Source: a virus | Length of the DNA: 64,000 nucleotides | Virus record (IMG/VR): IMGVR_UViG_3300023179_000032 | Location: 57,983 to 121,982 of that record | Reading direction: 5' to 3' (one strand) | Part shown: positions 1-64,000 of the stretch, piece after piece | Layout of the letters: every line of letters begins with the position of its first letter | How positions within the stretch are numbered: the stretch's first letter is position 1 | Notes under the pieces: model-generated | Database searches by the model: none | Seen by the model: only the letters and a program-made list of their open reading frames with translations | What the model was told of the DNA's origin: nothing | Position numbers and translations under genes: made by a program

Positions 1-1747
1 ATTTTAATAAAGCCCCTATTTCTAAATGCTTTAAATTATTATTGATATTGTAACCAATCACACTATTGTTAGTATCTTTTAGAAATCCAGTTGATAAATT
101 ACTAGCTTGAGTTTTTTGTGTCCAAGTTATATTAAAATCGTTACCAATATACTTTCTAGCAAATTTAAGATAGTAATAATTTCTTATGCTAATTTCACTA
201 AGTGTAGGTAAAATTTTGTTTAGAACAATACCTTGAATGTCAACTTTATTTCTATAGCTAAATCTAAAACTATCTTCGTATTCTTCACGATAAAGTACAC
301 CATCATCGCTAAACAATATTGTGTTACTATACTTGCCTGTAGGATCAATTAGATCAAAGTATCTACTAATTCCGCTACTAGTCCTGTTAATAGTTTTAAT
401 TTTTAATACATCTTGATCTACACTTAAAGGACTAATATTATAATCCTCAGCAGTGATCATTCTATTTTGAGTATAGTATGTAGCTGGTGCTTTAACTTTA
501 ACTTCTTCATCACTCTCAGTTGCACTACTATTAGCTACGCTGGTTTGTAAGCTCATTGATATACTTAAAACTTCTAACTGTCCAGTATTACTTAGATAAG
601 AAAGATCAACACTAACATTACGCATATCTTTTGGATTAATTGTATATGTTAGTCCATTACTAGTTCTATAATATAGCCTAAATGATCCAAACGGGATAGT
701 AGCAAATACGCCATCACCAAATGCTAGACTAATACGATCATTAGTTCTTGTAATAACATTGTAGATGTTTTTTATATTCTTTTTAACACTATTGTATATA
801 ATATTGTTAGATTCTAAATTAGGAACTCTTTCCCAATACTCACTTTCTATACCGTTAGCATTTAGTTTATATAACCATACATCAGTATCATTAATATTTG
901 TGCTATCAATATCTACAATATCATTACTTACTGGTTGTGTAAGATTAAATGAACCAGTATTCAATGTTCCTTGTTTGAACATTGTAAAGAATCCACTATT
1001 AACACTGCCTGCGCCTCTACCATCATCTTTATATATGAATGATAATCTTCTTCCTGCAAGTGGCGGTTCTTCTGTTATTGATCCATCTTTAATTATTGTG
1101 CTTACAACTTCAAAATTCATATTACGACCATCTACTGCTTTGCTAAAACCGTATACTGGTACACTGGTTCCTAAAGTTTGTAGCCTATATTGCTCAGATG
1201 GAATACCTATTACTTGAGCAGAATTATTAGGACTGCCAAACTGTGCAGTAATTGGTAATGCTGCGTTGACTACTCTAATAAATTGATCGAGCCAGTTAGG
1301 GTTTGATGGGTCATTCCATATAATTTCTTGATTGCTTACGTTGCGTCCATTGCCATCAATTACATCTTCAGTAGTGCTTATACTTTCCCATTTCAATAAT
1401 CCTGTAGCTGTCTTATTCCTTTTAGCATTATAGCTCAGTGTTCTTGATAGTCTTAATATACTTTCTCTACGTTCTGCTAGTTCTAAAAAATTTTCTCTAG
1501 CGTTTAAATCCACTCTAAAAGCAAAACTTTGCCCTAAAAAAGCCATCATATCAATCAAGGCTAGATATTCACTGCTTTCAATATAATCATTAAAATCTTC
1601 TGGATAGTTTTCACGTATATAATTAATCATCACTCTACGCAGATTTTCAAAGTCATAGCTGGTAAAATCAGCGTTTTTATAGCTTTGATAAATTCTTTTC
1701 CAGTCTTCGGCTATGAGTAATCTGTTTTGTCTATCGGTGGCTGACAT
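1..1747 (-). CDS. gp6: Baseplate wedge protein, T4 gp6-like (partial; continues beyond the left edge)
   Basis: Missing from the ORF track because it runs off the window. Manual translation from the ATG at 1747 gives MSATDRQNRLLIAEDWKRIYQSYKNADFTSYDFENLRRVMINYIRENYPEDFNDYIESSEYLALIDMMAFLGQSFAFRVDLNARENFLELAERRESILRL, a gp6-type N-terminus; adjacent to gp25. Confidence 0.85.
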   Translation of the reverse strand, partial: MSATDRQNRLLIAEDWKRIYQSYKNADFTSYDFENLRRVMINYIRENYPEDFNDYIESSEYLALIDMMAFLGQSFAFRVDLNARENFLELAERRESILRLSRTLSYNAKRNKTATGLLKWESISTTEDVIDGNGRNVSNQEIIWNDPSNPNWLDQFIRVVNAALPITAQFGSPNNSAQVIGIPSEQYRLQTLGTSVPVYGFSKAVDGRNMNFEVVSTIIKDGSITEEPPLAGRRLSFIYKDDGRGAGSVNSGFFTMFKQGTLNTGSFNLTQPVSNDIVDIDSTNINDTDVWLYKLNANGIESEYWERVPNLESNNIIYNSVKKNIKNIYNVITRTNDRISLAFGDGVFATIPFGSFRLYYRTSNGLTYTINPKDMRNVSVDLSYLSNTGQLEVLSISMSLQTSVANSSATESDEEVKVKAPATYYTQNRMITAEDYNISPLSVDQDVLKIKTINRTSSGISRYFDLIDPTGKYSNTILFSDDGVLYREEYEDSFRFSYRNKVDIQGIVLNKILPTLSEISIRNYYYLKFARKYIGNDFNITWTQKTQASNLSTGFLKDTNNSVIGYNINNNLKHLEIGALLK

Positions 1748-1765
1748 TAAACTATCCTTATTTGA

Positions 1766-1771
1766 TATTTA
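1766..1771 (-). promoter_or_regulatory. Putative late promoter (TAAATA) upstream of gp6
   Basis: TATTTA on + (TAAATA on -), 18 nt upstream of the gp6 ATG; the same motif precedes most structural genes here. Confidence 0.6.
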
Positions 1772-1792
1772 TTACGACCATTATCTACTAGT

Positions 1793-2233
1793 TTAACCCA
1801 CTAGCCCCAAGCTTTGATCGAACCTAAATTGTAACTTTTCACTAACATTATAGGGCAGATAGGTTAATTCACATTCGATTTGTATGCCAGTTTCATAAGC
1901 AGTGACAATGACATTATCTGCTGAAATTCTAGGATCATAATTTATAATTGCTGTAACATTCTCTAATACTAGTCTTTTAACATCATCAGTAAGAGGTTCA
2001 AAAATCAAGTCCCAAATTACAGTGCCAAATGTAGGATCGCTGAGTTTTTCACCTTGTCTAATATGAAAATGATTTAACAAATCCTGTTTGATAAGACTAA
2101 GATCATATATAGTAAAATTTTCACTATCTGGACTTACTGTGCTAAATCCTCTATAGGTACGTGGAAGAGGTGGTTGTTCAGACTGATATTTTCCCTTGAC
2201 TATAATATTATCGTATAATCGTTGTATGCTCAT
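1793..2233 (-). CDS. gp25: Baseplate wedge subunit, gp25-like
   Basis: LIKQDLLNHFHIRQGEKLSDPTFGTVIWDLIFEPL...IINYDPRI matches the gp25 family pattern; baseplate context. Confidence 0.85.
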   Translation of the reverse strand: MSIQRLYDNIIVKGKYQSEQPPLPRTYRGFSTVSPDSENFTIYDLSLIKQDLLNHFHIRQGEKLSDPTFGTVIWDLIFEPLTDDVKRLVLENVTAIINYDPRISADNVIVTAYETGIQIECELTYLPYNVSEKLQFRFDQSLGLVG

Positions 2234-3870
2234 TTTTTCACCTTACTAAAAGTGTCATATTTTGTAGTATATTTCTTAAAATATTCAGGAGTCAATAAGA
2301 AATCACTATTATCTTCATACCGTCCATCTACATCCCTATCTGTTTTATCTGGTTTAAATTCAGTGGGATCCAAGTTTTCATGGTGTGGCCAAGGTTCTTT
2401 AATGGGTAAACGTCGCAATATACTTTCTACTAATTTTTGACCTTCTTGGTCTGGTAAACTATAAGTTTTTAATTTTTGTGGCTTTTCTGCTTCTTGAGCG
2501 TTAGCTGCGGTGGCCGCCCTTGGCCCGTTCATATGAATCTGTGGTGCTGTTTCTATAATATTTCCTCCAGCTTGTGTTTCATTACTGCCACCACTAGTCA
2601 TATAGATATGACCATTAACTAATGTATCATAGTCACCACCAGTATATTGTTTATAATTTGAAGAATGCATAACATCAACATTACCCATTACTCTTTGTAA
2701 TAATTCCTGTTCAATAGTTTCATGTTTTTTCATTTTAATTTGTATTTTTTGATTTTTGTCAATCATCAAGATATGATCTTCTAAAACATGAGTATGCATT
2801 TCTTTGGCTACTTTGATGTTAAAATTACGCCCTGCCTCCATATTAATATCACGATCAGCATAAAAATTAAGATCATTTTTAGTATGAACACTGATACTAT
2901 CAGCAGCATATATGTCCATCTTACCATCACTAGTAAGTTCTATCCAAGCAGTTCCTCTAGCATTACCTATATAGATTAAATCTTCTGTGTTATGCAATAA
3001 TATTTGATGTCCAGTACGGGTACGTATGCGTACCAATTCATTGTGTAGTAATGTACGATCACCGTTTACTTCTCCATCTTCTACAGCAGCATATTCTGGA
3101 GGACCTTCACTAGCATTTTTAGTACGTAAAAACTTGTCATCACCATCATCCATAACAAAACTAGTACCACCTAGTCTACTGAATGGCATATTGTTTATTT
3201 CGTATTCTTTTTTACCATATTTGTGCATGGGTCCATCTTTATCTACTGGTCCTGGGGTACTGATACCAAATACAGCACTGGGCCATTCTCTACGTGCGCT
3301 GCTGGTTGTTATGCCTCTAATATCATCAAGTAATAATCCTTGCTCTTTATAAACTGTTGTAAATGGATGTTGTGGTTTTTCAATTCTTGTTGTATCTTTT
3401 TTAATTTGCAAGTCTGCTTTTTTATTATATTCAGCAACAGGTACACGTTCCTCTTCCCCATCAGCATGAAAACTAGTAGCAGCATAACCAGGAATCATAA
3501 AATTCATATCTTTTTCCTGTATACAGCCTAAATAATAGCCTCTTGATGGATCACCCTCTACAAACATACATACTACAACGGTACCAATATCTGGTGGCAC
3601 CATCCACATGCCATAACTTTTTTGAGTTCCATCGTAGACGTTTTCTTTACTATTGGACTCACCGTTAGTAATACCTAAAAAAGGACTTATGTATTTTACA
3701 CTGGCTAATTGACCAGTTCTTTTAGCATCGTTACCTACCTGTCTTAATTTTTCAACCTGTAGTGAACCCATATAGTCAGGATCTAAATGACTAACAACAA
3801 TAGCTAGAACAAGTCCAGTTTCCTTACTAGATGAATCTTCATCTAAGGATTTCCTTTTCATCTCAGGCAT
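2230..3870 (-). CDS. gp5: Baseplate central spike, gp5/VgrG-like (OB fold plus beta-helix; no lysozyme domain recognised)
   Basis: N-terminal DPDYMGSLQV...YGMWMVPPDIGTVVVCMFVEGDPSRGYY, then RIRTRTGHQILLH...WIELTSDGKMDIY and beta-repeats ending IHMNG. Confidence 0.75.
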   Translation of the reverse strand: MPEMKRKSLDEDSSSKETGLVLAIVVSHLDPDYMGSLQVEKLRQVGNDAKRTGQLASVKYISPFLGITNGESNSKENVYDGTQKSYGMWMVPPDIGTVVVCMFVEGDPSRGYYLGCIQEKDMNFMIPGYAATSFHADGEEERVPVAEYNKKADLQIKKDTTRIEKPQHPFTTVYKEQGLLLDDIRGITTSSARREWPSAVFGISTPGPVDKDGPMHKYGKKEYEINNMPFSRLGGTSFVMDDGDDKFLRTKNASEGPPEYAAVEDGEVNGDRTLLHNELVRIRTRTGHQILLHNTEDLIYIGNARGTAWIELTSDGKMDIYAADSISVHTKNDLNFYADRDINMEAGRNFNIKVAKEMHTHVLEDHILMIDKNQKIQIKMKKHETIEQELLQRVMGNVDVMHSSNYKQYTGGDYDTLVNGHIYMTSGGSNETQAGGNIIETAPQIHMNGPRAATAANAQEAEKPQKLKTYSLPDQEGQKLVESILRRLPIKEPWPHHENLDPTEFKPDKTDRDVDGRYEDNSDFLLTPEYFKKYTTKYDTFSKVKK

Positions 3871-6401
3871 TACTGAAATCCTCCTTCTGAATCCACTATT
3901 AATCTTTCTTCATCTGATTCTGGTGGGGCTTGGAATGTCTGTCCTGTATAACCTTCATTTTGACTTTCCATTTCATTACTGCCACCTAGACCTGATTCTG
4001 CTTGATCCTGATTTGGTATTCTTGATAATTCTAATGTTTGTGCAAATAATCCTCGGTCAAAAGTGCTTTCTAACATATTGACCTTGTATAGCCCGCTTAT
4101 TATGGGTACAGCTTTTGGTCCAGGAAAATCATACATATGTCCGTTAATATCAACAGGATTTCTAAAATTTATATTAATATAAACCATGCTACGTTCATAG
4201 TTTATTGCACCATCTTTATTGATATCATCATTAGTAGTACCTTGAGCTGTGTAATTACCAAAACCACTATCACCTAAATAGAATGGATCACCTAGAATTT
4301 TCATTGTTACAGTGATCATATCCCCACCTTGATTAATAGCATTTTGAAATTGATGCACAATAATAGTACCAGCATCTTGTGGCATTATACCACCACCAGT
4401 TTTTTTATATTCTGTTTCACTTGGTCTTACTAATAACTTAGTAGCTGAACTACCAATTTGTACATCACCATGTTTACCCTGTTTATATTCTTCTGTAGCA
4501 TCATATAGAGTACCATCTTCTCTGCGTCTAAAATTAGTAACCTTACCACCTTCTACATGAGCTGAGGTAGTGGGTGTTGCTGTAGTGGCATTTCTATCAC
4601 GTTGTTTAGCATCTTGATTATTAGTTCCTGCATCTGATACTGTGGCTGTATAAAATGTTGCAGCGAATTTTATTTGAAAGTCTAAAATTTCTGTGTTTTT
4701 TCCAGTGTAAAAATAGTTATATTCTTTCAGTGCTTGTTCTTTTTCTAATTTAATATCTAAAGGCTTAGCTCCTGATGGCATAAAAAGAGCTCTACTTACT
4801 CTAAAAGGTACTATTCTAAACACTGTAACTGTGGGCATTCTACCAGTAGTATTCATATTAGCATTAGTATCCAAGAGATAGTACTGGCTGCTAATTTTAT
4901 ACCAATCTATTTTATCACCTTGTATATTTTCTGGCTGTAGAGCAGATATTCCATAATAACTACTGCTGATAACTTCATTAATGATAGTGCTAATCTGTGT
5001 ACCTTGTTTAAAGTGTGCCTGACCTTTGTCACTTTCTATTTTTAATTGGCCACGTGTGAAAACTTTTTTATCTTTATCCCATGTAATATTATCTTTACCA
5101 AATATAGCCTCTACTTTTCTTCTATCTGTAAATCCTAAACTGGCCTTGCCTATTGGATTCACTCCACTTTTTTGTACATAATTTCCAGTATCTCCGGCTA
5201 ATTCTAATCCTAATTTTTTAAAAACATTGCCTTGTCTTTCACCTGGGCTTATAGTGGCTCCAGTAGGACTACTAGTATCATCAGTTGAATTAGACTCTTT
5301 AATAGTACTAGTATCAGTAGGAAATAAAATAATAACTTTATCTGGTATAGGTATTTTGTTTTTTAAGGCCTGTTCTAGTAATAAATCATTTATTGTTCTT
5401 TGCAAACTATGTACACCAGTCTGTAACATTTCTTGAACAGTGCTTCCCTGTATGTTCATGTCAGTTTTGATGGAACTAATTTCTTCACTGTATGCTTCAT
5501 CATTCCATGCTACTGCTGAACAATCATATTGACTACCTCTATCAGTAACTTTTAATTCAATATTAGTAATTTTTATAGGAAAATGTCTAACATTTATTAC
5601 CTTGTCTTGAAATTGCATGTCTGGGCCATAGTGACCCTTAAATTCTAATGTCAACAAAACAGGCATAACTACCCAGTTTTCATATCCTTCTAGGGCAGCT
5701 GCCATTTGTAAACTTTGAAAAAATAATCCTATGCTATATGGTTCAAACACTGAAAATGTCATTGTGGTCGAATTAGTATTCTTAGTCATCTCATCTAAGC
5801 CAATCACGCCTGCAATTTTTACATTATCAATAAAAAAATCAAATTTACCATCTGGATTATAATCTGGTGGATTTTTATCCACATCCCCTAGTCCAGGACT
5901 AGCATAAGCAGGCAATGACACTCTATTTTCTGGATCTGCACTACCACTCTTAAAAATAATACGACCTAATTGACCTTTTTTATAACTTTCATCAGGAAAA
6001 TTTATAGCAAACGGTGACAGTACACTTAAGGTCCAGTTATAATTTACACTAGCATAATTAGATAAAATATTACGCAAGGGTAATTCTTTAATATCAAACT
6101 CTACTTGATTTTCTTCAGCTTCTGTTAAATTAGTTTTGGTTAGTGGTGATTTTATGTTTCCGCCTATTTTTCCTGAATTTAAATCATTTACTAACTGTCC
6201 TGCCACATTATTTAAAACTTGGCTGGGATCAATATTAAGACCACCCTTGAGTTTTTCTAATTGATTGCTTAGTCCTGCGCCTACATTTTGGGCTGCATTT
6301 TTAAGTCCTTCAAGACCAAAATCTTTTTTAACTAATTTTGATGCTGCCGATACTGCTGCTGTTGCTATAGTTGCTTTAACAACATTTTTCAATATGGTCA
6401 T
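3870..6401 (-). CDS. Baseplate hub-like protein (gp27/VgrG hub position)
   Basis: 843 aa between gp5-like and gp53-like genes; C-terminal TMKILGDPFY and GLYKVNMLESTFDRGLFAQTLEL resemble hub/late-control-D proteins. Confidence 0.5.
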   Translation of the reverse strand: MTILKNVVKATIATAAVSAASKLVKKDFGLEGLKNAAQNVGAGLSNQLEKLKGGLNIDPSQVLNNVAGQLVNDLNSGKIGGNIKSPLTKTNLTEAEENQVEFDIKELPLRNILSNYASVNYNWTLSVLSPFAINFPDESYKKGQLGRIIFKSGSADPENRVSLPAYASPGLGDVDKNPPDYNPDGKFDFFIDNVKIAGVIGLDEMTKNTNSTTMTFSVFEPYSIGLFFQSLQMAAALEGYENWVVMPVLLTLEFKGHYGPDMQFQDKVINVRHFPIKITNIELKVTDRGSQYDCSAVAWNDEAYSEEISSIKTDMNIQGSTVQEMLQTGVHSLQRTINDLLLEQALKNKIPIPDKVIILFPTDTSTIKESNSTDDTSSPTGATISPGERQGNVFKKLGLELAGDTGNYVQKSGVNPIGKASLGFTDRRKVEAIFGKDNITWDKDKKVFTRGQLKIESDKGQAHFKQGTQISTIINEVISSSYYGISALQPENIQGDKIDWYKISSQYYLLDTNANMNTTGRMPTVTVFRIVPFRVSRALFMPSGAKPLDIKLEKEQALKEYNYFYTGKNTEILDFQIKFAATFYTATVSDAGTNNQDAKQRDRNATTATPTTSAHVEGGKVTNFRRREDGTLYDATEEYKQGKHGDVQIGSSATKLLVRPSETEYKKTGGGIMPQDAGTIIVHQFQNAINQGGDMITVTMKILGDPFYLGDSGFGNYTAQGTTNDDINKDGAINYERSMVYININFRNPVDINGHMYDFPGPKAVPIISGLYKVNMLESTFDRGLFAQTLELSRIPNQDQAESGLGGSNEMESQNEGYTGQTFQAPPESDEERLIVDSEGGFQ

Positions 6402-6704
6402 TTAAGCTCCTAAAACTCTAAACAATGTAGTTTTCTTGGGTAGATATATTTGTAAACCAGGAACAAAATCAAATATAGGATCCTGTAATACATCCAAATT
6501 TCTTTGTATGAATACCCACCAAAGATGTGGTGTCCCATATATGTCATAGGCCAAAAGATCTGGGCGTAGAGCATATTGAGCTTCTATAGTATAAAGAAAA
6601 TCATCCTTTTCTGCACTAACAGGTCTGATGCTTAGTACATCTAGATAATTCCTAGTAATTTTGGTATTTACATAGGGGCTTGTTGGACTGTATTTTGCTG
6701 GCAT
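6402..6704 (-). CDS. gp53: Baseplate wedge protein, gp53-like (LysM-like fold)
   Basis: YALRPDLLAYDIYGTPHLWWVFIQRN...DPIFDFVPGLQIYLP is the gp53-type motif. Confidence 0.75.
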   Translation of the reverse strand: MPAKYSPTSPYVNTKITRNYLDVLSIRPVSAEKDDFLYTIEAQYALRPDLLAYDIYGTPHLWWVFIQRNLDVLQDPIFDFVPGLQIYLPKKTTLFRVLGA

Positions 6705-7726
6705 TAGATGAACCCATCCTTCACATAACCACCGCTAAGGAACGTATTTAAGTTGAAAACACGCACTCTATTCCTACTATAGATAGGTAATAAGCTAATA
6801 TTGAGAGTACTTTGAGTGGGAACATGACTGTCATCATTGCCACTTTTTGAACTGATTGATCCATTATTTTGCGGTTTACTTTGGCTAACACCGTTAAACA
6901 TTTTACTGACATTACTTACAGTCCTTAACACATTTGATGCCTGTGTTAGTCCAGCTGCACTGGTCACATTGGCTAGTTTTTGTGCCATGCCACCTATGCT
7001 GCTGGTATTATCTTGAGCGAATCCACCCTCTGCTGTTCCAGGTGGATTTGTCATATTGGTTGTAATATAGTCAACTTCCTTAGGCAATGTCATACTAAAA
7101 CTCTTTACTACTACTGGTACATCTCTAAAAACATAATCACCGTAGGCATTAAAATATAAAATTATAGGCGGATTGCCAGCTGTGTTATCATCTCCGGTAA
7201 ACATTTTGGTCACTCCGCGTAAAAAATGCACACAGCTTAACCAGTATTGTGCTTGAACAGCATCCTCTACATAAAAATCTCCAGAAATTGAAATTTCACT
7301 TACTCTACTATTGACATAACTGATAAAAGTAAAATTATTATGAGTCACAGGAGTTTCGGTATAATTTGCCTGACTACTAATACTGATTGTTGGGGTGTAA
7401 GGAAAAACTAAACCTCCAGCTTTCTTCAATGGGGTAAATAAAGGACTACTAACAAATGGCATAACATTAGGGAAACTTAGTCGAACACGCCAATCAGCAG
7501 GATCATCACCAGATCCACTTTGTGCCGTAGCAGCCTCTTTAGGAGCAAAATTGTCAGCATTTAAGGGAATATTTTTACTTCTTAGACTACTGGCGAAATT
7601 GGACAATGAACCCAAAGCACCCACTGCACCCACTGCACCCCCTAGATTTTTGTTTAAAATACCAGTAGCTGCCCCTATAGCAGCAGTGGTAGCAGCAGCT
7701 TTTAAAGCACTATTTAGAAAACTCAT
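6704..7726 (-). CDS. Tail-tube-fold baseplate protein (gp48/gp54-like tube initiator)
   Basis: GLVFPYTPTISIS...ISISGDF...GNPPIILYFNAYGDYVFRDVPVVVKSFSMTLP resembles tube-fold proteins; first gene of the baseplate operon. Confidence 0.55.
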   Translation of the reverse strand: MSFLNSALKAAATTAAIGAATGILNKNLGGAVGAVGALGSLSNFASSLRSKNIPLNADNFAPKEAATAQSGSGDDPADWRVRLSFPNVMPFVSSPLFTPLKKAGGLVFPYTPTISISSQANYTETPVTHNNFTFISYVNSRVSEISISGDFYVEDAVQAQYWLSCVHFLRGVTKMFTGDDNTAGNPPIILYFNAYGDYVFRDVPVVVKSFSMTLPKEVDYITTNMTNPPGTAEGGFAQDNTSSIGGMAQKLANVTSAAGLTQASNVLRTVSNVSKMFNGVSQSKPQNNGSISSKSGNDDSHVPTQSTLNISLLPIYSRNRVRVFNLNTFLSGGYVKDGFI

Positions 7727-7744
7727 ATTTGTCCCCTTGGCAAA

Positions 7745-7750
7745 TATTTA
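7745..7750 (-). promoter_or_regulatory. Putative late promoter for the baseplate operon
   Basis: TAAATA on the - strand, 18 nt upstream of the ATG at 7726. Confidence 0.6.
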
Positions 7751-7751
7751 T

Positions 7752-7780
7752 TTGACTTTTAAAAGTGCGTAGTTTATAAT
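7752..7780 (+). promoter_or_regulatory. Sigma70-type promoter for the gp55-gp47-gp46 operon
   Basis: TTGACT (7752-7757), 17-nt spacer, TATAAT (7775-7780); AGGAG ribosome-binding site at 7787-7791; ATG at 7800. Confidence 0.8.
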
Positions 7781-7799
7781 AACTATAGGAGAGTACTAT

Positions 7800-8621
7800 A
7801 TGTCAGTAAATTATCTTAATAATAAAGATTTATTAGAAGAAATACACAAGAGTAAAAATACATATTCGAGTTTTACACGCCCTGAATATAATCAATATGA
7901 CTTGATTCTAACCAGTTTAGAGCGTATTAATATACGAACAATAGCAGAAGCTAAAAGAAATCGCGCTAAAAGATTGGGAGATGAGGAATATCATCGGAGA
8001 AGACAGGCAGGTGAAAAAATCAAACAAAGTGAATGTGAAGTTGATTATAAAAAAATGGCCAAGACTGATCTAATATTTAGAATAATGACTTATGAACATA
8101 TCCCAGTGAATAAAACACGTAAGAAAAGTCAAAAAACTGAAGCAGATGGACACGATCGAGTAAATTTTCCACCTTTCCAACATTGGAAGTTTGATGAAAA
8201 TGACGAACTCATATGCGTAGGGAAAAGTCATTGGCGAGGTGGTATAAAAAGTGGCAAGTTCAGTAAGGATCATGGACAAATAACCAACACATTGGCCCGT
8301 ATGTATATCAAACTATGCGAACGTTATGCTACCCGTGGTAATGTGCGCGGCTATACCTATAACGATGAAATGCGAGCACAGGCCATACTACAACTCACAC
8401 AGGTTGGACTACAATTTAATGAAGCTAAATCGAATAATCCATTTGCTTATTTTACTGCTGCTGTTACTAATAGTTTTGTACGGATAATCAATATTGAAAA
8501 ACGTAATCAAAATATTAGGGATGATATACTAGAAATGAATGATATGGCCCCAAGTTATACTAGAACTAGCAATGCTGAACACGCTGCTAGCCTACGTAGA
8601 TTTGAAAGAGAAGAGGAATGA
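7800..8621 (+). CDS. gp55: Late-transcription sigma factor, gp55-like
   Basis: NYLNNKDLL, ITNTLARMYIKLCERYA, YTYNDEMRAQAILQL and FNEAKSNNPFAYFTAAVTNSFVRIINIEKRNQ motifs; upstream of gp47/gp46 as in T4-like phages. Confidence 0.85.
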   Translation: MSVNYLNNKDLLEEIHKSKNTYSSFTRPEYNQYDLILTSLERINIRTIAEAKRNRAKRLGDEEYHRRRQAGEKIKQSECEVDYKKMAKTDLIFRIMTYEHIPVNKTRKKSQKTEADGHDRVNFPPFQHWKFDENDELICVGKSHWRGGIKSGKFSKDHGQITNTLARMYIKLCERYATRGNVRGYTYNDEMRAQAILQLTQVGLQFNEAKSNNPFAYFTAAVTNSFVRIINIEKRNQNIRDDILEMNDMAPSYTRTSNAEHAASLRRFEREEE

Positions 8622-9628
8622 GTTTATTTAAAAAGGCAGCATTTTTTACAGACATACACTTTGGCTTAAAAAGCAATAGCCAAACACACAATCAAGACTG
8701 TGAAGATTTTGTAGATTGGTTTATTGCCACTGCTAAAAAGAATAGATGTGATACTGGATTCTTTTTAGGTGATTGGCATCATAATCGAAACAGTCTTAAT
8801 ATTGTTACTATGGATTATAGTCTTAGGGCTTTGGAAAAACTGGGCAAGGCATTTGACCAGTTCTTTTTCTTTCCTGGTAATCATGATCTTTATTATAAAG
8901 ATAAACGAGATATCCATAGTGTAGAGTTTGGCAAATATATACCAGGGATCACAATAGTGCATCAGCCTATGACCTTAGGCGAAGTTACTATGTGTCCTTG
9001 GCTTGTAGGTGAAGAGTGGAAAACTGTGGGCAAGAAAGATGCCCGTTATATATTTGGTCATTTTGAACTGCCCAGTTTTTATATGAATGCCATGGTACAG
9101 ATGCCTGATCACGGTGAAATACAACTTGATCAGTTTAAACGGTATGAACTTGGCCTAAGTGGACATTTTCATAAACGCCAAAATAAACAGAATATGCACT
9201 ATATTGGTAATGCTTTTCCGCATAACTACGCAGATGCTTGGGATGATGACAGAGGCATGATGATCTTAGAGTGGGGCAGTGAGCCAGAATATCACGCTTG
9301 GCCTGACCAACCTACATTCAGAACTGTCAAATTGACTCAACTTATAGATGAACAAGATGCTATAATAAAACCTAAACAATATCTTAGAGTATTATTAGAC
9401 GTGGATATCAGTTATGAAGAAAGCGGACACATTAAGGAAGAATTTTTTAACAAATATGAGATTAGGGAGTTAACTTTGATTCCAGAAAAACGTGAAGTTG
9501 AATTTGCTAGTGATTTGGAAATTAAACAATTTGAAAGTGTAGATCAAATTGTTATGAATCAATTGACCAGTGTGGAAAGTGATACCTACAATGTTAAACT
9601 ATTAATGGACATTTATAACAATTTATGA
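8618..9628 (+). CDS. gp47: Recombination endonuclease subunit, gp47 (Mre11/SbcD-like)
   Basis: Metallophosphoesterase motifs FTDIHFG, GDWHH, GNHD, GHFE, SGHFH. Confidence 0.92.
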   Translation: MSLFKKAAFFTDIHFGLKSNSQTHNQDCEDFVDWFIATAKKNRCDTGFFLGDWHHNRNSLNIVTMDYSLRALEKLGKAFDQFFFFPGNHDLYYKDKRDIHSVEFGKYIPGITIVHQPMTLGEVTMCPWLVGEEWKTVGKKDARYIFGHFELPSFYMNAMVQMPDHGEIQLDQFKRYELGLSGHFHKRQNKQNMHYIGNAFPHNYADAWDDDRGMMILEWGSEPEYHAWPDQPTFRTVKLTQLIDEQDAIIKPKQYLRVLLDVDISYEESGHIKEEFFNKYEIRELTLIPEKREVEFASDLEIKQFESVDQIVMNQLTSVESDTYNVKLLMDIYNNL

Positions 9629-11397
9629 TTAAGATACAGGATCTTAGTGTTAAGAATTTTATGAGCGTGGGTAATAATACCCAAGCCGTCGACTTCGGCC
9701 GAGAGCAATTAACTTTAGTATTAGGCGAAAATTTAGATCAAGGAGGTGATGATTCAGGAAGCCGTAATGGTACCGGGAAAACCACAATTGTCAATGCTCT
9801 AAGTTATGCGCTCTACGGCCAAGCATTAACCAACATCAAGAAAGATAACTTAGTCAATAAAACTAATGGCAAAGCCATGTTGGTCAAGTTAAACTTTGAA
9901 AAGAATGGTGTTGAATATCGTATTGAACGTGGACGTAGGCCTAATGTGTTTAAGTTTTTTGTCAATGGCTTAGAACAAGAAGTCATTGATGAAAGTCAAG
10001 GTGATGTAAGAGAAACACAGAAAGACTTAGATGAACTACTAGGTATGAGCCATGATATGTTTAAGCATATTGTGGCATTAAACACATACACAGAGCCATT
10101 TCTAAGTATGAGGGCTGCGGATCAACGTATGATCATTGAGCAATTATTAGGTATTACCCTGCTCAGTGATAAGAGTGAAAGTTTAAAAAATCAAATAAAA
10201 GAAACTAAGGATGCTATACAGCAAGAATCTGCTAATATTGAAGCAGTCAAACGCAGTAATGAACGTATTGAACAAAGTATAAACAGTCTACTTTCTAAAC
10301 AACGTGCTTGGCTCAGTCAACAAGAACAGGATTTAGAAAAGATTGCTAATAGTATTTTAGAATTACAGAGTATAGACATTGAACAAGAACTGGAACAACA
10401 TAATAAATTAAAAAGTTATCTTGAACTAAGTGCTCGTATTAATAGTTTGAACAAGGAAAAGGCCACATTAGAGACTGCTGTTAGTCAGGCTGAACGTAAT
10501 GTTAAGAATTATACTGTTGAATTAAAAAAATTAGCCAATAATAAATGTTCCAAGTGTGATCAAAACTTGCCAGGACATATGCACGATGAACTAAAAGCCG
10601 AGGCTGAAAACAATTTAGATGAAGCACAAACTTATCTTAACAATGTAGATTTTAAATTAACCAATGTGGTAGCAGAATTAGATGAGATTGGTGATATAAA
10701 TGGCAGACCTCAAACATTTTATGATACAATAGAAGAAGCATTAAAGCATCAAAACAATCTTGCTACACTGGAAAAAACTCTACTAAGTCGTAGTGAAGAA
10801 CGGGACCCATATCAAGAACAGATAGATGAACTGCGTAGTACAGCCATACAGGAAATTAGTTGGGACAATGTTAACCAACTTACTGAACTAAAAGAACATC
10901 AAGAATTTTTACTTAAATTATTGACCAGTAAGGATAGTTTTATTCGTAAAAAGATCATTGATCAGAACTTGGCCTACTTGAATAATAGGTTAAGTTATTA
11001 TTTGGATCGTATGGGACTACCCCATCAGGTTAGTTTTTTAAATGATCTTAATGTGGAAATCACACAGTTAGGACAGGATTTAGACTTTGATAACTTAAGC
11101 AGAGGTGAACGTAATAGATTAATCTTAGGATTAAGTTGGGCATTTAGAGATGTATGGGAAAGCCTATACCAGAATATTAATCTGTTGTTTATTGACGAAC
11201 TTATTGACAATGGCTTAGATGCCAGCGGTGTTGAAAGTGCTCTAGCAGTATTAAAGAAAATGGCCAGAGAACGCAATAAGAATATCTACTTGATCAGTCA
11301 TAAGGATGAACTAGTTGGACGAGTAAACAATGTATTAAAAGTTATTAAGGAAAATGGTTATACCAGTTATGCTAACGACTTGGAGATCATGGGGTGA
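9625..11397 (+). CDS. gp46: Recombination ATPase subunit, gp46 (Rad50/SbcC-like)
   Basis: Walker A GSRNGTGKTT, coiled coil with CSKC zinc hook, signature LSRGE, Walker B LLFIDE, H-loop ISH. Confidence 0.92.
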   Translation: MIKIQDLSVKNFMSVGNNTQAVDFGREQLTLVLGENLDQGGDDSGSRNGTGKTTIVNALSYALYGQALTNIKKDNLVNKTNGKAMLVKLNFEKNGVEYRIERGRRPNVFKFFVNGLEQEVIDESQGDVRETQKDLDELLGMSHDMFKHIVALNTYTEPFLSMRAADQRMIIEQLLGITLLSDKSESLKNQIKETKDAIQQESANIEAVKRSNERIEQSINSLLSKQRAWLSQQEQDLEKIANSILELQSIDIEQELEQHNKLKSYLELSARINSLNKEKATLETAVSQAERNVKNYTVELKKLANNKCSKCDQNLPGHMHDELKAEAENNLDEAQTYLNNVDFKLTNVVAELDEIGDINGRPQTFYDTIEEALKHQNNLATLEKTLLSRSEERDPYQEQIDELRSTAIQEISWDNVNQLTELKEHQEFLLKLLTSKDSFIRKKIIDQNLAYLNNRLSYYLDRMGLPHQVSFLNDLNVEITQLGQDLDFDNLSRGERNRLILGLSWAFRDVWESLYQNINLLFIDELIDNGLDASGVESALAVLKKMARERNKNIYLISHKDELVGRVNNVLKVIKENGYTSYANDLEIMG

Positions 11398-11654
11398 AAC
11401 CTCCACGTGATGAAGAACTCCATGATCAGTTAATGGATGCATTTAGGAGATATTACAAGGCAAATCAAGAATGGGTTGAGAAAGGCACACGTAGGGCAGG
11501 ATTAAAAACTAGAAAACTACTTAGTGAAATTAGGCATATTGCTATAGAACGTCGTGAAGTAATCATGCAATGGCGTTATGAAATAGATAGAGAAAAGGCA
11601 GAACGTAAGGCACTTCAAAAGGCAAAGAATAAAAAGGTCGATGACAATATATAA
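11394..11654 (+). CDS. Small basic protein, possibly histone H1-like (Hc1-type) DNA-binding protein
   Basis: GTG start overlaps the gp46 stop; K/R-rich; EKGTRRAGLKTRKLLSEI resembles the recalled EKGNKAAGTRARK pattern of bacterial Hc1-like proteins. Confidence 0.45.
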   Translation: MKPPRDEELHDQLMDAFRRYYKANQEWVEKGTRRAGLKTRKLLSEIRHIAIERREVIMQWRYEIDREKAERKALQKAKNKKVDDNI

Positions 11655-12095
11655 TTGATGTCATGGACTCATCAAGGCCAATTAGTTACAGAAATTCCAG
11701 AAGAGTATATAGGCTTCGTTTATCTTATTACGAATACACAGTCAGGCCGTATGTATATAGGCAAAAAGTTGGCACAATTTGCAAAAACAACTTACAAAAT
11801 AGTAAAACTAAAAAATGGTACTAAAAAACGTAAGCGAATCAGAGGCAAAGTAGCAAGCGATTGGCGAGATTATTATGGCAGCAATGATGAACTCAAGGCA
11901 GATGTACAGAGATTAGGCACTGAAAATTTCACAAGAGAAATATTATATTATTGTACCAGTAAGTCAGAATGTAGTTACGTTGAGGCAAGAGAACAATTTT
12001 CAAGGCGTGTATTAGAATCAGACGATTACTATAACGGGCACATTCAGGTCAGAGTTCACGGCAAATATATTAAAGGCAAAATATTACACGGTTAA
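11655..12095 (+). CDS. Stand-alone GIY-YIG family nuclease
   Basis: GFVYLITNTQSGRMYIGKK (GIY...YIG), YYGS, conserved Glu (VEAREQ) and YNGHI; catalytic domain only. Confidence 0.8.
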   Translation: MMSWTHQGQLVTEIPEEYIGFVYLITNTQSGRMYIGKKLAQFAKTTYKIVKLKNGTKKRKRIRGKVASDWRDYYGSNDELKADVQRLGTENFTREILYYCTSKSECSYVEAREQFSRRVLESDDYYNGHIQVRVHGKYIKGKILHG

Positions 12096-12445
12096 GGCTA
12101 GGCACTGGCCAATTTCAGGTGCCCCTATACCTGGACCACGAGTCGCAGGGATGGAAAACTCACCGCCGTAGTGAGTACTCAGCCACTACCCGCAAGGATG
12201 ACGATCACTTAAATGCCGTGATTTGGCTGTTTGAACAGGATTAAAAGGCTAAAAGACGCTGTAAAAACGCAGCACGTTAGTATATGGTGATAGCATACTA
12301 TATAGTAACCGCCGTTGTATGAAGACTGTGCTCGAGGTACCGGACAACCGCCTCTGTAACGCACTAATGCTATGGACTGAGCAACTCGCATAATGTTCCT
12401 TTCGCCCTCGGATGGGCGAAGAGTGACGTCACAATCTGCATAATA
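12096..12445 (+). ncRNA. Candidate large structured non-coding RNA (strand inferred)
   Basis: ~50% GC by hand count against AT-rich flanks; about 10 stems including GGCAC/GTGCC 12101-12123, CCTG-GAC/GTC-CAGG 12130-12149, CTCAC/GTGAG 12159-12175, CAGCCA/TGGCTG 12180-12229, a 13-of-14-bp stem 12276-12309, nested GTGC-GAGG-CGG 12328-12364 and TTCGCCC/GGGCGAA 12401-12420; no credible ORF. Confidence 0.6.
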
Positions 12446-12472
12446 TATAAAAACAAAAGAAGAAAGAAAAAG

Positions 12473-12520
12473 TTTTTAGGACGATAAGTCCTAAAAAAGA
12501 GTGAGCGTAGCTTCACTCTC
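12473..12520. other. Two hairpins after an A-rich tract (possible terminator or origin-like element)
   Basis: TTTTTAGGAC-GATAA-GTCCTAAAAA (10-bp perfect stem, 12473-12497) and AGAGTGA...TCACTCT (12499-12519); on the - strand the first hairpin is followed by a U-rich run. Confidence 0.45.
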
Positions 12521-12524
12521 ACCG

Positions 12525-12532
12525 TATAAATA
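12525..12532 (+). promoter_or_regulatory. T4-type late promoter TATAAATA
   Basis: Exact T4 late consensus, 4 nt before the ATG at 12537. Confidence 0.75.
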
Positions 12533-12536
12533 CCAT

Positions 12537-13460
12537 ATGAAAGTTAATGAATTATTATCCGAAACAGAGTTAGATGAATTTATTGGTACTCTTGGTGCTG
12601 CTTTAGGTCTTGGTGCTAAAGCAATAGGTGGATTGATGCGTGGAGCAAGAAATGTTCCTAAAAACATATCTAAAGTACCTGTACCTACAGTACCTACTGC
12701 TAAACAAGCAACTAAAATAGCAAAACAGCAATATAAAGATAGCTGGCTGAATAAATTGGGATTTTCTAAAAATACAACTGTTGGAAAATGGCGTATTGAC
12801 AGTATGAAAAAAGCGGTTCAAAAAAGAGGTATGAAAAATCAAGCAAAAGCAATACAGCACAATATGGAAGTAGCTACTTCTATACAGGACAAGATGGCTA
12901 ACTTGGGACTAAGTGTTGTAAGTACAGGCTTTTTCTTTTATGCTACTTATGATTATTTGATGAGTCGTTGGGCATTAGATCCTAATGATCCTAATTATGA
13001 TGCTCAATTGGCTAAGTTGAATGCTGAATTTCTAATGGGATTTCTTGTGCCTAAAGTAATAGGAAGTATAGGCAAAATTAGTTCTGGTCTAGTAGGTAGA
13101 TTAATGAAGATGACTGGGCTACCTAAAGCAGGCGAAATGGCTGCTAGATGGGGACGTCATGTATCACGTGTTGGTGAAGTAGCTGCTATGGCATGGCTTC
13201 GAACTGATGCTGGAAAAAAATGGTTTGCACAAACTTTTGCAGCAGCCATGGGGTTATTTACAGATGCAGGATATGCTTTAGAAGGTTTATTTAAACTTGT
13301 CAGTGATGTTGTTAAAGATCCTGAGGGCTTTGTAAAAGATTTATGGGATAAAATTAAATTGCCTAAGGTGCATGATGCTTATGCAGGAACATCAGCTGCT
13401 GGTAGTATAACAAAAATGGTTCCAGATATAGTTACATCAAAGGAAGGCCGCTTTTCTTAG
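12537..13460 (+). CDS. Hypothetical late protein with Gly/Ala-rich hydrophobic helices (possible internal/ejected virion protein)
   Basis: The track starts at GTG 12501, but the late promoter lies inside that extension, so ATG 12537 (MKVNELLSETELDE) is the likelier start. Confidence 0.7.
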   Translation: MKVNELLSETELDEFIGTLGAALGLGAKAIGGLMRGARNVPKNISKVPVPTVPTAKQATKIAKQQYKDSWLNKLGFSKNTTVGKWRIDSMKKAVQKRGMKNQAKAIQHNMEVATSIQDKMANLGLSVVSTGFFFYATYDYLMSRWALDPNDPNYDAQLAKLNAEFLMGFLVPKVIGSIGKISSGLVGRLMKMTGLPKAGEMAARWGRHVSRVGEVAAMAWLRTDAGKKWFAQTFAAAMGLFTDAGYALEGLFKLVSDVVKDPEGFVKDLWDKIKLPKVHDAYAGTSAAGSITKMVPDIVTSKEGRFS

Positions 13461-13665
13461 TAAGTTCTATATTTTCTTTAATGATATTATTCATTATTTG
13501 TCTATCTTCAAAAGTATAGATATGAAATAGATCCTGAGAACTTACACCTCCTCGCATATACCAACTTATACTAAAGATATCATCCTTAATCTGTTTGATC
13601 TGTAGTTCAAAGCTGTCAAGAAAATCTTTGATCTCAGAGTCAGGGATATAGATCAGTTTCGTTCG
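13432..13665 (-). CDS. Open -1-frame extension of the gp26-like gene (gp51-position chaperone segment)
   Basis: Not in the track. 77 codons: RTKLIYIPDSEIKDFLDSFELQIKQIKDDIFSISWYMRGGVSSQDLFHIYTFEDRQIMNNIIKENIELTKKSGLPLM*. First in-frame ATG is at 13557 (41-aa product). Confidence 0.6.
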   Translation of the reverse strand, partial: RTKLIYIPDSEIKDFLDSFELQIKQIKDDIFSISWYMRGGVSSQDLFHIYTFEDRQIMNNIIKENIELTKKSGLPLM

Positions 13666-13671
13666 AAAAAA
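13629..13671 (-). promoter_or_regulatory. Putative -1 ribosomal frameshift signal
   Basis: In-frame slippery heptamer U UUU UUC (13671-13665), 9-nt spacer, then stem UGAUCU (13655-13650)/AGAUCA (13634-13629). Confidence 0.55.
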
Positions 13672-14492
13672 CTTGATTGATCCAAAGTAACTACTACTTT
13701 ACTTTGATGTTCACATTCTGGACAGGTCACATCTTGTTGTGGAACATCCCATTGTGCTTTATTTTGTTCTAATTTATTTTTAATGTGTTTAAAATATTCT
13801 TTATCACTATTCTGAATCCATTCTTTGATAAAGGCTTTGTCAGTGACAATACCATCTGGAGTTTCAATAGCTTCAATACTTTGTTCAAATAAATTTAACT
13901 GTAAATTACTAATTCTTTGAAATACTTCGTTTTGACTTTTTATAGTACCGTCATCATCACCTTGACTTTCCATCCTATTAAGTTGACTCAGCATTTTTTG
14001 AAGTTTATAATTTTCAATATTAAACTCTGTAGTTTCCTCATAGCGTAGTGGCCTAATTACTACATTAAGATCATGGCAAGGAATCCTATTATCATAGGTT
14101 TGGCCGCTTAAGTATTCTATCACTCTGCTTAGATCAATTTCATAGTCATTAATACTTTGACAGTTTGGACAACGATGTGTTATGCTCATCATTGCCCCAA
14201 AGGTAGCAATTCGTATACTGGCCAACAAACAATCTACATCAATGCTGGGCATTTTCCAAGCATTTTTAATAGTAGGACAGCAACTTTCTATGGTTTTTAC
14301 CACTGCATCACCAGTAAAAAGTGCATCTGGAGTTTTCATAATGATTTCATCCATTCCAGTCATACCGTAGATTGGTATATTTACAGGTTTGCCTTCTAGA
14401 CTACCTTCTTCGTAAAATGCTCCTTTACTGGGCAAATCAATATGAATTTTAGGCTGTCTAAAATATTTTTGTAATGGATTTTTGTTGTTCAT
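13653..14492 (-). CDS. gp26: Baseplate hub assembly protein, gp26-like
   Basis: NPLQKYFRQPKIHIDLPSKGAFY, PIYGMTGMDEI, DVDCLLASIRIATFG and two CxxC motifs (CPNC, CPEC); adjacent to the tape-measure-like gene. Confidence 0.8.
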   Translation of the reverse strand: MNNKNPLQKYFRQPKIHIDLPSKGAFYEEGSLEGKPVNIPIYGMTGMDEIIMKTPDALFTGDAVVKTIESCCPTIKNAWKMPSIDVDCLLASIRIATFGAMMSITHRCPNCQSINDYEIDLSRVIEYLSGQTYDNRIPCHDLNVVIRPLRYEETTEFNIENYKLQKMLSQLNRMESQGDDDGTIKSQNEVFQRISNLQLNLFEQSIEAIETPDGIVTDKAFIKEWIQNSDKEYFKHIKNKLEQNKAQWDVPQQDVTCPECEHQSKVVVTLDQSSFFERN

Positions 14493-14500
14493 CTTTACTC

Positions 14501-14526
14501 CATAAATATATAGGCAATTATTTATA
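14501..14526. promoter_or_regulatory. Pair of face-to-face late promoters
   Basis: CATAAATA on + (14501-14508) towards 14553 and TATAAATA on - (14526-14519) towards 14492. Confidence 0.65.
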
Positions 14527-14552
14527 AGTCGTAAAAATCACCGGAAAAATAT

Positions 14553-17500
14553 ATGGCAGATGAAAAAGGTATAGTAGGTAAAACTGTAGATCAAGTTAAG
14601 AAGTTGGGTACTGCTGCGGAAAAGGTAGTTACCCCACTTCAGAAGATGAATGAAGTATTCGAGAATTTAAGCACAACGGGGAATACTTTTGGCAATGACA
14701 TAATAAAGATGCAAATTGCTGCTGCGAATTCTCGTATGCCTTTGGAAGATTTTGCCAAATTATTACAAGAAAATAATACAACAATGGGAACTTTGGCCGG
14801 TAGCGTGGGCAAAGGTTCTCAGGTATTTGCAGATCTAGCCAAGTCATTTCATGCCAGCGGACTAGCAGAAAATCTTAGACAGATGGGATTTAGTTCACGT
14901 GAGCTGAATGAAGTATTGGCTCTACAGGTAGGATTCCAAAAAAGTACATATGAAAACAGTGTAGAAGGACAGAAGAAAGCCACTGCCGCTGCTGCATCCT
15001 TAGCCATGGAGATGGATGCATTAACACAAATCACTGGACAAAGTCGTAAAGATCAGGAGGAAAATTTAAAGAAAGTTCAGGCTGATATGAAGCTTGAATC
15101 TAAGTTTAGAATGATTGGCGCCATGTACGGTGCTGATAAGGAGAAAGAAGCTAGAGATAATTTTGCTGCCAACTATACTCAAATGGCAGCAAAAGGTATG
15201 GGGGATCTTTATAAGGAAGTATTTGCCACAGGTACTACCATGACTAAAGGCGCTCAAGCTCAACAGAGTATGTTTGGTAAAGCTGGTCTGGCCGCTGCTA
15301 AAAGTGCTGTAGAGCTTAGTAGAGGAAATAGTGAATTAGCTAAGGTTTATAATGAACGTGCTCAGGTAGAAGTAATGGCTCTACAAAAAAGCAGAGCATT
15401 TTTAGCAGCAGGTATTTGGGCTACTGGTGATATAGGTGAAGCTGTACGTGGTAACATCAAGGCCAATGATACAGCTTTCCATGGTATGCAGCAGACCATG
15501 AAAGAGCATAAAATTGCCACCAATGACATCACTGAGGCATTGAAAAAACAACGTGAAGAGATTAAGAAAGAACAAGATGCTCGCAGCGGCGTAACACAAA
15601 GTATTAGAACATTTGGCATTGTAATGGATGATGTAAGAGCAGCCATTGCCAACAGATTATTAACTAATATTAACAAAGAATTAAACAAGCCTGGTTTAGA
15701 CGCATCAGGTCAATTTTTACAAACTAAACCAGGCGAAGATCCCAGAAAAAGAGCCCAATTGTATGCAGATGCTCTAGAGAAGGAAGCAGCAGGTGACAAG
15801 GCTAATAAATTAACCCCTGCCAGTAGGCAAAAGTTAATTGAAGAAGTAATTGGACAATATGGTGGTGATTTAGCCACACAACTTTTAGGATTCAGTGCTA
15901 AAGCAGCAGTAAGTGCCTTTAAAGGTGACTTAAAAGAAACATTAAGAGAAGGGTTTAATCAACTAACTGTAGGAACAATTAATGTAGGTGAAATCAAACA
16001 AGGCAAGGAAGGTAGAGCTGGTGGTACATTAGGCGAAACAGGAAGAGTAGTTGAGCCTAAAGATGTTCATGCTCTGTTGCACAAAGGTGAAATGGTACTC
16101 ACACAGGAACAACAGAAAAATCTTATATCTAATGTAAGGACTGAAGCTATAGCTGATATAATGGCAAAAATTCAAAATCAAGCAACAGTATCACAACCAG
16201 GAAAGTTACCTAGTATAGATTTAAACAAATTTGCCAAGGATATTGCTACAACAACTAGTAAGGTTGAAGTACAAAATTGGCCTAAAGAATTTAAAGTTGC
16301 TGATGGTGCAGCAACAGCTGGAGCTCAAAAACCTGCTGAACAAAAACCTGCTGAAAAGAAAGAAGAAACTAAACCAACTGAAACAAAAGCAGAAAAGGCC
16401 AGTAAAGTAGCAGAAGAAGTATTGATCAAATCGGGTGATACTCTTAGCGGCCTAGCTAAGAAATATGGTACCAGTGTAGCAGAAATAATGAAGGCTAATC
16501 CTGCTATTAAGGATGCTAATAAAATTTTAGCCGGCGCAAAATTAACTATACCAGGACAAGAAAAGAAAGAAGAAACTAAAAAAGAAGAAAAGAAAGACGA
16601 GAAGAAAACAGAGCAGGCTACTATATCTGATGCCGATGCTAGAAAATCTTGGCGTGAAAGAGAAGCTAAAACATTAGAAAAACAAACTCCTACTCAGGCC
16701 AGTGTACGAGCTGTAGATAATGCTATAGATAAAAAGCCTAAGGAAGATACCAAATCAAACTATACAGAAACAAGTAAAACTACAGTAAAAGTTAATGGTA
16801 AAGAAGTTGACCCCAATAGTCAAGAAGGTAAAAATGCTGTAGCTTTCTTAAAAGAAAAAGAAGAAAAATTAAACAAGGCAATGAGTGAAGGTTTTGATCC
16901 GCAAAAAATTGCCACTGCCCTACAAAGTCAAGTTTCGGCATCTGTACAAAAAGATACTGGTGGCGGGGATAATGTAGTTCGTCGTAATGCTGAAGAAGCA
17001 GCGCAGGAAAATAATAAGTTTAAGATAAAAGTAGAACAGGATTATAACGATCATTGGGTTAAAACTAGAGACGAAGCTGCTCAAAAAATTGTTGATTTAG
17101 AGAAAAAAGCTGCTACCGAAACTCTTACTAAACGTGAACAAAATGAGTTGACTTTTCAAAAAAATCTAAAAGCACAAGCAGATGAGGAAATAGCTACAAG
17201 CACTGCTAATTTAGAAATATTTAAAAATCTCGGCAAGGAAATGGGTAAGGCAATTACGTCACCATTAACTGATGCTAAGGAAGAAATTAAATCTAATAGT
17301 GAAAAAATCAAAGAGGATATGAAGGAAGCACTGCCAGTTCAAGGTATGCGAGATAAGACTGAAGAAGCAGAGCAGGAGAAGAAACGAGAAGAACTCTATC
17401 AACGCCAAATGGAGAGACAGGCAAAAATAAACGATTTAGCCAAGGCCAAAGAAGCTGCTACTGAACGAGGAGATCAAGCAAGCGCAGCTATGGACACTAT

Positions 17501-19253
17501 GATGGCTAAAGGGCAGAGAGAAGGCAAGAGCAAAGAAGAAATTGAAGGCAGTGAAGCATTTAAAAAAGCTAATCAAGAAATGAAACAGGCTTATAGGGAA
17601 GCTGAAAATATCAGTAAAGATATGGGCAAGCTAATAGTAGCGCCATTAACTGATGCTAAGGAAGAAGTTAAGTCTAATAGTGAAAAAATCAAAGAGGGTA
17701 TGAAGGAAGCACTGCCAGTTCAAGGTATAAGAGACAAGACTGAAGAAATGAACAAATTGGCAGAGAGAAGAACAGAAATTGAAGAAAGACTCCTAGAGCG
17801 TCAAGGTGAAGTAGATGGACTAAAGGCCTTGGCTAATGAGAGAGCACTAACAGAAGAAGAACAGGCACAACTAAAATTAGCTGAAAATGGTGTGATAAGA
17901 GCTCAGAATAATCTTAAATCTAATCTAGAACAACAGGAAGAATTAGCAGCAGCATTAGGAATTGCCAAAAAAGATTCAGATAGTAAAATCCTTGAACAAA
18001 CAAAACAGGCCAATCAAGAAATGAGCAAGATAATAGTAGCGCCATTAACTGATGCTAAGGAAGAAGTTAAGTCTAATAGTGAAAAAATCAAAGAGGATAT
18101 GAAGGAAGCACTACCAGTTCAAGGTATGAGAGACAAGACTGAAGAAATGAACAAATTGGCAGAGAGAAGAACAGAAATTGAAGAAAGACTCCTAGAGCGT
18201 CAAGGTGAAGTAGACGGACTAAAAGCTCTAGCTAATGAAAGAGCACTGACAGAAGAAGAACAGGCACAGTTGAAGTTGGCGGAAAACGGTGTAATAAGAG
18301 CTCAGAATAATCTTAAATCTAATCTAGAACAACAGGAAGAATTAGCAGCAGCATTAGGAATAGCCAAAAAAGAAACAGATGAAAAGATACTTGAACAAAC
18401 AGAAGAAGCTAATAAGGCACAGGTTGAAAGCTATGGTGGATTAACTGATTCAGTAATTGCTGCTCGTGACAAGTTTATGGAGGAGTTGAATGAGGCTCCT
18501 CAAGGTGAAGGATCAATGGACAGTGCCTTTGCTAGGGATGAATATGGTGAAGGTGGTGATGCTATTGGCGGTGAAATGAACAGTGCCTTTGCTAAAGATG
18601 AATATAGTGCATTTAAAGATTTAACTAGTCAAGTACAGGGCTTGACTGATAGTCAAATGTTAGAGGCTAATGAAGAACCACAAGGTGAAGGATCAATGGA
18701 CAGTGCCTTTGCTGAAGATGAAGATGACTATGTAAGTCAAGCATTGAAGAATATTTCATCACAACTACCACAGACTATGGATTCAACAGCTGATGATGCT
18801 GCCTATGCTGCCGGCCCTGGTGATACTGGTACAGGTGATGCCAGTGTAGCTGAAGCAATGGCCAAAAAACCAGCTAAAGGACCAGCTAGTGAGGCTAATT
18901 TCGCTCCAATTAGCATGGGTGATTTTACATTAGGGCCTAATGGATTACCTACACCTAAGCCAAAGGCTGAAGCTAAGAATATACCAAACGAAGTTAAGAA
19001 GGATGAGAAAAAGGCGCAGGAAGATAAAAAAGCAAAAGATGCACAGAAGAAAGCAGATAAAGATGGAAAGAAACAGGATCAAAAAACTACTGAAACTACA
19101 CAGAAGAAAGAAAATAAAACTCTAGACGATGTTGTAAAGACGCTGGAAACATTAAATAGTAACATGAATAGACTAATAAACAAAGTAGAAGAAACTGGAA
19201 AAAACCAAGTCAATGCTACAAAGAGTATGAATGGAAATTTATTTAATAGGTAA
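14553..19253 (+). CDS. Tape-measure-like protein with an internal LysM domain and tandem duplications
   Basis: 1566 aa, mostly helical and Ala/Glu/Lys-rich; LysM IKSGDTLSGLAKKYGTSVAEIMKANPAIKDANKILAGAKLTIP near 16420-16555; lies between the gp26-like gene and the portal. Confidence 0.6.
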   Translation: MADEKGIVGKTVDQVKKLGTAAEKVVTPLQKMNEVFENLSTTGNTFGNDIIKMQIAAANSRMPLEDFAKLLQENNTTMGTLAGSVGKGSQVFADLAKSFHASGLAENLRQMGFSSRELNEVLALQVGFQKSTYENSVEGQKKATAAAASLAMEMDALTQITGQSRKDQEENLKKVQADMKLESKFRMIGAMYGADKEKEARDNFAANYTQMAAKGMGDLYKEVFATGTTMTKGAQAQQSMFGKAGLAAAKSAVELSRGNSELAKVYNERAQVEVMALQKSRAFLAAGIWATGDIGEAVRGNIKANDTAFHGMQQTMKEHKIATNDITEALKKQREEIKKEQDARSGVTQSIRTFGIVMDDVRAAIANRLLTNINKELNKPGLDASGQFLQTKPGEDPRKRAQLYADALEKEAAGDKANKLTPASRQKLIEEVIGQYGGDLATQLLGFSAKAAVSAFKGDLKETLREGFNQLTVGTINVGEIKQGKEGRAGGTLGETGRVVEPKDVHALLHKGEMVLTQEQQKNLISNVRTEAIADIMAKIQNQATVSQPGKLPSIDLNKFAKDIATTTSKVEVQNWPKEFKVADGAATAGAQKPAEQKPAEKKEETKPTETKAEKASKVAEEVLIKSGDTLSGLAKKYGTSVAEIMKANPAIKDANKILAGAKLTIPGQEKKEETKKEEKKDEKKTEQATISDADARKSWREREAKTLEKQTPTQASVRAVDNAIDKKPKEDTKSNYTETSKTTVKVNGKEVDPNSQEGKNAVAFLKEKEEKLNKAMSEGFDPQKIATALQSQVSASVQKDTGGGDNVVRRNAEEAAQENNKFKIKVEQDYNDHWVKTRDEAAQKIVDLEKKAATETLTKREQNELTFQKNLKAQADEEIATSTANLEIFKNLGKEMGKAITSPLTDAKEEIKSNSEKIKEDMKEALPVQGMRDKTEEAEQEKKREELYQRQMERQAKINDLAKAKEAATERGDQASAAMDTMMAKGQREGKSKEEIEGSEAFKKANQEMKQAYREAENISKDMGKLIVAPLTDAKEEVKSNSEKIKEGMKEALPVQGIRDKTEEMNKLAERRTEIEERLLERQGEVDGLKALANERALTEEEQAQLKLAENGVIRAQNNLKSNLEQQEELAAALGIAKKDSDSKILEQTKQANQEMSKIIVAPLTDAKEEVKSNSEKIKEDMKEALPVQGMRDKTEEMNKLAERRTEIEERLLERQGEVDGLKALANERALTEEEQAQLKLAENGVIRAQNNLKSNLEQQEELAAALGIAKKETDEKILEQTEEANKAQVESYGGLTDSVIAARDKFMEELNEAPQGEGSMDSAFARDEYGEGGDAIGGEMNSAFAKDEYSAFKDLTSQVQGLTDSQMLEANEEPQGEGSMDSAFAEDEDDYVSQALKNISSQLPQTMDSTADDAAYAAGPGDTGTGDASVAEAMAKKPAKGPASEANFAPISMGDFTLGPNGLPTPKPKAEAKNIPNEVKKDEKKAQEDKKAKDAQKKADKDGKKQDQKTTETTQKKENKTLDDVVKTLETLNSNMNRLINKVEETGKNQVNATKSMNGNLFNR
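17634..18410 (+). repeat. In-frame tandem duplication, 399-bp (133-aa) period
   Basis: ATAGTAGCGCCATTAACTGATGC at 17634 and 18033; GCATTAGGAA at 17952 and 18351; partial third copy from ~17262. Confidence 0.9.
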
Positions 19254-19258
19254 AGCAT

Positions 19259-20986
19259 ATGAGTTGGCGTAGATATTTTAAACCAGTTGATACTAGCAAT
19301 CAATCAGGACTGAGTGTTATAAGTGGCTTGGCCAATGGTCAAAGACCAGGACCAGCACGTAGTAATTACAGCAGTTTCCTGCCTGATATCTATGTTGGTA
19401 CACCAAATCGTATTGAAAGATATATGCAATACGATACCATGGATATGGATCCAGAAGTCAATGCTGCCCTAGATATTCTTGCAGAATTTTGTACCCAGAA
19501 GAATAAAGAAAATAATACTACATTTAGTCTAAGCTTCAAAGATCGTGCTACAAATACAGAAATTCGTGTGCTACGTGAATACTTACAACAATGGTTCAAG
19601 TTACAACAATTTGACACAAGATTTTTTCGTATAGTAAGAAATACATTTAAGTTTGGTGATAGTTGGTTTATTCGTGACCCAGAAACACAAAAATGGTTTT
19701 ATGTTGACCCAAGTAAGATGGTTAAAATCATTGTTAATGAAAGCGATGGAAAGAAGCCAGAACAGTATGTTATTCGTGACCTAAACCCAAATTTTAAAAA
19801 TCTTGTAGCCACACAGATACAACAAAGTCCTCATCAAACTAACAATCGTGGTAGTAATTATGTAGCTGGTGGAGGTATGGCTCGTGGTGCCACAGGTGCA
19901 TACCCAACACAATACGGTGATCGTTTTAGTATTAATGAGAATGAAGTGGCTATTGATGCTTCACATGTGATTCACCTCAGTTTAAGTGAAGGATTAGATA
20001 ATAACTATCCATTTGGTAATAGTTTGCTTGAACAAGTTTTTAAAGTTTATAAACAAAAAGAATTATTAGAAGATGCTATTTTAATCTATCGTATACAACG
20101 TGCTCCAGAGCGTAGAATATTCTATATTGATGTGGGAAATATGCCCAGTCATATGGCTATGAGCTTTGTAGAACGTGTTAAAAATGAAATACATCAGCGT
20201 CGTATTCCTAGTCAAAATGGCGGCGGTATGAATATTATTGACAGTGCCTACAATCCACTGAGCATCGGTGAAGATTACTTCTTCCCACAAACTGAAGGTG
20301 GTAGAGGCAGTAAGGTAGAAACACTAGCAGGTGGTCAAAATCTTGGTGAAATTGACGATTTAAGATATTTTACTAACAAATTGTTTAGAGCCTTGCGTAT
20401 ACCAAGCAGTTACTTGCCTAGTGGACCAGATGATGGACAACAACAATATAACGATGGTCGTGTAGGTACAGCCTATATTCAAGAATTGCGTTTTAACAAT
20501 TATTGTATGAGATTACAAAGTTTGTTGACCACAGCATTTGATGAGGAATTTAAGCGTTTTTTATACAATAGAGGTGTCAATATTGACACAAGTTTATTTG
20601 AGATTAAGTTTCAAAGTCCATTAAATTTTGCTGCATATCGTCAAAGCGAAATGGATGGACAAAGAATTAATACATTTAGCACCATACAACAAGTACCATA
20701 TATCAGTAAGCGTTTTGCCTTAAAGAGATTCTTAGGATTAACTGAAGAAGAGATGGCAGAAAATGAAAATCTATGGCGTCAAGAGAAAGGCATGGCACCT
20801 ATTACTGGTACTGATGCTAGTGGTGAATTACGTGGTGCAGGGTTGAGCGCAGCAGGAATTGACAGTGATCTTGAACTAGCAGGAGATACAGAAGCTCCTG
20901 AAGATATGACAGCTGGTATGGCTGGACAACCATTAGCAGCACCGCAAACAGGCATAGCAAGCCCAATGTCAGCTCCGCCAATGTAA
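19259..20986 (+). CDS. gp20: Portal protein, gp20-like
   Basis: MDMDPEVNAALDI, LLEDAILIYRIQRAPERRIFYIDVGNMP, EDYFFPQTEGGRGSKVETLAGGQNLGEIDDLRYF and ELRF motifs. Confidence 0.95.
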   Translation: MSWRRYFKPVDTSNQSGLSVISGLANGQRPGPARSNYSSFLPDIYVGTPNRIERYMQYDTMDMDPEVNAALDILAEFCTQKNKENNTTFSLSFKDRATNTEIRVLREYLQQWFKLQQFDTRFFRIVRNTFKFGDSWFIRDPETQKWFYVDPSKMVKIIVNESDGKKPEQYVIRDLNPNFKNLVATQIQQSPHQTNNRGSNYVAGGGMARGATGAYPTQYGDRFSINENEVAIDASHVIHLSLSEGLDNNYPFGNSLLEQVFKVYKQKELLEDAILIYRIQRAPERRIFYIDVGNMPSHMAMSFVERVKNEIHQRRIPSQNGGGMNIIDSAYNPLSIGEDYFFPQTEGGRGSKVETLAGGQNLGEIDDLRYFTNKLFRALRIPSSYLPSGPDDGQQQYNDGRVGTAYIQELRFNNYCMRLQSLLTTAFDEEFKRFLYNRGVNIDTSLFEIKFQSPLNFAAYRQSEMDGQRINTFSTIQQVPYISKRFALKRFLGLTEEEMAENENLWRQEKGMAPITGTDASGELRGAGLSAAGIDSDLELAGDTEAPEDMTAGMAGQPLAAPQTGIASPMSAPPM

Positions 20987-20992
20987 TAAATA
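20987..20992 (+). promoter_or_regulatory. Putative late promoter
   Basis: TAAATA immediately after the portal stop and 4 nt before ATG 20997. Confidence 0.6.
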
Positions 20993-20996
20993 CTAT

Positions 20997-21239
20997 ATGA
21001 TTCTCAGAGAGTTATTTTATCTAAATCCAGAAACACAAAAGATCAGCAATGACTTTAGGTTTGATTCTGCACGAGATTTAGAAGAATTACAGCGTAGTGA
21101 CACAAGAAAAACCAGACTTACCTTAAGACAGATAAATGATTTACGTAAGGCATCGGAATCGCACATTTTAGAAGTAGAAGAAGAATTAGAATTCTTTCAA
21201 AAAATGTATGGTACTGAACCTGCGCAGCCCACCGCTTAA
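20997..21239 (+). CDS. Hypothetical small late protein
   Basis: 80-aa ORF with its own late-promoter motif; RKTRLTLRQINDLRK core; head-cluster context. Confidence 0.65.
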   Translation: MILRELFYLNPETQKISNDFRFDSARDLEELQRSDTRKTRLTLRQINDLRKASESHILEVEEELEFFQKMYGTEPAQPTA

Positions 21240-21258
21240 TCATTTATAAAGGACAATT

Positions 21259-21861
21259 ATGCAACCATTCGAACACGGGCCTATTGATGGCCTTATCTGT
21301 CAGCAACATAAGGATTTTCAAATTCCTTTCCGTACTTTTTTCAATGAAGTAAAACCTACAACAGTTATTGAGATTGGTATCGGACAAGGTGCTACAAGCC
21401 TAGCACTTAATCGTATTTTAAAAGAAGTAGGACATGAATATCAGATGATTAGTTATGAACTACATCCTCAAGGATGGTATTCAATGTTAAGTAATGAAGG
21501 TATTTTAGTAAGAATAGCTAATCTTTTCACAGATGATTACCAAAATCTAAGACCAGGTAATATAGAGGAGATCACGGGATATATTCAACGTCCAGGAACC
21601 ACAGTATTGATGTGTGATGGTGGTTTGAAGAAAATGGAAGTAAATTTACTTTCAGATTATCTCAAGTCAGGTGATTTTATTATGGCACATGATTATTGTA
21701 GAAATGTTGAATATTTTGAAGAAGCTATTAATCATCGTATTTGGAATTGGTGTGAGATTACCGATGCAGATATACAAGATGCAATGGACCGTAATAATTT
21801 TCAGGATTATATGCGTGATGAATTTCAAAATGTAGCTTGGATGTGCAGACGCAAGCCATAA
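21259..21861 (+). CDS. Class I SAM-dependent methyltransferase-like protein (Methyltransf_24/CmcI-like)
   Basis: Motif I VIEIGIGQGATS; MCDGG; LKSGDFIMAHDY. Confidence 0.65.
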   Translation: MQPFEHGPIDGLICQQHKDFQIPFRTFFNEVKPTTVIEIGIGQGATSLALNRILKEVGHEYQMISYELHPQGWYSMLSNEGILVRIANLFTDDYQNLRPGNIEEITGYIQRPGTTVLMCDGGLKKMEVNLLSDYLKSGDFIMAHDYCRNVEYFEEAINHRIWNWCEITDADIQDAMDRNNFQDYMRDEFQNVAWMCRRKP

Positions 21862-22445
21862 AGCGTAGTTTTGTGTTCGGAAATGGTAGGACACGCCTAA
21901 ATATAGATTTTGACGAAGTACGTCCATATGGGCTTATATATGCCTGTAATGCTGTTTACAGAGAATATAAGCCCGACCATCTCATTGCAGTTGATCATAA
22001 GATGTTACAAGAAATATGTAAATCAAATTTTCATCTTACTACACCTGTATGGACCTATAACCTAACATATAAACACAATTTTAAACAATTAAATTTTTTT
22101 GAGGAGCCATTAGGGTGGAGTAGTGGTCCATCGGCTTTATATTTGGCTCAAACACATAAACCTAATGAAATATATCTTTTTGGATTTGATTTTGAAGGAT
22201 TGAATGGTAAGTTGAACAATGTATTTGCTAATACAGAAAATTATAAACGCAGTACAGATCCAGCAACTTATCATCTAAATTGGCTCAAGCAAACTGAGAA
22301 AATTATAAAAACACATTCTAATATAAAGTTTGTAAGAGTGACAATTCCAAATTTCTATGAGACCAAATTCAAATATGATAATTATTTCCAAATATACTAT
22401 GACGATTTTAGAAAGATAATGTCTGAATGGCAAAAAATACGTTAG
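21837..22445 (+). CDS. Nucleotide-binding enzyme of the GT29/GT42 sialyltransferase-like / MptE-like type
   Basis: FVFGNGRTR, IYACNAVY, LIAVD, WSSGPSALYLA, EIYLFGFD motif series. Confidence 0.5.
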   Translation: MDVQTQAIKRSFVFGNGRTRLNIDFDEVRPYGLIYACNAVYREYKPDHLIAVDHKMLQEICKSNFHLTTPVWTYNLTYKHNFKQLNFFEEPLGWSSGPSALYLAQTHKPNEIYLFGFDFEGLNGKLNNVFANTENYKRSTDPATYHLNWLKQTEKIIKTHSNIKFVRVTIPNFYETKFKYDNYFQIYYDDFRKIMSEWQKIR

Positions 22446-22482
22446 ATTTAGGCTATAAGACACCCTTTTTTACAGTTATATG

Positions 22483-22488
22483 TAAATA
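22483..22488 (+). promoter_or_regulatory. Putative late promoter for the head assembly operon
   Basis: TAAATA 34 nt upstream of ATG 22523; AGGAG ribosome-binding site in between. Confidence 0.55.
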
Positions 22489-22522
22489 ATACTTGACAGC
22501 TCATTACCTATAGGAGACCAAA

Positions 22523-23551
22523 ATGGGAGATCGTTCAAAGTTCGAACAGATGCTTGAGTACCTTATTAACGATGAGGAAGCACGAGCACGAGAGTTATTT
22601 CATGATATAGTCGTGGCTAAAAGCCGCGAAATTTACGAGAATTTATTAGCCGATGATTTCGATGATGAAACTGAAGAATCACGCGGTGAAGAAGAGGAAG
22701 GTGAAGAAGAAAATATGGGTATGGGCGGTGATATGCAGCCACCAGAAGAGCCAACAGGAATGGAAGCATTTGGCGGCGACGAAACTGACGATATGTTAGG
22801 TGACGTTGAAGCTGATGATGACGAAATGGGTGATATGGGCGATGACGATATGGGTGATATGGGTGAGGAAGACACTGCTGATCGTTTAGATGACCTAGAA
22901 GCAGAATTAGAAGCCTTAAGAGCCGACTTTGAAGAAAAGTTAGGTGGTGGTGATGAAATGGACATGGGTGGTGACGACATGGGTGACATGGGTGGTGACG
23001 ACATGGGTGACATGGGCGGTGACGAAGAGCCTACAAAAGATAGTATGTATTACGAAGCTAGTGAAGATGACGAGGATGAGTCCGAAGATGAAGATGAAGA
23101 TGATGAAAAAACAGATGAAGACTTTATCCGTGAGTATGTAGAAAAAGTAGGTGGCGGTAACTATAACACTTGGGGTAAGATGGGTGACGATGGTGTAAAC
23201 ACTAAAAGTCCAATTGCCAAGCCGAACAGAATGGGTGGCACATCAGAAAATATTCTAGGTAACCGCAATGGTCAAGCACCAGTAGAAGTAGGTGCAGGAC
23301 GTAAGATTCAAGGCAATGGAGTGTTTAATCAAACACCACAGGACTTGGTAAAAGGTGAAGTACACAATCGTCCAGGCAAAACAGATGCAGGTAAAAAAGC
23401 ATTTAAGAAGAAAGAGCCAGGACACGGTGCAGAGAAGAAAGGTGAAGCAGAAGGTAAAGCTTGGGGTGCCGGTACAGGCGGCGCAGCAGGACAGGTAGGT
23501 AATTTAAATACCAAGAGTCCTTTAAATGGTGCACCACAAAGAGCAAAATAA
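22523..23551 (+). CDS. Acidic prohead core/scaffold-like protein
   Basis: Very D/E/M/G-rich low-complexity centre (GGDDMGDM repeats) and basic C-terminus; directly upstream of the prohead protease, the position of T4 core genes. Confidence 0.55.
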   Translation: MGDRSKFEQMLEYLINDEEARARELFHDIVVAKSREIYENLLADDFDDETEESRGEEEEGEEENMGMGGDMQPPEEPTGMEAFGGDETDDMLGDVEADDDEMGDMGDDDMGDMGEEDTADRLDDLEAELEALRADFEEKLGGGDEMDMGGDDMGDMGGDDMGDMGGDEEPTKDSMYYEASEDDEDESEDEDEDDEKTDEDFIREYVEKVGGGNYNTWGKMGDDGVNTKSPIAKPNRMGGTSENILGNRNGQAPVEVGAGRKIQGNGVFNQTPQDLVKGEVHNRPGKTDAGKKAFKKKEPGHGAEKKGEAEGKAWGAGTGGAAGQVGNLNTKSPLNGAPQRAK

Positions 23552-23555
23552 TTAG

Positions 23556-24182
23556 ATGAATGTACTTAGGGAAAACTTGACGTTTGATCAGGCTAAATGT
23601 GTGATCGAAAGTCAAGGAGAGAACGGTAAAGACCTTTATATGAAAGGTATTTGTATTCAAGGTGGCATCAAAAATGCCAACCAAAGAGTATATCCTGTTG
23701 ATGAGATAGAGCGAGCTGTCAAAACTTTGAACGATCAGATATCAGGAGGGTATAGCGTTCTCGGTGAAGTAGATCATCCAGATGATTTAAAAATTAATTT
23801 GGACCGAGTCAGCCACATGATTACAGAAATGTGGATGGACGGTCCAAATGGTTATGGAAAGTTTAAAATACTACCAACACCCATGGGCAACCTAGTGCGT
23901 ACTATGTTAGAAAGTGGTGTTAAGTTGGGAGTAAGTAGTAGAGGATCCGGCAATGTCAGTGGTAACGGAACTGGCACTGTAAGTGATTTTGAGATTATCA
24001 CAGTGGATGTGGTAGCTCAACCAAGTGCGCCTGGGGCATATCCAACACCAATCTATGAACACTTGATGAATAATCGTGGTGGGCTTAGAGCCTTACGCAT
24101 AGCGGAGGAAGTGAAGAATGATCCCAAAGCACAGAAGTACATTAAAGAGAGCCTATTAGCAGTAATAGGCAAGCTCCGATAA
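23556..24182 (+). CDS. gp21: Prohead protease, gp21-like
   Basis: KNANQRVYP, GEVDHP, VSHMI, GVSSRGSG, DVVAQPSAPGAYP. Confidence 0.93.
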   Translation: MNVLRENLTFDQAKCVIESQGENGKDLYMKGICIQGGIKNANQRVYPVDEIERAVKTLNDQISGGYSVLGEVDHPDDLKINLDRVSHMITEMWMDGPNGYGKFKILPTPMGNLVRTMLESGVKLGVSSRGSGNVSGNGTGTVSDFEIITVDVVAQPSAPGAYPTPIYEHLMNNRGGLRALRIAEEVKNDPKAQKYIKESLLAVIGKLR

Positions 24183-24198
24183 CAAGAGGAGAATCACA

Positions 24199-25299
24199 AT
24201 GTTGGATGTATTAAAAAGCTTATTTGAAAACAATGTGATTAGCGAAGATATCAGATCTCAGATTGAGGAAGCATGGGAAGCCCGTGTTGCCGAAAATCGT
24301 GAACAAGTTTCACAGCAACTAAGGGAAGAGTTTGCTCAGCGTTATGAGCATGATCGTACGGTCATGATTGAAGCCATTGACAGAATGGTAGGAGATCAAC
24401 TAGCACCTGAGATTGCTGAGTTCGCAGAAGATCGTAAACAATTAGCCGAAGCCAAAGCCAAATATGCATTAAAAATGAGACAAGATAGTGCTGTACTCAA
24501 AGAGTTCATCACACGCAGTCTCGCCAAAGAAGTAAAAGAATTGCATGAAGATCAAAAGTCTATGGCTAGTAAGTTCTTCAAGTTAGAAGAATTTGTGGTT
24601 GAAGCGCTCGCTAATGAAATTGCTGAATTTTATGCAGATAAGAAGGACCTAGCTAACACTAAGGTTAAACTGATCCGTGAAGGACGCCAGCAGTTAGCTA
24701 AGATGAAGAAAGAATTTGTGAAGCGTGCCGCAGTAATGGTCGAAGGTGTTGTTACACAGAGCTTGAATAAAGAGCTAGTACAACTCAAAGAGGACATTGA
24801 AGCAGCTCGTAAGGCAGACTTTGGTCGTAAGATTTTTGAAGCATTTAGCAACGAATACCAAAATAGTTACTTGAATGAGAAATCAGAAACAAGTAAATTG
24901 CTCAAGGTTATAAACAAGAAAGACTCTGCTATCACTATGGCAAACACAGTGGCAGTGAAAGCACAGAGAGTTATAGAAAGCAAAGAAATGGAAATTCGTC
25001 GTCTAAAAGAAGCAGCCCAGCGCAAGGAATTGATGGGTGAATTGCTTGCTCCATTAAGCGCAGAACAAAAGGGAATTATGAGTGAACTTTTAGAGAGCGT
25101 ACAAACAACACGACTAACAGAAAGTTTTAACAAGTATCTACCAACTTTAATAGAAGGTAGTTCTAGTACAACTAAGAAAAGACAGGCACTTGTAGAGGCA
25201 AAAGAAATGACCGGTAACAAGGTTACCACAGAGAAGACAAACAGCAGCGCATCAGATAGTAACATCGTTGATATCCGTCGCCTAGCTGGACTTAATTAA
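24199..25299 (+). CDS. gp22: Prohead scaffolding protein, gp22-like
   Basis: Coiled-coil, Glu-rich, between the protease and the major capsid protein. Confidence 0.75.
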   Translation: MLDVLKSLFENNVISEDIRSQIEEAWEARVAENREQVSQQLREEFAQRYEHDRTVMIEAIDRMVGDQLAPEIAEFAEDRKQLAEAKAKYALKMRQDSAVLKEFITRSLAKEVKELHEDQKSMASKFFKLEEFVVEALANEIAEFYADKKDLANTKVKLIREGRQQLAKMKKEFVKRAAVMVEGVVTQSLNKELVQLKEDIEAARKADFGRKIFEAFSNEYQNSYLNEKSETSKLLKVINKKDSAITMANTVAVKAQRVIESKEMEIRRLKEAAQRKELMGELLAPLSAEQKGIMSELLESVQTTRLTESFNKYLPTLIEGSSSTTKKRQALVEAKEMTGNKVTTEKTNSSASDSNIVDIRRLAGLN

Positions 25300-25309
25300 G
25301 GAGAAAAAC

Positions 25310-26488
25310 ATGTCTGAACTACTAACAAACCGTTGGCAGGAGACAAAAGAGGCTCTACTCGAAGGCCTCCAAGGCACAAAAAGATCAGTGATGGGTGTAA
25401 CTTTAGAGAATACTCGTAAGTATCTCGCAGAAAGTGCTTCCGCTGGTACTACATCTGCTGGCAACGTCGCAACATTAAACCGCGTGATCCTTCCAGTGAT
25501 CCGTCGTGTTATGCCAACCGTTATTGCTAACGAGTTGGTTGGTGTACAACCACTAACTGGACCAGTTGGTCAAATCCATACATTGAGAGTTCGTTATGCT
25601 GACACAGTCGGTGCTAACGGCGAAATTGTTGGAGTAACTGCTGGTGAAGAGGCACTAAGTCCATTCAAGATCGCTGAGCAGTATTCCGGTGCTGCAACAG
25701 GAAAGGCTGCAAGCACAGCGACAATGGAAGGTATACCTGGTCGTAAAATGAGCATTCAAATCTTGAAACAAACAGTTGAAGCTAAGAGTCGTAAGCTATC
25801 AGCTCGTTGGACATTTGAAGCTGCTCAAGATATGCAGGCACAACATGGTATTGATGTAGAAGCAGAGATTATGGCTGCTCTAGCTCAAGAAATTACTGCT
25901 GAAATTGACCAAGAAATTCTAGCAAGTTTGGCTAACTTGGCCGGTAGTCCACAAGAAACATTTAATCAGGCCGCTGTAAGTGGTACAGCTACATTCGTTG
26001 GTGATGAACACGCCGCATTGGCAGTTCTAATCAATCGTGTTGCTAACATCATTGCTCAACGCACACGTCGTGGTGCTGCTAACTGGGCAGTTGTAAGTCC
26101 ATTTGCACTAACTATTCTACAAAGCGCAACAACAAGTGCTTTCGCACGTACTACAGAAGGTACATTCGAAGCTCCAACTAACACCAAGATGGTTGGTACA
26201 TTGAACAGCGCAATGAAGATTTATGTAAACACATATGCCAGCGACGAAGCTCCTATCCTTGTAGGTTACAAAGGATCAAGTGAGAGTGACGCTGCTGCAT
26301 TCTACTGCCCATACATTCCATTAATGAGCAGTGGTGTTGTATTAGATCCATCTACATTTGAACCAGTCGTATCATTTATGACACGTTATGGTTATGTAGA
26401 GTTGACAAATACAGCAAGCTCTCTTGGTAACGCTCAAGACTACTTGGGTAAAGTTGCACTAACAACAGCCAACGTCAAGTTTAGCTGA
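25310..26488 (+). CDS. gp23: Major capsid protein, gp23-like
   Basis: VIRRVMPTVIANELVGVQPLTGPVGQIHTLR, KSRKLSARWTFEAAQD, EITAEIDQEI, FYCPYIPL, FEPVVSFMTRYG. Confidence 0.96.
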   Translation: MSELLTNRWQETKEALLEGLQGTKRSVMGVTLENTRKYLAESASAGTTSAGNVATLNRVILPVIRRVMPTVIANELVGVQPLTGPVGQIHTLRVRYADTVGANGEIVGVTAGEEALSPFKIAEQYSGAATGKAASTATMEGIPGRKMSIQILKQTVEAKSRKLSARWTFEAAQDMQAQHGIDVEAEIMAALAQEITAEIDQEILASLANLAGSPQETFNQAAVSGTATFVGDEHAALAVLINRVANIIAQRTRRGAANWAVVSPFALTILQSATTSAFARTTEGTFEAPTNTKMVGTLNSAMKIYVNTYASDEAPILVGYKGSSESDAAAFYCPYIPLMSSGVVLDPSTFEPVVSFMTRYGYVELTNTASSLGNAQDYLGKVALTTANVKFS

Positions 26489-26517
26489 TATAGCGCACAT
26501 CAAGAGTTTGTTACACT

Positions 26518-26546
26518 AAAAGGCACCCTAAGAGGTGCCTTTTTTT
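26518..26546 (+). terminator. Intrinsic terminator after the major capsid gene
   Basis: AAAAGGCACC-CTAAGA-GGTGCC followed by T7. Confidence 0.85.
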
Positions 26547-26548
26547 AT

Positions 26549-26554
26549 TAAATA
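26549..26554 (+). promoter_or_regulatory. Putative late promoter
   Basis: TAAATA just after the capsid terminator, 21 nt before ATG 26576. Confidence 0.55.
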
Positions 26555-26575
26555 TGCTTATATTTAGGAACCATT

Positions 26576-27274
26576 ATGGAAATTGAACTACACATTTTTA
26601 CAAATTCAACAGTTAATGCACCTGATACCTGGCATATAGAAAACACATATAAAAGTTTTAAAGATACTTGGAAAAGAGATATGCCTGTAAAAGTATGGTG
26701 TGATCGCAATCCAAATAGAGATAAATGTGAAGAGTATATTGAAAATTTAAAAAAACTTTTCCCTCAGGTAGATGCCGATGTAAATGGACTCAGTCATGGA
26801 TATCACAGAGCTGCTTTTGAAAGTCAGGCAGAATATTTGTTTATGGTTGAGCACGATTGGGAGTTTTATGCTGATCGTATTATGCATAATTTAGATCAAA
26901 TTCTAGATGGTATGCGTAAAGATAATATTTTACATTTGAGGTTTAATAGAAAATTGCACGGAAATCAACCAGATGGTCATGCTAGTTTAGGACAGGACAT
27001 GGATTGGATTGATCACGAAGGAAGTGTTTTCCCTTATAGTACAGTAAAATTAGTCAGTAATAACCCTCATATAATACACAGAGAAAGATGGATTAAAGAA
27101 TGTACTCCGCATACGCACTATGTTGGTTTTACAAGTTCTTATGGACTAGAGGAATATCTAACAGCCAGTCCAATTCGTGGTGCCATATATGGTCCAAGAG
27201 GACATCCTCCTACAATCTTACATACAGATGGAAAGCATCCAGAAAATCTACGTAATTCACATATGTTGAATTAA
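26576..27274 (+). CDS. Glycosyltransferase-like protein (GT-A/GT2-like)
   Basis: YLFMVEHDW (DxD-like), LHLRFN, SNNPHI and ILHTDG match the GT-A pattern. Confidence 0.55.
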   Translation: MEIELHIFTNSTVNAPDTWHIENTYKSFKDTWKRDMPVKVWCDRNPNRDKCEEYIENLKKLFPQVDADVNGLSHGYHRAAFESQAEYLFMVEHDWEFYADRIMHNLDQILDGMRKDNILHLRFNRKLHGNQPDGHASLGQDMDWIDHEGSVFPYSTVKLVSNNPHIIHRERWIKECTPHTHYVGFTSSYGLEEYLTASPIRGAIYGPRGHPPTILHTDGKHPENLRNSHMLN

Positions 27275-27286
27275 AAAATAGAACGA

Positions 27287-27292
27287 TAAATA
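27287..27292 (+). promoter_or_regulatory. Putative late promoter followed by a short structured leader
   Basis: TAAATA; hairpin TATGCTG/CAGCGTA 27305-27324; AGGAG ribosome-binding site at 27341-27345. Confidence 0.55.
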
Positions 27293-27351
27293 TTCAATAA
27301 AGATTATGCTGTACCCGCAGCGTAGACTTAGAACGTCAAAAGGAGAAAACA

Positions 27352-28068
27352 ATGGGACGTCCAATTAATAAAAAGTATTTCGGTCAAACTAACATCGCAG
27401 CAACAGGTGAAGGCACAGGTGGCGAAGGTGTAGCAAGTGTAACCGTCAGTGTACAAGGTACAGGTTATACAGCAGCAACTACAACAGTTACTTTTAGTGC
27501 TCCACAAATTCCAGGTGGTGAAACAGCTACAGGTACAGCAGTGATTAATGGATCAGGAAATGTAACAGCAATCACTGTGACCAACAGTGGTTCAGGATAT
27601 ACAAGTGCTCCAACAGTTACAGTAACAGATAGTGATGTTGGTGCCGAAGTAGCAGGTACATATGTAGCAGTTCTAACAACTGGTGAAAGTGCTCGTCAAA
27701 ATAGTATTACAGTAACAGCCTTTATCCCAGCTTCAGGTACAGCAGGTTATATAAGTGGCACAGGTGGTAGTTCAGCTGTAACAGGTGATATTATTAAACA
27801 GGTAGGCAGTTACAAATATGTAGTACAAACAGCTCAAGGCATTGGTCGTTGCACACTAAAAACAAGTGGTGCTGCTAGTGCTGCTGGTGAGATGAATATT
27901 ACAGCAGTTGACTCAGATGGTAAAACATATTATGTACAAAAATTATTAGCCTATAGAGCAAGATTAGTTCCATATGGAGCAGCAGGACATTTGTTTTCAT
28001 CAGGTGCAACAGCTCCATGGAGTTTTGCAGCAGCAGAACCAGGACGTGTTCAAATTACAAATAGATAA
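27352..28068 (+). CDS. Virion structural protein (beta-rich)
   Basis: Strong ribosome-binding site; G/T/A/S-rich with GTGYT...VTFSAP and [12 protein letters not shown] repeats typical of phage structural proteins. Confidence 0.65.
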
Positions 28069-29204
28069 TGTCTAAAGTCCTTAGAATACAAAAAGGCGGT
28101 TACAAGGTAATCGCCGAATCAGGCAGTGAAATACGATTTGATTCAGGATCAGATGGTAGAGTAAATATTGTTGGTGATTTGTATGTACAAGGTGATACAA
28201 TTTTAGGTAATACGACCAGTGTTACTCAACAGGATCTAGTTATTGAAGATAGACTAATTACCTTGAATAATGGACAGCAAGGTAGTGAAATATCAGATAA
28301 CGGTAGCAATCAAATGAGTGGACTAGTTATCGACAGAGGTAATGCTGATGTTTTAATGGTCTTTGATGAAAAACCTTTTAAAGGCCAAACAGGTAATACA
28401 TCAGCATTTACTTTACTGCCCCCAGCTTTTGTACTAAAAGACAATTCTAGCAATGCAAATTTAAAACCACTTACTACAAATAGGATACAAACTTATGGAG
28501 TTGACGATGGTAGTAATAATCAGCATTTAACTTTTTACACAGGATATGAAGGTGTTGTAAGAGTTGATTATACAACTATTGAACCAGGTGAAATTGATTC
28601 GGCATTTGTGCCATATCATGAAAGAATAGAAAATGATAATGATATACCTAACTTTAAGTTTTTAAAAGAATATGTTAGAGCAGAAGCTGGTCAGGCTATT
28701 ATTCAAAAGTTTTATAGGTATACAGAGGATACTTTAGATAATACTTTTTCTGGTGCTGAAGCTAGAGATGTAACACAGGCTGGCGATGGATTTAGTGGTG
28801 TATTATTCACTACAGGGTCAGGACCCTTTGCTTCTAGGATAAAAAATCCTGTAACAAAAATTGGAAGATTTGGTACAGATATAGGAATCATTATAGGTAT
28901 TGGTGAAGAAAACACTAACAATATTAAGCTAATTGTTGACAGTAGTCAAACCACAATGATAAGTACTAATAATTCAAACTTAGTAATTAATCCTTATACA
29001 GGTAATGTTATACTAAGGAATGTACTAAGATTTGAACATTTGTCAAATACTATTGCTGCCCCAGCCCCAGCTGTAGAACAAAATTTAGTATACAGTAGAA
29101 ATGAATTAGGATCAGGTGGTACAGGGTTGTATTTTGCTAATTCTATAGGCAATGGAGAATTTTGTAGTGCCAGTAATGCACTGGTATATAGTTTAATATT
29201 TTAA
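28068..29204 (+). CDS. Virion structural/fibre-associated protein
   Basis: Coupled to the upstream gene; TTSVTQQDLVIEDRLITLN...SGLVIDRG motif also present in 56247-57233. Confidence 0.6.
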   Translation: MSKVLRIQKGGYKVIAESGSEIRFDSGSDGRVNIVGDLYVQGDTILGNTTSVTQQDLVIEDRLITLNNGQQGSEISDNGSNQMSGLVIDRGNADVLMVFDEKPFKGQTGNTSAFTLLPPAFVLKDNSSNANLKPLTTNRIQTYGVDDGSNNQHLTFYTGYEGVVRVDYTTIEPGEIDSAFVPYHERIENDNDIPNFKFLKEYVRAEAGQAIIQKFYRYTEDTLDNTFSGAEARDVTQAGDGFSGVLFTTGSGPFASRIKNPVTKIGRFGTDIGIIIGIGEENTNNIKLIVDSSQTTMISTNNSNLVINPYTGNVILRNVLRFEHLSNTIAAPAPAVEQNLVYSRNELGSGGTGLYFANSIGNGEFCSASNALVYSLIF

Positions 29205-29218
29205 TTTAGGAAGAATAA

Positions 29219-29626
29219 ATGGCAAACGGGTTTGGTTTAGTGAGCGCTATAGTTCCAGTACTAGTAGTACAAACAGATGTAAGTGGTAATCCTATAGCTC
29301 CTCAGGGTGCAGCGGTACCATTATTCAAAGTTGGTGTTGCTCCTTATGTAGCTCCAAATTGGCCAGGTACTGCTTATGCAATTACTAGTATGTTTTTTTG
29401 TAACAGAGGGCAAACTCCTGCAAATTTAACGGTATATTTAGTACCAAAAGATAAAGTATATCCATCATCTACAACAGCAATCATAAAAGACTTAAACATT
29501 ACTAACGGTGATACATTTTCATTTGATACAGAAAAAATAATTTTAGGTGAGGAAGATGCAGTTTGGGCTAGTTCAGATGTAGGAGCTTCTATAAATGCGC
29601 TTCTTAGCGTTGTTAGAGTAGCATAA
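29219..29626 (+). CDS. Small beta-sandwich structural protein (paralog of 55877-56215)
   Basis: AITSMFFCN...ANLTVYLVP...DTFSFDTEKIILGEEDAVWA parallels IILGTQVTN...DAISFVAGKLVLESGDSLRV. Confidence 0.6.
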   Translation: MANGFGLVSAIVPVLVVQTDVSGNPIAPQGAAVPLFKVGVAPYVAPNWPGTAYAITSMFFCNRGQTPANLTVYLVPKDKVYPSSTTAIIKDLNITNGDTFSFDTEKIILGEEDAVWASSDVGASINALLSVVRVA

Positions 29627-30315
29627 TGAAATTTTATAAACAGCTAAAATTAAACAAAAACGTAACAAAAAGTTTAGAGTTTACTCTAAAACCTGCTGGC
29701 TTAGTTGTTATGGATATACCATTTACTCCACCTACGCCTGGACAGACAAGGGCTGATTTTAAAGTACCAACATTAAAAGGTATAAGAATACCCACAGGAC
29801 CAGATAATGAGCGACCATCTTCAAATGAATGGTATGGAAACAGTGGTATTATAAGATATAATACTGATGGTGATGCATTAGAGGTGTTAACAAATGGTGA
29901 GTGGGTTCAATTAAAAGCCAAACAACCTTCAAGTATAACCATACAAAGATTTGGGGCCACAGATGCTAGTTTATTCGTAGACCCAGACCCAAATGTAGGA
30001 ATAGATTGGGATGACGAAACTTATCCAGTAAGCGAAGCGGCAGGTGAAAACAATGAAATATCAAATTTCATAACTAATACTTATGTAAATGGTGTAGAAG
30101 TATTTTTCGGCCCAATTAGAGATAAGCTAGGTGTTCCACCTACAACTGCTGCTAATATATTTGTTTATGTAGAGAATGTTTTTCAAATTCCCTATACAAA
30201 CTATAGACTAGTTACTTCATCAACAGCACAAAAAAGTCCCACAGGATTCTATTTAAAATTTGCTAGCCCGCCCCCACCCGGTAAAACGGTGACTGTAATT
30301 CACGGGTTTGACTAA
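29626..30315 (+). CDS. Virion structural protein
   Basis: GIRIPTGPDNERP...GIIRYNTDGDALEVLTNGEW fibre-type motif; IFVYVENVFQIP...LKFASPPPPGKTVTVIHG C-terminal module. Confidence 0.6.
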   Translation: MKFYKQLKLNKNVTKSLEFTLKPAGLVVMDIPFTPPTPGQTRADFKVPTLKGIRIPTGPDNERPSSNEWYGNSGIIRYNTDGDALEVLTNGEWVQLKAKQPSSITIQRFGATDASLFVDPDPNVGIDWDDETYPVSEAAGENNEISNFITNTYVNGVEVFFGPIRDKLGVPPTTAANIFVYVENVFQIPYTNYRLVTSSTAQKSPTGFYLKFASPPPPGKTVTVIHGFD

Positions 30316-30333
30316 TATTTTCCCAAGTTTTGG

Positions 30334-30339
30334 TAAATA
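30334..30339 (+). promoter_or_regulatory. Putative late promoter
   Basis: TAAATA 125 nt upstream of ATG 30465. Confidence 0.55.
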
Positions 30340-30375
30340 ATACTAAGCAGTCAGACATCTGATTGATCAATCAAA

Positions 30376-30460
30376 CTGTGGTAAACCGGCAAAGAGCCCG
30401 TAAGGGATGCGAGCGAAAGTTCAAACAAAGGTTAACCGTGAAACACGGGGTATAGGGGAG
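30376..30460 (+). ncRNA. Candidate multi-branched cis-regulatory RNA in a 5' leader
   Basis: CUGUG/UAUAG, AACC/GGUU, GCA..CCC-GUAA-GGG..UGC, GAGC-GAAA-GUUC and CCGUG-AAA-CACGG; the closing stem abuts the GGGGAG ribosome-binding site. Confidence 0.55.
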
Positions 30461-30464
30461 CGAA

Positions 30465-33245
30465 ATGGCCAATGTAGGTCGTATTTCAGGTTCAATGCTC
30501 AGAAAAAATCTCCTGCGATATGCAGAAGATCTTGCTTTTGAGGATAATTTACTGTATCTGTCAGTACCAGATACTACTAATCCTAACAAAAAAGTTGGCA
30601 TAGGAATTAAACGAGATATACCCCGATACGAATTAGATGTAACAGGCACCACATATAGTGATATATATCAAGGTGAATATCTAAAAATAGATAATATTGT
30701 AATTGATCAAAACGAAATTAGAGCATCTAATGGCGGTATTAACATCAATACAAATACAAATATAGACTATTTGAATATCAGTAGTAGAACTTTTAATTTA
30801 GCACAAATACCTTTCACTAATACCAGTAGATTAGACCTAACTGGTAACTTAGAAGTTAATGGTAATATACATGCTACAGGTAGTATCACAGCAGATGGTA
30901 ATTTAGTATTAGGTAATGAAAACACAGATACTATTCAATTTAATGCAGATATTATAAGTGATATTATTCCAGATGTTGACGATACATATGATCTAGGTTC
31001 ACAGACTAAATCATGGCGTCAAATATTCACAGATGATTTAAGATTAGGTGGACCACAAGGAACAGATGCTTTTAACTTTACTCAAGGTCCAAAAGTCAAT
31101 AATAATTATACTTTTAAAGGTCTAGTAGATTCAACTAATTATACAAAAATTAGCAATACAAACACAGATGGTCATTTAGCATTAAATGCAAATGGTAACG
31201 GGTTAATAGAGCTTGTCAGCAATAGTCGTGTACACGAAAATCTCCGAGTAGAAAAAGATATTTCTACTGATAATGCTAATTTTATTTTAATGGGTCAACC
31301 AGAACTAGGTATTTTAGAAGGTGCTGTGGATATGACAGAGGACACCAGTCTTACAGATGGTGTGGCACAACTAAATTTAATATTAACCTTGTTAGTGCCA
31401 CCAAGTCCTCCCCCATTTCCTAATAATCAAAACTTAATTATAAACAATTTAACACAAAGAATTATTAATCAAGATGCTCTTTCACAACCTTTAAACGGTA
31501 CAACAGTTACAGCACCTGCTCCTGGTACAGTGGTTTATGTGGCTAGAACTAATATCTATGCCACAAGTACAATTACAAACACAGGTCCAGGTACTGAAGG
31601 TAAAATTATAGTTAAGAGAAATAGTCTACCAGTTATACAAAAAACTTTGACATTTGGCAATAGTACACAGGTTATTACAACAAGAATAACAGCTACTACA
31701 CTAGGTAGTGACATAGTGAGATTTGTACAACCAACAGCAGGTGTATTAGTTCCAGGATATTTGATTAAAACAGCTTCTTCTGGAGCATTTGGTGGATTAG
31801 CTAATGATACATTTTATATTATAAAGGGTGTAACAGCTAAAACAATTAAGCTATCATTATTTGATGCTACAACTGGCACACAAGGTCTAGCATTTGCAGC
31901 AACAAGTACAGCAACAGGAACAATTAATTTTACCACACAAACAGATGTTGGTAATTTTGCTGGCACATACGATTTACTAGTATTGTCAAATAATGTGGCT
32001 AGTCCATTAGACACACCAGGATTTTATGAAACAATAGATATTAGAGTAGTTGGTGACACTGTTCCACCTGGATGGAACACAGTACAAATTGAGCATACTG
32101 GTGCTAGTGATTCAACAACTATTGGATCTAACACTAGCAATATTGGAGTTTGGTATTTTGATGATAGTGATGGTCTCCCTGTTTTCACTAATCAAACTTT
32201 TACACTAAACACTTCAAATATTACGTACTCTAGTACTGTCCCTCACTACAATAGTAGCACAGTTTATGATATTGGATTTACACTTACATGGAACAGAGGA
32301 AAAACTGCCCATGGAAGTACAGGTACAAATATTTTAACTACTGGTGCTGTAGGTCCTTGGACCAGTGCTGGTAATAAAAATTATGCTAATCTTGGATATA
32401 CATTCTTACCACAAACTACACAGGTAACTAACGGTAGTGGACCAAACACACAAACCTTTAGAGTGAATGTTGTCACAGGTTTTGGACTATGGAATACCAC
32501 AACAACTGTGCCTATATATACAGCAGATAATAGTTATCAAACAGCTCAAACTGCTTTACCTGCATTAAATGCTAGAATTTTATACAAAACTGGCACAACA
32601 AGTAGCACATCATTTTTAGATGAAACAAATATATTTTTTAATGCAGCAGTAGGTGGTAGTACAACTGGTGCTACACGATGTGTTAACCCAGACGCTGGAA
32701 CGGCTAGTCAAGATACTCCAGTATTCACAGCAGGTAGCACATTGTTCAATAGTCAAACTGGAACACTATATGATACAGATGCCATTGTTGTAGGAACTAG
32801 TACTGGAGTAAACAGTTTAACACATAATGTAACAAATTACTCAACAGGGTATTTGCCAGCAGGACCGAATTTTAGTACAAGAACAGCGGCCAATCCGCAA
32901 TATTTTACTTTTAGATTTACAAGATCAGCAGTAAGCAAGTTTAGAATACGTTGGACCACACCAGGAGGTATAGCAGGTATTTGGGCAGCATTACCAGGAG
33001 CAAATGGCACTAGTTTAAAATCAGGACATGTGAATAGCTGGTTAAGCGCAGAGATAGACAATAGTCTAGCAGGTGGTTGTGCTTTAGGTGGTAATCTTCC
33101 AAAAAATGGAGGAACTAAACAGGTTAATATTAGTTTTGGAACGTTGAGTAGTACAAATAGTACTAATAATGAAATATGGGTAAGAATTAGATTAAATCCA
33201 GGTGAATCCTTGACCAGTTTGTATTTAGATGTGAGCGATCAATAA
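30465..33245 (+). CDS. Large fibre/appendage structural protein (paralog of 57380-59500)
   Basis: MANVGRISGSMLRKNLLR N-terminus and DIIPDVDDTYDLGS fibre motif; C-terminal ~600 aa match 57380-59500 by eye. Confidence 0.7.
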   Translation: MANVGRISGSMLRKNLLRYAEDLAFEDNLLYLSVPDTTNPNKKVGIGIKRDIPRYELDVTGTTYSDIYQGEYLKIDNIVIDQNEIRASNGGININTNTNIDYLNISSRTFNLAQIPFTNTSRLDLTGNLEVNGNIHATGSITADGNLVLGNENTDTIQFNADIISDIIPDVDDTYDLGSQTKSWRQIFTDDLRLGGPQGTDAFNFTQGPKVNNNYTFKGLVDSTNYTKISNTNTDGHLALNANGNGLIELVSNSRVHENLRVEKDISTDNANFILMGQPELGILEGAVDMTEDTSLTDGVAQLNLILTLLVPPSPPPFPNNQNLIINNLTQRIINQDALSQPLNGTTVTAPAPGTVVYVARTNIYATSTITNTGPGTEGKIIVKRNSLPVIQKTLTFGNSTQVITTRITATTLGSDIVRFVQPTAGVLVPGYLIKTASSGAFGGLANDTFYIIKGVTAKTIKLSLFDATTGTQGLAFAATSTATGTINFTTQTDVGNFAGTYDLLVLSNNVASPLDTPGFYETIDIRVVGDTVPPGWNTVQIEHTGASDSTTIGSNTSNIGVWYFDDSDGLPVFTNQTFTLNTSNITYSSTVPHYNSSTVYDIGFTLTWNRGKTAHGSTGTNILTTGAVGPWTSAGNKNYANLGYTFLPQTTQVTNGSGPNTQTFRVNVVTGFGLWNTTTTVPIYTADNSYQTAQTALPALNARILYKTGTTSSTSFLDETNIFFNAAVGGSTTGATRCVNPDAGTASQDTPVFTAGSTLFNSQTGTLYDTDAIVVGTSTGVNSLTHNVTNYSTGYLPAGPNFSTRTAANPQYFTFRFTRSAVSKFRIRWTTPGGIAGIWAALPGANGTSLKSGHVNSWLSAEIDNSLAGGCALGGNLPKNGGTKQVNISFGTLSSTNSTNNEIWVRIRLNPGESLTSLYLDVSDQ

Positions 33246-33257
33246 TAGGGATAGATA

Positions 33258-35369
33258 ATGGCCGTAACTGATGCAACCAGAGTTGATTTATTACTAAAGA
33301 AGTTAGCAGGTGTAGCTAAAACTGATACTGCTGCCAACAAGAGTGTAAGTAATGAGTCTATAGCCAGTCCTAGTCTAAATAGGGGCGATTCAATATGGCT
33401 CAATTCTTATTTGGTACCTAGTACAGCCAGTGCTACATTAGGCACAATACAAACTAATAGAGTAGAATGTACACCAGACACTACCAGTCAATTAATGGGT
33501 GGCTCTGTATATCCTACTTGGAAAACAGGTATAACAGATTGGGTACCACCAGAATTTGACACTGTAAATGTTACTAATTCATACCGTGTTAAAGTTTATT
33601 ATGGTAATGCAGGATTAGCTGATCCAACAGTAAGTGGTGGAACACAAATATTTGCTGATGGTATTTTAGGTGCCGGTGAATGGTATTTTGATTATCAGGC
33701 TGGTATAGTACATTTTTATGGTAATTCTATACCAACTGGAATGACAGGATCTCATGTAATTTATGTAGTGGGTTGGACATATGTTGGTCCAAAAGGTTTC
33801 AATTATGCATTTAAAATAGATTCACCAATAATGCGTGGTAATCTAGCTTTACCTACTCTAATCACACTAAGAGGTGATATTGTTGTTGAAGAAAATGCAG
33901 TAATTAAGAAAGATTTAGAAATACAAGGTGGTGATTTAACTACAAATCAAAGTGTGTTTAATCTTTTAAACATAACTGCTACAACTATTAATTTTGCTGG
34001 AGCTGCTACTAGTCTTGTACTTGGTGCATCTACCGGTATAACCAATGTTCGTAATAATTTAGATGTTGATGGTGATGTTAATATTGATGGTGGTGATTTA
34101 ACTACTAATCAAAGTTTGTTTAATCTTTTAAACACAACTGCTACAACTATTAATTTTGCTGGTGCTGCTACCAATTTAAAAGTTGGTGCTACAACAGGTA
34201 CAACAAATGTTCGTAATAATTTGGAAGTTGATGGTGATGTAGTTATTGATGGAGATGAACTTAAAACAACTAGTCAAACTTTTAACCTAATTCCAGATGC
34301 AGCTACTACAGTGAACTTTGCTCAGGCAGCGACCAGTATCGTACTTGGTGCAACAACAGGTACAACAAATGTTCGTAATAATTTAGATGTTGATGGTAAT
34401 CTTAATGTAGACGGTAACTTTCATATCGGACAAGATTTAGATGTTGATGGTGATTTGAATATTGACGGTGGTGATTTAACAGTTAGTACAACAACATTTA
34501 ATATAGCCAATGCCAATGCTACAACAATTAACTTTGGTGGTGCTGCAACAAATATTGAAATAGGTGCTAGTACTGGAACAACTAATGTCAATAATAATTT
34601 AGATGTTGATGGTGACGTTAACATTGATGGCGGAGATTTACGTGCCAGTACATCTACTTTTAATTTATTAAATGAGACAACAACCACAGTAAACTTTGCT
34701 GGTGCTGCAACAAATATTGAAATAGGTGCTAGTACTGGTACAACCAATATTAATAATAATTTAGATGTAGATGGTGATGTTAATATTGATGGTGGAGATC
34801 TAACAGTCAGCACAGAAACATTTAACCTAGCCAATGCAGTAGCAACCACAGTAAATTTTGCTGGTGCTGCTACAAATATTAAGATTGGTAGTAGTGTAGG
34901 TATTACCAATGTTAATAATAATTTAGATGTTGATTTGGACATGCACATAGGGCAGAATTTAGATGTTGATGGTGATCTTAACCTTGATGGTGGAGATCTA
35001 ACAGTTAGTACAGAAACATTTAACCTAGCAAATAGTACAGCTAAGAATGTAAATTTTGCAGGGGAAGCAACAAATATTGAGATTGGTAGCCAAGAAGGTG
35101 TTACTAATGTTAATAATAATTTTAAAGTCGACGGTGACACAACTTTTGGTAATAGACTAACAGTTGATGGCATTGTTGATGTTAATAATAGTTTGTATGT
35201 TGAGGGAGAAACAAGACTAAGTCAAAGTTTAGAAGTTGAAAACTCAGTCAAAGTACAAAATGAATTAGCAGTAGAGGGCGATACAAATATTACTAGAGAC
35301 CTTAATGTAGGTGGCTATATTAAAGGTGGACAGTTAATAGATACAACTATAGATTGTGGTGAGTACTGA
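33258..35369 (+). CDS. Fibre-like structural protein with seven ~54-aa repeats (N-terminal paralog of 59500-60894)
   Basis: RVDLLLKKLAGVAKTD...SNESIASP start; (N)NLDVDGDVNIDGGDL...FAGAATNIEIGASTGTTNV repeats; C-terminal IDCGEY. Confidence 0.7.
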   Translation: MAVTDATRVDLLLKKLAGVAKTDTAANKSVSNESIASPSLNRGDSIWLNSYLVPSTASATLGTIQTNRVECTPDTTSQLMGGSVYPTWKTGITDWVPPEFDTVNVTNSYRVKVYYGNAGLADPTVSGGTQIFADGILGAGEWYFDYQAGIVHFYGNSIPTGMTGSHVIYVVGWTYVGPKGFNYAFKIDSPIMRGNLALPTLITLRGDIVVEENAVIKKDLEIQGGDLTTNQSVFNLLNITATTINFAGAATSLVLGASTGITNVRNNLDVDGDVNIDGGDLTTNQSLFNLLNTTATTINFAGAATNLKVGATTGTTNVRNNLEVDGDVVIDGDELKTTSQTFNLIPDAATTVNFAQAATSIVLGATTGTTNVRNNLDVDGNLNVDGNFHIGQDLDVDGDLNIDGGDLTVSTTTFNIANANATTINFGGAATNIEIGASTGTTNVNNNLDVDGDVNIDGGDLRASTSTFNLLNETTTTVNFAGAATNIEIGASTGTTNINNNLDVDGDVNIDGGDLTVSTETFNLANAVATTVNFAGAATNIKIGSSVGITNVNNNLDVDLDMHIGQNLDVDGDLNLDGGDLTVSTETFNLANSTAKNVNFAGEATNIEIGSQEGVTNVNNNFKVDGDTTFGNRLTVDGIVDVNNSLYVEGETRLSQSLEVENSVKVQNELAVEGDTNITRDLNVGGYIKGGQLIDTTIDCGEY
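33906..35124 (+). repeat. Seven in-frame repeats, ~162-bp basic unit
   Basis: AATGTTCGTAATAAT at 34044 and 34206; units 4 and 7 carry short extra insertions. Confidence 0.85.
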
Positions 35370-35390
35370 ATGAAAATTCGGTATTTTTGG

Positions 35391-35396
35391 TAAATA
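35391..35396 (+). promoter_or_regulatory. Putative late promoter for the giant gene
   Basis: TAAATA 33 nt upstream of ATG 35430. Confidence 0.55.
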
Positions 35397-35429
35397 AAAA
35401 GTATAAATTTTTACTTCAAAGGAAGATAA

Positions 35430-38400
35430 ATGAGCACAAATATTAGATTTAAACGTAGTGATATACCTGGCAAAGTACCATCACTAGATAGCATTGACCT
35501 AGGCGAAATTGCATTAAACACAGCAGATGGTAAACTTTTTACAAAACAAGAAATTAAACAACCAGATGGATTTGCTGCTATCCAGAAGATCATCGAGATC
35601 GGCGCTACTGAAGTACCTAATGTACTTTATGTGGCCAAGAATGGTGACGACAGCAACAGCGGAAAGACCTTGGGTCAAGCTTTTTTGACACTAAAGAAGG
35701 CGCTGAGCATAGCGACTCCTGGCACAACTATTTTCTTAAAGAGTGGGGAGTATATTGAAGATAACCCATTACGTGTTCCAGCTCGTGTGTCAGTTGTTGG
35801 TGACAACCTGCGTAACACCACAGTTCGTCCCAAGAACCCAACCAAGGATATCTTCTGGGTATACAACGGTGCTTATATCTTCTGTATGAACTTTAAGGGT
35901 CATATTGCGCCAAGTGCTGCGGTATGTTTCCCACCAGACGGAAGTGCTGGTGAAATCGTAACATCACCATACACACAGGCTGTTACAAGTATTACAACTA
36001 CTGGTACAGGTATGCGTGTTGACGGTGCATTGACCACAGGCCTACGTTCAATGGTTTGTGATGCGTTTACACAGTACAACCAAGGTGGTATTGGTATTCA
36101 CATGTTGAACAGAGGTAATACACAGTTAGTGTCCATCTTTACAATTTGCTGTGACATCAGCTTTATGTGTGAAAACGGTGGTTTCTGTTCAGTTAACTTG
36201 TCAAACAGCTCATTTGGTAACTACGGTCTGGTAAGTCGTGGCGCCAGTGATCCATTATATCGTGGTGTTGTTAAGAAGTCAGCTGGTCGTCAGATCACAT
36301 TTAAGAATTTAGCACGTCGTCCAAACATTGGTGATGGTGTACTTTTTGCCGATTACAACCAAAAAACCTGTGACAGAGACAACGGACTTATTGTAGATAG
36401 TTTAGCCTTTGACCTACTATATGAAGGTACTACACAAAGTACATTCAGTGGCCTACGTTATTGGGCCAAAGATGGTATTACAATAGGTATTGAACAACAA
36501 GAACAGACAGCAGCAGCTATCAAACGTGCTCAGACAGTGGCTAGGTCTGTTATTACTGATACATCATTTACAAGTGCTGGTAATAGTGTTAGTCAAGTAA
36601 GAGCTAATGCTTTAGGTATTAGTACAGCTTCAGTTGGTGGCAAAACTTTCTTAGAGCGTGTTGATACCGCTAAGAGATTAGCCACAGAAGGCTTTGACAT
36701 CATCAGCAGAATCGTAGCAACAGGACCAAAGAGTCCAGCTCTAATTATTGGTCCTGATCTTGATGCAGCAGAACCAGAATACAAAATACTTAGAGAACAG
36801 GTATTAGATAGAAAGAGTCAAATTGTTGATGAAACAATTGCTTTCTTAAAGACTAATTTCTCAACAGTAGCCTATGTAACAAGCAAGTGCAAGAGAGACA
36901 TTGATTTAATTATCGAAGCAGTTGTTGAAGATATGATCTTTGGCACAAATTATAAGACAATTAAAGCAGCAATAAGTTATTTGAAAGCAGTAGCAGACAC
37001 ATATACTGTTCCAGATGAACAGAGAACAGCTACTATTGAAGCCTATAAGTTTGCAAGAGACAAAATTGTTCCTTTAGTGCAAGAAAATGATACACTATTA
37101 GCAAGAGTACAAAATAGTTTTACTATTATTACAACAGCTCTAGCCAACGGCGGTAAGGCCTACATTGAAGGTTTATTAGACCCAACAGCGGGAACATATG
37201 CTCTAACATTCCCAGCGCAACAAGATACAGATCCAGATGTATTAAACTTGGTTAAGAACTTACAGAAAAACAAGAAGTTTGTTGTTGCTGAAGTAATTGA
37301 CTATATTAATAAGAACTGGCCAACAGTGGTAGCATATGATTATGACACAAATGTTTGTGGTCGTGATATTGGTTATGCCATTGATGCTGCCTGCTATGAT
37401 CTAGTATATGGTGGAAATAGTCAAACATTAGATGCAGCTAGAAGATATTTTAACTATGCAAGTGGCCTAAGTCAACTTAAGAGCAGCGAAGAAGTACCAG
37501 CAACAATTGATGCCTTTGGACGTGCTCAGTTACTAAGCCAGCGTGTAGTTATTTTAGATAAAATTGAAGGTACACAACCTGTTCCACAGGTATTCAAAGA
37601 AGGCAGTGTTGATCTAGTGCCTACAACTCAAACACAGGTCAACAGATTAGGTGGACTATTCAGTATCTTCTTAAAGCAATTAGAAACAGAAATTGTTGGC
37701 ACCAGTGATTTCATTCAGCCAAATGGTAGTCGTCTAAATGATTCAGGTTTAGAAAACGCATTTGATCTATTACAGGCCAACAAACAATTTATTAAGAATG
37801 ATGTTATAAATTATCTAGCAGTTGCATATCCTGGCTTTGATTATGACAAAGTCAAATGTGCTCGTGATGTTGGCTATATCATTGACAGTATTTGTTTTGA
37901 TATTGTACACGGTGGTAATCGTCAGGCTGTAACAGCTGGCATTTATTACTTTGATTTCAACGAAGACAAAAATGTTTTAACCAGTATAGTACCAAAGCAG
38001 ATCAAACAAACTGTAAATGCCTACAAGTATATGAAGGAATTACTACGTGATGTGTTGACCTGTAGCCCAACTCCAAATCCTTGGCAAGGCGCTGTTCCAC
38101 AAATTACAAATTTGCCAGCAGCCACAGGCAGTGAAGTTGTAGCAGTCGGTAACTTAATTGACATTATTAATGAGATTCTACAAGAAGGTCCAAACAATAC
38201 AGAAGATAGTATTCAAAGACTCAAGCAGCCAATCGGCTTAATAGCCAGTACAGATGTTAACAAGCAACGTGCCTTTAACTTATTAATGGCTAATCGTCAA
38301 TTCATCCGTGCTGAAATGATTGCTTATATCAATCAAAACTGGTTTACAATTAGTGATGGTGATACACAGTTTGCTCGTGTTAATACAGCAACAGACCTAA

Positions 38401-41400
38401 CATTAGGTACAACTACAACAGGTTATCCAACTGTAACATATCAGCCAAGTCTTTATAAGTCAATCCGTGATGCAGTATTAGCAGCCAAGGAAGATATTAA
38501 GACAGAAACAATTAAGTTTATGGCTAATAGCTTCTTTGACAACTTTAGCTTTAACAAGCCAAAGTGCTACAGAGACGTTGGTTTAATCTTAGATGCTATT
38601 TTAAGTGATATGATCTTTGGCAGTAACTATAAGACAATTACCGCAGCTATCAGTTACCTACGTGCATATGCCAGTGAAGTAGTTGGCGCACAAAAAGTAC
38701 AGACAGTGGCCAGCTTAAAAGCTGCAAAAGATATTACACTAAAGAGAATCGTTGCTCCAAGTGCTAAAGAAGAAATCAGTACAAGATTTGATATTGTTAT
38801 TGATATTTTAGACGGTGCAAGAGTTAATGAAGATGGTGATATTATCACAAATGCAATTATTGATGGAGTAAGCTATAGCGCAAACAGTGGTTACAGCGTA
38901 TCAACAAGTTCTGTTGGCATAGATAACGGTGCATTAAACTATCCAATTCCTGTAAGAAACAGCGAAGAAGATATTGATCGTTACACAGCAGTAGAAATTC
39001 TACGTAAGAACATTAACTTTATCAAGGATGAAGTCGCCAGCTTTATTGATGCAAACTTCACATTGAATGAATTTGACAGAGAAAAGTGTGCTCGTGACGT
39101 TGGTCTAATTGTTGATGCTATTGGTTACGACTTGATGTTCCTAAGTAACTTCCGTAGTATCAGTGCTGGTCGTGCTTACTTAAGAGCTAACAGTGCTAAG
39201 GTAACAGGAAGTCAAAAATTAGCCACATTAGGTTCATTCAAGCACCTTAAGAAACTAGCAGTAGAGATTGTTAAAGGTAATAACCTAGCTGTTAACAGTG
39301 TAGAACGCAGCATGGATATTATTTTAGACATACTAGACAAAGGTCCAGAAGCAACACCTAAATATGTTATTCCATTCCCAGCTACAGGTCGTAATATTGA
39401 GTTCAAGCGTGCTCGTGATCTAGTAGAAAAGAATAGAGATTTTATTATTGATGATGTTGTTACATATGTTAACACACCAGGACTGGTAATTATGCCAGCT
39501 CCAGTTGAATACAAGTTTAAACAAAATCAAGTAACTAACGGTATTACAACTAAACTATTTGAAACAGATGGTCAATTTGTTATTCAATATCCAGGTGCAT
39601 TACCTAATTTCTTACTAGCTCCAGGTGATCTAGTTCGTGTAAGTGGTAAATTATTCGGTACAAGCTCAATTGAAGGTTACTCAAGTGGCAATACTTACAA
39701 AGTGGCCACAGTTACAAACAATGGTGCTGCTACTACAACAACTGAATTCAAATTAGTTAATTTAGATGGTAGCGCACTAGTAGTGTTTGGTGGTACAACT
39801 GGTAAAACAGACACAATGCGTTTTGAGAAAGTTAGTGCTGCTGCTTATGCTCAACCAACAGGATTTGATGTTGCCAAATGCCGTCGTGATTTAGAACTAA
39901 TTTTAGATGCTATTTTCTATGACACCACATATGGCGGAACAATGGAATCTGAAGTTGCTGGTAAGAGCTATGTAGCAGGTGTACTAAGTCAGTTAGATCC
40001 ACTTAATAATCAAAGTGATGAAGTGTCAGCTACTCTAAGAGCTTATGAATATTTGAGACAAATTATTGGTGCAGTTGCTCAAGACGTAGTTTGGACACCA
40101 ACAGTTGGTAATACAACTTTACAGGTACGCAGTCCAAATGGTAGTGATGGTAGTTTAGAAGCCAGTCTTGACATGCAAACCTGTGTTAGCTTAATTCTCA
40201 AACTTATTGATGATGCAAATGATGAAAACTTAACAACATCATTATACACAATTAGTTCAGCACCTGATCTAGGTTGGGTTGATCCAGCTCTAGTTCAAGT
40301 ACATAAAGCTCTACAGGCTGCTAAGGAAAAAACAAAAGAAGCAGTTACAGATTTTGTAGATGAGAATTATGTATTATTTGGTTATGATAGAGGAAAATGT
40401 AGAAGAGACGTTGAGCTAGTAGTTGAAGCTGTACGTTATGATCTATTACTCAATAGCAACTTCCGTAGTATTGTAGCTGGTAGAAGCTATTATAGACAAA
40501 TGGCCAGTGTAGTAGTTAAGGATCAGAAGTCAGCAACATTAGCCAGCTTCCAACACTTAAAAGAAAAACTACTTGAAATCGTTAAGCCAGTTAATCCAGA
40601 AAACCCAACTACAGCTGAAGCACAAAGTGTACAGCGTGTAACACGTAGTATGGATATTATTCTCAAGATTCTAGAGAATGGTTTAACAGCAGAGCCTACA
40701 TTTATTCTAACAACACCAACAGGTGGTACAGGAAATGCATATGCGACAGCTGCTCGTTTAACTCTTGCTAGTGATATCGAAATAAATCGCACAGCTATTG
40801 AAAATGATTTGATTAGTTGGATCAATGCTAACAAATTAACTTACGGTAACCCAAGCTATGATGAAAATGCTTGTCGTCGTGATATTGAATATATTTTAGA
40901 TGCACTACGCTATGACTTAATTTATGGTGGTGACTTAGAAACTCGTAATGCAGCAAAGGCTTATTATGCTGCTACTGATGATGATATCCCAACAGCATTA
41001 GGTACAGGTGAACAAAGTTTAACTCTAGCTGCATACGATCAGTTAAAGACAATTATTGATAATTATTCTGCTGCTAGTGTTACACCATCAAGTGCGCTAA
41101 TTGACAAGATCATATACTACATTACTAATGGTGCATTTGCAGCCATAGAAGTACCTCCAGATGTAAATTGGGTAGAGAGTGGAGTCAAACTATTTGGTGA
41201 CAAGTTAGCATTAAGAAGTACAATTAATAGTTTAAGAAAAAATGTAACAGATTTTGTAGATATTAATTTTGCCTATAACGAAGCCAAGTGCCGTCGTGAT
41301 GTAGGATTCTTAATTGATGCAATGTGTTATGATCTGTTATACGGCGGTAATGTAGATACAACACAGGCAGCAACAAGTTATTACGATGGTGCTGTTACTC

Positions 41401-44400
41401 CTAAGTCAATAATTCCTAAGCAGATTATTCAAACTGTAGCTGCTTATGAAAGACTAAAAGAAGTGTTAGATCAGGTAGTACAATTAAAAGATGTAAGACC
41501 AAGCGGTAATCAATTTGCTGCTAGAGATAGAGTAAATTCTAGCTTTGATCTAATCATCAAATTGCTACAAGATGGTATAAGCTTTACTCCAAAGAGACCA
41601 TTCTTAATGCCAGCTCCAACAAGTGGATCTGACACAGCATTTAGTGCTAATTATGCTGATGCAGTTAAGCAGGTACAAGGTAACAGAGCTTTCCTAATTG
41701 CAGAAACTACAGCGTTTATCCAAACAACTTATCCAACTTTAGAATATAATCGTGATAAGTGTGAAAGAGATGTAAGCTATTTGATTGATGCTGTTTTATA
41801 TGATTTAACATATGGTGGCAACAGTGCAAGTCATTTAGCTGGTAAGGCCTATTATGAAGGTAATTGGGATCCAACATCAACCACTACTGGTCCTGCTAGT
41901 TTAGATGGTGAATTAACAGAAAGTATTGCAGCCTACAATTACTTAGGTGATTTATTATTAGTTGTAGCTCAAGGTCAAAGTTATGCCAATGCTGCTAGAT
42001 CAACCAAGCAAAATGCAGTAGTACAGAAAACAGGTACAGGTGGAAGCTTAGCAGCAGGTCAGAAGGCTCAATCATTAATTAAAGATGTTGTAGTTAAAAT
42101 AATTGATGGTAATGCTAATGCTGATCCAACAACTTTAGATCCACCAGGTACAAGTTGGGTTGATAGTAAACTTGTTGCATTAAATAGTGCTATTAATCTT
42201 GCTGCTTTTAGAACAGCAGTTAAGGCTGAAGTTAATACACTATTAACAACCAAGTTTGATATTGGCTATGCTGACACACAGAAAACACAATGTGAAGCAG
42301 ATATTGATGATGTTATTGATGCAGTACGTTATGACGTAATGTTCGGCAGCAACTATCGTAGCCAGTTAGCTGGTAATGCTTACTATCGTGGATTTACTGG
42401 TCTAGCAGATGTAATAGCCTCAGGTGATAGAGTAATTACTGGTACAGTTACAGCTGGTAGTTTTGTGGCAGGTAAAAAGTATAAGATTGTTAATTTAGGT
42501 ACAACAACAGACTGGAATACTGCTGCTGGTACAACTGGTGTCACATATGTAGTAGGTGATACATTCACAGCCGCAGTTGCAGGTACAGGTGATGGAACAG
42601 TAAACCTAGTAGTAAGTGGTCAAAAAGACGCCAGCGTTGCTACATTTGAACTAGTAAGAGATGCTGTATTAGAAAAAGTAGCTTTATATACAACTGAACA
42701 GGTTAAGACTGGTGCAGCTGGTAGTGCTGCTGCTGGTGATAAAGCTGGTGATCTAATTCAGGTTGTTATTGATTTTATTGATGACACTCTAACAGATCCA
42801 ACAGAAACACTAGCACCTACAGATTGGGTTGATGCAGATTTAGTAGCACTAAGCACAGTTCTTGCTAATAGCAAAACAGGTGCAAACAGTGTAGCTAATA
42901 TTCCACTTGAAATCACAAATTATCTAAATGATAGATTTGAAGGCGCATTAACTTATAGCGTAACTGATTGCCAAGAAGATATCCGTAGTATTACTGATGC
43001 TGTACGTTTTGATATGATGTTTGATAGTAATTTCAGAACAATCAGTGCTGCTCGTGCATATTTCCGTGCTCAGGCTAGTAAGGTAGTTGGTGAACAGAAG
43101 TTTGCAACATTAGAAGCTTTCAGACTATTGAAAGAAAAACTAAGCGTACTAGTAAACACTAGTGCTGTTGCTGTAGAGCGTGTACAGGCCAAGATGGATC
43201 TATTGATCAACATTGTTGATAAAGGTGAGTCAGCTATTCCTGCTTATGTATTATCAAGCCCAACAGGCTACAATACAACAAGAGCAGGAACAGTAAGTTT
43301 TGGCTATGCTCGTAACCTAATTGAAAGCAATAGAGAGTTTATCAAGTCAGAAATTCTAAAGTATATTAGAACTAATCCTGCCCTTGCAGGTCTTGACTTT
43401 GTAGAAAGCAAGTGTGTAAGAGACATGGATCTATTACTTGATGCTGTATATTATGACATGACCTATGGTGGTAACATGGAAAGTGTTATTGCTGGTGGTG
43501 CATATTACAGAGGAAGCCGTGCAGGTGATTTAGGTGCTGGACAAAACCCAACAATCACAGGTGACGATGTTACAGCCACAATTGCAGCATTTGGTCACTT
43601 AAGAGATATTATCAAGCTAATTGCTCAAGGTAAGGATGTTAGTGATCTACAGGTTATATTCCCACAGGTATTAGGTGATCCAGGTAGTATAGCAGCAGCA
43701 AGTACTTCTAAGAACCTAATATTAACTATTAGAAACCTAATTAGACAAGGTTATATTTGGAAAGGCAAGTGGATCACAGCCACAGCCTATAAGGCCAATG
43801 ATCTTGTAATGTGGGAAGGTTATTTCTGGTTAGCTACTCAGGCAAGTTCAAGTCAGAACCCATTTGTTGGTAGTTCTTACTGGAAGAAGCAGTTACCAAT
43901 AGAACCAGATACATCTTGGGTACCTGATAATGTAAGATTAGCCAGTAACTTAATTGAGCTAATGAAAACATCAGACGATGCTTCAGGCGGTTATGGTGGT
44001 AGAACAGCTATTACAGCCCAAATTACTGAGTGGATTAGATTACAGTTGGATGCAGCTCGTTTCAACGCAGCTCCAGCAGCAATTGCTAATCCAGGTTCTG
44101 GTCCTCTACTAGACTTTGTTTCTGGTAAGGGTGCTAACTATATCAGTTCTGTTGGTACTTGGACAGATTGGTTTGTAGTAATCCCAGTAACATCCATGGT
44201 ACAGAACATGACCTATAAGATTGCTAATAGAGGTACAAATGGTACATTCCCAGCCTCATCAGGAAATAACAGTGCAGTGGGTGATGAGTTTGTGGCAAGT
44301 GGAGCAGGTACAGGTGATGGAACAGTAGTAAGAGTTCTATCTGCTTCTGATATGGTAGCTGGTCGTAGATATAAGATCAAGGCAGTAGGTACAACTACAC

Positions 44401-47400
44401 CTTGGTTGTCATTGGCGACTGAAACAATTAGTTCAGCAGTTAACTCTACATTCATTAAGAATACTGTAACAGGCTCAGGTGATGGTACAGTTTATGAAAT
44501 GTTCACATATGATATCGACAAGTGCGAACGTGATGTACTCTATATCTTAGATGCAGTACGTTATGACATGATGTTTGATTCAAGATTTAGAACAGCTACA
44601 GCAGCTCGCAGCTACTGGAGACAACAGAGTAATCTAGCTCTTGCTTCAGGATCTACAAATAACAGTATATATCCACAAAAAGTACAGAGTAAAGAACTAT
44701 TCACATTCTTGAAGAAATTGTTACGTGAACTACCAGCTAAGTATCCAAACAAGTCTTCAGCTGATAAGACTATTGATCAATTACCAGCAATTACAAGTGG
44801 CAGTGTTCCATATACTAGAATAGGTGAGTTAATGGATCTTATCCTTGATGCACTAAATGCAACAAGTTTAAGTAACCTAAATGCTACACTAAAGGCTAAG
44901 AATGTTAACATATTACCACTACCAACTGGTGGTATTAATAACAGTCGTGACCTCGGTGTACGTGCTGCTCGTGATCTAGTTGAAGCTAACAGAGCCTTTA
45001 TCAAGGCAGAAGTTATTGATTGGATTGACGAACAAAGACGTCAAGGTAAGGAAGGATTCCAAAACAATCCAGCTGGTACTTATAGTACAGACTTTGTATT
45101 TAATAGAAAAGAGTGTAGTGAAGACCTAGACTTAATTCTTGATGCAGTATACTATGATTTAACCTACGGTGGCAGTATGGAAAGTACTGTAGCAGGTATG
45201 GCCTACTATTCAGGCACAGCTCTAGCAAGCTTACCAGCAGATGAGAGAGAAGCTACTATCCGTACATATGCTTACCTAAGCGGCCTAGTATTTGACATTG
45301 CTAGAAGTACTAAAGTAACTAGCTATCAAAAGTCATTAGAGCAACTAAAAGGTACAGCAGGTAGTGTAGAAACAGCTCGTAGACTAAGTGAGTTAGTAGA
45401 TATTGTTCTTGATGTTGTTAAAGGTGGTACAAAACAGAAAGTAACAAGAGTTGATCCAGACTTCCTAGCAGGTGATGAAACACTGGCTTATGTTCGTGTT
45501 GCAGTACAAGAACAAAAGTTTGAACTACAGGCTCGTATTGCAGACTATATTGATAGCTTTATCCTACAATACAACACAGAAAAATGTGCTCGTGACGTAG
45601 GCCTAATCTTAGATGCTGCTATGTATGACATGGTATTAAACAGCAACTTCCAAAGCGTAACAGCAGGTAGTGTATACCTACAGAAGGCTGCTAATGTAGT
45701 TTATAGCACACAGATTGGCCCACAACTAGAAGCCATTAAGTTTATCCGTGATCGTGTTATTGAAATCAGTCAAAAACCTCCACTAGTTAAGAATGAGGAT
45801 GCTATTGGTCGTATAACAAACCTATTTGATGTGATGTTTGACATCATTGACAAAGGTGTTGAAGTAGCTCCACCAGTGGTAAATGTTCCACCAATTGGTG
45901 CTGCTTTCAATCCTAATGCTGTTAATGCTGCTAATAGTTTGATTGCTAATAAGGAGTTCTTGAAAGAAGAAGTAGTTGCATATGTAACTGCCAATTACAA
46001 GACTTATGATCAAAGTCGTTGTAGTCGTGACGTAGGCTTAATTATCGACGCAGCACTATATGATCTATTATTAAACACAAATTATAACAGTGTTAAAGCA
46101 GGTCTAGCATATCGTCGTGCTACAAGTAGCTTGGTTCTAACAGATCAACTACAAGAAACACTGGGTGGTATTGATTATGCCAAACAGGCAGTAGTAGAAC
46201 TACTAGATGATGCTGATGCAATCGCTAGCGTTACACGTAGCTTTGAGCTAATTTCAAGTATTATCGGCGGTGGAAGTTTACCAGAAGTGCGTACCCCAGC
46301 TCCAGGTGGTAGTGTATTTGCATTGAGTCGTCCAACAGGGTCAGTATATCGTGATCCAAAATTCAAAGTAGCAGCCGAAGCTTTATTCTCAGCTAAATCT
46401 ACTCTAGCTACAGCAGTTACAAACTGGATTGCCGCGCAGACCAATAATCAGTTAACAGGTATTACTATTGCATCGGACATATTTAGTGTAGATACACCTA
46501 GTCCAATTCTAGCTAACGGTGATAAAATTAAATTAAAAGTGACTCTAACCAATAGTACACCAGCAAATGCTGTCGCAGCAAATACTGAAGTTTATGTTAT
46601 AAACGTAACAGCGCCAGCAACCGGTAAGCAAACATTTAAAGTTAGTTTAACATCAGGCGGTGCTGCTATTACTGGAATAACTACTTTATCATATAGTAAT
46701 GGTAATCTTGAAGTAATGGGTAAAGGTACAGGAATTTGGAGTGGCTTTACTTATGATGCAGCTAAGTGTCAAGAAGATATTGGTTTTATCATCGATGCAT
46801 TACGTTATGACCTAACATACGGTGGTAATATGGAAAGTCTAGTAGCTGGTTATGCTTACTATGACGGCACTGTATTCACAAACCCAGGTGAAATTCCAGC
46901 TACAATTGCTGCTTACACATATCTAGCTGATGAGGTTAGAGCCACAGTTAACTCTGCTCTAAGCGCTCCAGCTAATACAGATGTACTACAGGCGTTAGAA
47001 GCAAGAGATCTAGTTTTAATAATTAGAAATCTATTAGATGCACGTGCCAACGGAATTCCTAGTTCAGTATTACCAAGTCAGGTATGGGTTGATCCACTAC
47101 TACAAGAAATTAATCAAACATTTATCCAAGAGAAGCCAAGACTTCAGGATGTAATTATTGATTATGTCAATAACATTGGAACTTTCACTAATAATGTTAT
47201 TCAAACACCAGCCGATTATGATACAGAAAAGTGTCAAAGAGACGTTGGTCTTGTTCTAGATGCTATTAGATATGACTTAATGTTTGGTTCAACATTCAGA
47301 ACTACTGTGGCTGCTCGCAGCTATCGTAGATCATTAGCCAGTGAGGTATCAGGTATAGGTGCACAGGCCACAGCTAATATAAGTGCGTTCAAAGAATTAA

Positions 47401-50400
47401 AAGAACGTGTATTAGGTAAGAAGCTAGTAAATGTTAGAATTTCTAGTGTGACAGGTGACTTTACTTGTGATGCACCAGTAACTGACTTATACGAGCCATT
47501 GAAGAAAAATCAACCAGTTCGTGTAAGTGGTGTGTATGCTAAGGATGGCAATGGTAATCAAGTAGCAGGAACATTACAAAACTTCAGTAATATTGCTACA
47601 CAGCCAAAGACCTACTACATTATTGGTACACCAACAACAACCAGCTTCCAATTAAGTGAGTCAGTTGATGGAGCTCCAATCACAACAACATTAGGTACAA
47701 GTGCTGCACTTTCAACATCAGGCTTAACATTTGAAATCAGACCAAGTTTAGAGTCATTAGACGAAGTTACTACACAAGGTCTATTGGATGTAGTTGAGTT
47801 AGATGCTGAAACCAGTGCAGAAGCTCTAGTAGTTGGACGTGAATATAAGATTGTAAGTAAAGGTAAGACTCTAGTACCAGCAGGTGAATTTCAAGTTGGT
47901 GGTAGATACATTATTGAATTTGGATCTGGTCAACAAGCTAACACAGACTTTACACAAATTGGCGCTGCTAATAGCCTACAAGGCACAGTGTTTGTGGCAA
48001 CTGGCACAGGAAGTGGTACTGGTACTGCTTACTACTACACAGATTATACTGAATTTGGTGCATTAAACAACAATATCGGTACAACATTTGTGGCTACAGG
48101 TACACCAACAGGTGTAACTAAAGGTAGTGGTCGTGTAAGAACTCTAAACTTCCGTGAGAGAGCAGAGCGTTTATTCGATATGTTCTTAGCTATTATCAAT
48201 AGAGATTCAGGTAATGCTACATTAACAAGCTTGGGTTATGTTGTAAATACTACTCTAGATGTTCCAGCATACAACAGTGGTACAAATAATCAACTTAATG
48301 GTGCGCTAAACAGTAGTGCCCAAACTATTACAGTTGATAGTACAGCTGGTTTCCCATCAAGTGGAACTATCAAGATCAATTTAGAATTGATTAGTTACAC
48401 TGGTGTTTCACCTACAACATTTACTGGTTGTACAAGAGGATCAAGTGGTACTACAGCAAGTGCTCATGATGATAATGCAATTGTTTATGGTCAAACATTT
48501 ACACATTATTTGATAACTCCACCAGCATTTGCTACAACAGATTATGATACAGTAGCAGAATATCAAACAGCATTGGCTGATAAAACTGCAAGAATTCTAG
48601 CAAGAGATAAGATTAATAATGCTAGACAAACTTTAGAAGATGGTCTAATTACTTGGATTGGATCACAAATTACTGATAAAAATGGTAATTTTGACAGTGC
48701 TTTTAGTACATATTGGAGTGCTAATAGTTATGCTAAACGTGACAAGTGTCGTGAGGATATCAAGTATCTCTTAGATGCTATTGCATATGACTTAACATTT
48801 GGTGGTAATCAGGAAACTCTTGTAGCAGGTAAAGCATACTATGACGGTACAAGTTTAGGTGTTGAAAAACTAGCTACAATTGATGCCTACAACTACTTTA
48901 AGACCTTAATTAGTAGTCAATTAAACTTTGATCTTGCTGGATTAGTAATTACAGGTACTGCTGGTCAGTTTACAACAACATCATCAGGCCTAAGAGTTGG
49001 TGATACAGTGGTAATTTCAGGTACGAACGCAGCTCCTGGTACTGGTACAATGACAAACGGTACTTATGTGGTAGCGTCCAAGTCAGGTACTGCATTTACA
49101 TTGACAACTGTTGCTGGCGCTGCTATAACAACTGTGGCAGGAACACCATCTGGTCAGAAGATTACTGTACAGGTTCCAGATGCATCAAACTTACTGGATC
49201 AAGTCATTAGTTTAATTGATCCTAAGATTGAAGATCCAAAATTAGTTGAAGCTGACACAAGTTGGGTTGACAGTGAACTTTATGTATTCAGTGACAAGCT
49301 CAAAGCTGCTGCTAACACAGTAGCCAAGGCCACAACTGACTATGTTAATGCTAACTTTGCAGGCTTAAGCTACAACGTGGCCACATGTCAACGTGATGTT
49401 AAATTGATTATCGACGCTGTTCGTTGGGATATGATGTTTGACAGTAACTTCCGTACTAAGGTTGCTGCTGCTAGCTACTATCGTGCTCAAGCAAGTACAG
49501 TGGTTGGACTACAAAAAGAAGCTACTGAAAAGGCATTTGGTGTTGTTAAGGTAGCACTTGATGATCTAGTTAAGAGTGACAGTGTGGCACAAACTCGTGT
49601 TGCAGCCCTAATGGATATTGTTATTAATCTGCTAGCAGCAGCAAATAAAACAGCCGCCCTAGCAACATTACCAGCAACAAAACTACCATACGGTGGCACA
49701 CCAAACGCCAGCAACATTGGATACTTAAATGCTCGTGACCGTGTTGAACGTAATAGAGACTACATCCTAGATGAAATGGGTCGTTGGTTAGATGATCAAA
49801 GTTACTCATTTACAAACTATAATAAAACAACCTGCTTGCGTGACATTGAGTTAGTACTTGATGCTGTTCGTTATGACCTAACATATGGCGGAACTATGTC
49901 TAGTGCAGAGGCTGGTCAAGCTTATTATGCAGGTGCAGTACTAGCAAATAGCAATGCAGATCATATTAATGCTACCAAAGCTGCATTTGGTCATTTGAAG
50001 GCTGTAATTGTAGCTGTGGCTAATAATACAGACTATACTGAAACAACTGGTACTATCAACGTAACACAGGTTCGTGATGCAGCCAGTGATGTACTAGCAG
50101 AAGATGCAGCTGGTGCCACACAGGCTGGTGCATGTGTTGATGTAGTTATTAGTTGGGTTGATTCAGGCAGCGGCACTGCTGCTACCCGCCCAAGTACAAA
50201 TTGGGTCGATAACAACTTAGCTCTAATTGCCAGCACAATGTATGATCGTATTACAAGTCTAGCATTACAGGTTACAGATTTTGTAGAAGCTGAATTCCCA
50301 GGCCTAATGTCAGCAGCACAGAAAACAAAATGTGCTCGTGATGTTGGTTTAATAACAGAAGCAGTACGTTGGGATATGATGTTTGCTACAAACTTCCGCA

Positions 50401-53400
50401 GCTGGACAGCTGGTCATGCTTACTATAGAGATGCAGTAAATCTCAATGCAGATGCATTAGCTACACAAGGCCAAAAAGAAGCAAGTTTAGCAGCGTTTAG
50501 ATACTTGAAATCACTATTAGTCACCATTGCAGGCAACAATGTTACCGCGGTTAATAGAGTTAAAACAGCTATGAATGTTGTATTAGACACAATTGAGCAA
50601 GGTAAGACAACACGCAATGCGAATGATGCTAGAGTTGTAGCAGCAGTAAATGCTATTGACACAGGTAAAGGCACATTGCTTACACAAATGACTGCTTGGC
50701 TAAGAGATGGGGCACAAAATTTAAGTGATGGTCAAAGTTTTAATAACAATTACAGCGAAGCTCTTTGCTTACGTGACTTAGGTTACTTAATTGATGCTAT
50801 CAAGTATGACCTAACATACGGCGGTAATATGGAAAGTGTGGTTGCTGCTCGCAGTTACTACAATGGCGTAGTATTACAAGGCGGTGCTAGTAATACACTG
50901 GGGAATAACGCACCTCATATTGCCAAAACTCAAGCAGCATTTACATATCTAGGCACTAAAATCCAAACTTTAAGTGGAGTCCCTGCTAGTGTATTTGCTA
51001 GAGTTAATAGCATTATTGGAGAGGTAAACCAATCTATTAGAACTGCTGAAAGTGCTTTAGTAGTTGGTAAGACTTATGAAATCGTAAGTCTTGGCGCTAC
51101 TACAAATACTCAGTGGAATACAATTGCTGGTACAACAGGTGTAACATATGCTGTAGGTTCTCGTATTAAGGTAGCACAAGCAGGTTCTGGTGATGGATAT
51201 GCAGCTCTAGTTCCAACTGAAGTTTATGCTGATGCAAGCTGGGCAGAAACAGCTCTTCAAGAAGTTGCTGTGACAATGAGATTGCAGAGAACTACCATAC
51301 AGTCTCAGATCACTGATTATGTAGAGGCTAAGTTCCCAGGATTAATGACAGCAACTCAGAAAGATAAATGTGCTCGTGATGCAGGACTATTGATTGATGC
51401 AGTACGTTGGGATATGCTGTTTAACAGCAATTTCCGTAGTATTGTAGCAGGTCGTTCATACTATAGAAGAGCCCTAAACTTAGCTGCTGATGCTCTAGCT
51501 TCACTAGGGGAAAAAGCAGCAACTATAGCAGCGTTTACATACTTGAAGGATATTCTGCAAGGAATAGCAGCAGCTAATCCTACAGCCAGCGAGCGTGTAA
51601 CTTCTAATATGGATGTTATTCTTGAAATCATTGAGAATGGTACAGAAAATAACCAAGCTAATCCAACAATTAACTTTGGTACTGTATCAAGCACTGATCG
51701 TACAAAGGCTAAGGCAATGTTATTGGCTAATAAGGAGTTCATCAAGACAGAAGTTATTAACTACATCAATGCAACATATAGTCAAGTAACCTATGATGAG
51801 GAAAAATGTGCTCGTGATGTGGAATTAATCACAACTGCCATAGCTTATGATATGGTACAAAATGGTAATTTCCAAACAGTACGTGCTGCACAAGGATACT
51901 TGAGAGCAAATGCTGCTAATGTGTTAACAGATCAACAGCAACATATTACGGTATTAGCAATGAAGTATTTGAAAAACTTACTAACTAATTATGTTGGTGG
52001 AAATAGTCTTGCTGCTACCAGAGTAAAAGCACTCATAGACATAGTTATTACAATTGTTTATGAAGAATCTGCTACAAACTTACCAGCACTGAACTACGGT
52101 ACAGCTCCAACCCCAGCAAAATGGACTGCTACAGGTATAACAGGTAGTAGTTCAAGTGGTAGTATCCAGAGCATTTCTAATAAAGTTATAGATTATATTA
52201 ATGCATCAGCAAGTGGGTATACTGTGCCAACTGGTTATAATGAAACCAAGTGTAGAAGAGACTTGCAGTATATCTTAGAAGGATTACGTTATGACCTTAC
52301 ACACGGTGGTAACTGGGCAACAGTAGTAAATGCTCGCGCATATTTTGTAGGTACTCAAGCACAATTGGGCAGTGTTGCTGCTGAAAAGACAGCTACAACT
52401 CGTGCTTACACATACTTGAAAACACTAGCTGATCTAACCAATGTAACTACTGGTGTAGTAGATGGTGTAGATGCAGATGATAGAGCAGCGGCATTGATTC
52501 AAATCATTATTGATGTTATTAATGGCGGTGTAAGTGCTATACCAGCTATCCAGTATCCAGAACTATTAGGTAGTAATGACGCATTAGAAGCAGCTAGAAA
52601 CATTCTAATTAGTAATATTCCTAATGCCAAGGCCAAGACAATTCGTTGGGTAAACAACCGTTCATACTTTGTTTATAACATAGTGAAATGTGAGCGTGAC
52701 ATTGGATTGATCTTAGATGCTGTACATAATGATGTTCTAACAGGTAGCAATGTATTAAGTGTTCAAGCTGGTACAAGTTACTTAAGAGCTAGTGCTAGTG
52801 GTGCTATAGCTGCTCCACAAAAGTGGGCAATATTAGCAGGACTAACACAGGCTAAGAGTATTTTAAGTAGCCTAGTTAGTACAAATGCTGATATTGTAAG
52901 TGCTATACGTGCTAGATTATCCATAGTTATTGACATTATTAATGATAATGTTGCTCCAGCAATTACATTTAGTTCTGGTAATACTGTAGCCACAATTAAT
53001 ACTACTGGTAGTAGTTACGTTTCATTGTATTATGAAGAAGCTACTGCTAAAGCAACTGCTGGTACTGCTCCTAATGTTATTACATCTGCAAATAGAATAG
53101 CTGCTAAAACTACTCTAAGAACTGATGCTACTAGAAAGACTGTAATTAAGAATATACTTGATTATGCTGATAGCAATACTCCAGCAACAAGTTACAACAA
53201 GGCCAAGTGTGGACGTGATATTGCATTAATTTTAGATGCTCTAGCACACGATCTACTACACGGTGGTAACTTAGCTACAAGGGTTGCTGCTGCTGCTTAC
53301 TTTGTTGGTACATCAAATCAATTAGGTGCAGTAGCAAATGAGATTACAGAAACAGTGACATGTCTTGGTCAACTTAAGACTCAAATAGCAGCTCTAACTC

Positions 53401-55808
53401 CATTCAGTGGAGTAGCTGCCCTTGTAACTGAAACTAATGCTAGAATTGATGAAATCATTGCAGTAATTAACGGTGGATTAAGTGCTCTAGCTGCTGAAAG
53501 TCCTCCAAGCTTTACAGGTGTAAGCGCAACTAATACCAGTGCTAGAACTACATTAGTGGCTGCTAAGGAAGCTAGTACATTCAAGATATTAGAAGCTGTT
53601 AATACTAGAGAGTATCTAGATTACACTGGTGATACAGTAACCAAGTGTGAGCGTGATGTTAATACAATAGTAGACGCATTAAGTTTTGACGTTGCTAAAT
53701 CAAGTAATTTCAAGAGTATCAAAGCAGCACAGGCCTACTTAAGAAGTTATAGCAAAGTGGTAACTGAAGAGCAGAAACAGGCTACAATTGGATCATTCTA
53801 CTTTATCAAGAAGAAAGTTACAGAAGCGGTTGCTGCTGCTAGCGGAGATCCAACAAGTGCTCGCGCATTGATGGATACAATTATTGACATTGTAGATCGT
53901 GGAATAACAGCTACACCAAGTCTTGTAATTACTGCAACAGCTGATACTGATCAGGCATTGGCAAGTGCTATATTGGTTAACAATGCAGCATTTATCAAAG
54001 CTGAAATCCGTGCTTACTTAGATAAAAACTATCCAGAATTGGATTATAACAAGATCAAGTGTGAAAGAGATGTTCAATATATCTTGGATGCACTACGTTA
54101 TGATCTAGTATTTGGTGGTGATTCAGAAACTAAAGAAGCTGGCTTGGCATATTGGGAAGGTAACAAGCTGACATTAGGCACACACCCAACTGGTATTGAT
54201 GCATTTGACATTGACGGTGGTGAGGATGAAAAGACAGCTACTGTGGCAGCTTACACTTATCTAGCTGGCCTAGTTAAGACTGTACTTAACAATACAAGCT
54301 ACACACCATTACAGGTTGTGACAAGTAAAGGTACTTATGTAACAAGTTCAACATCAGGAGTAAGGGCAGCTGATCTAGCAGATACAGCAAAAGAACTAAT
54401 TGACAACTTAGTATTAATTGTTAACAACGCTCCAGGCACACTAGCAGGGGCTATAGCTGCTGCTGGTACTATAACCAAGCCAAGCACACCAAATACTACA
54501 ATTGCTGCATTGACATTAGCGTCAGCTGTTAGTACAGAAATTAGAAAAGCATTTGTTACTGCTAATGGTGATGGAACTGGTGCAAAAGTTCAATTCTTCG
54601 TGTACAACCAAACTAAGTGTGCTCGCGATGTTGGATTTATTGTAGAATCTCTAGCATTTGATGCACTATATGGTGGTAACAAAGAGTCTAGAACAGCAGC
54701 TCTTGAGTATGCTTATAAAGGTGGATTAATGATACCTATAGCTACAAAAGGCCCAACTGTTGGCGGATTCAAGAGATTGAAAGCAATTCTTCCAAATATT
54801 GTTCAAGGTACTGCTTTAGCAAGTGTAAGTACAGGTACAACTGCTGCTGATCAGGTATTGAATAATGAAACTGTTAATAGTGTAACATATACAGGTGCTT
54901 CAGCAGCACTTGGAACTGAAGCAGCAGACAATGCTCAATATGTATTGGATGTGATCAAAGGTGGTGCAGCAGCAGCTCCAACACTAGTAGATCCAACATT
55001 TGCTAATGTTACTGGATTCAAACCAGACTACTTGGTCGTAAGAGCAGTTGTACGTGATAGTATCCCAACAGTGGCTGCTAACACAATCAAATTCATCAAT
55101 GAAACATATGCTGGATTTGGTTACTTACAAGATACCTGTAAGCGTGATGTAGGATTAACAGTTGATGCTATGGCATATGACTTGATCTATGGTGGTAATA
55201 GTAGAACTAAGTTTGCTGCTGAACAGTACTTTAGTGGTGGTCGTTTCCAAATCCCAGCAGACAGCAAGAGTGCTACAGTGGCCTGCTTTGAACAACTAGG
55301 TGCATTAGCTGCCAAAGTTGTTAGAAATGAGCCAATTGTAACATTCCAAAACTATGTGGATCAGGACAAGAGCAATCCAACTGCAACACAGAGTGAAGTT
55401 ACAAATATTTCATCACTCACAGATGCGTTCACAGATATCTTGTCCAATGGATATATCAGTGTACTACAACTTGATGCTACATTTAACGGTAGTGTAGATG
55501 ACAATACATTTGCTACATTCCACCAAGTTAGTACAATTACTACAACTGGCCACACTCTAGAGTGGGTTGGAACTGGTATTGACGTAGATAGTGCGCTACC
55601 ATACAATGGCGGTGTACCAAAACCCCAGAATCAGCTTGTAAGTGACAAGGGCGGATTTATTAACTTCACCAGTACAGATGAAAAAGGTGACTTTAGAATT
55701 GGTCCAGACTTAACAATCAAGCGTGACTCAGGTAGTATTGTAGGTAGAGCATTTAACAAGAGCTTGTTAGGTGTTGTAACACCATACATCTTAGCATTGC
55801 AGAGTTAA
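35430..55808 (+). CDS. Giant 6792-aa virion appendage protein: fibre-type N-terminus, split pectate-lyase-like beta-helix and 34 phycobiliprotein-like helical repeats
   Basis: Uninterrupted 20.4-kb ORF; IRFKRS...VPSLDSIDLGEIALNTADGKLF; LYVAKNGDDSNSGKT beta-helix entry; 34 copies of C-x-(R/E/A)-D-x7-(Y/F/W)D-x3-(GGN/xSN); C-terminal GHTLEWVGTG...FTSTDEKGDFRIG. Confidence 0.9.
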   Translation: MSTNIRFKRSDIPGKVPSLDSIDLGEIALNTADGKLFTKQEIKQPDGFAAIQKIIEIGATEVPNVLYVAKNGDDSNSGKTLGQAFLTLKKALSIATPGTTIFLKSGEYIEDNPLRVPARVSVVGDNLRNTTVRPKNPTKDIFWVYNGAYIFCMNFKGHIAPSAAVCFPPDGSAGEIVTSPYTQAVTSITTTGTGMRVDGALTTGLRSMVCDAFTQYNQGGIGIHMLNRGNTQLVSIFTICCDISFMCENGGFCSVNLSNSSFGNYGLVSRGASDPLYRGVVKKSAGRQITFKNLARRPNIGDGVLFADYNQKTCDRDNGLIVDSLAFDLLYEGTTQSTFSGLRYWAKDGITIGIEQQEQTAAAIKRAQTVARSVITDTSFTSAGNSVSQVRANALGISTASVGGKTFLERVDTAKRLATEGFDIISRIVATGPKSPALIIGPDLDAAEPEYKILREQVLDRKSQIVDETIAFLKTNFSTVAYVTSKCKRDIDLIIEAVVEDMIFGTNYKTIKAAISYLKAVADTYTVPDEQRTATIEAYKFARDKIVPLVQENDTLLARVQNSFTIITTALANGGKAYIEGLLDPTAGTYALTFPAQQDTDPDVLNLVKNLQKNKKFVVAEVIDYINKNWPTVVAYDYDTNVCGRDIGYAIDAACYDLVYGGNSQTLDAARRYFNYASGLSQLKSSEEVPATIDAFGRAQLLSQRVVILDKIEGTQPVPQVFKEGSVDLVPTTQTQVNRLGGLFSIFLKQLETEIVGTSDFIQPNGSRLNDSGLENAFDLLQANKQFIKNDVINYLAVAYPGFDYDKVKCARDVGYIIDSICFDIVHGGNRQAVTAGIYYFDFNEDKNVLTSIVPKQIKQTVNAYKYMKELLRDVLTCSPTPNPWQGAVPQITNLPAATGSEVVAVGNLIDIINEILQEGPNNTEDSIQRLKQPIGLIASTDVNKQRAFNLLMANRQFIRAEMIAYINQNWFTISDGDTQFARVNTATDLTLGTTTTGYPTVTYQPSLYKSIRDAVLAAKEDIKTETIKFMANSFFDNFSFNKPKCYRDVGLILDAILSDMIFGSNYKTITAAISYLRAYASEVVGAQKVQTVASLKAAKDITLKRIVAPSAKEEISTRFDIVIDILDGARVNEDGDIITNAIIDGVSYSANSGYSVSTSSVGIDNGALNYPIPVRNSEEDIDRYTAVEILRKNINFIKDEVASFIDANFTLNEFDREKCARDVGLIVDAIGYDLMFLSNFRSISAGRAYLRANSAKVTGSQKLATLGSFKHLKKLAVEIVKGNNLAVNSVERSMDIILDILDKGPEATPKYVIPFPATGRNIEFKRARDLVEKNRDFIIDDVVTYVNTPGLVIMPAPVEYKFKQNQVTNGITTKLFETDGQFVIQYPGALPNFLLAPGDLVRVSGKLFGTSSIEGYSSGNTYKVATVTNNGAATTTTEFKLVNLDGSALVVFGGTTGKTDTMRFEKVSAAAYAQPTGFDVAKCRRDLELILDAIFYDTTYGGTMESEVAGKSYVAGVLSQLDPLNNQSDEVSATLRAYEYLRQIIGAVAQDVVWTPTVGNTTLQVRSPNGSDGSLEASLDMQTCVSLILKLIDDANDENLTTSLYTISSAPDLGWVDPALVQVHKALQAAKEKTKEAVTDFVDENYVLFGYDRGKCRRDVELVVEAVRYDLLLNSNFRSIVAGRSYYRQMASVVVKDQKSATLASFQHLKEKLLEIVKPVNPENPTTAEAQSVQRVTRSMDIILKILENGLTAEPTFILTTPTGGTGNAYATAARLTLASDIEINRTAIENDLISWINANKLTYGNPSYDENACRRDIEYILDALRYDLIYGGDLETRNAAKAYYAATDDDIPTALGTGEQSLTLAAYDQLKTIIDNYSAASVTPSSALIDKIIYYITNGAFAAIEVPPDVNWVESGVKLFGDKLALRSTINSLRKNVTDFVDINFAYNEAKCRRDVGFLIDAMCYDLLYGGNVDTTQAATSYYDGAVTPKSIIPKQIIQTVAAYERLKEVLDQVVQLKDVRPSGNQFAARDRVNSSFDLIIKLLQDGISFTPKRPFLMPAPTSGSDTAFSANYADAVKQVQGNRAFLIAETTAFIQTTYPTLEYNRDKCERDVSYLIDAVLYDLTYGGNSASHLAGKAYYEGNWDPTSTTTGPASLDGELTESIAAYNYLGDLLLVVAQGQSYANAARSTKQNAVVQKTGTGGSLAAGQKAQSLIKDVVVKIIDGNANADPTTLDPPGTSWVDSKLVALNSAINLAAFRTAVKAEVNTLLTTKFDIGYADTQKTQCEADIDDVIDAVRYDVMFGSNYRSQLAGNAYYRGFTGLADVIASGDRVITGTVTAGSFVAGKKYKIVNLGTTTDWNTAAGTTGVTYVVGDTFTAAVAGTGDGTVNLVVSGQKDASVATFELVRDAVLEKVALYTTEQVKTGAAGSAAAGDKAGDLIQVVIDFIDDTLTDPTETLAPTDWVDADLVALSTVLANSKTGANSVANIPLEITNYLNDRFEGALTYSVTDCQEDIRSITDAVRFDMMFDSNFRTISAARAYFRAQASKVVGEQKFATLEAFRLLKEKLSVLVNTSAVAVERVQAKMDLLINIVDKGESAIPAYVLSSPTGYNTTRAGTVSFGYARNLIESNREFIKSEILKYIRTNPALAGLDFVESKCVRDMDLLLDAVYYDMTYGGNMESVIAGGAYYRGSRAGDLGAGQNPTITGDDVTATIAAFGHLRDIIKLIAQGKDVSDLQVIFPQVLGDPGSIAAASTSKNLILTIRNLIRQGYIWKGKWITATAYKANDLVMWEGYFWLATQASSSQNPFVGSSYWKKQLPIEPDTSWVPDNVRLASNLIELMKTSDDASGGYGGRTAITAQITEWIRLQLDAARFNAAPAAIANPGSGPLLDFVSGKGANYISSVGTWTDWFVVIPVTSMVQNMTYKIANRGTNGTFPASSGNNSAVGDEFVASGAGTGDGTVVRVLSASDMVAGRRYKIKAVGTTTPWLSLATETISSAVNSTFIKNTVTGSGDGTVYEMFTYDIDKCERDVLYILDAVRYDMMFDSRFRTATAARSYWRQQSNLALASGSTNNSIYPQKVQSKELFTFLKKLLRELPAKYPNKSSADKTIDQLPAITSGSVPYTRIGELMDLILDALNATSLSNLNATLKAKNVNILPLPTGGINNSRDLGVRAARDLVEANRAFIKAEVIDWIDEQRRQGKEGFQNNPAGTYSTDFVFNRKECSEDLDLILDAVYYDLTYGGSMESTVAGMAYYSGTALASLPADEREATIRTYAYLSGLVFDIARSTKVTSYQKSLEQLKGTAGSVETARRLSELVDIVLDVVKGGTKQKVTRVDPDFLAGDETLAYVRVAVQEQKFELQARIADYIDSFILQYNTEKCARDVGLILDAAMYDMVLNSNFQSVTAGSVYLQKAANVVYSTQIGPQLEAIKFIRDRVIEISQKPPLVKNEDAIGRITNLFDVMFDIIDKGVEVAPPVVNVPPIGAAFNPNAVNAANSLIANKEFLKEEVVAYVTANYKTYDQSRCSRDVGLIIDAALYDLLLNTNYNSVKAGLAYRRATSSLVLTDQLQETLGGIDYAKQAVVELLDDADAIASVTRSFELISSIIGGGSLPEVRTPAPGGSVFALSRPTGSVYRDPKFKVAAEALFSAKSTLATAVTNWIAAQTNNQLTGITIASDIFSVDTPSPILANGDKIKLKVTLTNSTPANAVAANTEVYVINVTAPATGKQTFKVSLTSGGAAITGITTLSYSNGNLEVMGKGTGIWSGFTYDAAKCQEDIGFIIDALRYDLTYGGNMESLVAGYAYYDGTVFTNPGEIPATIAAYTYLADEVRATVNSALSAPANTDVLQALEARDLVLIIRNLLDARANGIPSSVLPSQVWVDPLLQEINQTFIQEKPRLQDVIIDYVNNIGTFTNNVIQTPADYDTEKCQRDVGLVLDAIRYDLMFGSTFRTTVAARSYRRSLASEVSGIGAQATANISAFKELKERVLGKKLVNVRISSVTGDFTCDAPVTDLYEPLKKNQPVRVSGVYAKDGNGNQVAGTLQNFSNIATQPKTYYIIGTPTTTSFQLSESVDGAPITTTLGTSAALSTSGLTFEIRPSLESLDEVTTQGLLDVVELDAETSAEALVVGREYKIVSKGKTLVPAGEFQVGGRYIIEFGSGQQANTDFTQIGAANSLQGTVFVATGTGSGTGTAYYYTDYTEFGALNNNIGTTFVATGTPTGVTKGSGRVRTLNFRERAERLFDMFLAIINRDSGNATLTSLGYVVNTTLDVPAYNSGTNNQLNGALNSSAQTITVDSTAGFPSSGTIKINLELISYTGVSPTTFTGCTRGSSGTTASAHDDNAIVYGQTFTHYLITPPAFATTDYDTVAEYQTALADKTARILARDKINNARQTLEDGLITWIGSQITDKNGNFDSAFSTYWSANSYAKRDKCREDIKYLLDAIAYDLTFGGNQETLVAGKAYYDGTSLGVEKLATIDAYNYFKTLISSQLNFDLAGLVITGTAGQFTTTSSGLRVGDTVVISGTNAAPGTGTMTNGTYVVASKSGTAFTLTTVAGAAITTVAGTPSGQKITVQVPDASNLLDQVISLIDPKIEDPKLVEADTSWVDSELYVFSDKLKAAANTVAKATTDYVNANFAGLSYNVATCQRDVKLIIDAVRWDMMFDSNFRTKVAAASYYRAQASTVVGLQKEATEKAFGVVKVALDDLVKSDSVAQTRVAALMDIVINLLAAANKTAALATLPATKLPYGGTPNASNIGYLNARDRVERNRDYILDEMGRWLDDQSYSFTNYNKTTCLRDIELVLDAVRYDLTYGGTMSSAEAGQAYYAGAVLANSNADHINATKAAFGHLKAVIVAVANNTDYTETTGTINVTQVRDAASDVLAEDAAGATQAGACVDVVISWVDSGSGTAATRPSTNWVDNNLALIASTMYDRITSLALQVTDFVEAEFPGLMSAAQKTKCARDVGLITEAVRWDMMFATNFRSWTAGHAYYRDAVNLNADALATQGQKEASLAAFRYLKSLLVTIAGNNVTAVNRVKTAMNVVLDTIEQGKTTRNANDARVVAAVNAIDTGKGTLLTQMTAWLRDGAQNLSDGQSFNNNYSEALCLRDLGYLIDAIKYDLTYGGNMESVVAARSYYNGVVLQGGASNTLGNNAPHIAKTQAAFTYLGTKIQTLSGVPASVFARVNSIIGEVNQSIRTAESALVVGKTYEIVSLGATTNTQWNTIAGTTGVTYAVGSRIKVAQAGSGDGYAALVPTEVYADASWAETALQEVAVTMRLQRTTIQSQITDYVEAKFPGLMTATQKDKCARDAGLLIDAVRWDMLFNSNFRSIVAGRSYYRRALNLAADALASLGEKAATIAAFTYLKDILQGIAAANPTASERVTSNMDVILEIIENGTENNQANPTINFGTVSSTDRTKAKAMLLANKEFIKTEVINYINATYSQVTYDEEKCARDVELITTAIAYDMVQNGNFQTVRAAQGYLRANAANVLTDQQQHITVLAMKYLKNLLTNYVGGNSLAATRVKALIDIVITIVYEESATNLPALNYGTAPTPAKWTATGITGSSSSGSIQSISNKVIDYINASASGYTVPTGYNETKCRRDLQYILEGLRYDLTHGGNWATVVNARAYFVGTQAQLGSVAAEKTATTRAYTYLKTLADLTNVTTGVVDGVDADDRAAALIQIIIDVINGGVSAIPAIQYPELLGSNDALEAARNILISNIPNAKAKTIRWVNNRSYFVYNIVKCERDIGLILDAVHNDVLTGSNVLSVQAGTSYLRASASGAIAAPQKWAILAGLTQAKSILSSLVSTNADIVSAIRARLSIVIDIINDNVAPAITFSSGNTVATINTTGSSYVSLYYEEATAKATAGTAPNVITSANRIAAKTTLRTDATRKTVIKNILDYADSNTPATSYNKAKCGRDIALILDALAHDLLHGGNLATRVAAAAYFVGTSNQLGAVANEITETVTCLGQLKTQIAALTPFSGVAALVTETNARIDEIIAVINGGLSALAAESPPSFTGVSATNTSARTTLVAAKEASTFKILEAVNTREYLDYTGDTVTKCERDVNTIVDALSFDVAKSSNFKSIKAAQAYLRSYSKVVTEEQKQATIGSFYFIKKKVTEAVAAASGDPTSARALMDTIIDIVDRGITATPSLVITATADTDQALASAILVNNAAFIKAEIRAYLDKNYPELDYNKIKCERDVQYILDALRYDLVFGGDSETKEAGLAYWEGNKLTLGTHPTGIDAFDIDGGEDEKTATVAAYTYLAGLVKTVLNNTSYTPLQVVTSKGTYVTSSTSGVRAADLADTAKELIDNLVLIVNNAPGTLAGAIAAAGTITKPSTPNTTIAALTLASAVSTEIRKAFVTANGDGTGAKVQFFVYNQTKCARDVGFIVESLAFDALYGGNKESRTAALEYAYKGGLMIPIATKGPTVGGFKRLKAILPNIVQGTALASVSTGTTAADQVLNNETVNSVTYTGASAALGTEAADNAQYVLDVIKGGAAAAPTLVDPTFANVTGFKPDYLVVRAVVRDSIPTVAANTIKFINETYAGFGYLQDTCKRDVGLTVDAMAYDLIYGGNSRTKFAAEQYFSGGRFQIPADSKSATVACFEQLGALAAKVVRNEPIVTFQNYVDQDKSNPTATQSEVTNISSLTDAFTDILSNGYISVLQLDATFNGSVDDNTFATFHQVSTITTTGHTLEWVGTGIDVDSALPYNGGVPKPQNQLVSDKGGFINFTSTDEKGDFRIGPDLTIKRDSGSIVGRAFNKSLLGVVTPYILALQS
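36340..55480 (+). repeat. Array of 34 divergent helical repeats with an invariant Cys
   Basis: Counted by eye: first Cys codon at 36369 (KTCDRD), last at 55137 (DTCKRD); 29 CxRD, 4 CxED, 1 CEAD. Confidence 0.85.
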
Positions 55809-55819
55809 AGGTAAAAACG

Positions 55820-55851
55820 GTTACTTACCTGTCAGGAGGCAGGTAAGTAAC
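55820..55851. other. 14-bp hairpin with an AGGA loop (possible processing site, stabiliser or antisense terminator)
   Basis: GTTACTTACCTGTC-AGGA-GGCAGGTAAGTAAC (one G-U pair); no U-tract on +, CGTTTTT follows on -. Confidence 0.6.
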
Positions 55852-55876
55852 ATATTAAAAAGAAAAGGATTAAAAT

Positions 55877-56215
55877 ATGGCAACAGTACCCTTAAATGCG
55901 TTTAAAACAGTGACAGCAAGCGTAACAGCAAGCCCAACAAATATCTACACAACACCAGCTGGTGTAACAGGTATTATTCTTGGTACACAGGTCACAAATA
56001 TTACTGATTCAACAAGCGCAGCATTTACAGCATGGCATGTTCGTGGTGTTGTATCAAATGAATTAGTAAACGATTTTGAAATTCCTAACAGCGATGCTAT
56101 TAGTTTCGTTGCAGGTAAGCTAGTTTTAGAATCAGGCGACAGTCTTCGTGTGCAAGGCAGTCAAAATGGAGCGTTAAAAGTTACATTAAGTGTTCTAGAA
56201 TCAGCTAACGATTAA
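55877..56215 (+). CDS. Small beta-sandwich structural protein partnering the giant protein
   Basis: AAGGA ribosome-binding site; paralog of 29219-29626. Confidence 0.7.
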   Translation: MATVPLNAFKTVTASVTASPTNIYTTPAGVTGIILGTQVTNITDSTSAAFTAWHVRGVVSNELVNDFEIPNSDAISFVAGKLVLESGDSLRVQGSQNGALKVTLSVLESAND

Positions 56216-56246
56216 TATTGAAGTCTCAAGATAAGGATAGATAAAA

Positions 56247-57233
56247 ATGGCAGCTCAACCCAAAGTTGAATTATTTAGTGGTCGTGTAAAGAAAGTCGCA
56301 GCTCGCGACATCATGACCAAAGGTTACGGTACCGGAGCAACTAGATATGAGGTACGTACCGAAGGCGAACCAAAAAGGGACGGCTACTTAAAGCTAAGTG
56401 AAGCTGAACCAAACCTGTTTGTTCCATGGCGTAGTGTAAATTCTGAAACCAATATTGCCACTGATGCTAATCCAAGATCAGTAGTAGGTATTGATAAGGT
56501 CAGCTACCCATCAGGTCAAACTCCAGCTAATCAAACTCTACGTGCTATGCTATTGTCTGATAATGCTGGTAACAGAACTTGGACTAATAAAATTGCTATT
56601 GATGCTAATGATAACATGATCATCAACAGTAACTTGTTTGTTAATGGTACAACAGTTGAAGTCAATGTACAACAAACCACAGTAGATGACCCAATCATTA
56701 CTATTGGTGGTGATATCGAAGATAATGTAACTGAAGATAATGGCCAAACAGATCGTGGTATTGAATTCCGTTGGTGGGATCCAACTGCTAACGATAACCA
56801 AGGTGCACCTAAATTAGGTTTCTTTGGATTTAAGGCTAGCACACGTACATTTACATTTATTCCCAGTGGTCGTAACGAAAATGAAATCTTTATTGGTGAT
56901 AGTGGTACAAGTGAGGGCGCTTTTGAAGTTCCAAACTTGAGCACACAGAATATTTTTACACCAACAGATGTTAATTTGCGTATAGCCCCAGGTGGCAGTG
57001 GTACAGTGGTCATTGAAAGTGCTATTACACAAGGTAGTTGGCGTGCTGATGTTATTGAAGTTGGATACGGTGGTACAGGTCGTGTTGAATTACCAGAAGG
57101 TGGTATACTATTTGGTAATGGTGATGACCCAGTTGGCGTAACTAACCCAGCATTGGCTAATGGTAGTTTATTACAGAGCGATTTAGGGGGTAGACCTTAC
57201 TTTAGCAACATAGTAGATTGCGGCACGTTCTAA
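56247..57233 (+). CDS. Fibre-like structural protein
   Basis: NLFVNGTTVEVNVQQTTVDDPIITIG...DRGIEFRW motif, VGYGGTGR fibre motif, C-terminal VDCGTF. Confidence 0.7.
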   Translation: MAAQPKVELFSGRVKKVAARDIMTKGYGTGATRYEVRTEGEPKRDGYLKLSEAEPNLFVPWRSVNSETNIATDANPRSVVGIDKVSYPSGQTPANQTLRAMLLSDNAGNRTWTNKIAIDANDNMIINSNLFVNGTTVEVNVQQTTVDDPIITIGGDIEDNVTEDNGQTDRGIEFRWWDPTANDNQGAPKLGFFGFKASTRTFTFIPSGRNENEIFIGDSGTSEGAFEVPNLSTQNIFTPTDVNLRIAPGGSGTVVIESAITQGSWRADVIEVGYGGTGRVELPEGGILFGNGDDPVGVTNPALANGSLLQSDLGGRPYFSNIVDCGTF

Positions 57234-57240
57234 CCAAAAT

Positions 57241-57248
57241 TATAAATA
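57241..57248 (+). promoter_or_regulatory. T4-type late promoter TATAAATA
   Basis: Exact consensus 131 nt upstream of ATG 57380. Confidence 0.7.
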
Positions 57249-57316
57249 GTCTGTAAAGACTTTTTGAACAAAGAGTTAAAATGATCCGCAATGATTTGTT
57301 ATCTATTATCTTGAGC

Positions 57317-57345
57317 AAAAAAGGGTCTGTACAAGGCCCGTTTTT
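57317..57345 (+). terminator. Terminator-like hairpin inside a late leader
   Basis: AAAAAA-GGGTC-TGTACAA-GGCCC-G-TTTTT. Confidence 0.45.
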
Positions 57346-57379
57346 GTATGTAGCGACAGGAAGGGGGTTTGAATCTTAA

Positions 57380-59500
57380 ATGGCAGCACAACAAAAAGTA
57401 GAACTTTTTAGCGGCCGTGTTAAAAAGATTAAACCTACCAAGGTCAGCGAGCAGAGGTACGATTTCCTAAAACTTAGTGAAGCCGAGCCAGATTTAGGCG
57501 TTCCTGAAACTACTGACAGCGCAGACGTCAGACGTGTACTATTAACAGATAAGAACGGTAAACGCTACTGGAGTGACACACTTCAGATAGATGAAAATGG
57601 TGACTTTCAAAGCACTGGACAAATTCAAGCAGATGCTTTTCATACAGAAAGATTAGAAATAACTGATTCTGGCTTAAATGCTAGATTTAATAACGAAGAT
57701 ATAGAACTTAACACAAATGGTGATTTACAAACTACAGGATTAGTTAAGTTTGATACAGCAATGGGTGTAAAAATAGGCAACCCAGATCAAGGAGCACTAA
57801 TAAGTAGAGCAGTTGCAATGAATACTGCTACACCAGTTAGCAGAGGAATGGCACAAATGAATTTTATTTTAGGAAAGTTAGTACCAAAACCACCACCAAA
57901 TTTTCCTAAACTAAAAAGTGGCGCTAGCCAAACATTAGCTATACAAAGTGTAAGTACTTATCGTATGTGTAATTTCACACAGACTGATAATACTAGCAGC
58001 AATCGTAATGTAGCTGCTGGGTCTTCTGTAGCTCTTGTTCGTAGATCAAGTAGTTATACAACAAATTATATAGAAAATTGTGGTCCTGGTGATAGGGGTA
58101 CAGTTACAATTTATAAAAACGGTGTTGCTAGTGGTGCAAAAGCTTTAACTGATGGTCTACAGGAAGATGAAGATGAAACAGCAGGTAATTATTTACTAGG
58201 TACAGATAACGGCCTATTCAATAATTTACGCATTGCAGATGATAAAGACTACGCTCTTACAGCTAACCCAGCAATAAGTCCCCTATTTTGGCAAACATTT
58301 GATGCTAGAGGTGAAGGCACTATAACAGAAGGCTGGAATGAAGTATATATAACACATAATAATTTATTTCCAGAAACTGTTCCAGCTACAGTAGGAACAA
58401 CAAATATAGCCTATTGGTACTATGATGCTAGTACACCTGGTAGTCCAGTATTCAGTAATGTTACTTTTGCGCCAAGTGGAACAGCGCAGGTAATTTACAG
58501 CAGTGGAATACCTCACTACACCAATGCTCAAGAGTTTACACTAGGGTTTGACATTGCTAAATTGAGTGGTGATATGTACCCAACAGATAATACATTTATT
58601 ACTAGTTCAGGTGGTGGAGCATTTAATGCACCTACTACTTTGACCTATGCTAGTGCAGGAATAACTACACCGTTACCAAGGAATTATTTAGCTAGTACTA
58701 CATTAAGATTAACAACTACAGTAACCGTTAAAAATGGCGCCGGTTTAAGTAGTAGTCCAGTAAGCTTAACAGCAGACAATAGTTATGGTACAACTACACA
58801 GAATTTTACACCCACTAGTGGGGTATTATTCAAAACAGGAACAAGTAATACTGGTGTAGAAGAAACTAATATTTCAGTCCCATCGTCAGGTTTTGGCAGC
58901 GGAAGTGGTGCTGCTTATAGAATAATATTTGCAGGATCTACCGATACACCATCATTCACAGCCAGTGCCGCAGCTTGGAATAGTCAAAGCACTACATTAA
59001 ATACTTATGATGCTGTAGTAGTTGCTGCATCTACAGGACAAATGGTCCTTAAACACGATGATACAGATTATAGTACAGGATTTTTACCAGTAGGCCCAAA
59101 TTATAGTGCGGGAAGAACTGGTGCTCAATACTTTACTTTTAAGTTTGTTAGAGGTGCTATCAGTAAGTTTAATATCAGCATCAATGGAAAAATTAGTGGA
59201 TTGTGGGTGGCACTTCCAGGCAGTAGTATAGACACTACTAGTACATTGAATGGTTGGTTAAGAATGGATCAAGCCTATACTGGATCAGGTGTTCCTGGTG
59301 CAGGCACGGGAGGTAATAGTTCAAATGGATGTAGTATTGGTGGTACAGTGACATTAGGCAGTAATACTAATCAAAGTAGAACATGTACTTTTGGTACTTT
59401 AAGTAGTAGCGGAACTGGAACTACAGAAATTTATGTAAGAATTAAATTGGTAGCAGGTGATTCAGTTACAGCGTTAAGCATAGTAGGAGCAACTAACTAA
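57380..59500 (+). CDS. Fibre/appendage structural protein (paralog of 30465-33245)
   Basis: QMNFILGKLVPKPPPNFP, QYFTFKFVRGAISKF and EIYVRIKLVAGDSVTAL match motifs in 30465-33245. Confidence 0.7.
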   Translation: MAAQQKVELFSGRVKKIKPTKVSEQRYDFLKLSEAEPDLGVPETTDSADVRRVLLTDKNGKRYWSDTLQIDENGDFQSTGQIQADAFHTERLEITDSGLNARFNNEDIELNTNGDLQTTGLVKFDTAMGVKIGNPDQGALISRAVAMNTATPVSRGMAQMNFILGKLVPKPPPNFPKLKSGASQTLAIQSVSTYRMCNFTQTDNTSSNRNVAAGSSVALVRRSSSYTTNYIENCGPGDRGTVTIYKNGVASGAKALTDGLQEDEDETAGNYLLGTDNGLFNNLRIADDKDYALTANPAISPLFWQTFDARGEGTITEGWNEVYITHNNLFPETVPATVGTTNIAYWYYDASTPGSPVFSNVTFAPSGTAQVIYSSGIPHYTNAQEFTLGFDIAKLSGDMYPTDNTFITSSGGGAFNAPTTLTYASAGITTPLPRNYLASTTLRLTTTVTVKNGAGLSSSPVSLTADNSYGTTTQNFTPTSGVLFKTGTSNTGVEETNISVPSSGFGSGSGAAYRIIFAGSTDTPSFTASAAAWNSQSTTLNTYDAVVVAASTGQMVLKHDDTDYSTGFLPVGPNYSAGRTGAQYFTFKFVRGAISKFNISINGKISGLWVALPGSSIDTTSTLNGWLRMDQAYTGSGVPGAGTGGNSSNGCSIGGTVTLGSNTNQSRTCTFGTLSSSGTGTTEIYVRIKLVAGDSVTALSIVGATN

Positions 59501-60894
59501 TGGCTGTCGTTGATAAACAAAAGGTTGACTTACTCTATAAGAAACTTTTCGGTGTAACCAAAACTGATTTTAGTACACTTAAAGGTGCTAGTAACGAATC
59601 TATAGCCAGCCCTGCACTGATACGTGGTGACACTGTTTGGACACAGTCCAATAGCATTATTAAAGCTCCGGCATTACCAGCAGCAGTACCCAGTATTGTT
59701 GAAAGTAGAACAATACAATGTGTACCAGATGAAACAACTACACCTATAGGTGGTGTTTACCCAACCTGGATAGCCAAAGCAGGTGCTACAAGTTATACAA
59801 ATTGGATTCCACCAGAGTTTGGCCCTGGGTATTTGATTGAAGTTTTTATAGGTAATCCTGCTAGTGGTGGTACTAAAATATTTGATGCTGGTATTAATGA
59901 CAAAGGTGCATACTATTTTGACTATATGTCAGGCGTACTTAATTTTACTAATTATTTAGATAATAGTAATAGTAGTAATGTAATACCAGATGGTCTAAGT
60001 GGTAATAGTATTTGGGTAAGAGGTTATAGATATATTGGTTTTGTTGGTATTACAGATCAACAAGAGGGTAAATTTGGTAATTTACAATTAATAGATAATA
60101 CAATTACAGCTATCAATACAGTTGCTAATCAACCAGCACCTGGTGATGTTATAATTAAACCAAGATTAAGTGGTTTTGTTAGGTTACAAGGTAGTAGAGT
60201 TACTCAACACGCTAGTGATACTACTACTGGTTATGATAGTGGCCAACAATTCAATACCATATACGAAAAAACAAGTTTATTAGCTAGAGCTTCAACACTG
60301 AATGAACAAGAAAAAGAAGCTACTTTAGATGGATTAACCCCTGGTGCAACAAACAGATTTGTACTGGCGAATAATTATACTTACAAAATTAATGTTAATG
60401 TGACAGCCAAATTAGATGGAGGCACAGATAGTGCCATATGGAACATAGATTTTTTAGCAAGCAGAGGAGCAAGTGCATCGACAACACAGATAATTGGAAA
60501 TACTATAACTGAGAAAGTAGCAGGTAGTGCAAGCACTGCTGTTACTATAGTTAATGTTGCTGCTGGAAGTTTTGTGGTTAACAAAGTTTATAAAATTAAA
60601 ACATTAGGTACTACAACAGTTTGGGCCGACGTGGCCTTAAACAATGCTGTAGATTTTGAAGTAGGTACAGTGTTTACAGCAAAGGCTGCTGGTGTAGGAA
60701 ATGGCACTGCTGATGAATACTTAACACCTGCTGAACAATTGGCTAAGAGTTGGGGTGTAAGAGCCTTAGCAGACAAAGATAATGGTTTAATAAAAATTTT
60801 AGTTAAGGGACCTGAAAAAATTACAGGATCGGATCCAGATAAAACCATCAAATGGTTAGTAGCGATAAATACATTGGACATTTTTGAGACCTAA
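59500..60894 (+). CDS. Structural protein (N-terminal paralog of 33258-35369)
   Basis: KVDLLYKKLFGVTKTD...SNESIASP...WIPPEFG...YYFDYMSGVLNF; carries an AGSFVVNKVYKIKTLG module. Confidence 0.7.
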   Translation: MAVVDKQKVDLLYKKLFGVTKTDFSTLKGASNESIASPALIRGDTVWTQSNSIIKAPALPAAVPSIVESRTIQCVPDETTTPIGGVYPTWIAKAGATSYTNWIPPEFGPGYLIEVFIGNPASGGTKIFDAGINDKGAYYFDYMSGVLNFTNYLDNSNSSNVIPDGLSGNSIWVRGYRYIGFVGITDQQEGKFGNLQLIDNTITAINTVANQPAPGDVIIKPRLSGFVRLQGSRVTQHASDTTTGYDSGQQFNTIYEKTSLLARASTLNEQEKEATLDGLTPGATNRFVLANNYTYKINVNVTAKLDGGTDSAIWNIDFLASRGASASTTQIIGNTITEKVAGSASTAVTIVNVAAGSFVVNKVYKIKTLGTTTVWADVALNNAVDFEVGTVFTAKAAGVGNGTADEYLTPAEQLAKSWGVRALADKDNGLIKILVKGPEKITGSDPDKTIKWLVAINTLDIFET

Positions 60895-60903
60895 GGAACA
60901 ACG

Positions 60904-61140
60904 ATGACGTTGCGCTGGAATATTGATTTTGACACCGCAGACGTAGATTTTGGCTACGTCACAGTTCCTACAGCTCATAATTCTAACATTTCTTACGAGA
61001 ATATTTTTTACTGTAAGCCAGTAAAATATGATGTCGATAGCAACCGTAAATTTTACAAATATCAATCGCTATTTTCTTCACACTATTGGCTAAAGAATGA
61101 TAGTACTCGTCATGCTTTAAGCCAAGGTGTGGACGAGTGA
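60904..61140 (+). CDS. Hypothetical 78-aa protein
   Basis: AAGGA ribosome-binding site; its TGA overlaps the GTG start of the next gene (GTGA). Confidence 0.55.
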
Positions 61141-64000
61141 GTGTATTAAAGCGATATTTCCAAGGCACACAAGGACTCCAAGACGGTTGGCGCTCCATAA
61201 TGATTGGAGAGCCAGGAAGCCAAGGTATTCAAGGCTTCCAAGGAACCAGTGCTATAGGTGGATTTTATCTCCACGAACAAAAAACACCTGCTACTACTTG
61301 GTATGTTACCCATAACTTAGGCGCTAAAATTGTAGTTGTACAATTAGCCAATGCTGCCTTGCAGAGTATTGACGAGGGTAAACCAGGCAGTCCATATATT
61401 GAATTTGTTGACAATAGTAACATTAGGATTTATTTTGATACTCCTACAGCAGGTTATGCTGCTATTACTAGTGGTGGTGGCTTACAAGGTATACAGGGTA
61501 TACAAGGTGTACAAGGTATACAAGGTGGATTTGGTCCACAGGGTGTTACAGGTAGACAAGGTATACAGGGTATACAAGGTATTACAGGTTTAGGATTTAC
61601 ATGGCGTGGTCTTTGGGATGTTAATGACGCATATGATATTAATGATGTTGTATACTACAATGGTGGTAGTTGGGTAGCAATACAACCTAGCCAAGGTCAG
61701 GCAGCACCTTATGTAGGAAGTGCTTATTGGGAGTTGATGACAGCCCAAGGACCACAAGGTATTCAAGGTATTCAAGGTAGATTTGGTCCACAGGGTCCAC
61801 AGGGACCACAAGGTATACAGGGTATTCAGGGCAATTTAGGTAATCAAGGTATTCAAGGTATTCAAGGTATTCAAGGACGCAGTATTTTATGGAAGGGATA
61901 TTGGGACGATAATACTGAATACTTCGTTGGTGATATGGTCTACTATGATGGTGGTAGCTGGGTCAGTATTGCTGATAATAATATCAATAACCGTCCTTAC
62001 TTTGGTAGCTCATATTGGGAAAAGAGTACTAGTCAAGGTATTCAAGGCTTACAAGGTGTACAAGGTGTACAAGGTGTACAAGGTGTACAAGGTGTACAAG
62101 GTATTCAAGGTATTCAAGGTGTAGGTTTCCAATGGCGTGGAACTTGGAGTGCTACAGAAGAATATGATATTAACCATACAGTATACTATAATGGTTTCTC
62201 TTATGTAAGTTTAGTAAGATTTAATATTGGAAATCGACCAGATCTTCCAGAAAATGATAGTAAATGGGACATTGTTGCTGCTCAAGGTATTCAAGGTTTA
62301 CAAGGTGTACAAGGCGTACAGGGCGTACAAGGTGTACAGGGCGTACAGGGCGTACAGGGCGTACAGGGCGTACAAGGTGTACAAGGCGTACAGGGAGTCC
62401 AAGGCGTACAGGGCATACAGGGCGTACAAGGTATCCAAGGTGTACAGGGTATCCAAGGTGTACAGGGTATCCAAGGTTTCAGTATTTTATGGCAAGGACA
62501 ATGGCTAACAACTACAACATATAATACTAATCATGTAGTATATTACAACGGTAGTAGTTGGATTAGCTTACAGGATAATAATTATAATCATAGACCCCCA
62601 AGTTTTCCAGTGACGGAAAATAGTTGGTGGTCACTAATGAGCGCCCAAGGTATTCAGGGCGTACAGGGTGTTCAAGGTGTCCAAGGTGTCCAAGGTGTCC
62701 AAGGTGTCCAAGGTGTACAGGGCGTTCAAGGTGTACAAGGCGTACAGGGTGTACAGGGTGTACAGGGTGCTCAAGGTGTACAAGGCGTACAAGGTGTACA
62801 AGGCGTACAGGGAGTCCAAGGCGTACAAGGCGTACAAGGCGTACAAGGTGTACAAGGCGTACAAGGTGTACAGGGTGTACAAGGCGTACAAGGCGTACAA
62901 GGTGTACAAGGTGTACAGGGCGTACAGGGTGTACAAGGTGTACAAGGTGTACAGGGTGTACAAGGTGTACAAGGTGTACAGGGCGTACAGGGCGTACAGG
63001 GTGTACAAGGCGTTCAAGGCGTTCAAGGTATCCAAGGTCGTGGATTTAACTGGAAAGGCGTTTGGTCATCCACCCAAACTTATTTTACAAATGATTCTAT
63101 ATTTTATAATGGTAGTGCTTATGTTAGCCTATATAATTTTAATATAGGAAAACAGCCAGATTTAGAATGGGATCCAGATGCTTGGGATGTAATTGCTAGT
63201 CAAGGTATCCAAGGCTTACAAGGTGTACAAGGCGTACAAGGCGTACAAGGCGTACAGGGCGTTCAAGGTGTACAAGGTGTACAAGGTGTACAGGGCGTAC
63301 AAGGCGTACAAGGTGTACAGGGTGTACAGGGCGTTCAAGGCGTTCAAGGTGTCCAAGGCGTTCAAGGTGTACAGGGCGTTCAAGGTGTCCAAGGTGTACA
63401 GGGCGTTCAAGGTGTCCAAGGCGTTCAAGGCGTTCAAGGTGTTCAAGGCGTTCAAGGCGTTCAAGGCGTTCAAGGTGTACAGGGTGTACAGGGCGTACAA
63501 GGTGTACAAGGTGTCCAAGGCGTACAGGGCGTACAGGGTGTACAAGGCGTACAGGGTGTACAAGGCGTACAAGGTGTACAAGGTGTACAAGGCGTACAGG
63601 GTGTACAAGGCGTACAGGGTGTACAAGGTGTACAGGGTGTACAAGGTGTACAGGGTGTACAAGGTGTTCAAGGCGTACAGGGCGTACAGGGTGTACAAGG
63701 TGTACAGGGTGTACAGGGTGTACAGGGTGTACAGGGTGTTCAAGGCGTACAAGGTATTCAAGGTTTTGGTATTATTTGGCGAGGAATGTATGACTTCAAT
63801 GTCAGATATTATCAAAATGAAGTTGTTTTCTATAATGGCGCAAGCTGGATCGTAAAATACACAGGAGTAGAAGGAGTTACACCTGGTGCTCAAAATCCAA
63901 CTACAGTTCCAGGTCCAGAATACAATGATACTTATTGGGAATTAGTAGCCAGCCAAGGTATTCAAGGTGTACAAGGTGTACAAGGCGTTCAAGGTGTACA
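61137..64000 (+). CDS. Collagen-like fibre protein with alternating (Gln-Gly-Val)n blocks and Trp-rich CBM5/12-like modules (partial; continues beyond the right edge)
   Basis: Not in the track because it runs off the window. The frame opens after TAG 61101-61103; GTG start at 61137; CAA-GGT codons are in the same frame at 61221, 62034, 62283, 62646, 63201 and 63954; six W(R/K/Q)G-x-W/Y...Y(N/D)G...W modules. Confidence 0.85.
62034..63767 (+). repeat. 9-bp CARGGYGTN repeat blocks encoding collagen Gly-X-Y triplets
   Basis: Blocks of 10 (62034), 22 (62283), 44 (62646) and 63 (63201) units separated by Trp-rich modules. Confidence 0.9.

What the first reader, a model, noticed from the sequence alone, without database searches (positions are those of the whole stretch)
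12096..12445. Unassigned ~350-nt highly structured RNA starting 1 nt after a stand-alone GIY-YIG nuclease gene
Seen: ~50% GC (169/340 by hand count) in an AT-rich genome; about 10 helices covering most of the interval, including multibranch junctions (CAGCCA/TGGCTG enclosing a CC-GCAA-GG hairpin and ATCAC/GTGAT; GTGC/GAGG/CGG nested stems), G-U pairs favouring the + strand, a perfect GTGACGTCAC palindrome (12423-12432) and a repeated GCATAAT. I do not recognise tRNA, tmRNA, RNase P or SRP hallmarks. Inference: a new large phage ncRNA or ribozyme co-transcribed with the sigma-gp47-gp46-nuclease operon, possibly partnering the catalytic-domain-only nuclease, by analogy with nuclease-adjacent RNAs such as HEARO/omega RNA.
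Basis: partly seen in the sequence, partly recalled or inferred. Interest (0 to 1): 0.8.

Follow-up and report, generated by a model that had tools for sequence, protein, structure and literature searches.

The report
Full-length Polynucleobacter-1 twin-box phage RNA
The gene-free stretch behind a small nuclease gene of this uncultured giant T4-like phage encodes a real, knotted non-coding RNA of about 430 bases; its first third is the catalogued but unexplained Polynucleobacter-1 motif, its tail shows one 7-letter word twice, it does not need the nuclease, and its job is still unknown.

Summary
Window 12096-12445 (+) is 49% GC in a 38% GC window. It is conserved as one unit in over 100 viral contigs and folds into 12 helices, three of them pseudoknotted: 96% of cells are paired and 47 of 62 pairs show double changes. 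It is not unassigned. Bases 12097-12232 match Rfam RF01718 (Polynucleobacter-1, 102.8 bits), an orphan motif of 2010 already noted downstream of this nuclease family. The RNA also runs on to about 12522, some 427 nt. The repeated GCATAAT is the striking part. ACUC+word (12384-12394) and AUCU+word (12434-12444) carry the same 7-mer in 53 of 53 aligned relatives, across at least 15 switches of the word. No partner for the word was found. The nuclease-partner reading is not supported. The RNA stands without any GIY-YIG gene in integrase-bearing islands of 17 of 151 genomes of one bacterial genus (inferred Polynucleobacter) and in a few viral contigs, and the nuclease family is common in phages that lack the RNA. 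Function is unknown. My best guess is a trans-acting RNA that shows two identical words to one outside reader. This scan has already reported the same family on other DNA several times.

The parts
11655..12095 (+). SegE-like GIY-YIG domain-only gene (146 aa; ATG at 11658). It is the usual upstream neighbour and is not shown to be a partner.
   Evidence: PF19835 E 5.8e-34 over residues 4-130. phrog_447 and homing-endonuclease PHROGs. GFVY and YIG motifs are present. It is the homologue of PSSM2_218.
12096..12232 (+). 5' domain, which is the Rfam Polynucleobacter-1 motif. Helices: PK0 12096-99/12107-10; P1 12102-06/12118-22; P2 12130-36/12142-49; P3 12158-63/12171-76; P4 12180-85/12224-29; P4a 12190-91/12196-97; P5 12203-08/12218-23.
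   Evidence: RF01718 at 102.8 bits (cut-off 37), model positions 1-141. Helices covary.
12233..12373 (+). Pseudoknotted core that the Rfam model does not cover. Helices: P6 12258-61/12270-73; P7 12276-89/12296-12309; P7 loop 12290-95 pairs with 12368-73; P8 12314-18/12344-48 crosses P9 12328-31/12361-64 and P10 12335-38/12350-53. The block GGUACCGG..ACCGCC (12336-12354) is nearly invariant.
   Evidence: Conserved in relatives by blastn and nhmmer. Invariant columns. Double changes in all 6 pairs of the loop pseudoknot, 3 of 5 pairs of P8 and 4 of 4 pairs of P9.
12384..12394 (+). Twin box copy 1: ACUC followed by the word GCAUAAU (12388-12394).
   Evidence: Columns 436, 440 and 442 are identical to columns 497, 501 and 503 in 53 of 53 sequences, MI about 1.
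12401..12420 (+). Conserved GC hairpin between the boxes: UUCGCCC / GGGCGAA with a 6-nt loop, preceded by a U-rich run.
   Evidence: Present in all aligned relatives, with changes that keep the stem. Seen in the minimum-free-energy fold.
12434..12444 (+). Twin box copy 2: AUCU followed by the word GCAUAAU (12438-12444), 50 nt after copy 1.
12445..12522 (+). Tail: an A-rich spacer, a hairpin at 12473-12497 and a terminal hairpin at 12498-12519. This is the probable 3' end of the RNA (inferred).
   Evidence: The same tail layout (spacer, a hairpin with a GAGCG..GCGAA motif, then an 8-bp terminal hairpin) follows box 2 in most relatives and in the bacterial copies. The scanner also flags these hairpins.
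12525..12539 (+). T4-type late-promoter-like TATAAATA (12525-32) and the ATG (12537) of the next gene, which mark the end of the RNA unit.
   Evidence: Read directly from the sequence. Similar TAATAAATA or TATAAATA words follow the tail in relatives. That this is the T4 late promoter consensus is my own knowledge.

Best explanation
Shown: this is the full-length form, about 427 nt (12096 to about 12522, + strand), of the orphan RNA family Polynucleobacter-1 (RF01718). It is a multi-domain RNA with three pseudoknot helices. It is present once per genome in a clade of uncultured giant (about 345 kb) T4-like phages, normally directly behind the gp55-gp47-gp46-(small ORF)-GIY-YIG gene row, and also in integrase-bearing islands of genomes of one bacterial genus (inferred to be Polynucleobacter). 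Inferred: in the phage it is made as the tail of that early or middle transcript, or cut out of it. Two terminal hairpins close it before the late promoter of the next gene. It acts in trans as a folded scaffold that displays two copies of one 7-nt word (here GCAUAAU) on either side of a GC hairpin. One reader encoded outside the locus then reads both copies. The word would be a specificity determinant, as in a decoy, a sponge or an immunity-like element. The nuclease gene is a fixed neighbour in this phage clade, not a required partner.
For: Family membership. The whole unit is conserved in 75 of 80 nuclease-anchored loci and 120 RNA-anchored loci. Structure: 96.0% of cells are paired, against 32-41% when partners are slid; 47 of 62 pairs show double changes; covariation is 0.546 against 0.05-0.10; 0 of 500 shuffles reach the observed values. 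The twin words are identical in 53 of 53 sequences. There are at least 15 word changes on a tree built without the box columns, and every site change is mirrored (N1 7/7, N2 2/2, R 5/5, D 4/4), while the neighbouring ACUC and AUCU stay different. This argues for selection rather than gene conversion. Independence from the nuclease: the bacterial copies sit between a divergent DUF6641 gene and a 198-aa tyrosine recombinase gene, in 17 of 151 genomes of one genus, and keep twin boxes with other words such as AGCGAAA and AACAAAA. L376 has a divergent neighbour gene and an AT-rich upstream region with a TATAAT word. The two complete phage genomes have no DUF6641, recombinase or reverse transcriptase gene, so phage and island share no protein neighbour of the RNA.
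Against: No reader was found. There is no complementary site in the RNA body or tail, none within 1.5 kb either side, and none at orthologous sites of six phage genomes, two of them complete. Folding energies do not mark the boxes as especially unpaired (0.43 and 0.51 against a mean of 0.41). Four of 18 bacterial copies have boxes that differ by 1-2 nt, so identity is not absolute. In phages the RNA follows the GIY-YIG gene in 96 of 100 informative RNA-anchored loci, so a functional tie cannot be ruled out by synteny alone.
Confidence: 0.6

Rival explanations
1. Nuclease-RNA system: the RNA binds the domain-only GIY-YIG protein and guides or regulates it, as omega RNA does for IscB.
For: In phages the RNA starts 1-30 nt after the nuclease stop codon in about 89% of informative loci, and the pair stays together while flanking genes vary. 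The protein has no DNA-binding domain of its own.
Against: The RNA occurs without the gene in bacterial islands and in L376 and L318. ORFs of 259-356 aa are inserted between the two in about 7% of loci. The protein family is in 715 phage records, and the nearest ones lack the RNA. The only variable segments are two identical 7-mers, too short and too duplicated to serve as a guide.
Confidence: 0.06
2. Cis-acting RNA: a self-cleaving or processing ribozyme, and/or a 3'-end stabiliser, that frees and protects the upstream mRNA. The twin boxes would be two identical processing sites that release the hairpin of about 50 nt.
For: The RNA abuts the stop codon of whatever ORF lies upstream, including inserted ORFs. 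The core is compact, multiply pseudoknotted and has invariant junctions, as ribozymes do. Two identical sites cut by one enzyme would explain the identity.
Against: No Rfam ribozyme family matches even at E up to 10. The bacterial and L376 copies lie in ORF-free gaps next to a divergently oriented gene, so there is no upstream same-strand ORF to process. Nothing explains why a processing word should change at least 15 times.
Confidence: 0.12
3. Identity as such is the requirement. The boxes are take-off and landing sites for a polymerase or a ribosome: template jumping as in DRT2 or telomerase-like repeat synthesis, or T4 gene-60-type bypassing. Alternatively they are the crossover cores of a site-specific recombination site.
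For: The word is arbitrary but identical. The spacing is 47-59 nt, and 50 nt here, as in the T4 gene 60 gap (the T4 fact is from my own knowledge). A small tyrosine recombinase gene lies downstream in the bacterial islands.
Against: The complete phage genomes G001 and G304 and the island genome G101 have no reverse transcriptase gene, and the phage genomes have no tyrosine recombinase gene. The spacing modulo 3 is 21/20/12, and no ORF is conserved into or across the boxes. RNA-level covariation surrounds the boxes.
Confidence: 0.04
4. DNA-level element: a replication origin, iterons or a protein operator, not an RNA.
For: Direct repeats about 50 bp apart, a GC-rich island and a position next to DNA-metabolism genes.
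Against: Compensatory changes keep Watson-Crick and G-U pairs on the + strand only, in 47 of 62 pairs. There is no genome-wide enrichment of the word.
Confidence: 0.03

Closest known systems
Polynucleobacter-1 RNA motif (Rfam RF01718; Weinberg et al. 2010, Genome Biol 11:R31, PMC2864571)
   Same: The 5' 136 nt match the whole 141-position model at 102.8 bits. As that paper's supplement says, it lies downstream of a gene of the GOS11034 / PSSM2_218 family. Their raw alignment already shows a 'tail' with a pseudoknot.
   Different: The Rfam model stops after the 5' domain. The supplement says the motif was not detected in any sequenced purified phage. The twin boxes, the tail hairpins, the phage-clade synteny and the island context are not mentioned in the parts of that paper I read. 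Function is unknown in both.
HEARO / omega RNA of IscB
   Same: A structured RNA next to a small nuclease gene on mobile DNA.
   Different: No Rfam match. The nuclease is GIY-YIG, not HNH/RuvC. There is no variable guide. The RNA and the nuclease each occur without the other.
ROOL and GOLLD large phage-associated ncRNAs
   Same: Ornate, large, carried by phages or mobile elements, function unknown (my own knowledge).
   Different: No sequence or structure match in Rfam. This RNA is smaller (about 430 nt). Twin words are not a described feature of those RNAs.
Phage P4 CI RNA (seqA/seqC) and P1/P7 C4 RNA immunity systems (my own knowledge)
   Same: Two identical short boxes in one transcript, with a word that differs between related elements and sets specificity.
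   Different: In those systems the complementary box lies in the same transcript. Here no complementary site exists in the RNA, its tail or 1.5 kb either side.

Membership tests
Rfam RF01718 Polynucleobacter-1 | Covariance-model score above the curated gathering score over the full model | tested here: met
   102.8 bits against 37, model positions 1-141, E 3.8e-21
Rfam RF01718 Polynucleobacter-1 | Helices of the model supported by covariation in relatives | tested here: met
   P1, P3, P4 and P5 are 94-100% paired, with double changes in 3-5 pairs each
Rfam RF01718 Polynucleobacter-1 | Position downstream of a GOS11034 / PSSM2_218-like gene (Weinberg 2010 supplement) | tested here: met
   The upstream ORF hits PSSM2_218 of phage P-SSM2 by tblastn
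RNA-guided nuclease system (omega RNA / HEARO-like) | Obligate co-occurrence of the RNA and the nuclease gene | tested here: not met
   The RNA occurs without GIY-YIG in 17 of 151 bacterial genomes and in L376 and L318. The nuclease occurs without the RNA in phages Melnitz and P-SSM2
RNA-guided nuclease system (omega RNA / HEARO-like) | A hypervariable guide segment next to a constant scaffold | tested here: not met
   The only fast-changing segments are two identical 7-mers inside the RNA
Known self-cleaving ribozyme classes and group I/II introns | Match to an Rfam ribozyme or intron model; for an intron, a split host gene | tested here: not met
   No such hit at E up to 10 in 11300-12700. 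The flanking ORFs are complete. Catalysis itself cannot be tested here
tRNA / tmRNA | Detected by ARAGORN or Rfam | tested here: not met
   ARAGORN finds 0 genes in the window. The only tmRNA hit is a 7.4-bit chance match
GIY-YIG nuclease, SegE-like (the neighbour gene) | Pfam domain match and GIY / YIG motifs | tested here: met
   PF19835 E 5.8e-34. GFVY and MYIG are present in the sequence. Nuclease activity was not tested
Template-jumping retroelement ncRNA (DRT2-like) | An associated reverse transcriptase gene | tested here: not met
   No PF00078 match in G000, G001, G002, G304 or G101

The most novel reading that the evidence does not exclude
The twin 7-nt words are a programmable specificity determinant read by base pairing with a nucleic acid encoded elsewhere, in the host or in a rival mobile element. 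This would make the family a new class of bivalent guide or decoy RNA shared by giant phages and chromosomal islands, perhaps used in phage-island or phage-phage conflict.
Probability: 0.12. Interest if true: 0.8.

Novelty: new member of a known kind. Interest (0 to 1): 0.5.

Why it matters
Polynucleobacter-1 has been an orphan motif since 2010. This analysis shows four things. The catalogued 141 nt are only the first third of an RNA of about 430 nt with several pseudoknot helices. The RNA is a standard part of a large clade of about 345-kb freshwater T4-like phages. The same RNA sits in integrase-bearing islands of genomes of one bacterial genus, which I infer to be Polynucleobacter, a genus that can be cultured. 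That makes the RNA open to experiment. The twin words switched together at least 15 times, which gives a sharp and testable handle: find what reads them. The Rfam model also misses divergent members, such as G304, that keep the core and the boxes.

Tried and rejected
- Partner for the boxes in cis. The 8-mer complement within 1.5 kb either side gave 79 sites against about 76 in controls. The longest complementary run in the RNA tail or body was no better than with permuted words. The same search in 11 aligned bacterial loci found only the boxes themselves.
- Partner elsewhere in the phage genome. The word is not enriched in its own genome. The orthologous-site test over G000-G004 and G304 returned only the boxes as genome-specific words. 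A candidate site in gp46 did not track the word, nor did a candidate 'TGGATGAT' site in a downstream gene.
- Small ORF or ribosome hopping. The spacing is 47-59 nt, modulo 3 it is 21/20/12, and the peptides are not conserved.
- Template jumping. No reverse transcriptase gene.
- Site-specific recombination. No tyrosine recombinase gene in the phage genomes.
- DUF6641 as a shared reader. It is absent from the phage genomes and unrelated to the GIY-YIG protein.
- Ideas rejected by inspecting the list of words. CsrA GGA sites, a -10 promoter mimic, an anticodon-loop mimic, a dif-like XerCD site and a box C/D K-turn each fit only some words.
- Other family and database searches. PADLOC on the island genes gave nothing decisive. 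The nuclease has no sequence relative among solved structures. The inserted ORFs have no Pfam family, and one of them tested against PHROGs has no match.
- Calls that gave nothing useful. The genome contigs pattern scan was swamped by chance hits in GC-rich genomes, and only two tiny contigs binned into metagenome-assembled genomes were real. Relatives cannot be drawn for a virus record.

Full report
**What is in the window.** The window is part of a 122-kb fragment of an uncultured virus, with completeness estimated at 34%. Upstream of the finding, on the + strand, lie a row of genes:
- a gp55-like late sigma factor gene at 7800-8621 (phrog_12791, E 2e-75);
- a gp47-like phosphoesterase gene at 8618-9628;
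- a gp46-like SMC/AAA gene at 9625-11397;
- an 86-aa ORF;
- a 146-aa SegE-type GIY-YIG gene at 11655-12095 (PF19835, E 5.8e-34).

No ORF of 60 aa or more lies on the + strand between 12096 and about 12500. GC is 49.1% in 12096-12445, against 37.7% for the window.

Rfam places 12097-12232 (+) in RF01718, the Polynucleobacter-1 RNA. The score is 102.8 bits against a cut-off of 37, over the whole model. Nothing else in the 64 kb reaches a cut-off, and ARAGORN finds no tRNA or tmRNA. The only paper in the library that names this family is Weinberg et al. 2010. Its supplement says most examples lie downstream of genes of family GOS11034, with possible homology to PSSM2_218 of cyanophage P-SSM2, and that none had been detected in a sequenced purified phage. 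The nuclease gene here is a homologue of PSSM2_218, so this is the same association. Their raw Stockholm file also holds a 'tail' subfamily with extra helices and a 7-bp pseudoknot. The Rfam model keeps only the first 141 positions.

**The whole 350 nt, and more, is one conserved unit.**
- More than 570 viral contigs encode a close relative of the nuclease, at 66-96% identity.
- In 75 of the 80 loci fetched, nhmmer finds the element behind that gene, mostly full length.
- An alignment of 53 full-length copies (A1) gives RNAalifold 33 of 49 pairs with compensatory changes.
- I derived 12 helices from column statistics, including three pseudoknot helices. On this structure 96.0% of cells are paired, against 32-41% when partners are slid by 1-3 columns. 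Double changes occur in 47 of 62 pairs. The covariation score is 0.546 against 0.05-0.10, and none of 500 shuffles reaches the observed values.
- Invariant G-U pairs fix the strand as +.
- Beyond 12445, relatives share a tail: usually a small UUCG hairpin, an AU-rich spacer, a hairpin with a GAGCG..GCGAA motif and an 8-bp terminal hairpin, followed by a late-promoter-like TATAAATA.
- In the window these are the hairpins at 12473-97 and 12498-12519 and the TATAAATA at 12525-32. The RNA is therefore about 427 nt. Its ends are inferred, not measured.

**The twin boxes.**
- Copy 1 is ACUC+GCAUAAU (12384-94). Copy 2 is AUCU+GCAUAAU (12434-44).
- In all 53 aligned sequences the two 7-mers are identical to each other, while the word differs between sequences (AGAUAAU, GGAUGAU, GGAUAAU, GGAUGAA, GCAUAAU, AGAUGAG and others).
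- On a tree built without the box columns the word changes at least 15 times, and every site change is mirrored in both copies.
- The adjacent ACUC and AUCU stay different throughout. Short-tract gene conversion is therefore an unlikely cause, and selection for identity is the simpler reading (inference).
- A strict regular expression found identical twin boxes in 96 of 113 further loci anchored on the RNA core.

**What reads the boxes?** I tested every idea I could.
- Cis partner: none. See, and for the bacterial copies.
- Partner or extra sense copy elsewhere in the phage genome: the word is not enriched genome-wide. A test for orthologous sites that carry each genome's own word or its complement, across six phage genomes including the complete G001 (344 kb) and G304 (347 kb, terminal repeats), returned only the boxes themselves. 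Two local candidates failed when checked in more loci.
- Coding or ribosome hopping: the spacing (47-59 nt) shows no frame preference, and the peptides are not conserved.
- Template jumping: no reverse transcriptase gene.
- Recombination: no tyrosine recombinase gene in the phage genomes.
- Several protein-site or mimic ideas fit only some of the words.

**Is the nuclease a partner?** In phages the adjacency is very regular. Of 100 RNA-anchored loci with enough upstream sequence, 89 have the GIY-YIG gene adjacent, 7 have it with an ORF of 0.5-1.1 kb inserted between, and 4 lack it. All of these belong to one syntenic clade, gp47-gp46-(variable)-GIY-RNA-(variable)-baseplate gene, so adjacency may simply be inherited. 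The evidence against dependence is as follows.
- L376 carries the RNA next to a divergent aminotransferase gene and an AT-rich upstream region with a TATAAT word. L318 has another ORF in place of the nuclease gene.
- The nuclease family occurs in 715 isolate records, all below 60% identity. The nearest, Methylophilales phage Melnitz and P-SSM2, have no such RNA.
- The RNA occurs in bacterial chromosomes without any GIY-YIG gene.

**The bacterial copies.** I started from a Burkholderiaceae genome and found the RNA above the cut-off in 17 of 151 sampled genomes of one genus, with one or two copies each. One hit, G193 at 2130772-2130906, coincides with Weinberg's NC_009379.1 coordinates. I therefore infer that the genus is Polynucleobacter.
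- In these genomes the RNA lies in an ORF-free gap of about 1 kb, between a divergently oriented DUF6641 gene (145 aa) and a 198-aa tyrosine recombinase gene.
- In the one island examined further (G101), a second integrase, a C5 methylase and an AAA ATPase lie nearby. The DUF6641 neighbour is found in 18 of 19 loci and the recombinase in 14.
- The bacterial copies keep the core, the tail hairpins and the ACUC/AUCU twin boxes, but with other words (AGCGAAA, AACAAAA, AUCAAAA, AGAGAAA, GGAGAAA).
- In 4 of 18 copies the two words differ by 1-2 nt.
- DUF6641 is absent from the phage genomes and unrelated to the nuclease.

Phage and island thus share the RNA but no neighbouring protein. This points to an RNA that works on its own or with a factor encoded elsewhere.

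**Verdict.** Its identity as a full-length member of RF01718 is secure. The mechanism I favour is a trans-acting scaffold that shows two identical specificity words to one outside reader. That is inference, and I would give it about 0.3. The processing-ribozyme rival gets about 0.1, and the nuclease-partner, identity-as-such and DNA-element rivals get about 0.05 or less each. Earlier notes of this scan describe the same 'twin-box' family on other genomes and reach the same main conclusions. I had derived the twin boxes independently.

Noticed in passing
L238:9184-11196 (G101:C1 about 1722183-1724195): In genomes inferred to be Polynucleobacter the RNA sits in a conserved module: a divergent DUF6641 gene (145 aa), then the RNA, then a 198-aa tyrosine recombinase gene. 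In the G101 copy a second integrase, a C5 cytosine methylase and an AAA ATPase lie nearby. The module is present in 17 of 151 sampled genomes, sometimes twice.
   Followed up: partly
L376:1500-2075 (minus strand): A viral contig carries the RNA, with identical twin boxes GGAUAAU, and no GIY-YIG, gp46 or gp47 gene within 4.5 kb. It lies next to a divergent aminotransferase gene and near DUF454, Rv2179c-like exoribonuclease and metallophosphoesterase genes.
   Followed up: partly
L011:3429-4454, L012:3306-4322, L025:3372-4274, L038:3451-4230, L078:3432-4250, L022:3365-4435: In about 7% of loci an ORF of 259-356 aa with no Pfam family is inserted between the nuclease gene and the RNA. The RNA then abuts the stop codon of the inserted ORF. 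One of these ORFs (L011) was also tested against PHROGs, with no match.
   Followed up: partly
L050:3430-3900 (G304, 346,856 bp, terminal repeats, 100% complete): A divergent member keeps the GGUACCGG..ACCGCC core and identical twin boxes (AGAUAAU), yet RF01718 does not detect its 5' domain. The Rfam model therefore under-detects the family. L076 carries yet another word (ACAUGAA).
   Followed up: partly
L062:3430-3665 (also L064 and L065): Behind the same nuclease gene these contigs have a different GC-rich non-coding stretch of about 240 nt, with no Rfam match and no twin boxes. It may be a very divergent or replaced RNA.
   Followed up: no
window 35430-55808 (+): A single open reading frame of 6792 codons.
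   Followed up: no
window 14553-19253 (+): A 1566-aa ORF with a LysM domain next to a T4 baseplate-family gene (13653-14492, minus strand). This is the variable structural region that follows the RNA in most relatives.
   Followed up: no
L245 (G272:C80:7050-9200): One contig in a bacterial genome assembly of the same genus carries a copy of the RNA with the same word as this window (GCAUAAU), unlike the island copies. It may be a phage contig in that assembly and so a hint to the host.
   Followed up: no

Follow-up and report, generated by a model that had tools for sequence, protein, structure and literature searches.

Small H-type pseudoknots placed beside a Shine-Dalgarno (SD) sequence form several riboswitch classes (preQ1-I/II/III, SAM-II/V, fluoride and guanidine-III), all of which are in Rfam. 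To our knowledge, very little work has been done on structured leaders of late structural genes in DNA phages. In T4-type phages, a pseudoknot in the gene 32 leader, 67 nt upstream of the start, is the nucleation site of the autogenous repressor, and it may be the only viral pseudoknot used in translational autoregulation (PMC3014915). In MS2, a leader interaction closes the start site of the maturation gene and so keeps down the output of a protein present once per virion (PMC4615214). In the tisB +42 mRNA, a 5' pseudoknot is needed for S1/30S standby loading and for translation of the sequestered ribosome-binding site (RBS) (PMC7708055, PMC6690012). These nearest known systems are functional analogues of the phage leader described here and not its relatives; beyond general topology, no feature that defines membership in them was found in it. 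The leader is a new, uncatalogued family within a known kind, structured translational-control leaders, and a second leader pseudoknot in T4-related phages, unrelated to that of gene 32. No published description of the motif was found in the literature searched.

The window analysed (64,000 nt) covers the right-hand end of a viral contig from IMG/VR, 122 kb long and with a completeness estimate of 34%. It contains a T4-type portal gene (Portal_T4; 19259-20986) and a Gp23 capsid gene (25310-26488), and its nearest cultured relatives by capsid protein are giant Rak2/PA5oct-like myoviruses (65-69% identity). The leader lies within a 149-nt gap (30316-30464), with a 229-aa ORF before it and a 926-aa ORF after it. 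The C-terminal half of the 926-aa protein matched phrog_8578 and a phiCbK-type 'tail protein'. Its N-terminal ~190 aa recur with variable C-termini (lectin-like, PA14/GLEYA, bactofilin-like and S74); a common N-terminus with swapped C-termini is the usual architecture of receptor-binding fibres. No functional name is attached to the proteins sharing this N-terminus: a single one has the label bactofilin-family, and all others are 'hypothetical' or unnamed. AlphaFold2 gave a poor model of the N-terminal 200 aa (pLDDT 69, pTM 0.40).

Positions 30340-30482 are best explained as part of a late mRNA for the tail-fibre gene, namely its 5' leader and start region. The leader probably acts in cis as a brake or gate on the translation of a low-copy virion protein; the start would be kept closed, and the pseudoknot and P3 would form a platform. 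A probability of roughly 0.55 was assigned to this explanation as a whole. Sequence comparison indicates the 5' to 3' order late promoter, HP0, H-type pseudoknot (UGU:GCA plus P2, with optional P2a and P2b), P3, SD and AUG (Table 1).

Table 1. Features of the fibre leader and of the cassette downstream, in window coordinates
Feature	Position	Strand	Detail and basis
TAAATA, T4-type late promoter core	30334-30339	+	transcript start inferred ~6-8 nt downstream, ~30346
HP0, 5'-terminal hairpin, 7 bp	30348-30365	+	C30348-G30365 to G30354-C30359; loop ACAU; folding
Pseudoknot helix	30377-30391	+	U30377-A30391, G30378-C30390, U30379.G30389; covariation
P2 (AACC 30384-30387 / GGUU 30430-30433)	30383-30434	+	A30384-U30433, A30385-U30432, C30386-G30431, C30387-G30430
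P2a, optional peripheral stem	30395-30408	+	A30395-U30408, G.A, three C-G pairs; GUAA loop; CCC-GUAA-GGG 30397-30406
P2b, optional inserted stem	30411-30422	+	GAGC-GAAA-GUUC
P3 hairpin, CCGUG-AAA-CACGG	30436-30448	+	covariation
Shine-Dalgarno, GGGGAG	30455-30460	+	sequence; 4 nt before AUG 30465
AUG-containing 6-bp hairpin	30465-30482	+	AUGGCC / GGUCGU, loop AAUGUA; MFE fold of 30346-30500
Tail-fibre gene, 926 aa, heads fibre cassette	30465-33245	+	ORF list
Second cassette gene, 703 aa	33258-35369		matches fibre PHROGs
Third cassette ORF, 6792 aa	35430-55808		matches tail fibre and baseplate wedge PHROGs

Single-sequence thermodynamics were uninformative. Folding energies compared with shuffled sequences gave z = +0.09 (30370-30464), -1.27 (whole gap) and -0.71 (30346-30500), values that do not set the leader apart. 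Homologous leaders were collected with sequence patterns and through the protein. Four syntenic IMG/VR loci encode fibre proteins 64-67% identical to that of the window, and their leaders are nearly base-for-base identical from ACUGUGG to GGGGAGC, with P2b absent from one. A 31-nt pattern of the 3' core matched 10 stretches on 7 distinct contigs, and an 18-base pattern of the 5' core matched at least 119 stretches of viral contig DNA. All unique full-length instances (78/78) lay directly before an ORF starting M-A-(V/I)-G-R-I-S-G-P-L-L-K or a close variant. Because pattern searches force invariance, two further samples were drawn through the protein alone. Alignment of the fibre N-terminus against IMG/VR gave at least 585 and at least 525 relatives, and the best 80 loci of each sample were used. 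A covariance model built from 22 members placed the leader directly upstream of the start in 71/80 and 79/80 of these loci (150/160), with scores from 105 down to 14 bits. The total collected was 159 unique cores.

TAAATA, which we take to be the T4 late promoter core, with the transcription start placed from knowledge of T4, was located 39-49 nt upstream of the UGUGG core in every pattern-retrieved member (78/78) and also in the protein-retrieved members. The same motif stands ahead of further blocks of structural genes in the window, at -27 to -65; compared with these, the fibre leader, at 131 nt, is unusually long.

The original prediction had described a riboswitch-like multibranch RNA and had named structural conservation in homologous leaders as a check on it. 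Covariation was found in three separate counts. In count A, 92% of cells were paired, with 53 double-change cells compared to 14.7 after shuffling; the corresponding values were 92.5%, 98 and 30.2 in count B, and 94.8%, 62 and 16.6 in count C, made on the second sample. No shuffle reached the observed value in any count (0/500 each). These counts argue for a real, strongly conserved folded RNA, with formal covariation support for all helices except P2b. The sequence features listed in the prediction (AACC/GGUU, both GNRA hairpins, CCGUG-AAA-CACGG and GGGGAG) were all present as described, and its four local helices are borne out: AACC/GGUU, the first GNRA hairpin and CCGUG/CACGG covary, and the second GNRA hairpin keeps its stem where present.

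P2 has four covarying pairs (counts A, B and C). Pair N14:N52 is UA or CG, pair 17:97 is AU38/GC10/UG4 and pair 19:79 is CG54/UA2; pair N20:N', beside a conserved 1-nt bulge, is AU40/CG26/GC2/UA2 in count A and CG/AU/GC/GU in counts B and C. In relatives, AACC/GGUU is replaced by AGCC/GGCU, AUCC/GGGU, CACC/GGUG and AACU/AGUU. The flanks of P2 in the window are A30383.A30434 and G30388.A30428 (A30429 bulged), positions that are Watson-Crick in most relatives; the flanking pair that is A.A in the window is U-A or C-G in many members. A G20:Y pair was considered as an extension of P2 and is unsupported (GU34/GC3/other37 in count A). P2a shows many compensatory changes and is variable in stem length and loop; it is missing from 47 of the 159 unique cores. 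P2b was present in 33/78 pattern-retrieved members (~40%) and is deleted in the syntenic relative L002. Wherever it is present its stem is kept with differing sequences (GGAC/GUCC, GCAC/GUGC, GGA/UCC, GAGC/GCUC and others). GNRA loops are frequent in the family and are not required.

P3 occurs as two types, both internally compensated. Type 1 is CCGUG-AAA-CACGG together with a CGGUG/CACCG variant, and type 2 is GGGA-CA(G/A)GA-UCCC with variants GCGA/UCGC and GGCA/UGCC; pair 105:115 is CG70/GC4 in count A. GGAG is kept across the leader family alignments, and the distance from the end of P3 to GGAG is 7-9 nt in 101/116 members (mode 8; 8 in the window). The end of P3 thus stands 16-18 nt before the AUG, which is the 5' edge of the ribosome footprint.

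Covariation also points to pairing of UGU (30377-30379) with GCA (30389-30391), directly 3' of AACC, and so to an H-type pseudoknot. The helix spans the linker GGUA (30380-30383) and the 5' strand of P2, and its loop 1 has four nucleotides, GGU-N. It was 100% paired in count B, where pair 8:23 is UA40/CG12/AU4 and pair 10:21 is UG53/UA3; pair 8:23 in count C is UA43/AU8/CG5. Over the 159 unique cores, retrieved with a pattern that allowed nine combinations at pair 8:23, this pair was U:A, C:G or A:U without exception (137/13/9). Close protein relatives differ at pair 8:23, so that this pair has changed more than once, and U10.G21 has become U-A in three members. Covariation of the pseudoknot consists of few independent events, namely three states of one pair plus the change from UG to UA. 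The unpaired nucleotides are near-invariant (GGU in loop 1; GCAA..UG..AA).

Two further features of the original prediction fared less well. It had closed the structure with a helix CUGUG/UAUAG, whose 3' strand would abut the RBS. This helix is not conserved; its 3' side falls in a variable linker and its UGU is engaged in the pseudoknot. In a permutation test of duplex energy, matched 5' and 3' flanks gave -1.54 kcal/mol and mismatched ones -1.55 kcal/mol, and 1060/2000 permutations were as low. The fold indicated by covariation is a pseudoknot plus hairpin instead of a closed multibranch loop whose closing helix grips the RBS. The prediction had also pointed out a perfect DNA palindrome, GATTGATCAATC (30361-30372). 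The 12-nt palindrome is indeed there, but it is not conserved in relatives and is attributable to chance, as ~16 perfect 12-nt palindromes are expected in 64 kb (64000/4^6); its left half is the 3' strand of HP0.

The palindrome would suit a region that acts as DNA, either as a recombination or module-exchange site at the cassette boundary or as a protein-binding palindrome, and not as RNA. In favour of such a site, conservation here is much higher than in the flanking proteins (64-67% identical), and the region borders a mosaic gene whose C-termini are swapped. This reading is hardly credible against the compensatory changes that keep pairing in five helices, the variable stem lengths and the optional hairpins that are inserted or deleted. 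The leader element occurs in one copy, with no inverted partner. Since the G.U pairs (U10.G21 and U.G in P2) fit RNA of the + strand only, the fold is a strand-specific RNA fold.

Upstream of the pseudoknot, a counterpart of HP0 was found in every family member as a 7-10 bp hairpin whose sequence differs in almost every lineage. Stem registers differ, so that RNAalifold returned no consensus for HP0 from a MAFFT alignment; inner pairs were counted manually. The inner pairs covary (score 0.589 compared to 0.228 shuffled; 0/500 shuffles as high). The HP0 loop of most members has the sequence (C)GACCA(A) and is thereby complementary to UUGGUC(G), found at codons 3-5. Where the loop is GUCCAA, the coding sequence is UUGGAC (3/3), through a synonymous Gly change from GGU to GGA; GACCUA is found with UAGGUC (6 members) and GACCG with CGGUC, and one clade has swapped polarity, with a UUGGYC loop and (AU)GGCCAA. 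Exceptions are several UAGGUC or UCGGUC members that retain GACCA loops, with only 4-5 bp. As a control, shuffled start regions gave at least 5 contiguous pairs in 39% of trials with G.U allowed, a permissive setting. Pairing of the HP0 loop with codons 3-5 in most members, compensated and at some sites by synonymous change, is well supported, though not proven, by these comparisons. Pairing of the loop with the 3' strand of P2 was rejected, as the loop follows coding changes and not P2 changes.

The clade to which the window belongs (MANVGRISG) has an HP0 loop with neither the GACCA motif nor loop-codon complementarity. All of its members share the coding sequence of the AUG-containing hairpin, and the GGUC of this hairpin is the same element that the HP0 loop pairs with in other clades. 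MFE folding predicts that the hairpin, which includes two wobble pairs, can form and bury the AUG, and it may be functionally equivalent to kissing by the HP0 loop. The family-level findings extend to the window's copy only in part, as this copy has two flanking P2 mismatches and no loop-codon pairing.

Other pairings and an upstream ORF were also considered for this region. Pairing of the SD with codons 10-12 (GCUCUU) was marginal (matched -8.32, mismatched -8.16 kcal/mol; 235/5000 permutations as low). An alternative CUGUG/CACGG pairing conflicts with the covariation of P3 and is lost in members with CGG/CCG or type-2 P3, and an extended GGUAAACC/GGUUAACC pairing likewise conflicts with P3 covariation and is not kept in the variant classes. 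Across the family, no conserved mutually exclusive pairing involving the SD was found, and no terminator. A uORF was rejected, since many members have CUG in place of the AUG at 30407 and the indels do not come in multiples of three.

The preferred explanation, a translational brake or gate, places the action of the leader at translation initiation of the fibre gene. In most clades, kissing by the HP0 loop would keep the start region closed; in the window's clade the local AUG-containing hairpin would do so. The pseudoknot and P3 would form a rigid module at the 5' edge of the 30S footprint, a structured platform that may serve for standby-like docking of 30S/S1 or as a site for another trans factor. 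Lying next to the SD, this module would set how often a 30S subunit enters. A phage needs many fewer copies of the fibre than of the capsid protein, which is transcribed from similar promoters, and the net effect would be that a low-copy virion protein behind a strong late promoter is made in small, controlled amounts. The original prediction had placed the element in control of a fibre cassette, and its position is consistent with this: a conserved structured RNA stands before the first gene of the 926-, 703- and 6792-aa set.

The proposed closing of the start resembles the MS2 maturation-gene leader, in which an upstream complement closes the start of a low-copy, receptor-binding virion protein (PMC4615214). 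The likeness would extend to output that is kept low and to the importance of hairpins formed first in synthesis. Unlike MS2, the fibre leader belongs to a DNA-phage late mRNA and not to an RNA-phage genome, and it contains a pseudoknot and not a cloverleaf; the SD itself is paired in MS2, whereas codons 3-5 or the AUG are paired here. Kinetic control is a feature of MS2 and would be hypothetical for the fibre leader. The docking role, which is proposed by analogy only, follows tisB. Both mRNAs have a pseudoknot near the 5' end and a structured ribosome-binding region (in the fibre leader, paired with the HP0 loop or in the local hairpin). The tisB pseudoknot serves ribosome loading and not SD hiding; the architecture of the fibre leader is compatible with such a role, ribosome binding being putative. 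The two differ in that tisB is a bacterial toxin mRNA with no homology to the leader and that its standby site is ~100 nt from the RBS, compared to 8 nt between the P3 end and the SD.

Hairpins at the 5' end are known mRNA stabilisers, and HP0 begins within a few nt of the inferred transcript start. HP0 and the pseudoknot might accordingly do no more than shield the long fibre mRNA from 5'-end-dependent RNases, with no role in initiation. Exposure of T4 middle and late mRNAs to attack by host RNases is documented (PMC3014915). Such a purely passive stability element is nevertheless very unlikely: it leaves unexplained the compensated complementarity between the HP0 loop and codons 3-5, the 8-nt spacing of P3 and SD and the invariance of the loops, and the leaders of other late genes in the window are short.

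Phage DNA often encodes small ribozymes, and a small pseudoknotted fold with invariant nucleotides might also be a self-cleaving ribozyme or a processing site that removes HP0 and frees the start region; a cut separating HP0 from the core would undo the lock formed by kissing. This was judged highly improbable, given that no Rfam 15 ribozyme family matched and that, general pseudoknot topology aside, the known classes are longer and more complex than this motif.

Binding of a phage or host protein to the pseudoknot-P3 module, so as to repress or activate initiation, has a T4-type precedent in the gene 32 leader, where a pseudoknot nucleates the autogenous repressor (PMC3014915). The leader is restricted to one phage lineage, its single-stranded nucleotides are invariant and P3 keeps a fixed distance to the SD, all of which would suit a translational operator of this kind. 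As in the gene 32 leaders of T4, T2 and RB69, an H-type pseudoknot stands in the 5' leader of a T4-type phage, upstream of the RBS and separate from it (PMC3014915), is conserved among related phages and is proposed to act on initiation. The fibre leader has no sequence similarity to them and lies on a late transcript, and its gene encodes a fibre and not an RNA- or ssDNA-binding protein, which makes autoregulation unlikely. The unstructured A+U-rich tract that overlaps the RBS of gene 32, and on which cooperative binding takes place, is absent; P3 and a 7-9 nt linker stand between pseudoknot and SD instead. The fibre leader further differs in its extra 5' hairpin, with a loop that pairs with the coding region, and in that no binding protein is known; no candidate was identified. 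On balance a protein operator appears unlikely.

A comparable estimate, that is, an unlikely one, was reached for a riboswitch whose pseudoknot core would bind a small molecule or second messenger as an aptamer and thereby alter access to the fibre start region. The leader has what is generically expected of a riboswitch: a conserved structured 5'-leader RNA with covarying stems and conserved junction nucleotides. Its conservation is aptamer-like, with near-invariant junction and loop nucleotides, covarying stems and peripheral stems that are variable or optional, and it is single-copy and strictly in cis to one gene. In size, topology, invariant loops, covarying stems and position just 5' of the SD, the compact H-type pseudoknot is like the small pseudoknot riboswitches. 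It is unlike them in having its SD outside the pseudoknot, a structural gene downstream and no known ligand, and in lacking an Rfam match. The regulated gene is structural and without metabolic logic; it is always of one tail-fibre family, with no metabolic or transport theme. No conserved mutually exclusive expression-platform pairing was found, CUGUG/CACGG failing and SD:coding pairing being marginal, and tertiary structure alone can fix loop nucleotides.

The original statement that the RNA could not be matched to a known riboswitch class agrees with the Rfam searches. With Rfam 15 (4227 models) at gathering thresholds, the only match in the whole window was Polynucleobacter-1 at 12097-12232, and the leader was unmatched. 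A cmscan search of 30200-30600 at E<=10 gave three unrelated chance matches of 13-15 bits and no riboswitch family on the leader, and six other family members gave no match on their leaders at E<=1. The c-di-GMP-II riboswitch presumably shares with the fibre leader a pseudoknot and short AACCG/CCGUG-like strings; its model (RF01786) gave no cmscan match, either in the leader at E<=10 or in the six other members at E<=1, and the leader does not belong to that class.

A constitutive brake or ribosome-docking leader fits these observations at least as well as a switch. The near-invariant unpaired nucleotides exceed what a passive brake needs, and a specific ligand or protein fits them equally well; their specific partner could be a ligand, a protein or the ribosome itself. 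A metabolite riboswitch is less likely than a protein or ribosome partner because of the structural gene context and because no conserved alternative pairing was found. In a further reading, judged improbable, the pseudoknot core would work as a novel aptamer or as a factor-binding switch and read the state of the infected cell (a nucleotide, second messenger or host factor) to set the amount of fibre; if true, this would mean condition-dependent control of host range by an RNA sensor. The leader may show how giant phages set the stoichiometry or conditional use of receptor-binding proteins. It offers a compact (~50-90 nt), well-defined RNA for structure determination and a clean genetic test bed, since natural compensatory variants already map every helix.

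The covariance model found no copy in the five closest cultured phages by capsid (Phosso, Vibrio 2.275.O, Escherichia A4, PA5oct and Serratia BF). Searches of 50,697 phage records by blastn with three leaders and by tblastn with the fibre N-terminus gave no full match, and the sole pattern match in 185,579 bacterial and archaeal genomes was a chance one, inside an aminoacyl-tRNA-synthetase-like ORF. The leader family is widespread among uncultured aquatic T4-related (gp20/gp23) phages, hundreds of which have it before this fibre gene, and it would be a useful marker for this uncultured lineage and a candidate Rfam entry. The covariance model located exactly one copy in the window (30370-30470; 65 bits, E 2e-15); the complete 122-kb contig likewise has one, as does each of five relatives of 265-400 kb, two of which are rated complete. 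These searches indicate that the leader occurs once per genome and always before the same fibre family, a tie between a single-copy leader and a fibre with interchangeable receptor-binding ends. Core nucleotides were near-invariant over at least 159 unique cores, from freshwater contigs and, judging by sample series, probably marine ones.

The last hairpin of the leader RNA (P3), in the second of its two types (type-B), has the form GGGA-CAGGA-UCCC in L210, L197, L138 and other type-B members of the leader family. Its loop carries ACAGGAUC, which resembles the CsrA-binding consensus, and a second GGA is provided by the Shine-Dalgarno sequence. CAGGA is replaced by CAAGA in a sizeable minority of type-B members, and the CsrA-like loop is therefore not general among them.

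In L002, L022, L068, L125 and L014, which are leaders of the window's wider clade, the 3' side of the 5'-terminal hairpin (HP0) contains UUGGUCUAU, a sense copy, not the complement, of the coding sequence UUGGUCGUAU. Copy and coding sequence might bind a common partner, or they might be alternatives in a strand exchange.

The background rate of the 21-nt core pattern was approximately one match expected in 596 Gb. A match in a Clostridium MAG (L213, 6547-6567, minus strand) lay within a tRNA-synthetase-like ORF (..CPHCGKPAKRE..) and was a chance occurrence.

Other features of the window are listed in the table. The 6792-aa ORF has a TAAATA box (the T4-type late promoter core) of its own, 39 nt upstream, and CATAAATA is located at -50 of the LysM-domain ORF. 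GC content reaches 0.46 at the collagen-repeat ORF, versus approximately 0.37 elsewhere. Upstream of the 706-aa gene, TATAAATA was found at a distance of 137 nt; the single-sequence fold of this long leader was unremarkable (z -0.81).

Further features of the window
Feature	Position	Strand	Content or neighbourhood
Polynucleobacter-1 RNA match	12097-12232	+	within the 405-nt gap separating ORFs 11655-12095 and 12501-13460
1566-aa ORF	14553-19253	+	LysM domain; directly upstream of the portal gene
6792-aa single ORF	35430-55808	+	N-terminus with matches to PHROGs (phage protein families) for tail fibre and baseplate wedge
Unusually long late leader, the second in the window	57234-57379	+	precedes the 706-aa gene starting at 57380
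ORF extending past the window end	61137-63998	+	nine collagen triple-helix repeat stretches and one CBM_5_12 carbohydrate-binding module

The Rfam family Polynucleobacter-1 RNA (RF01718) was matched over its full length (102.8 bits, E 4e-21). This known orphan motif is found here in the genome of a giant T4-related phage, and its presence is a possible pointer to a freshwater host among the betaproteobacteria.
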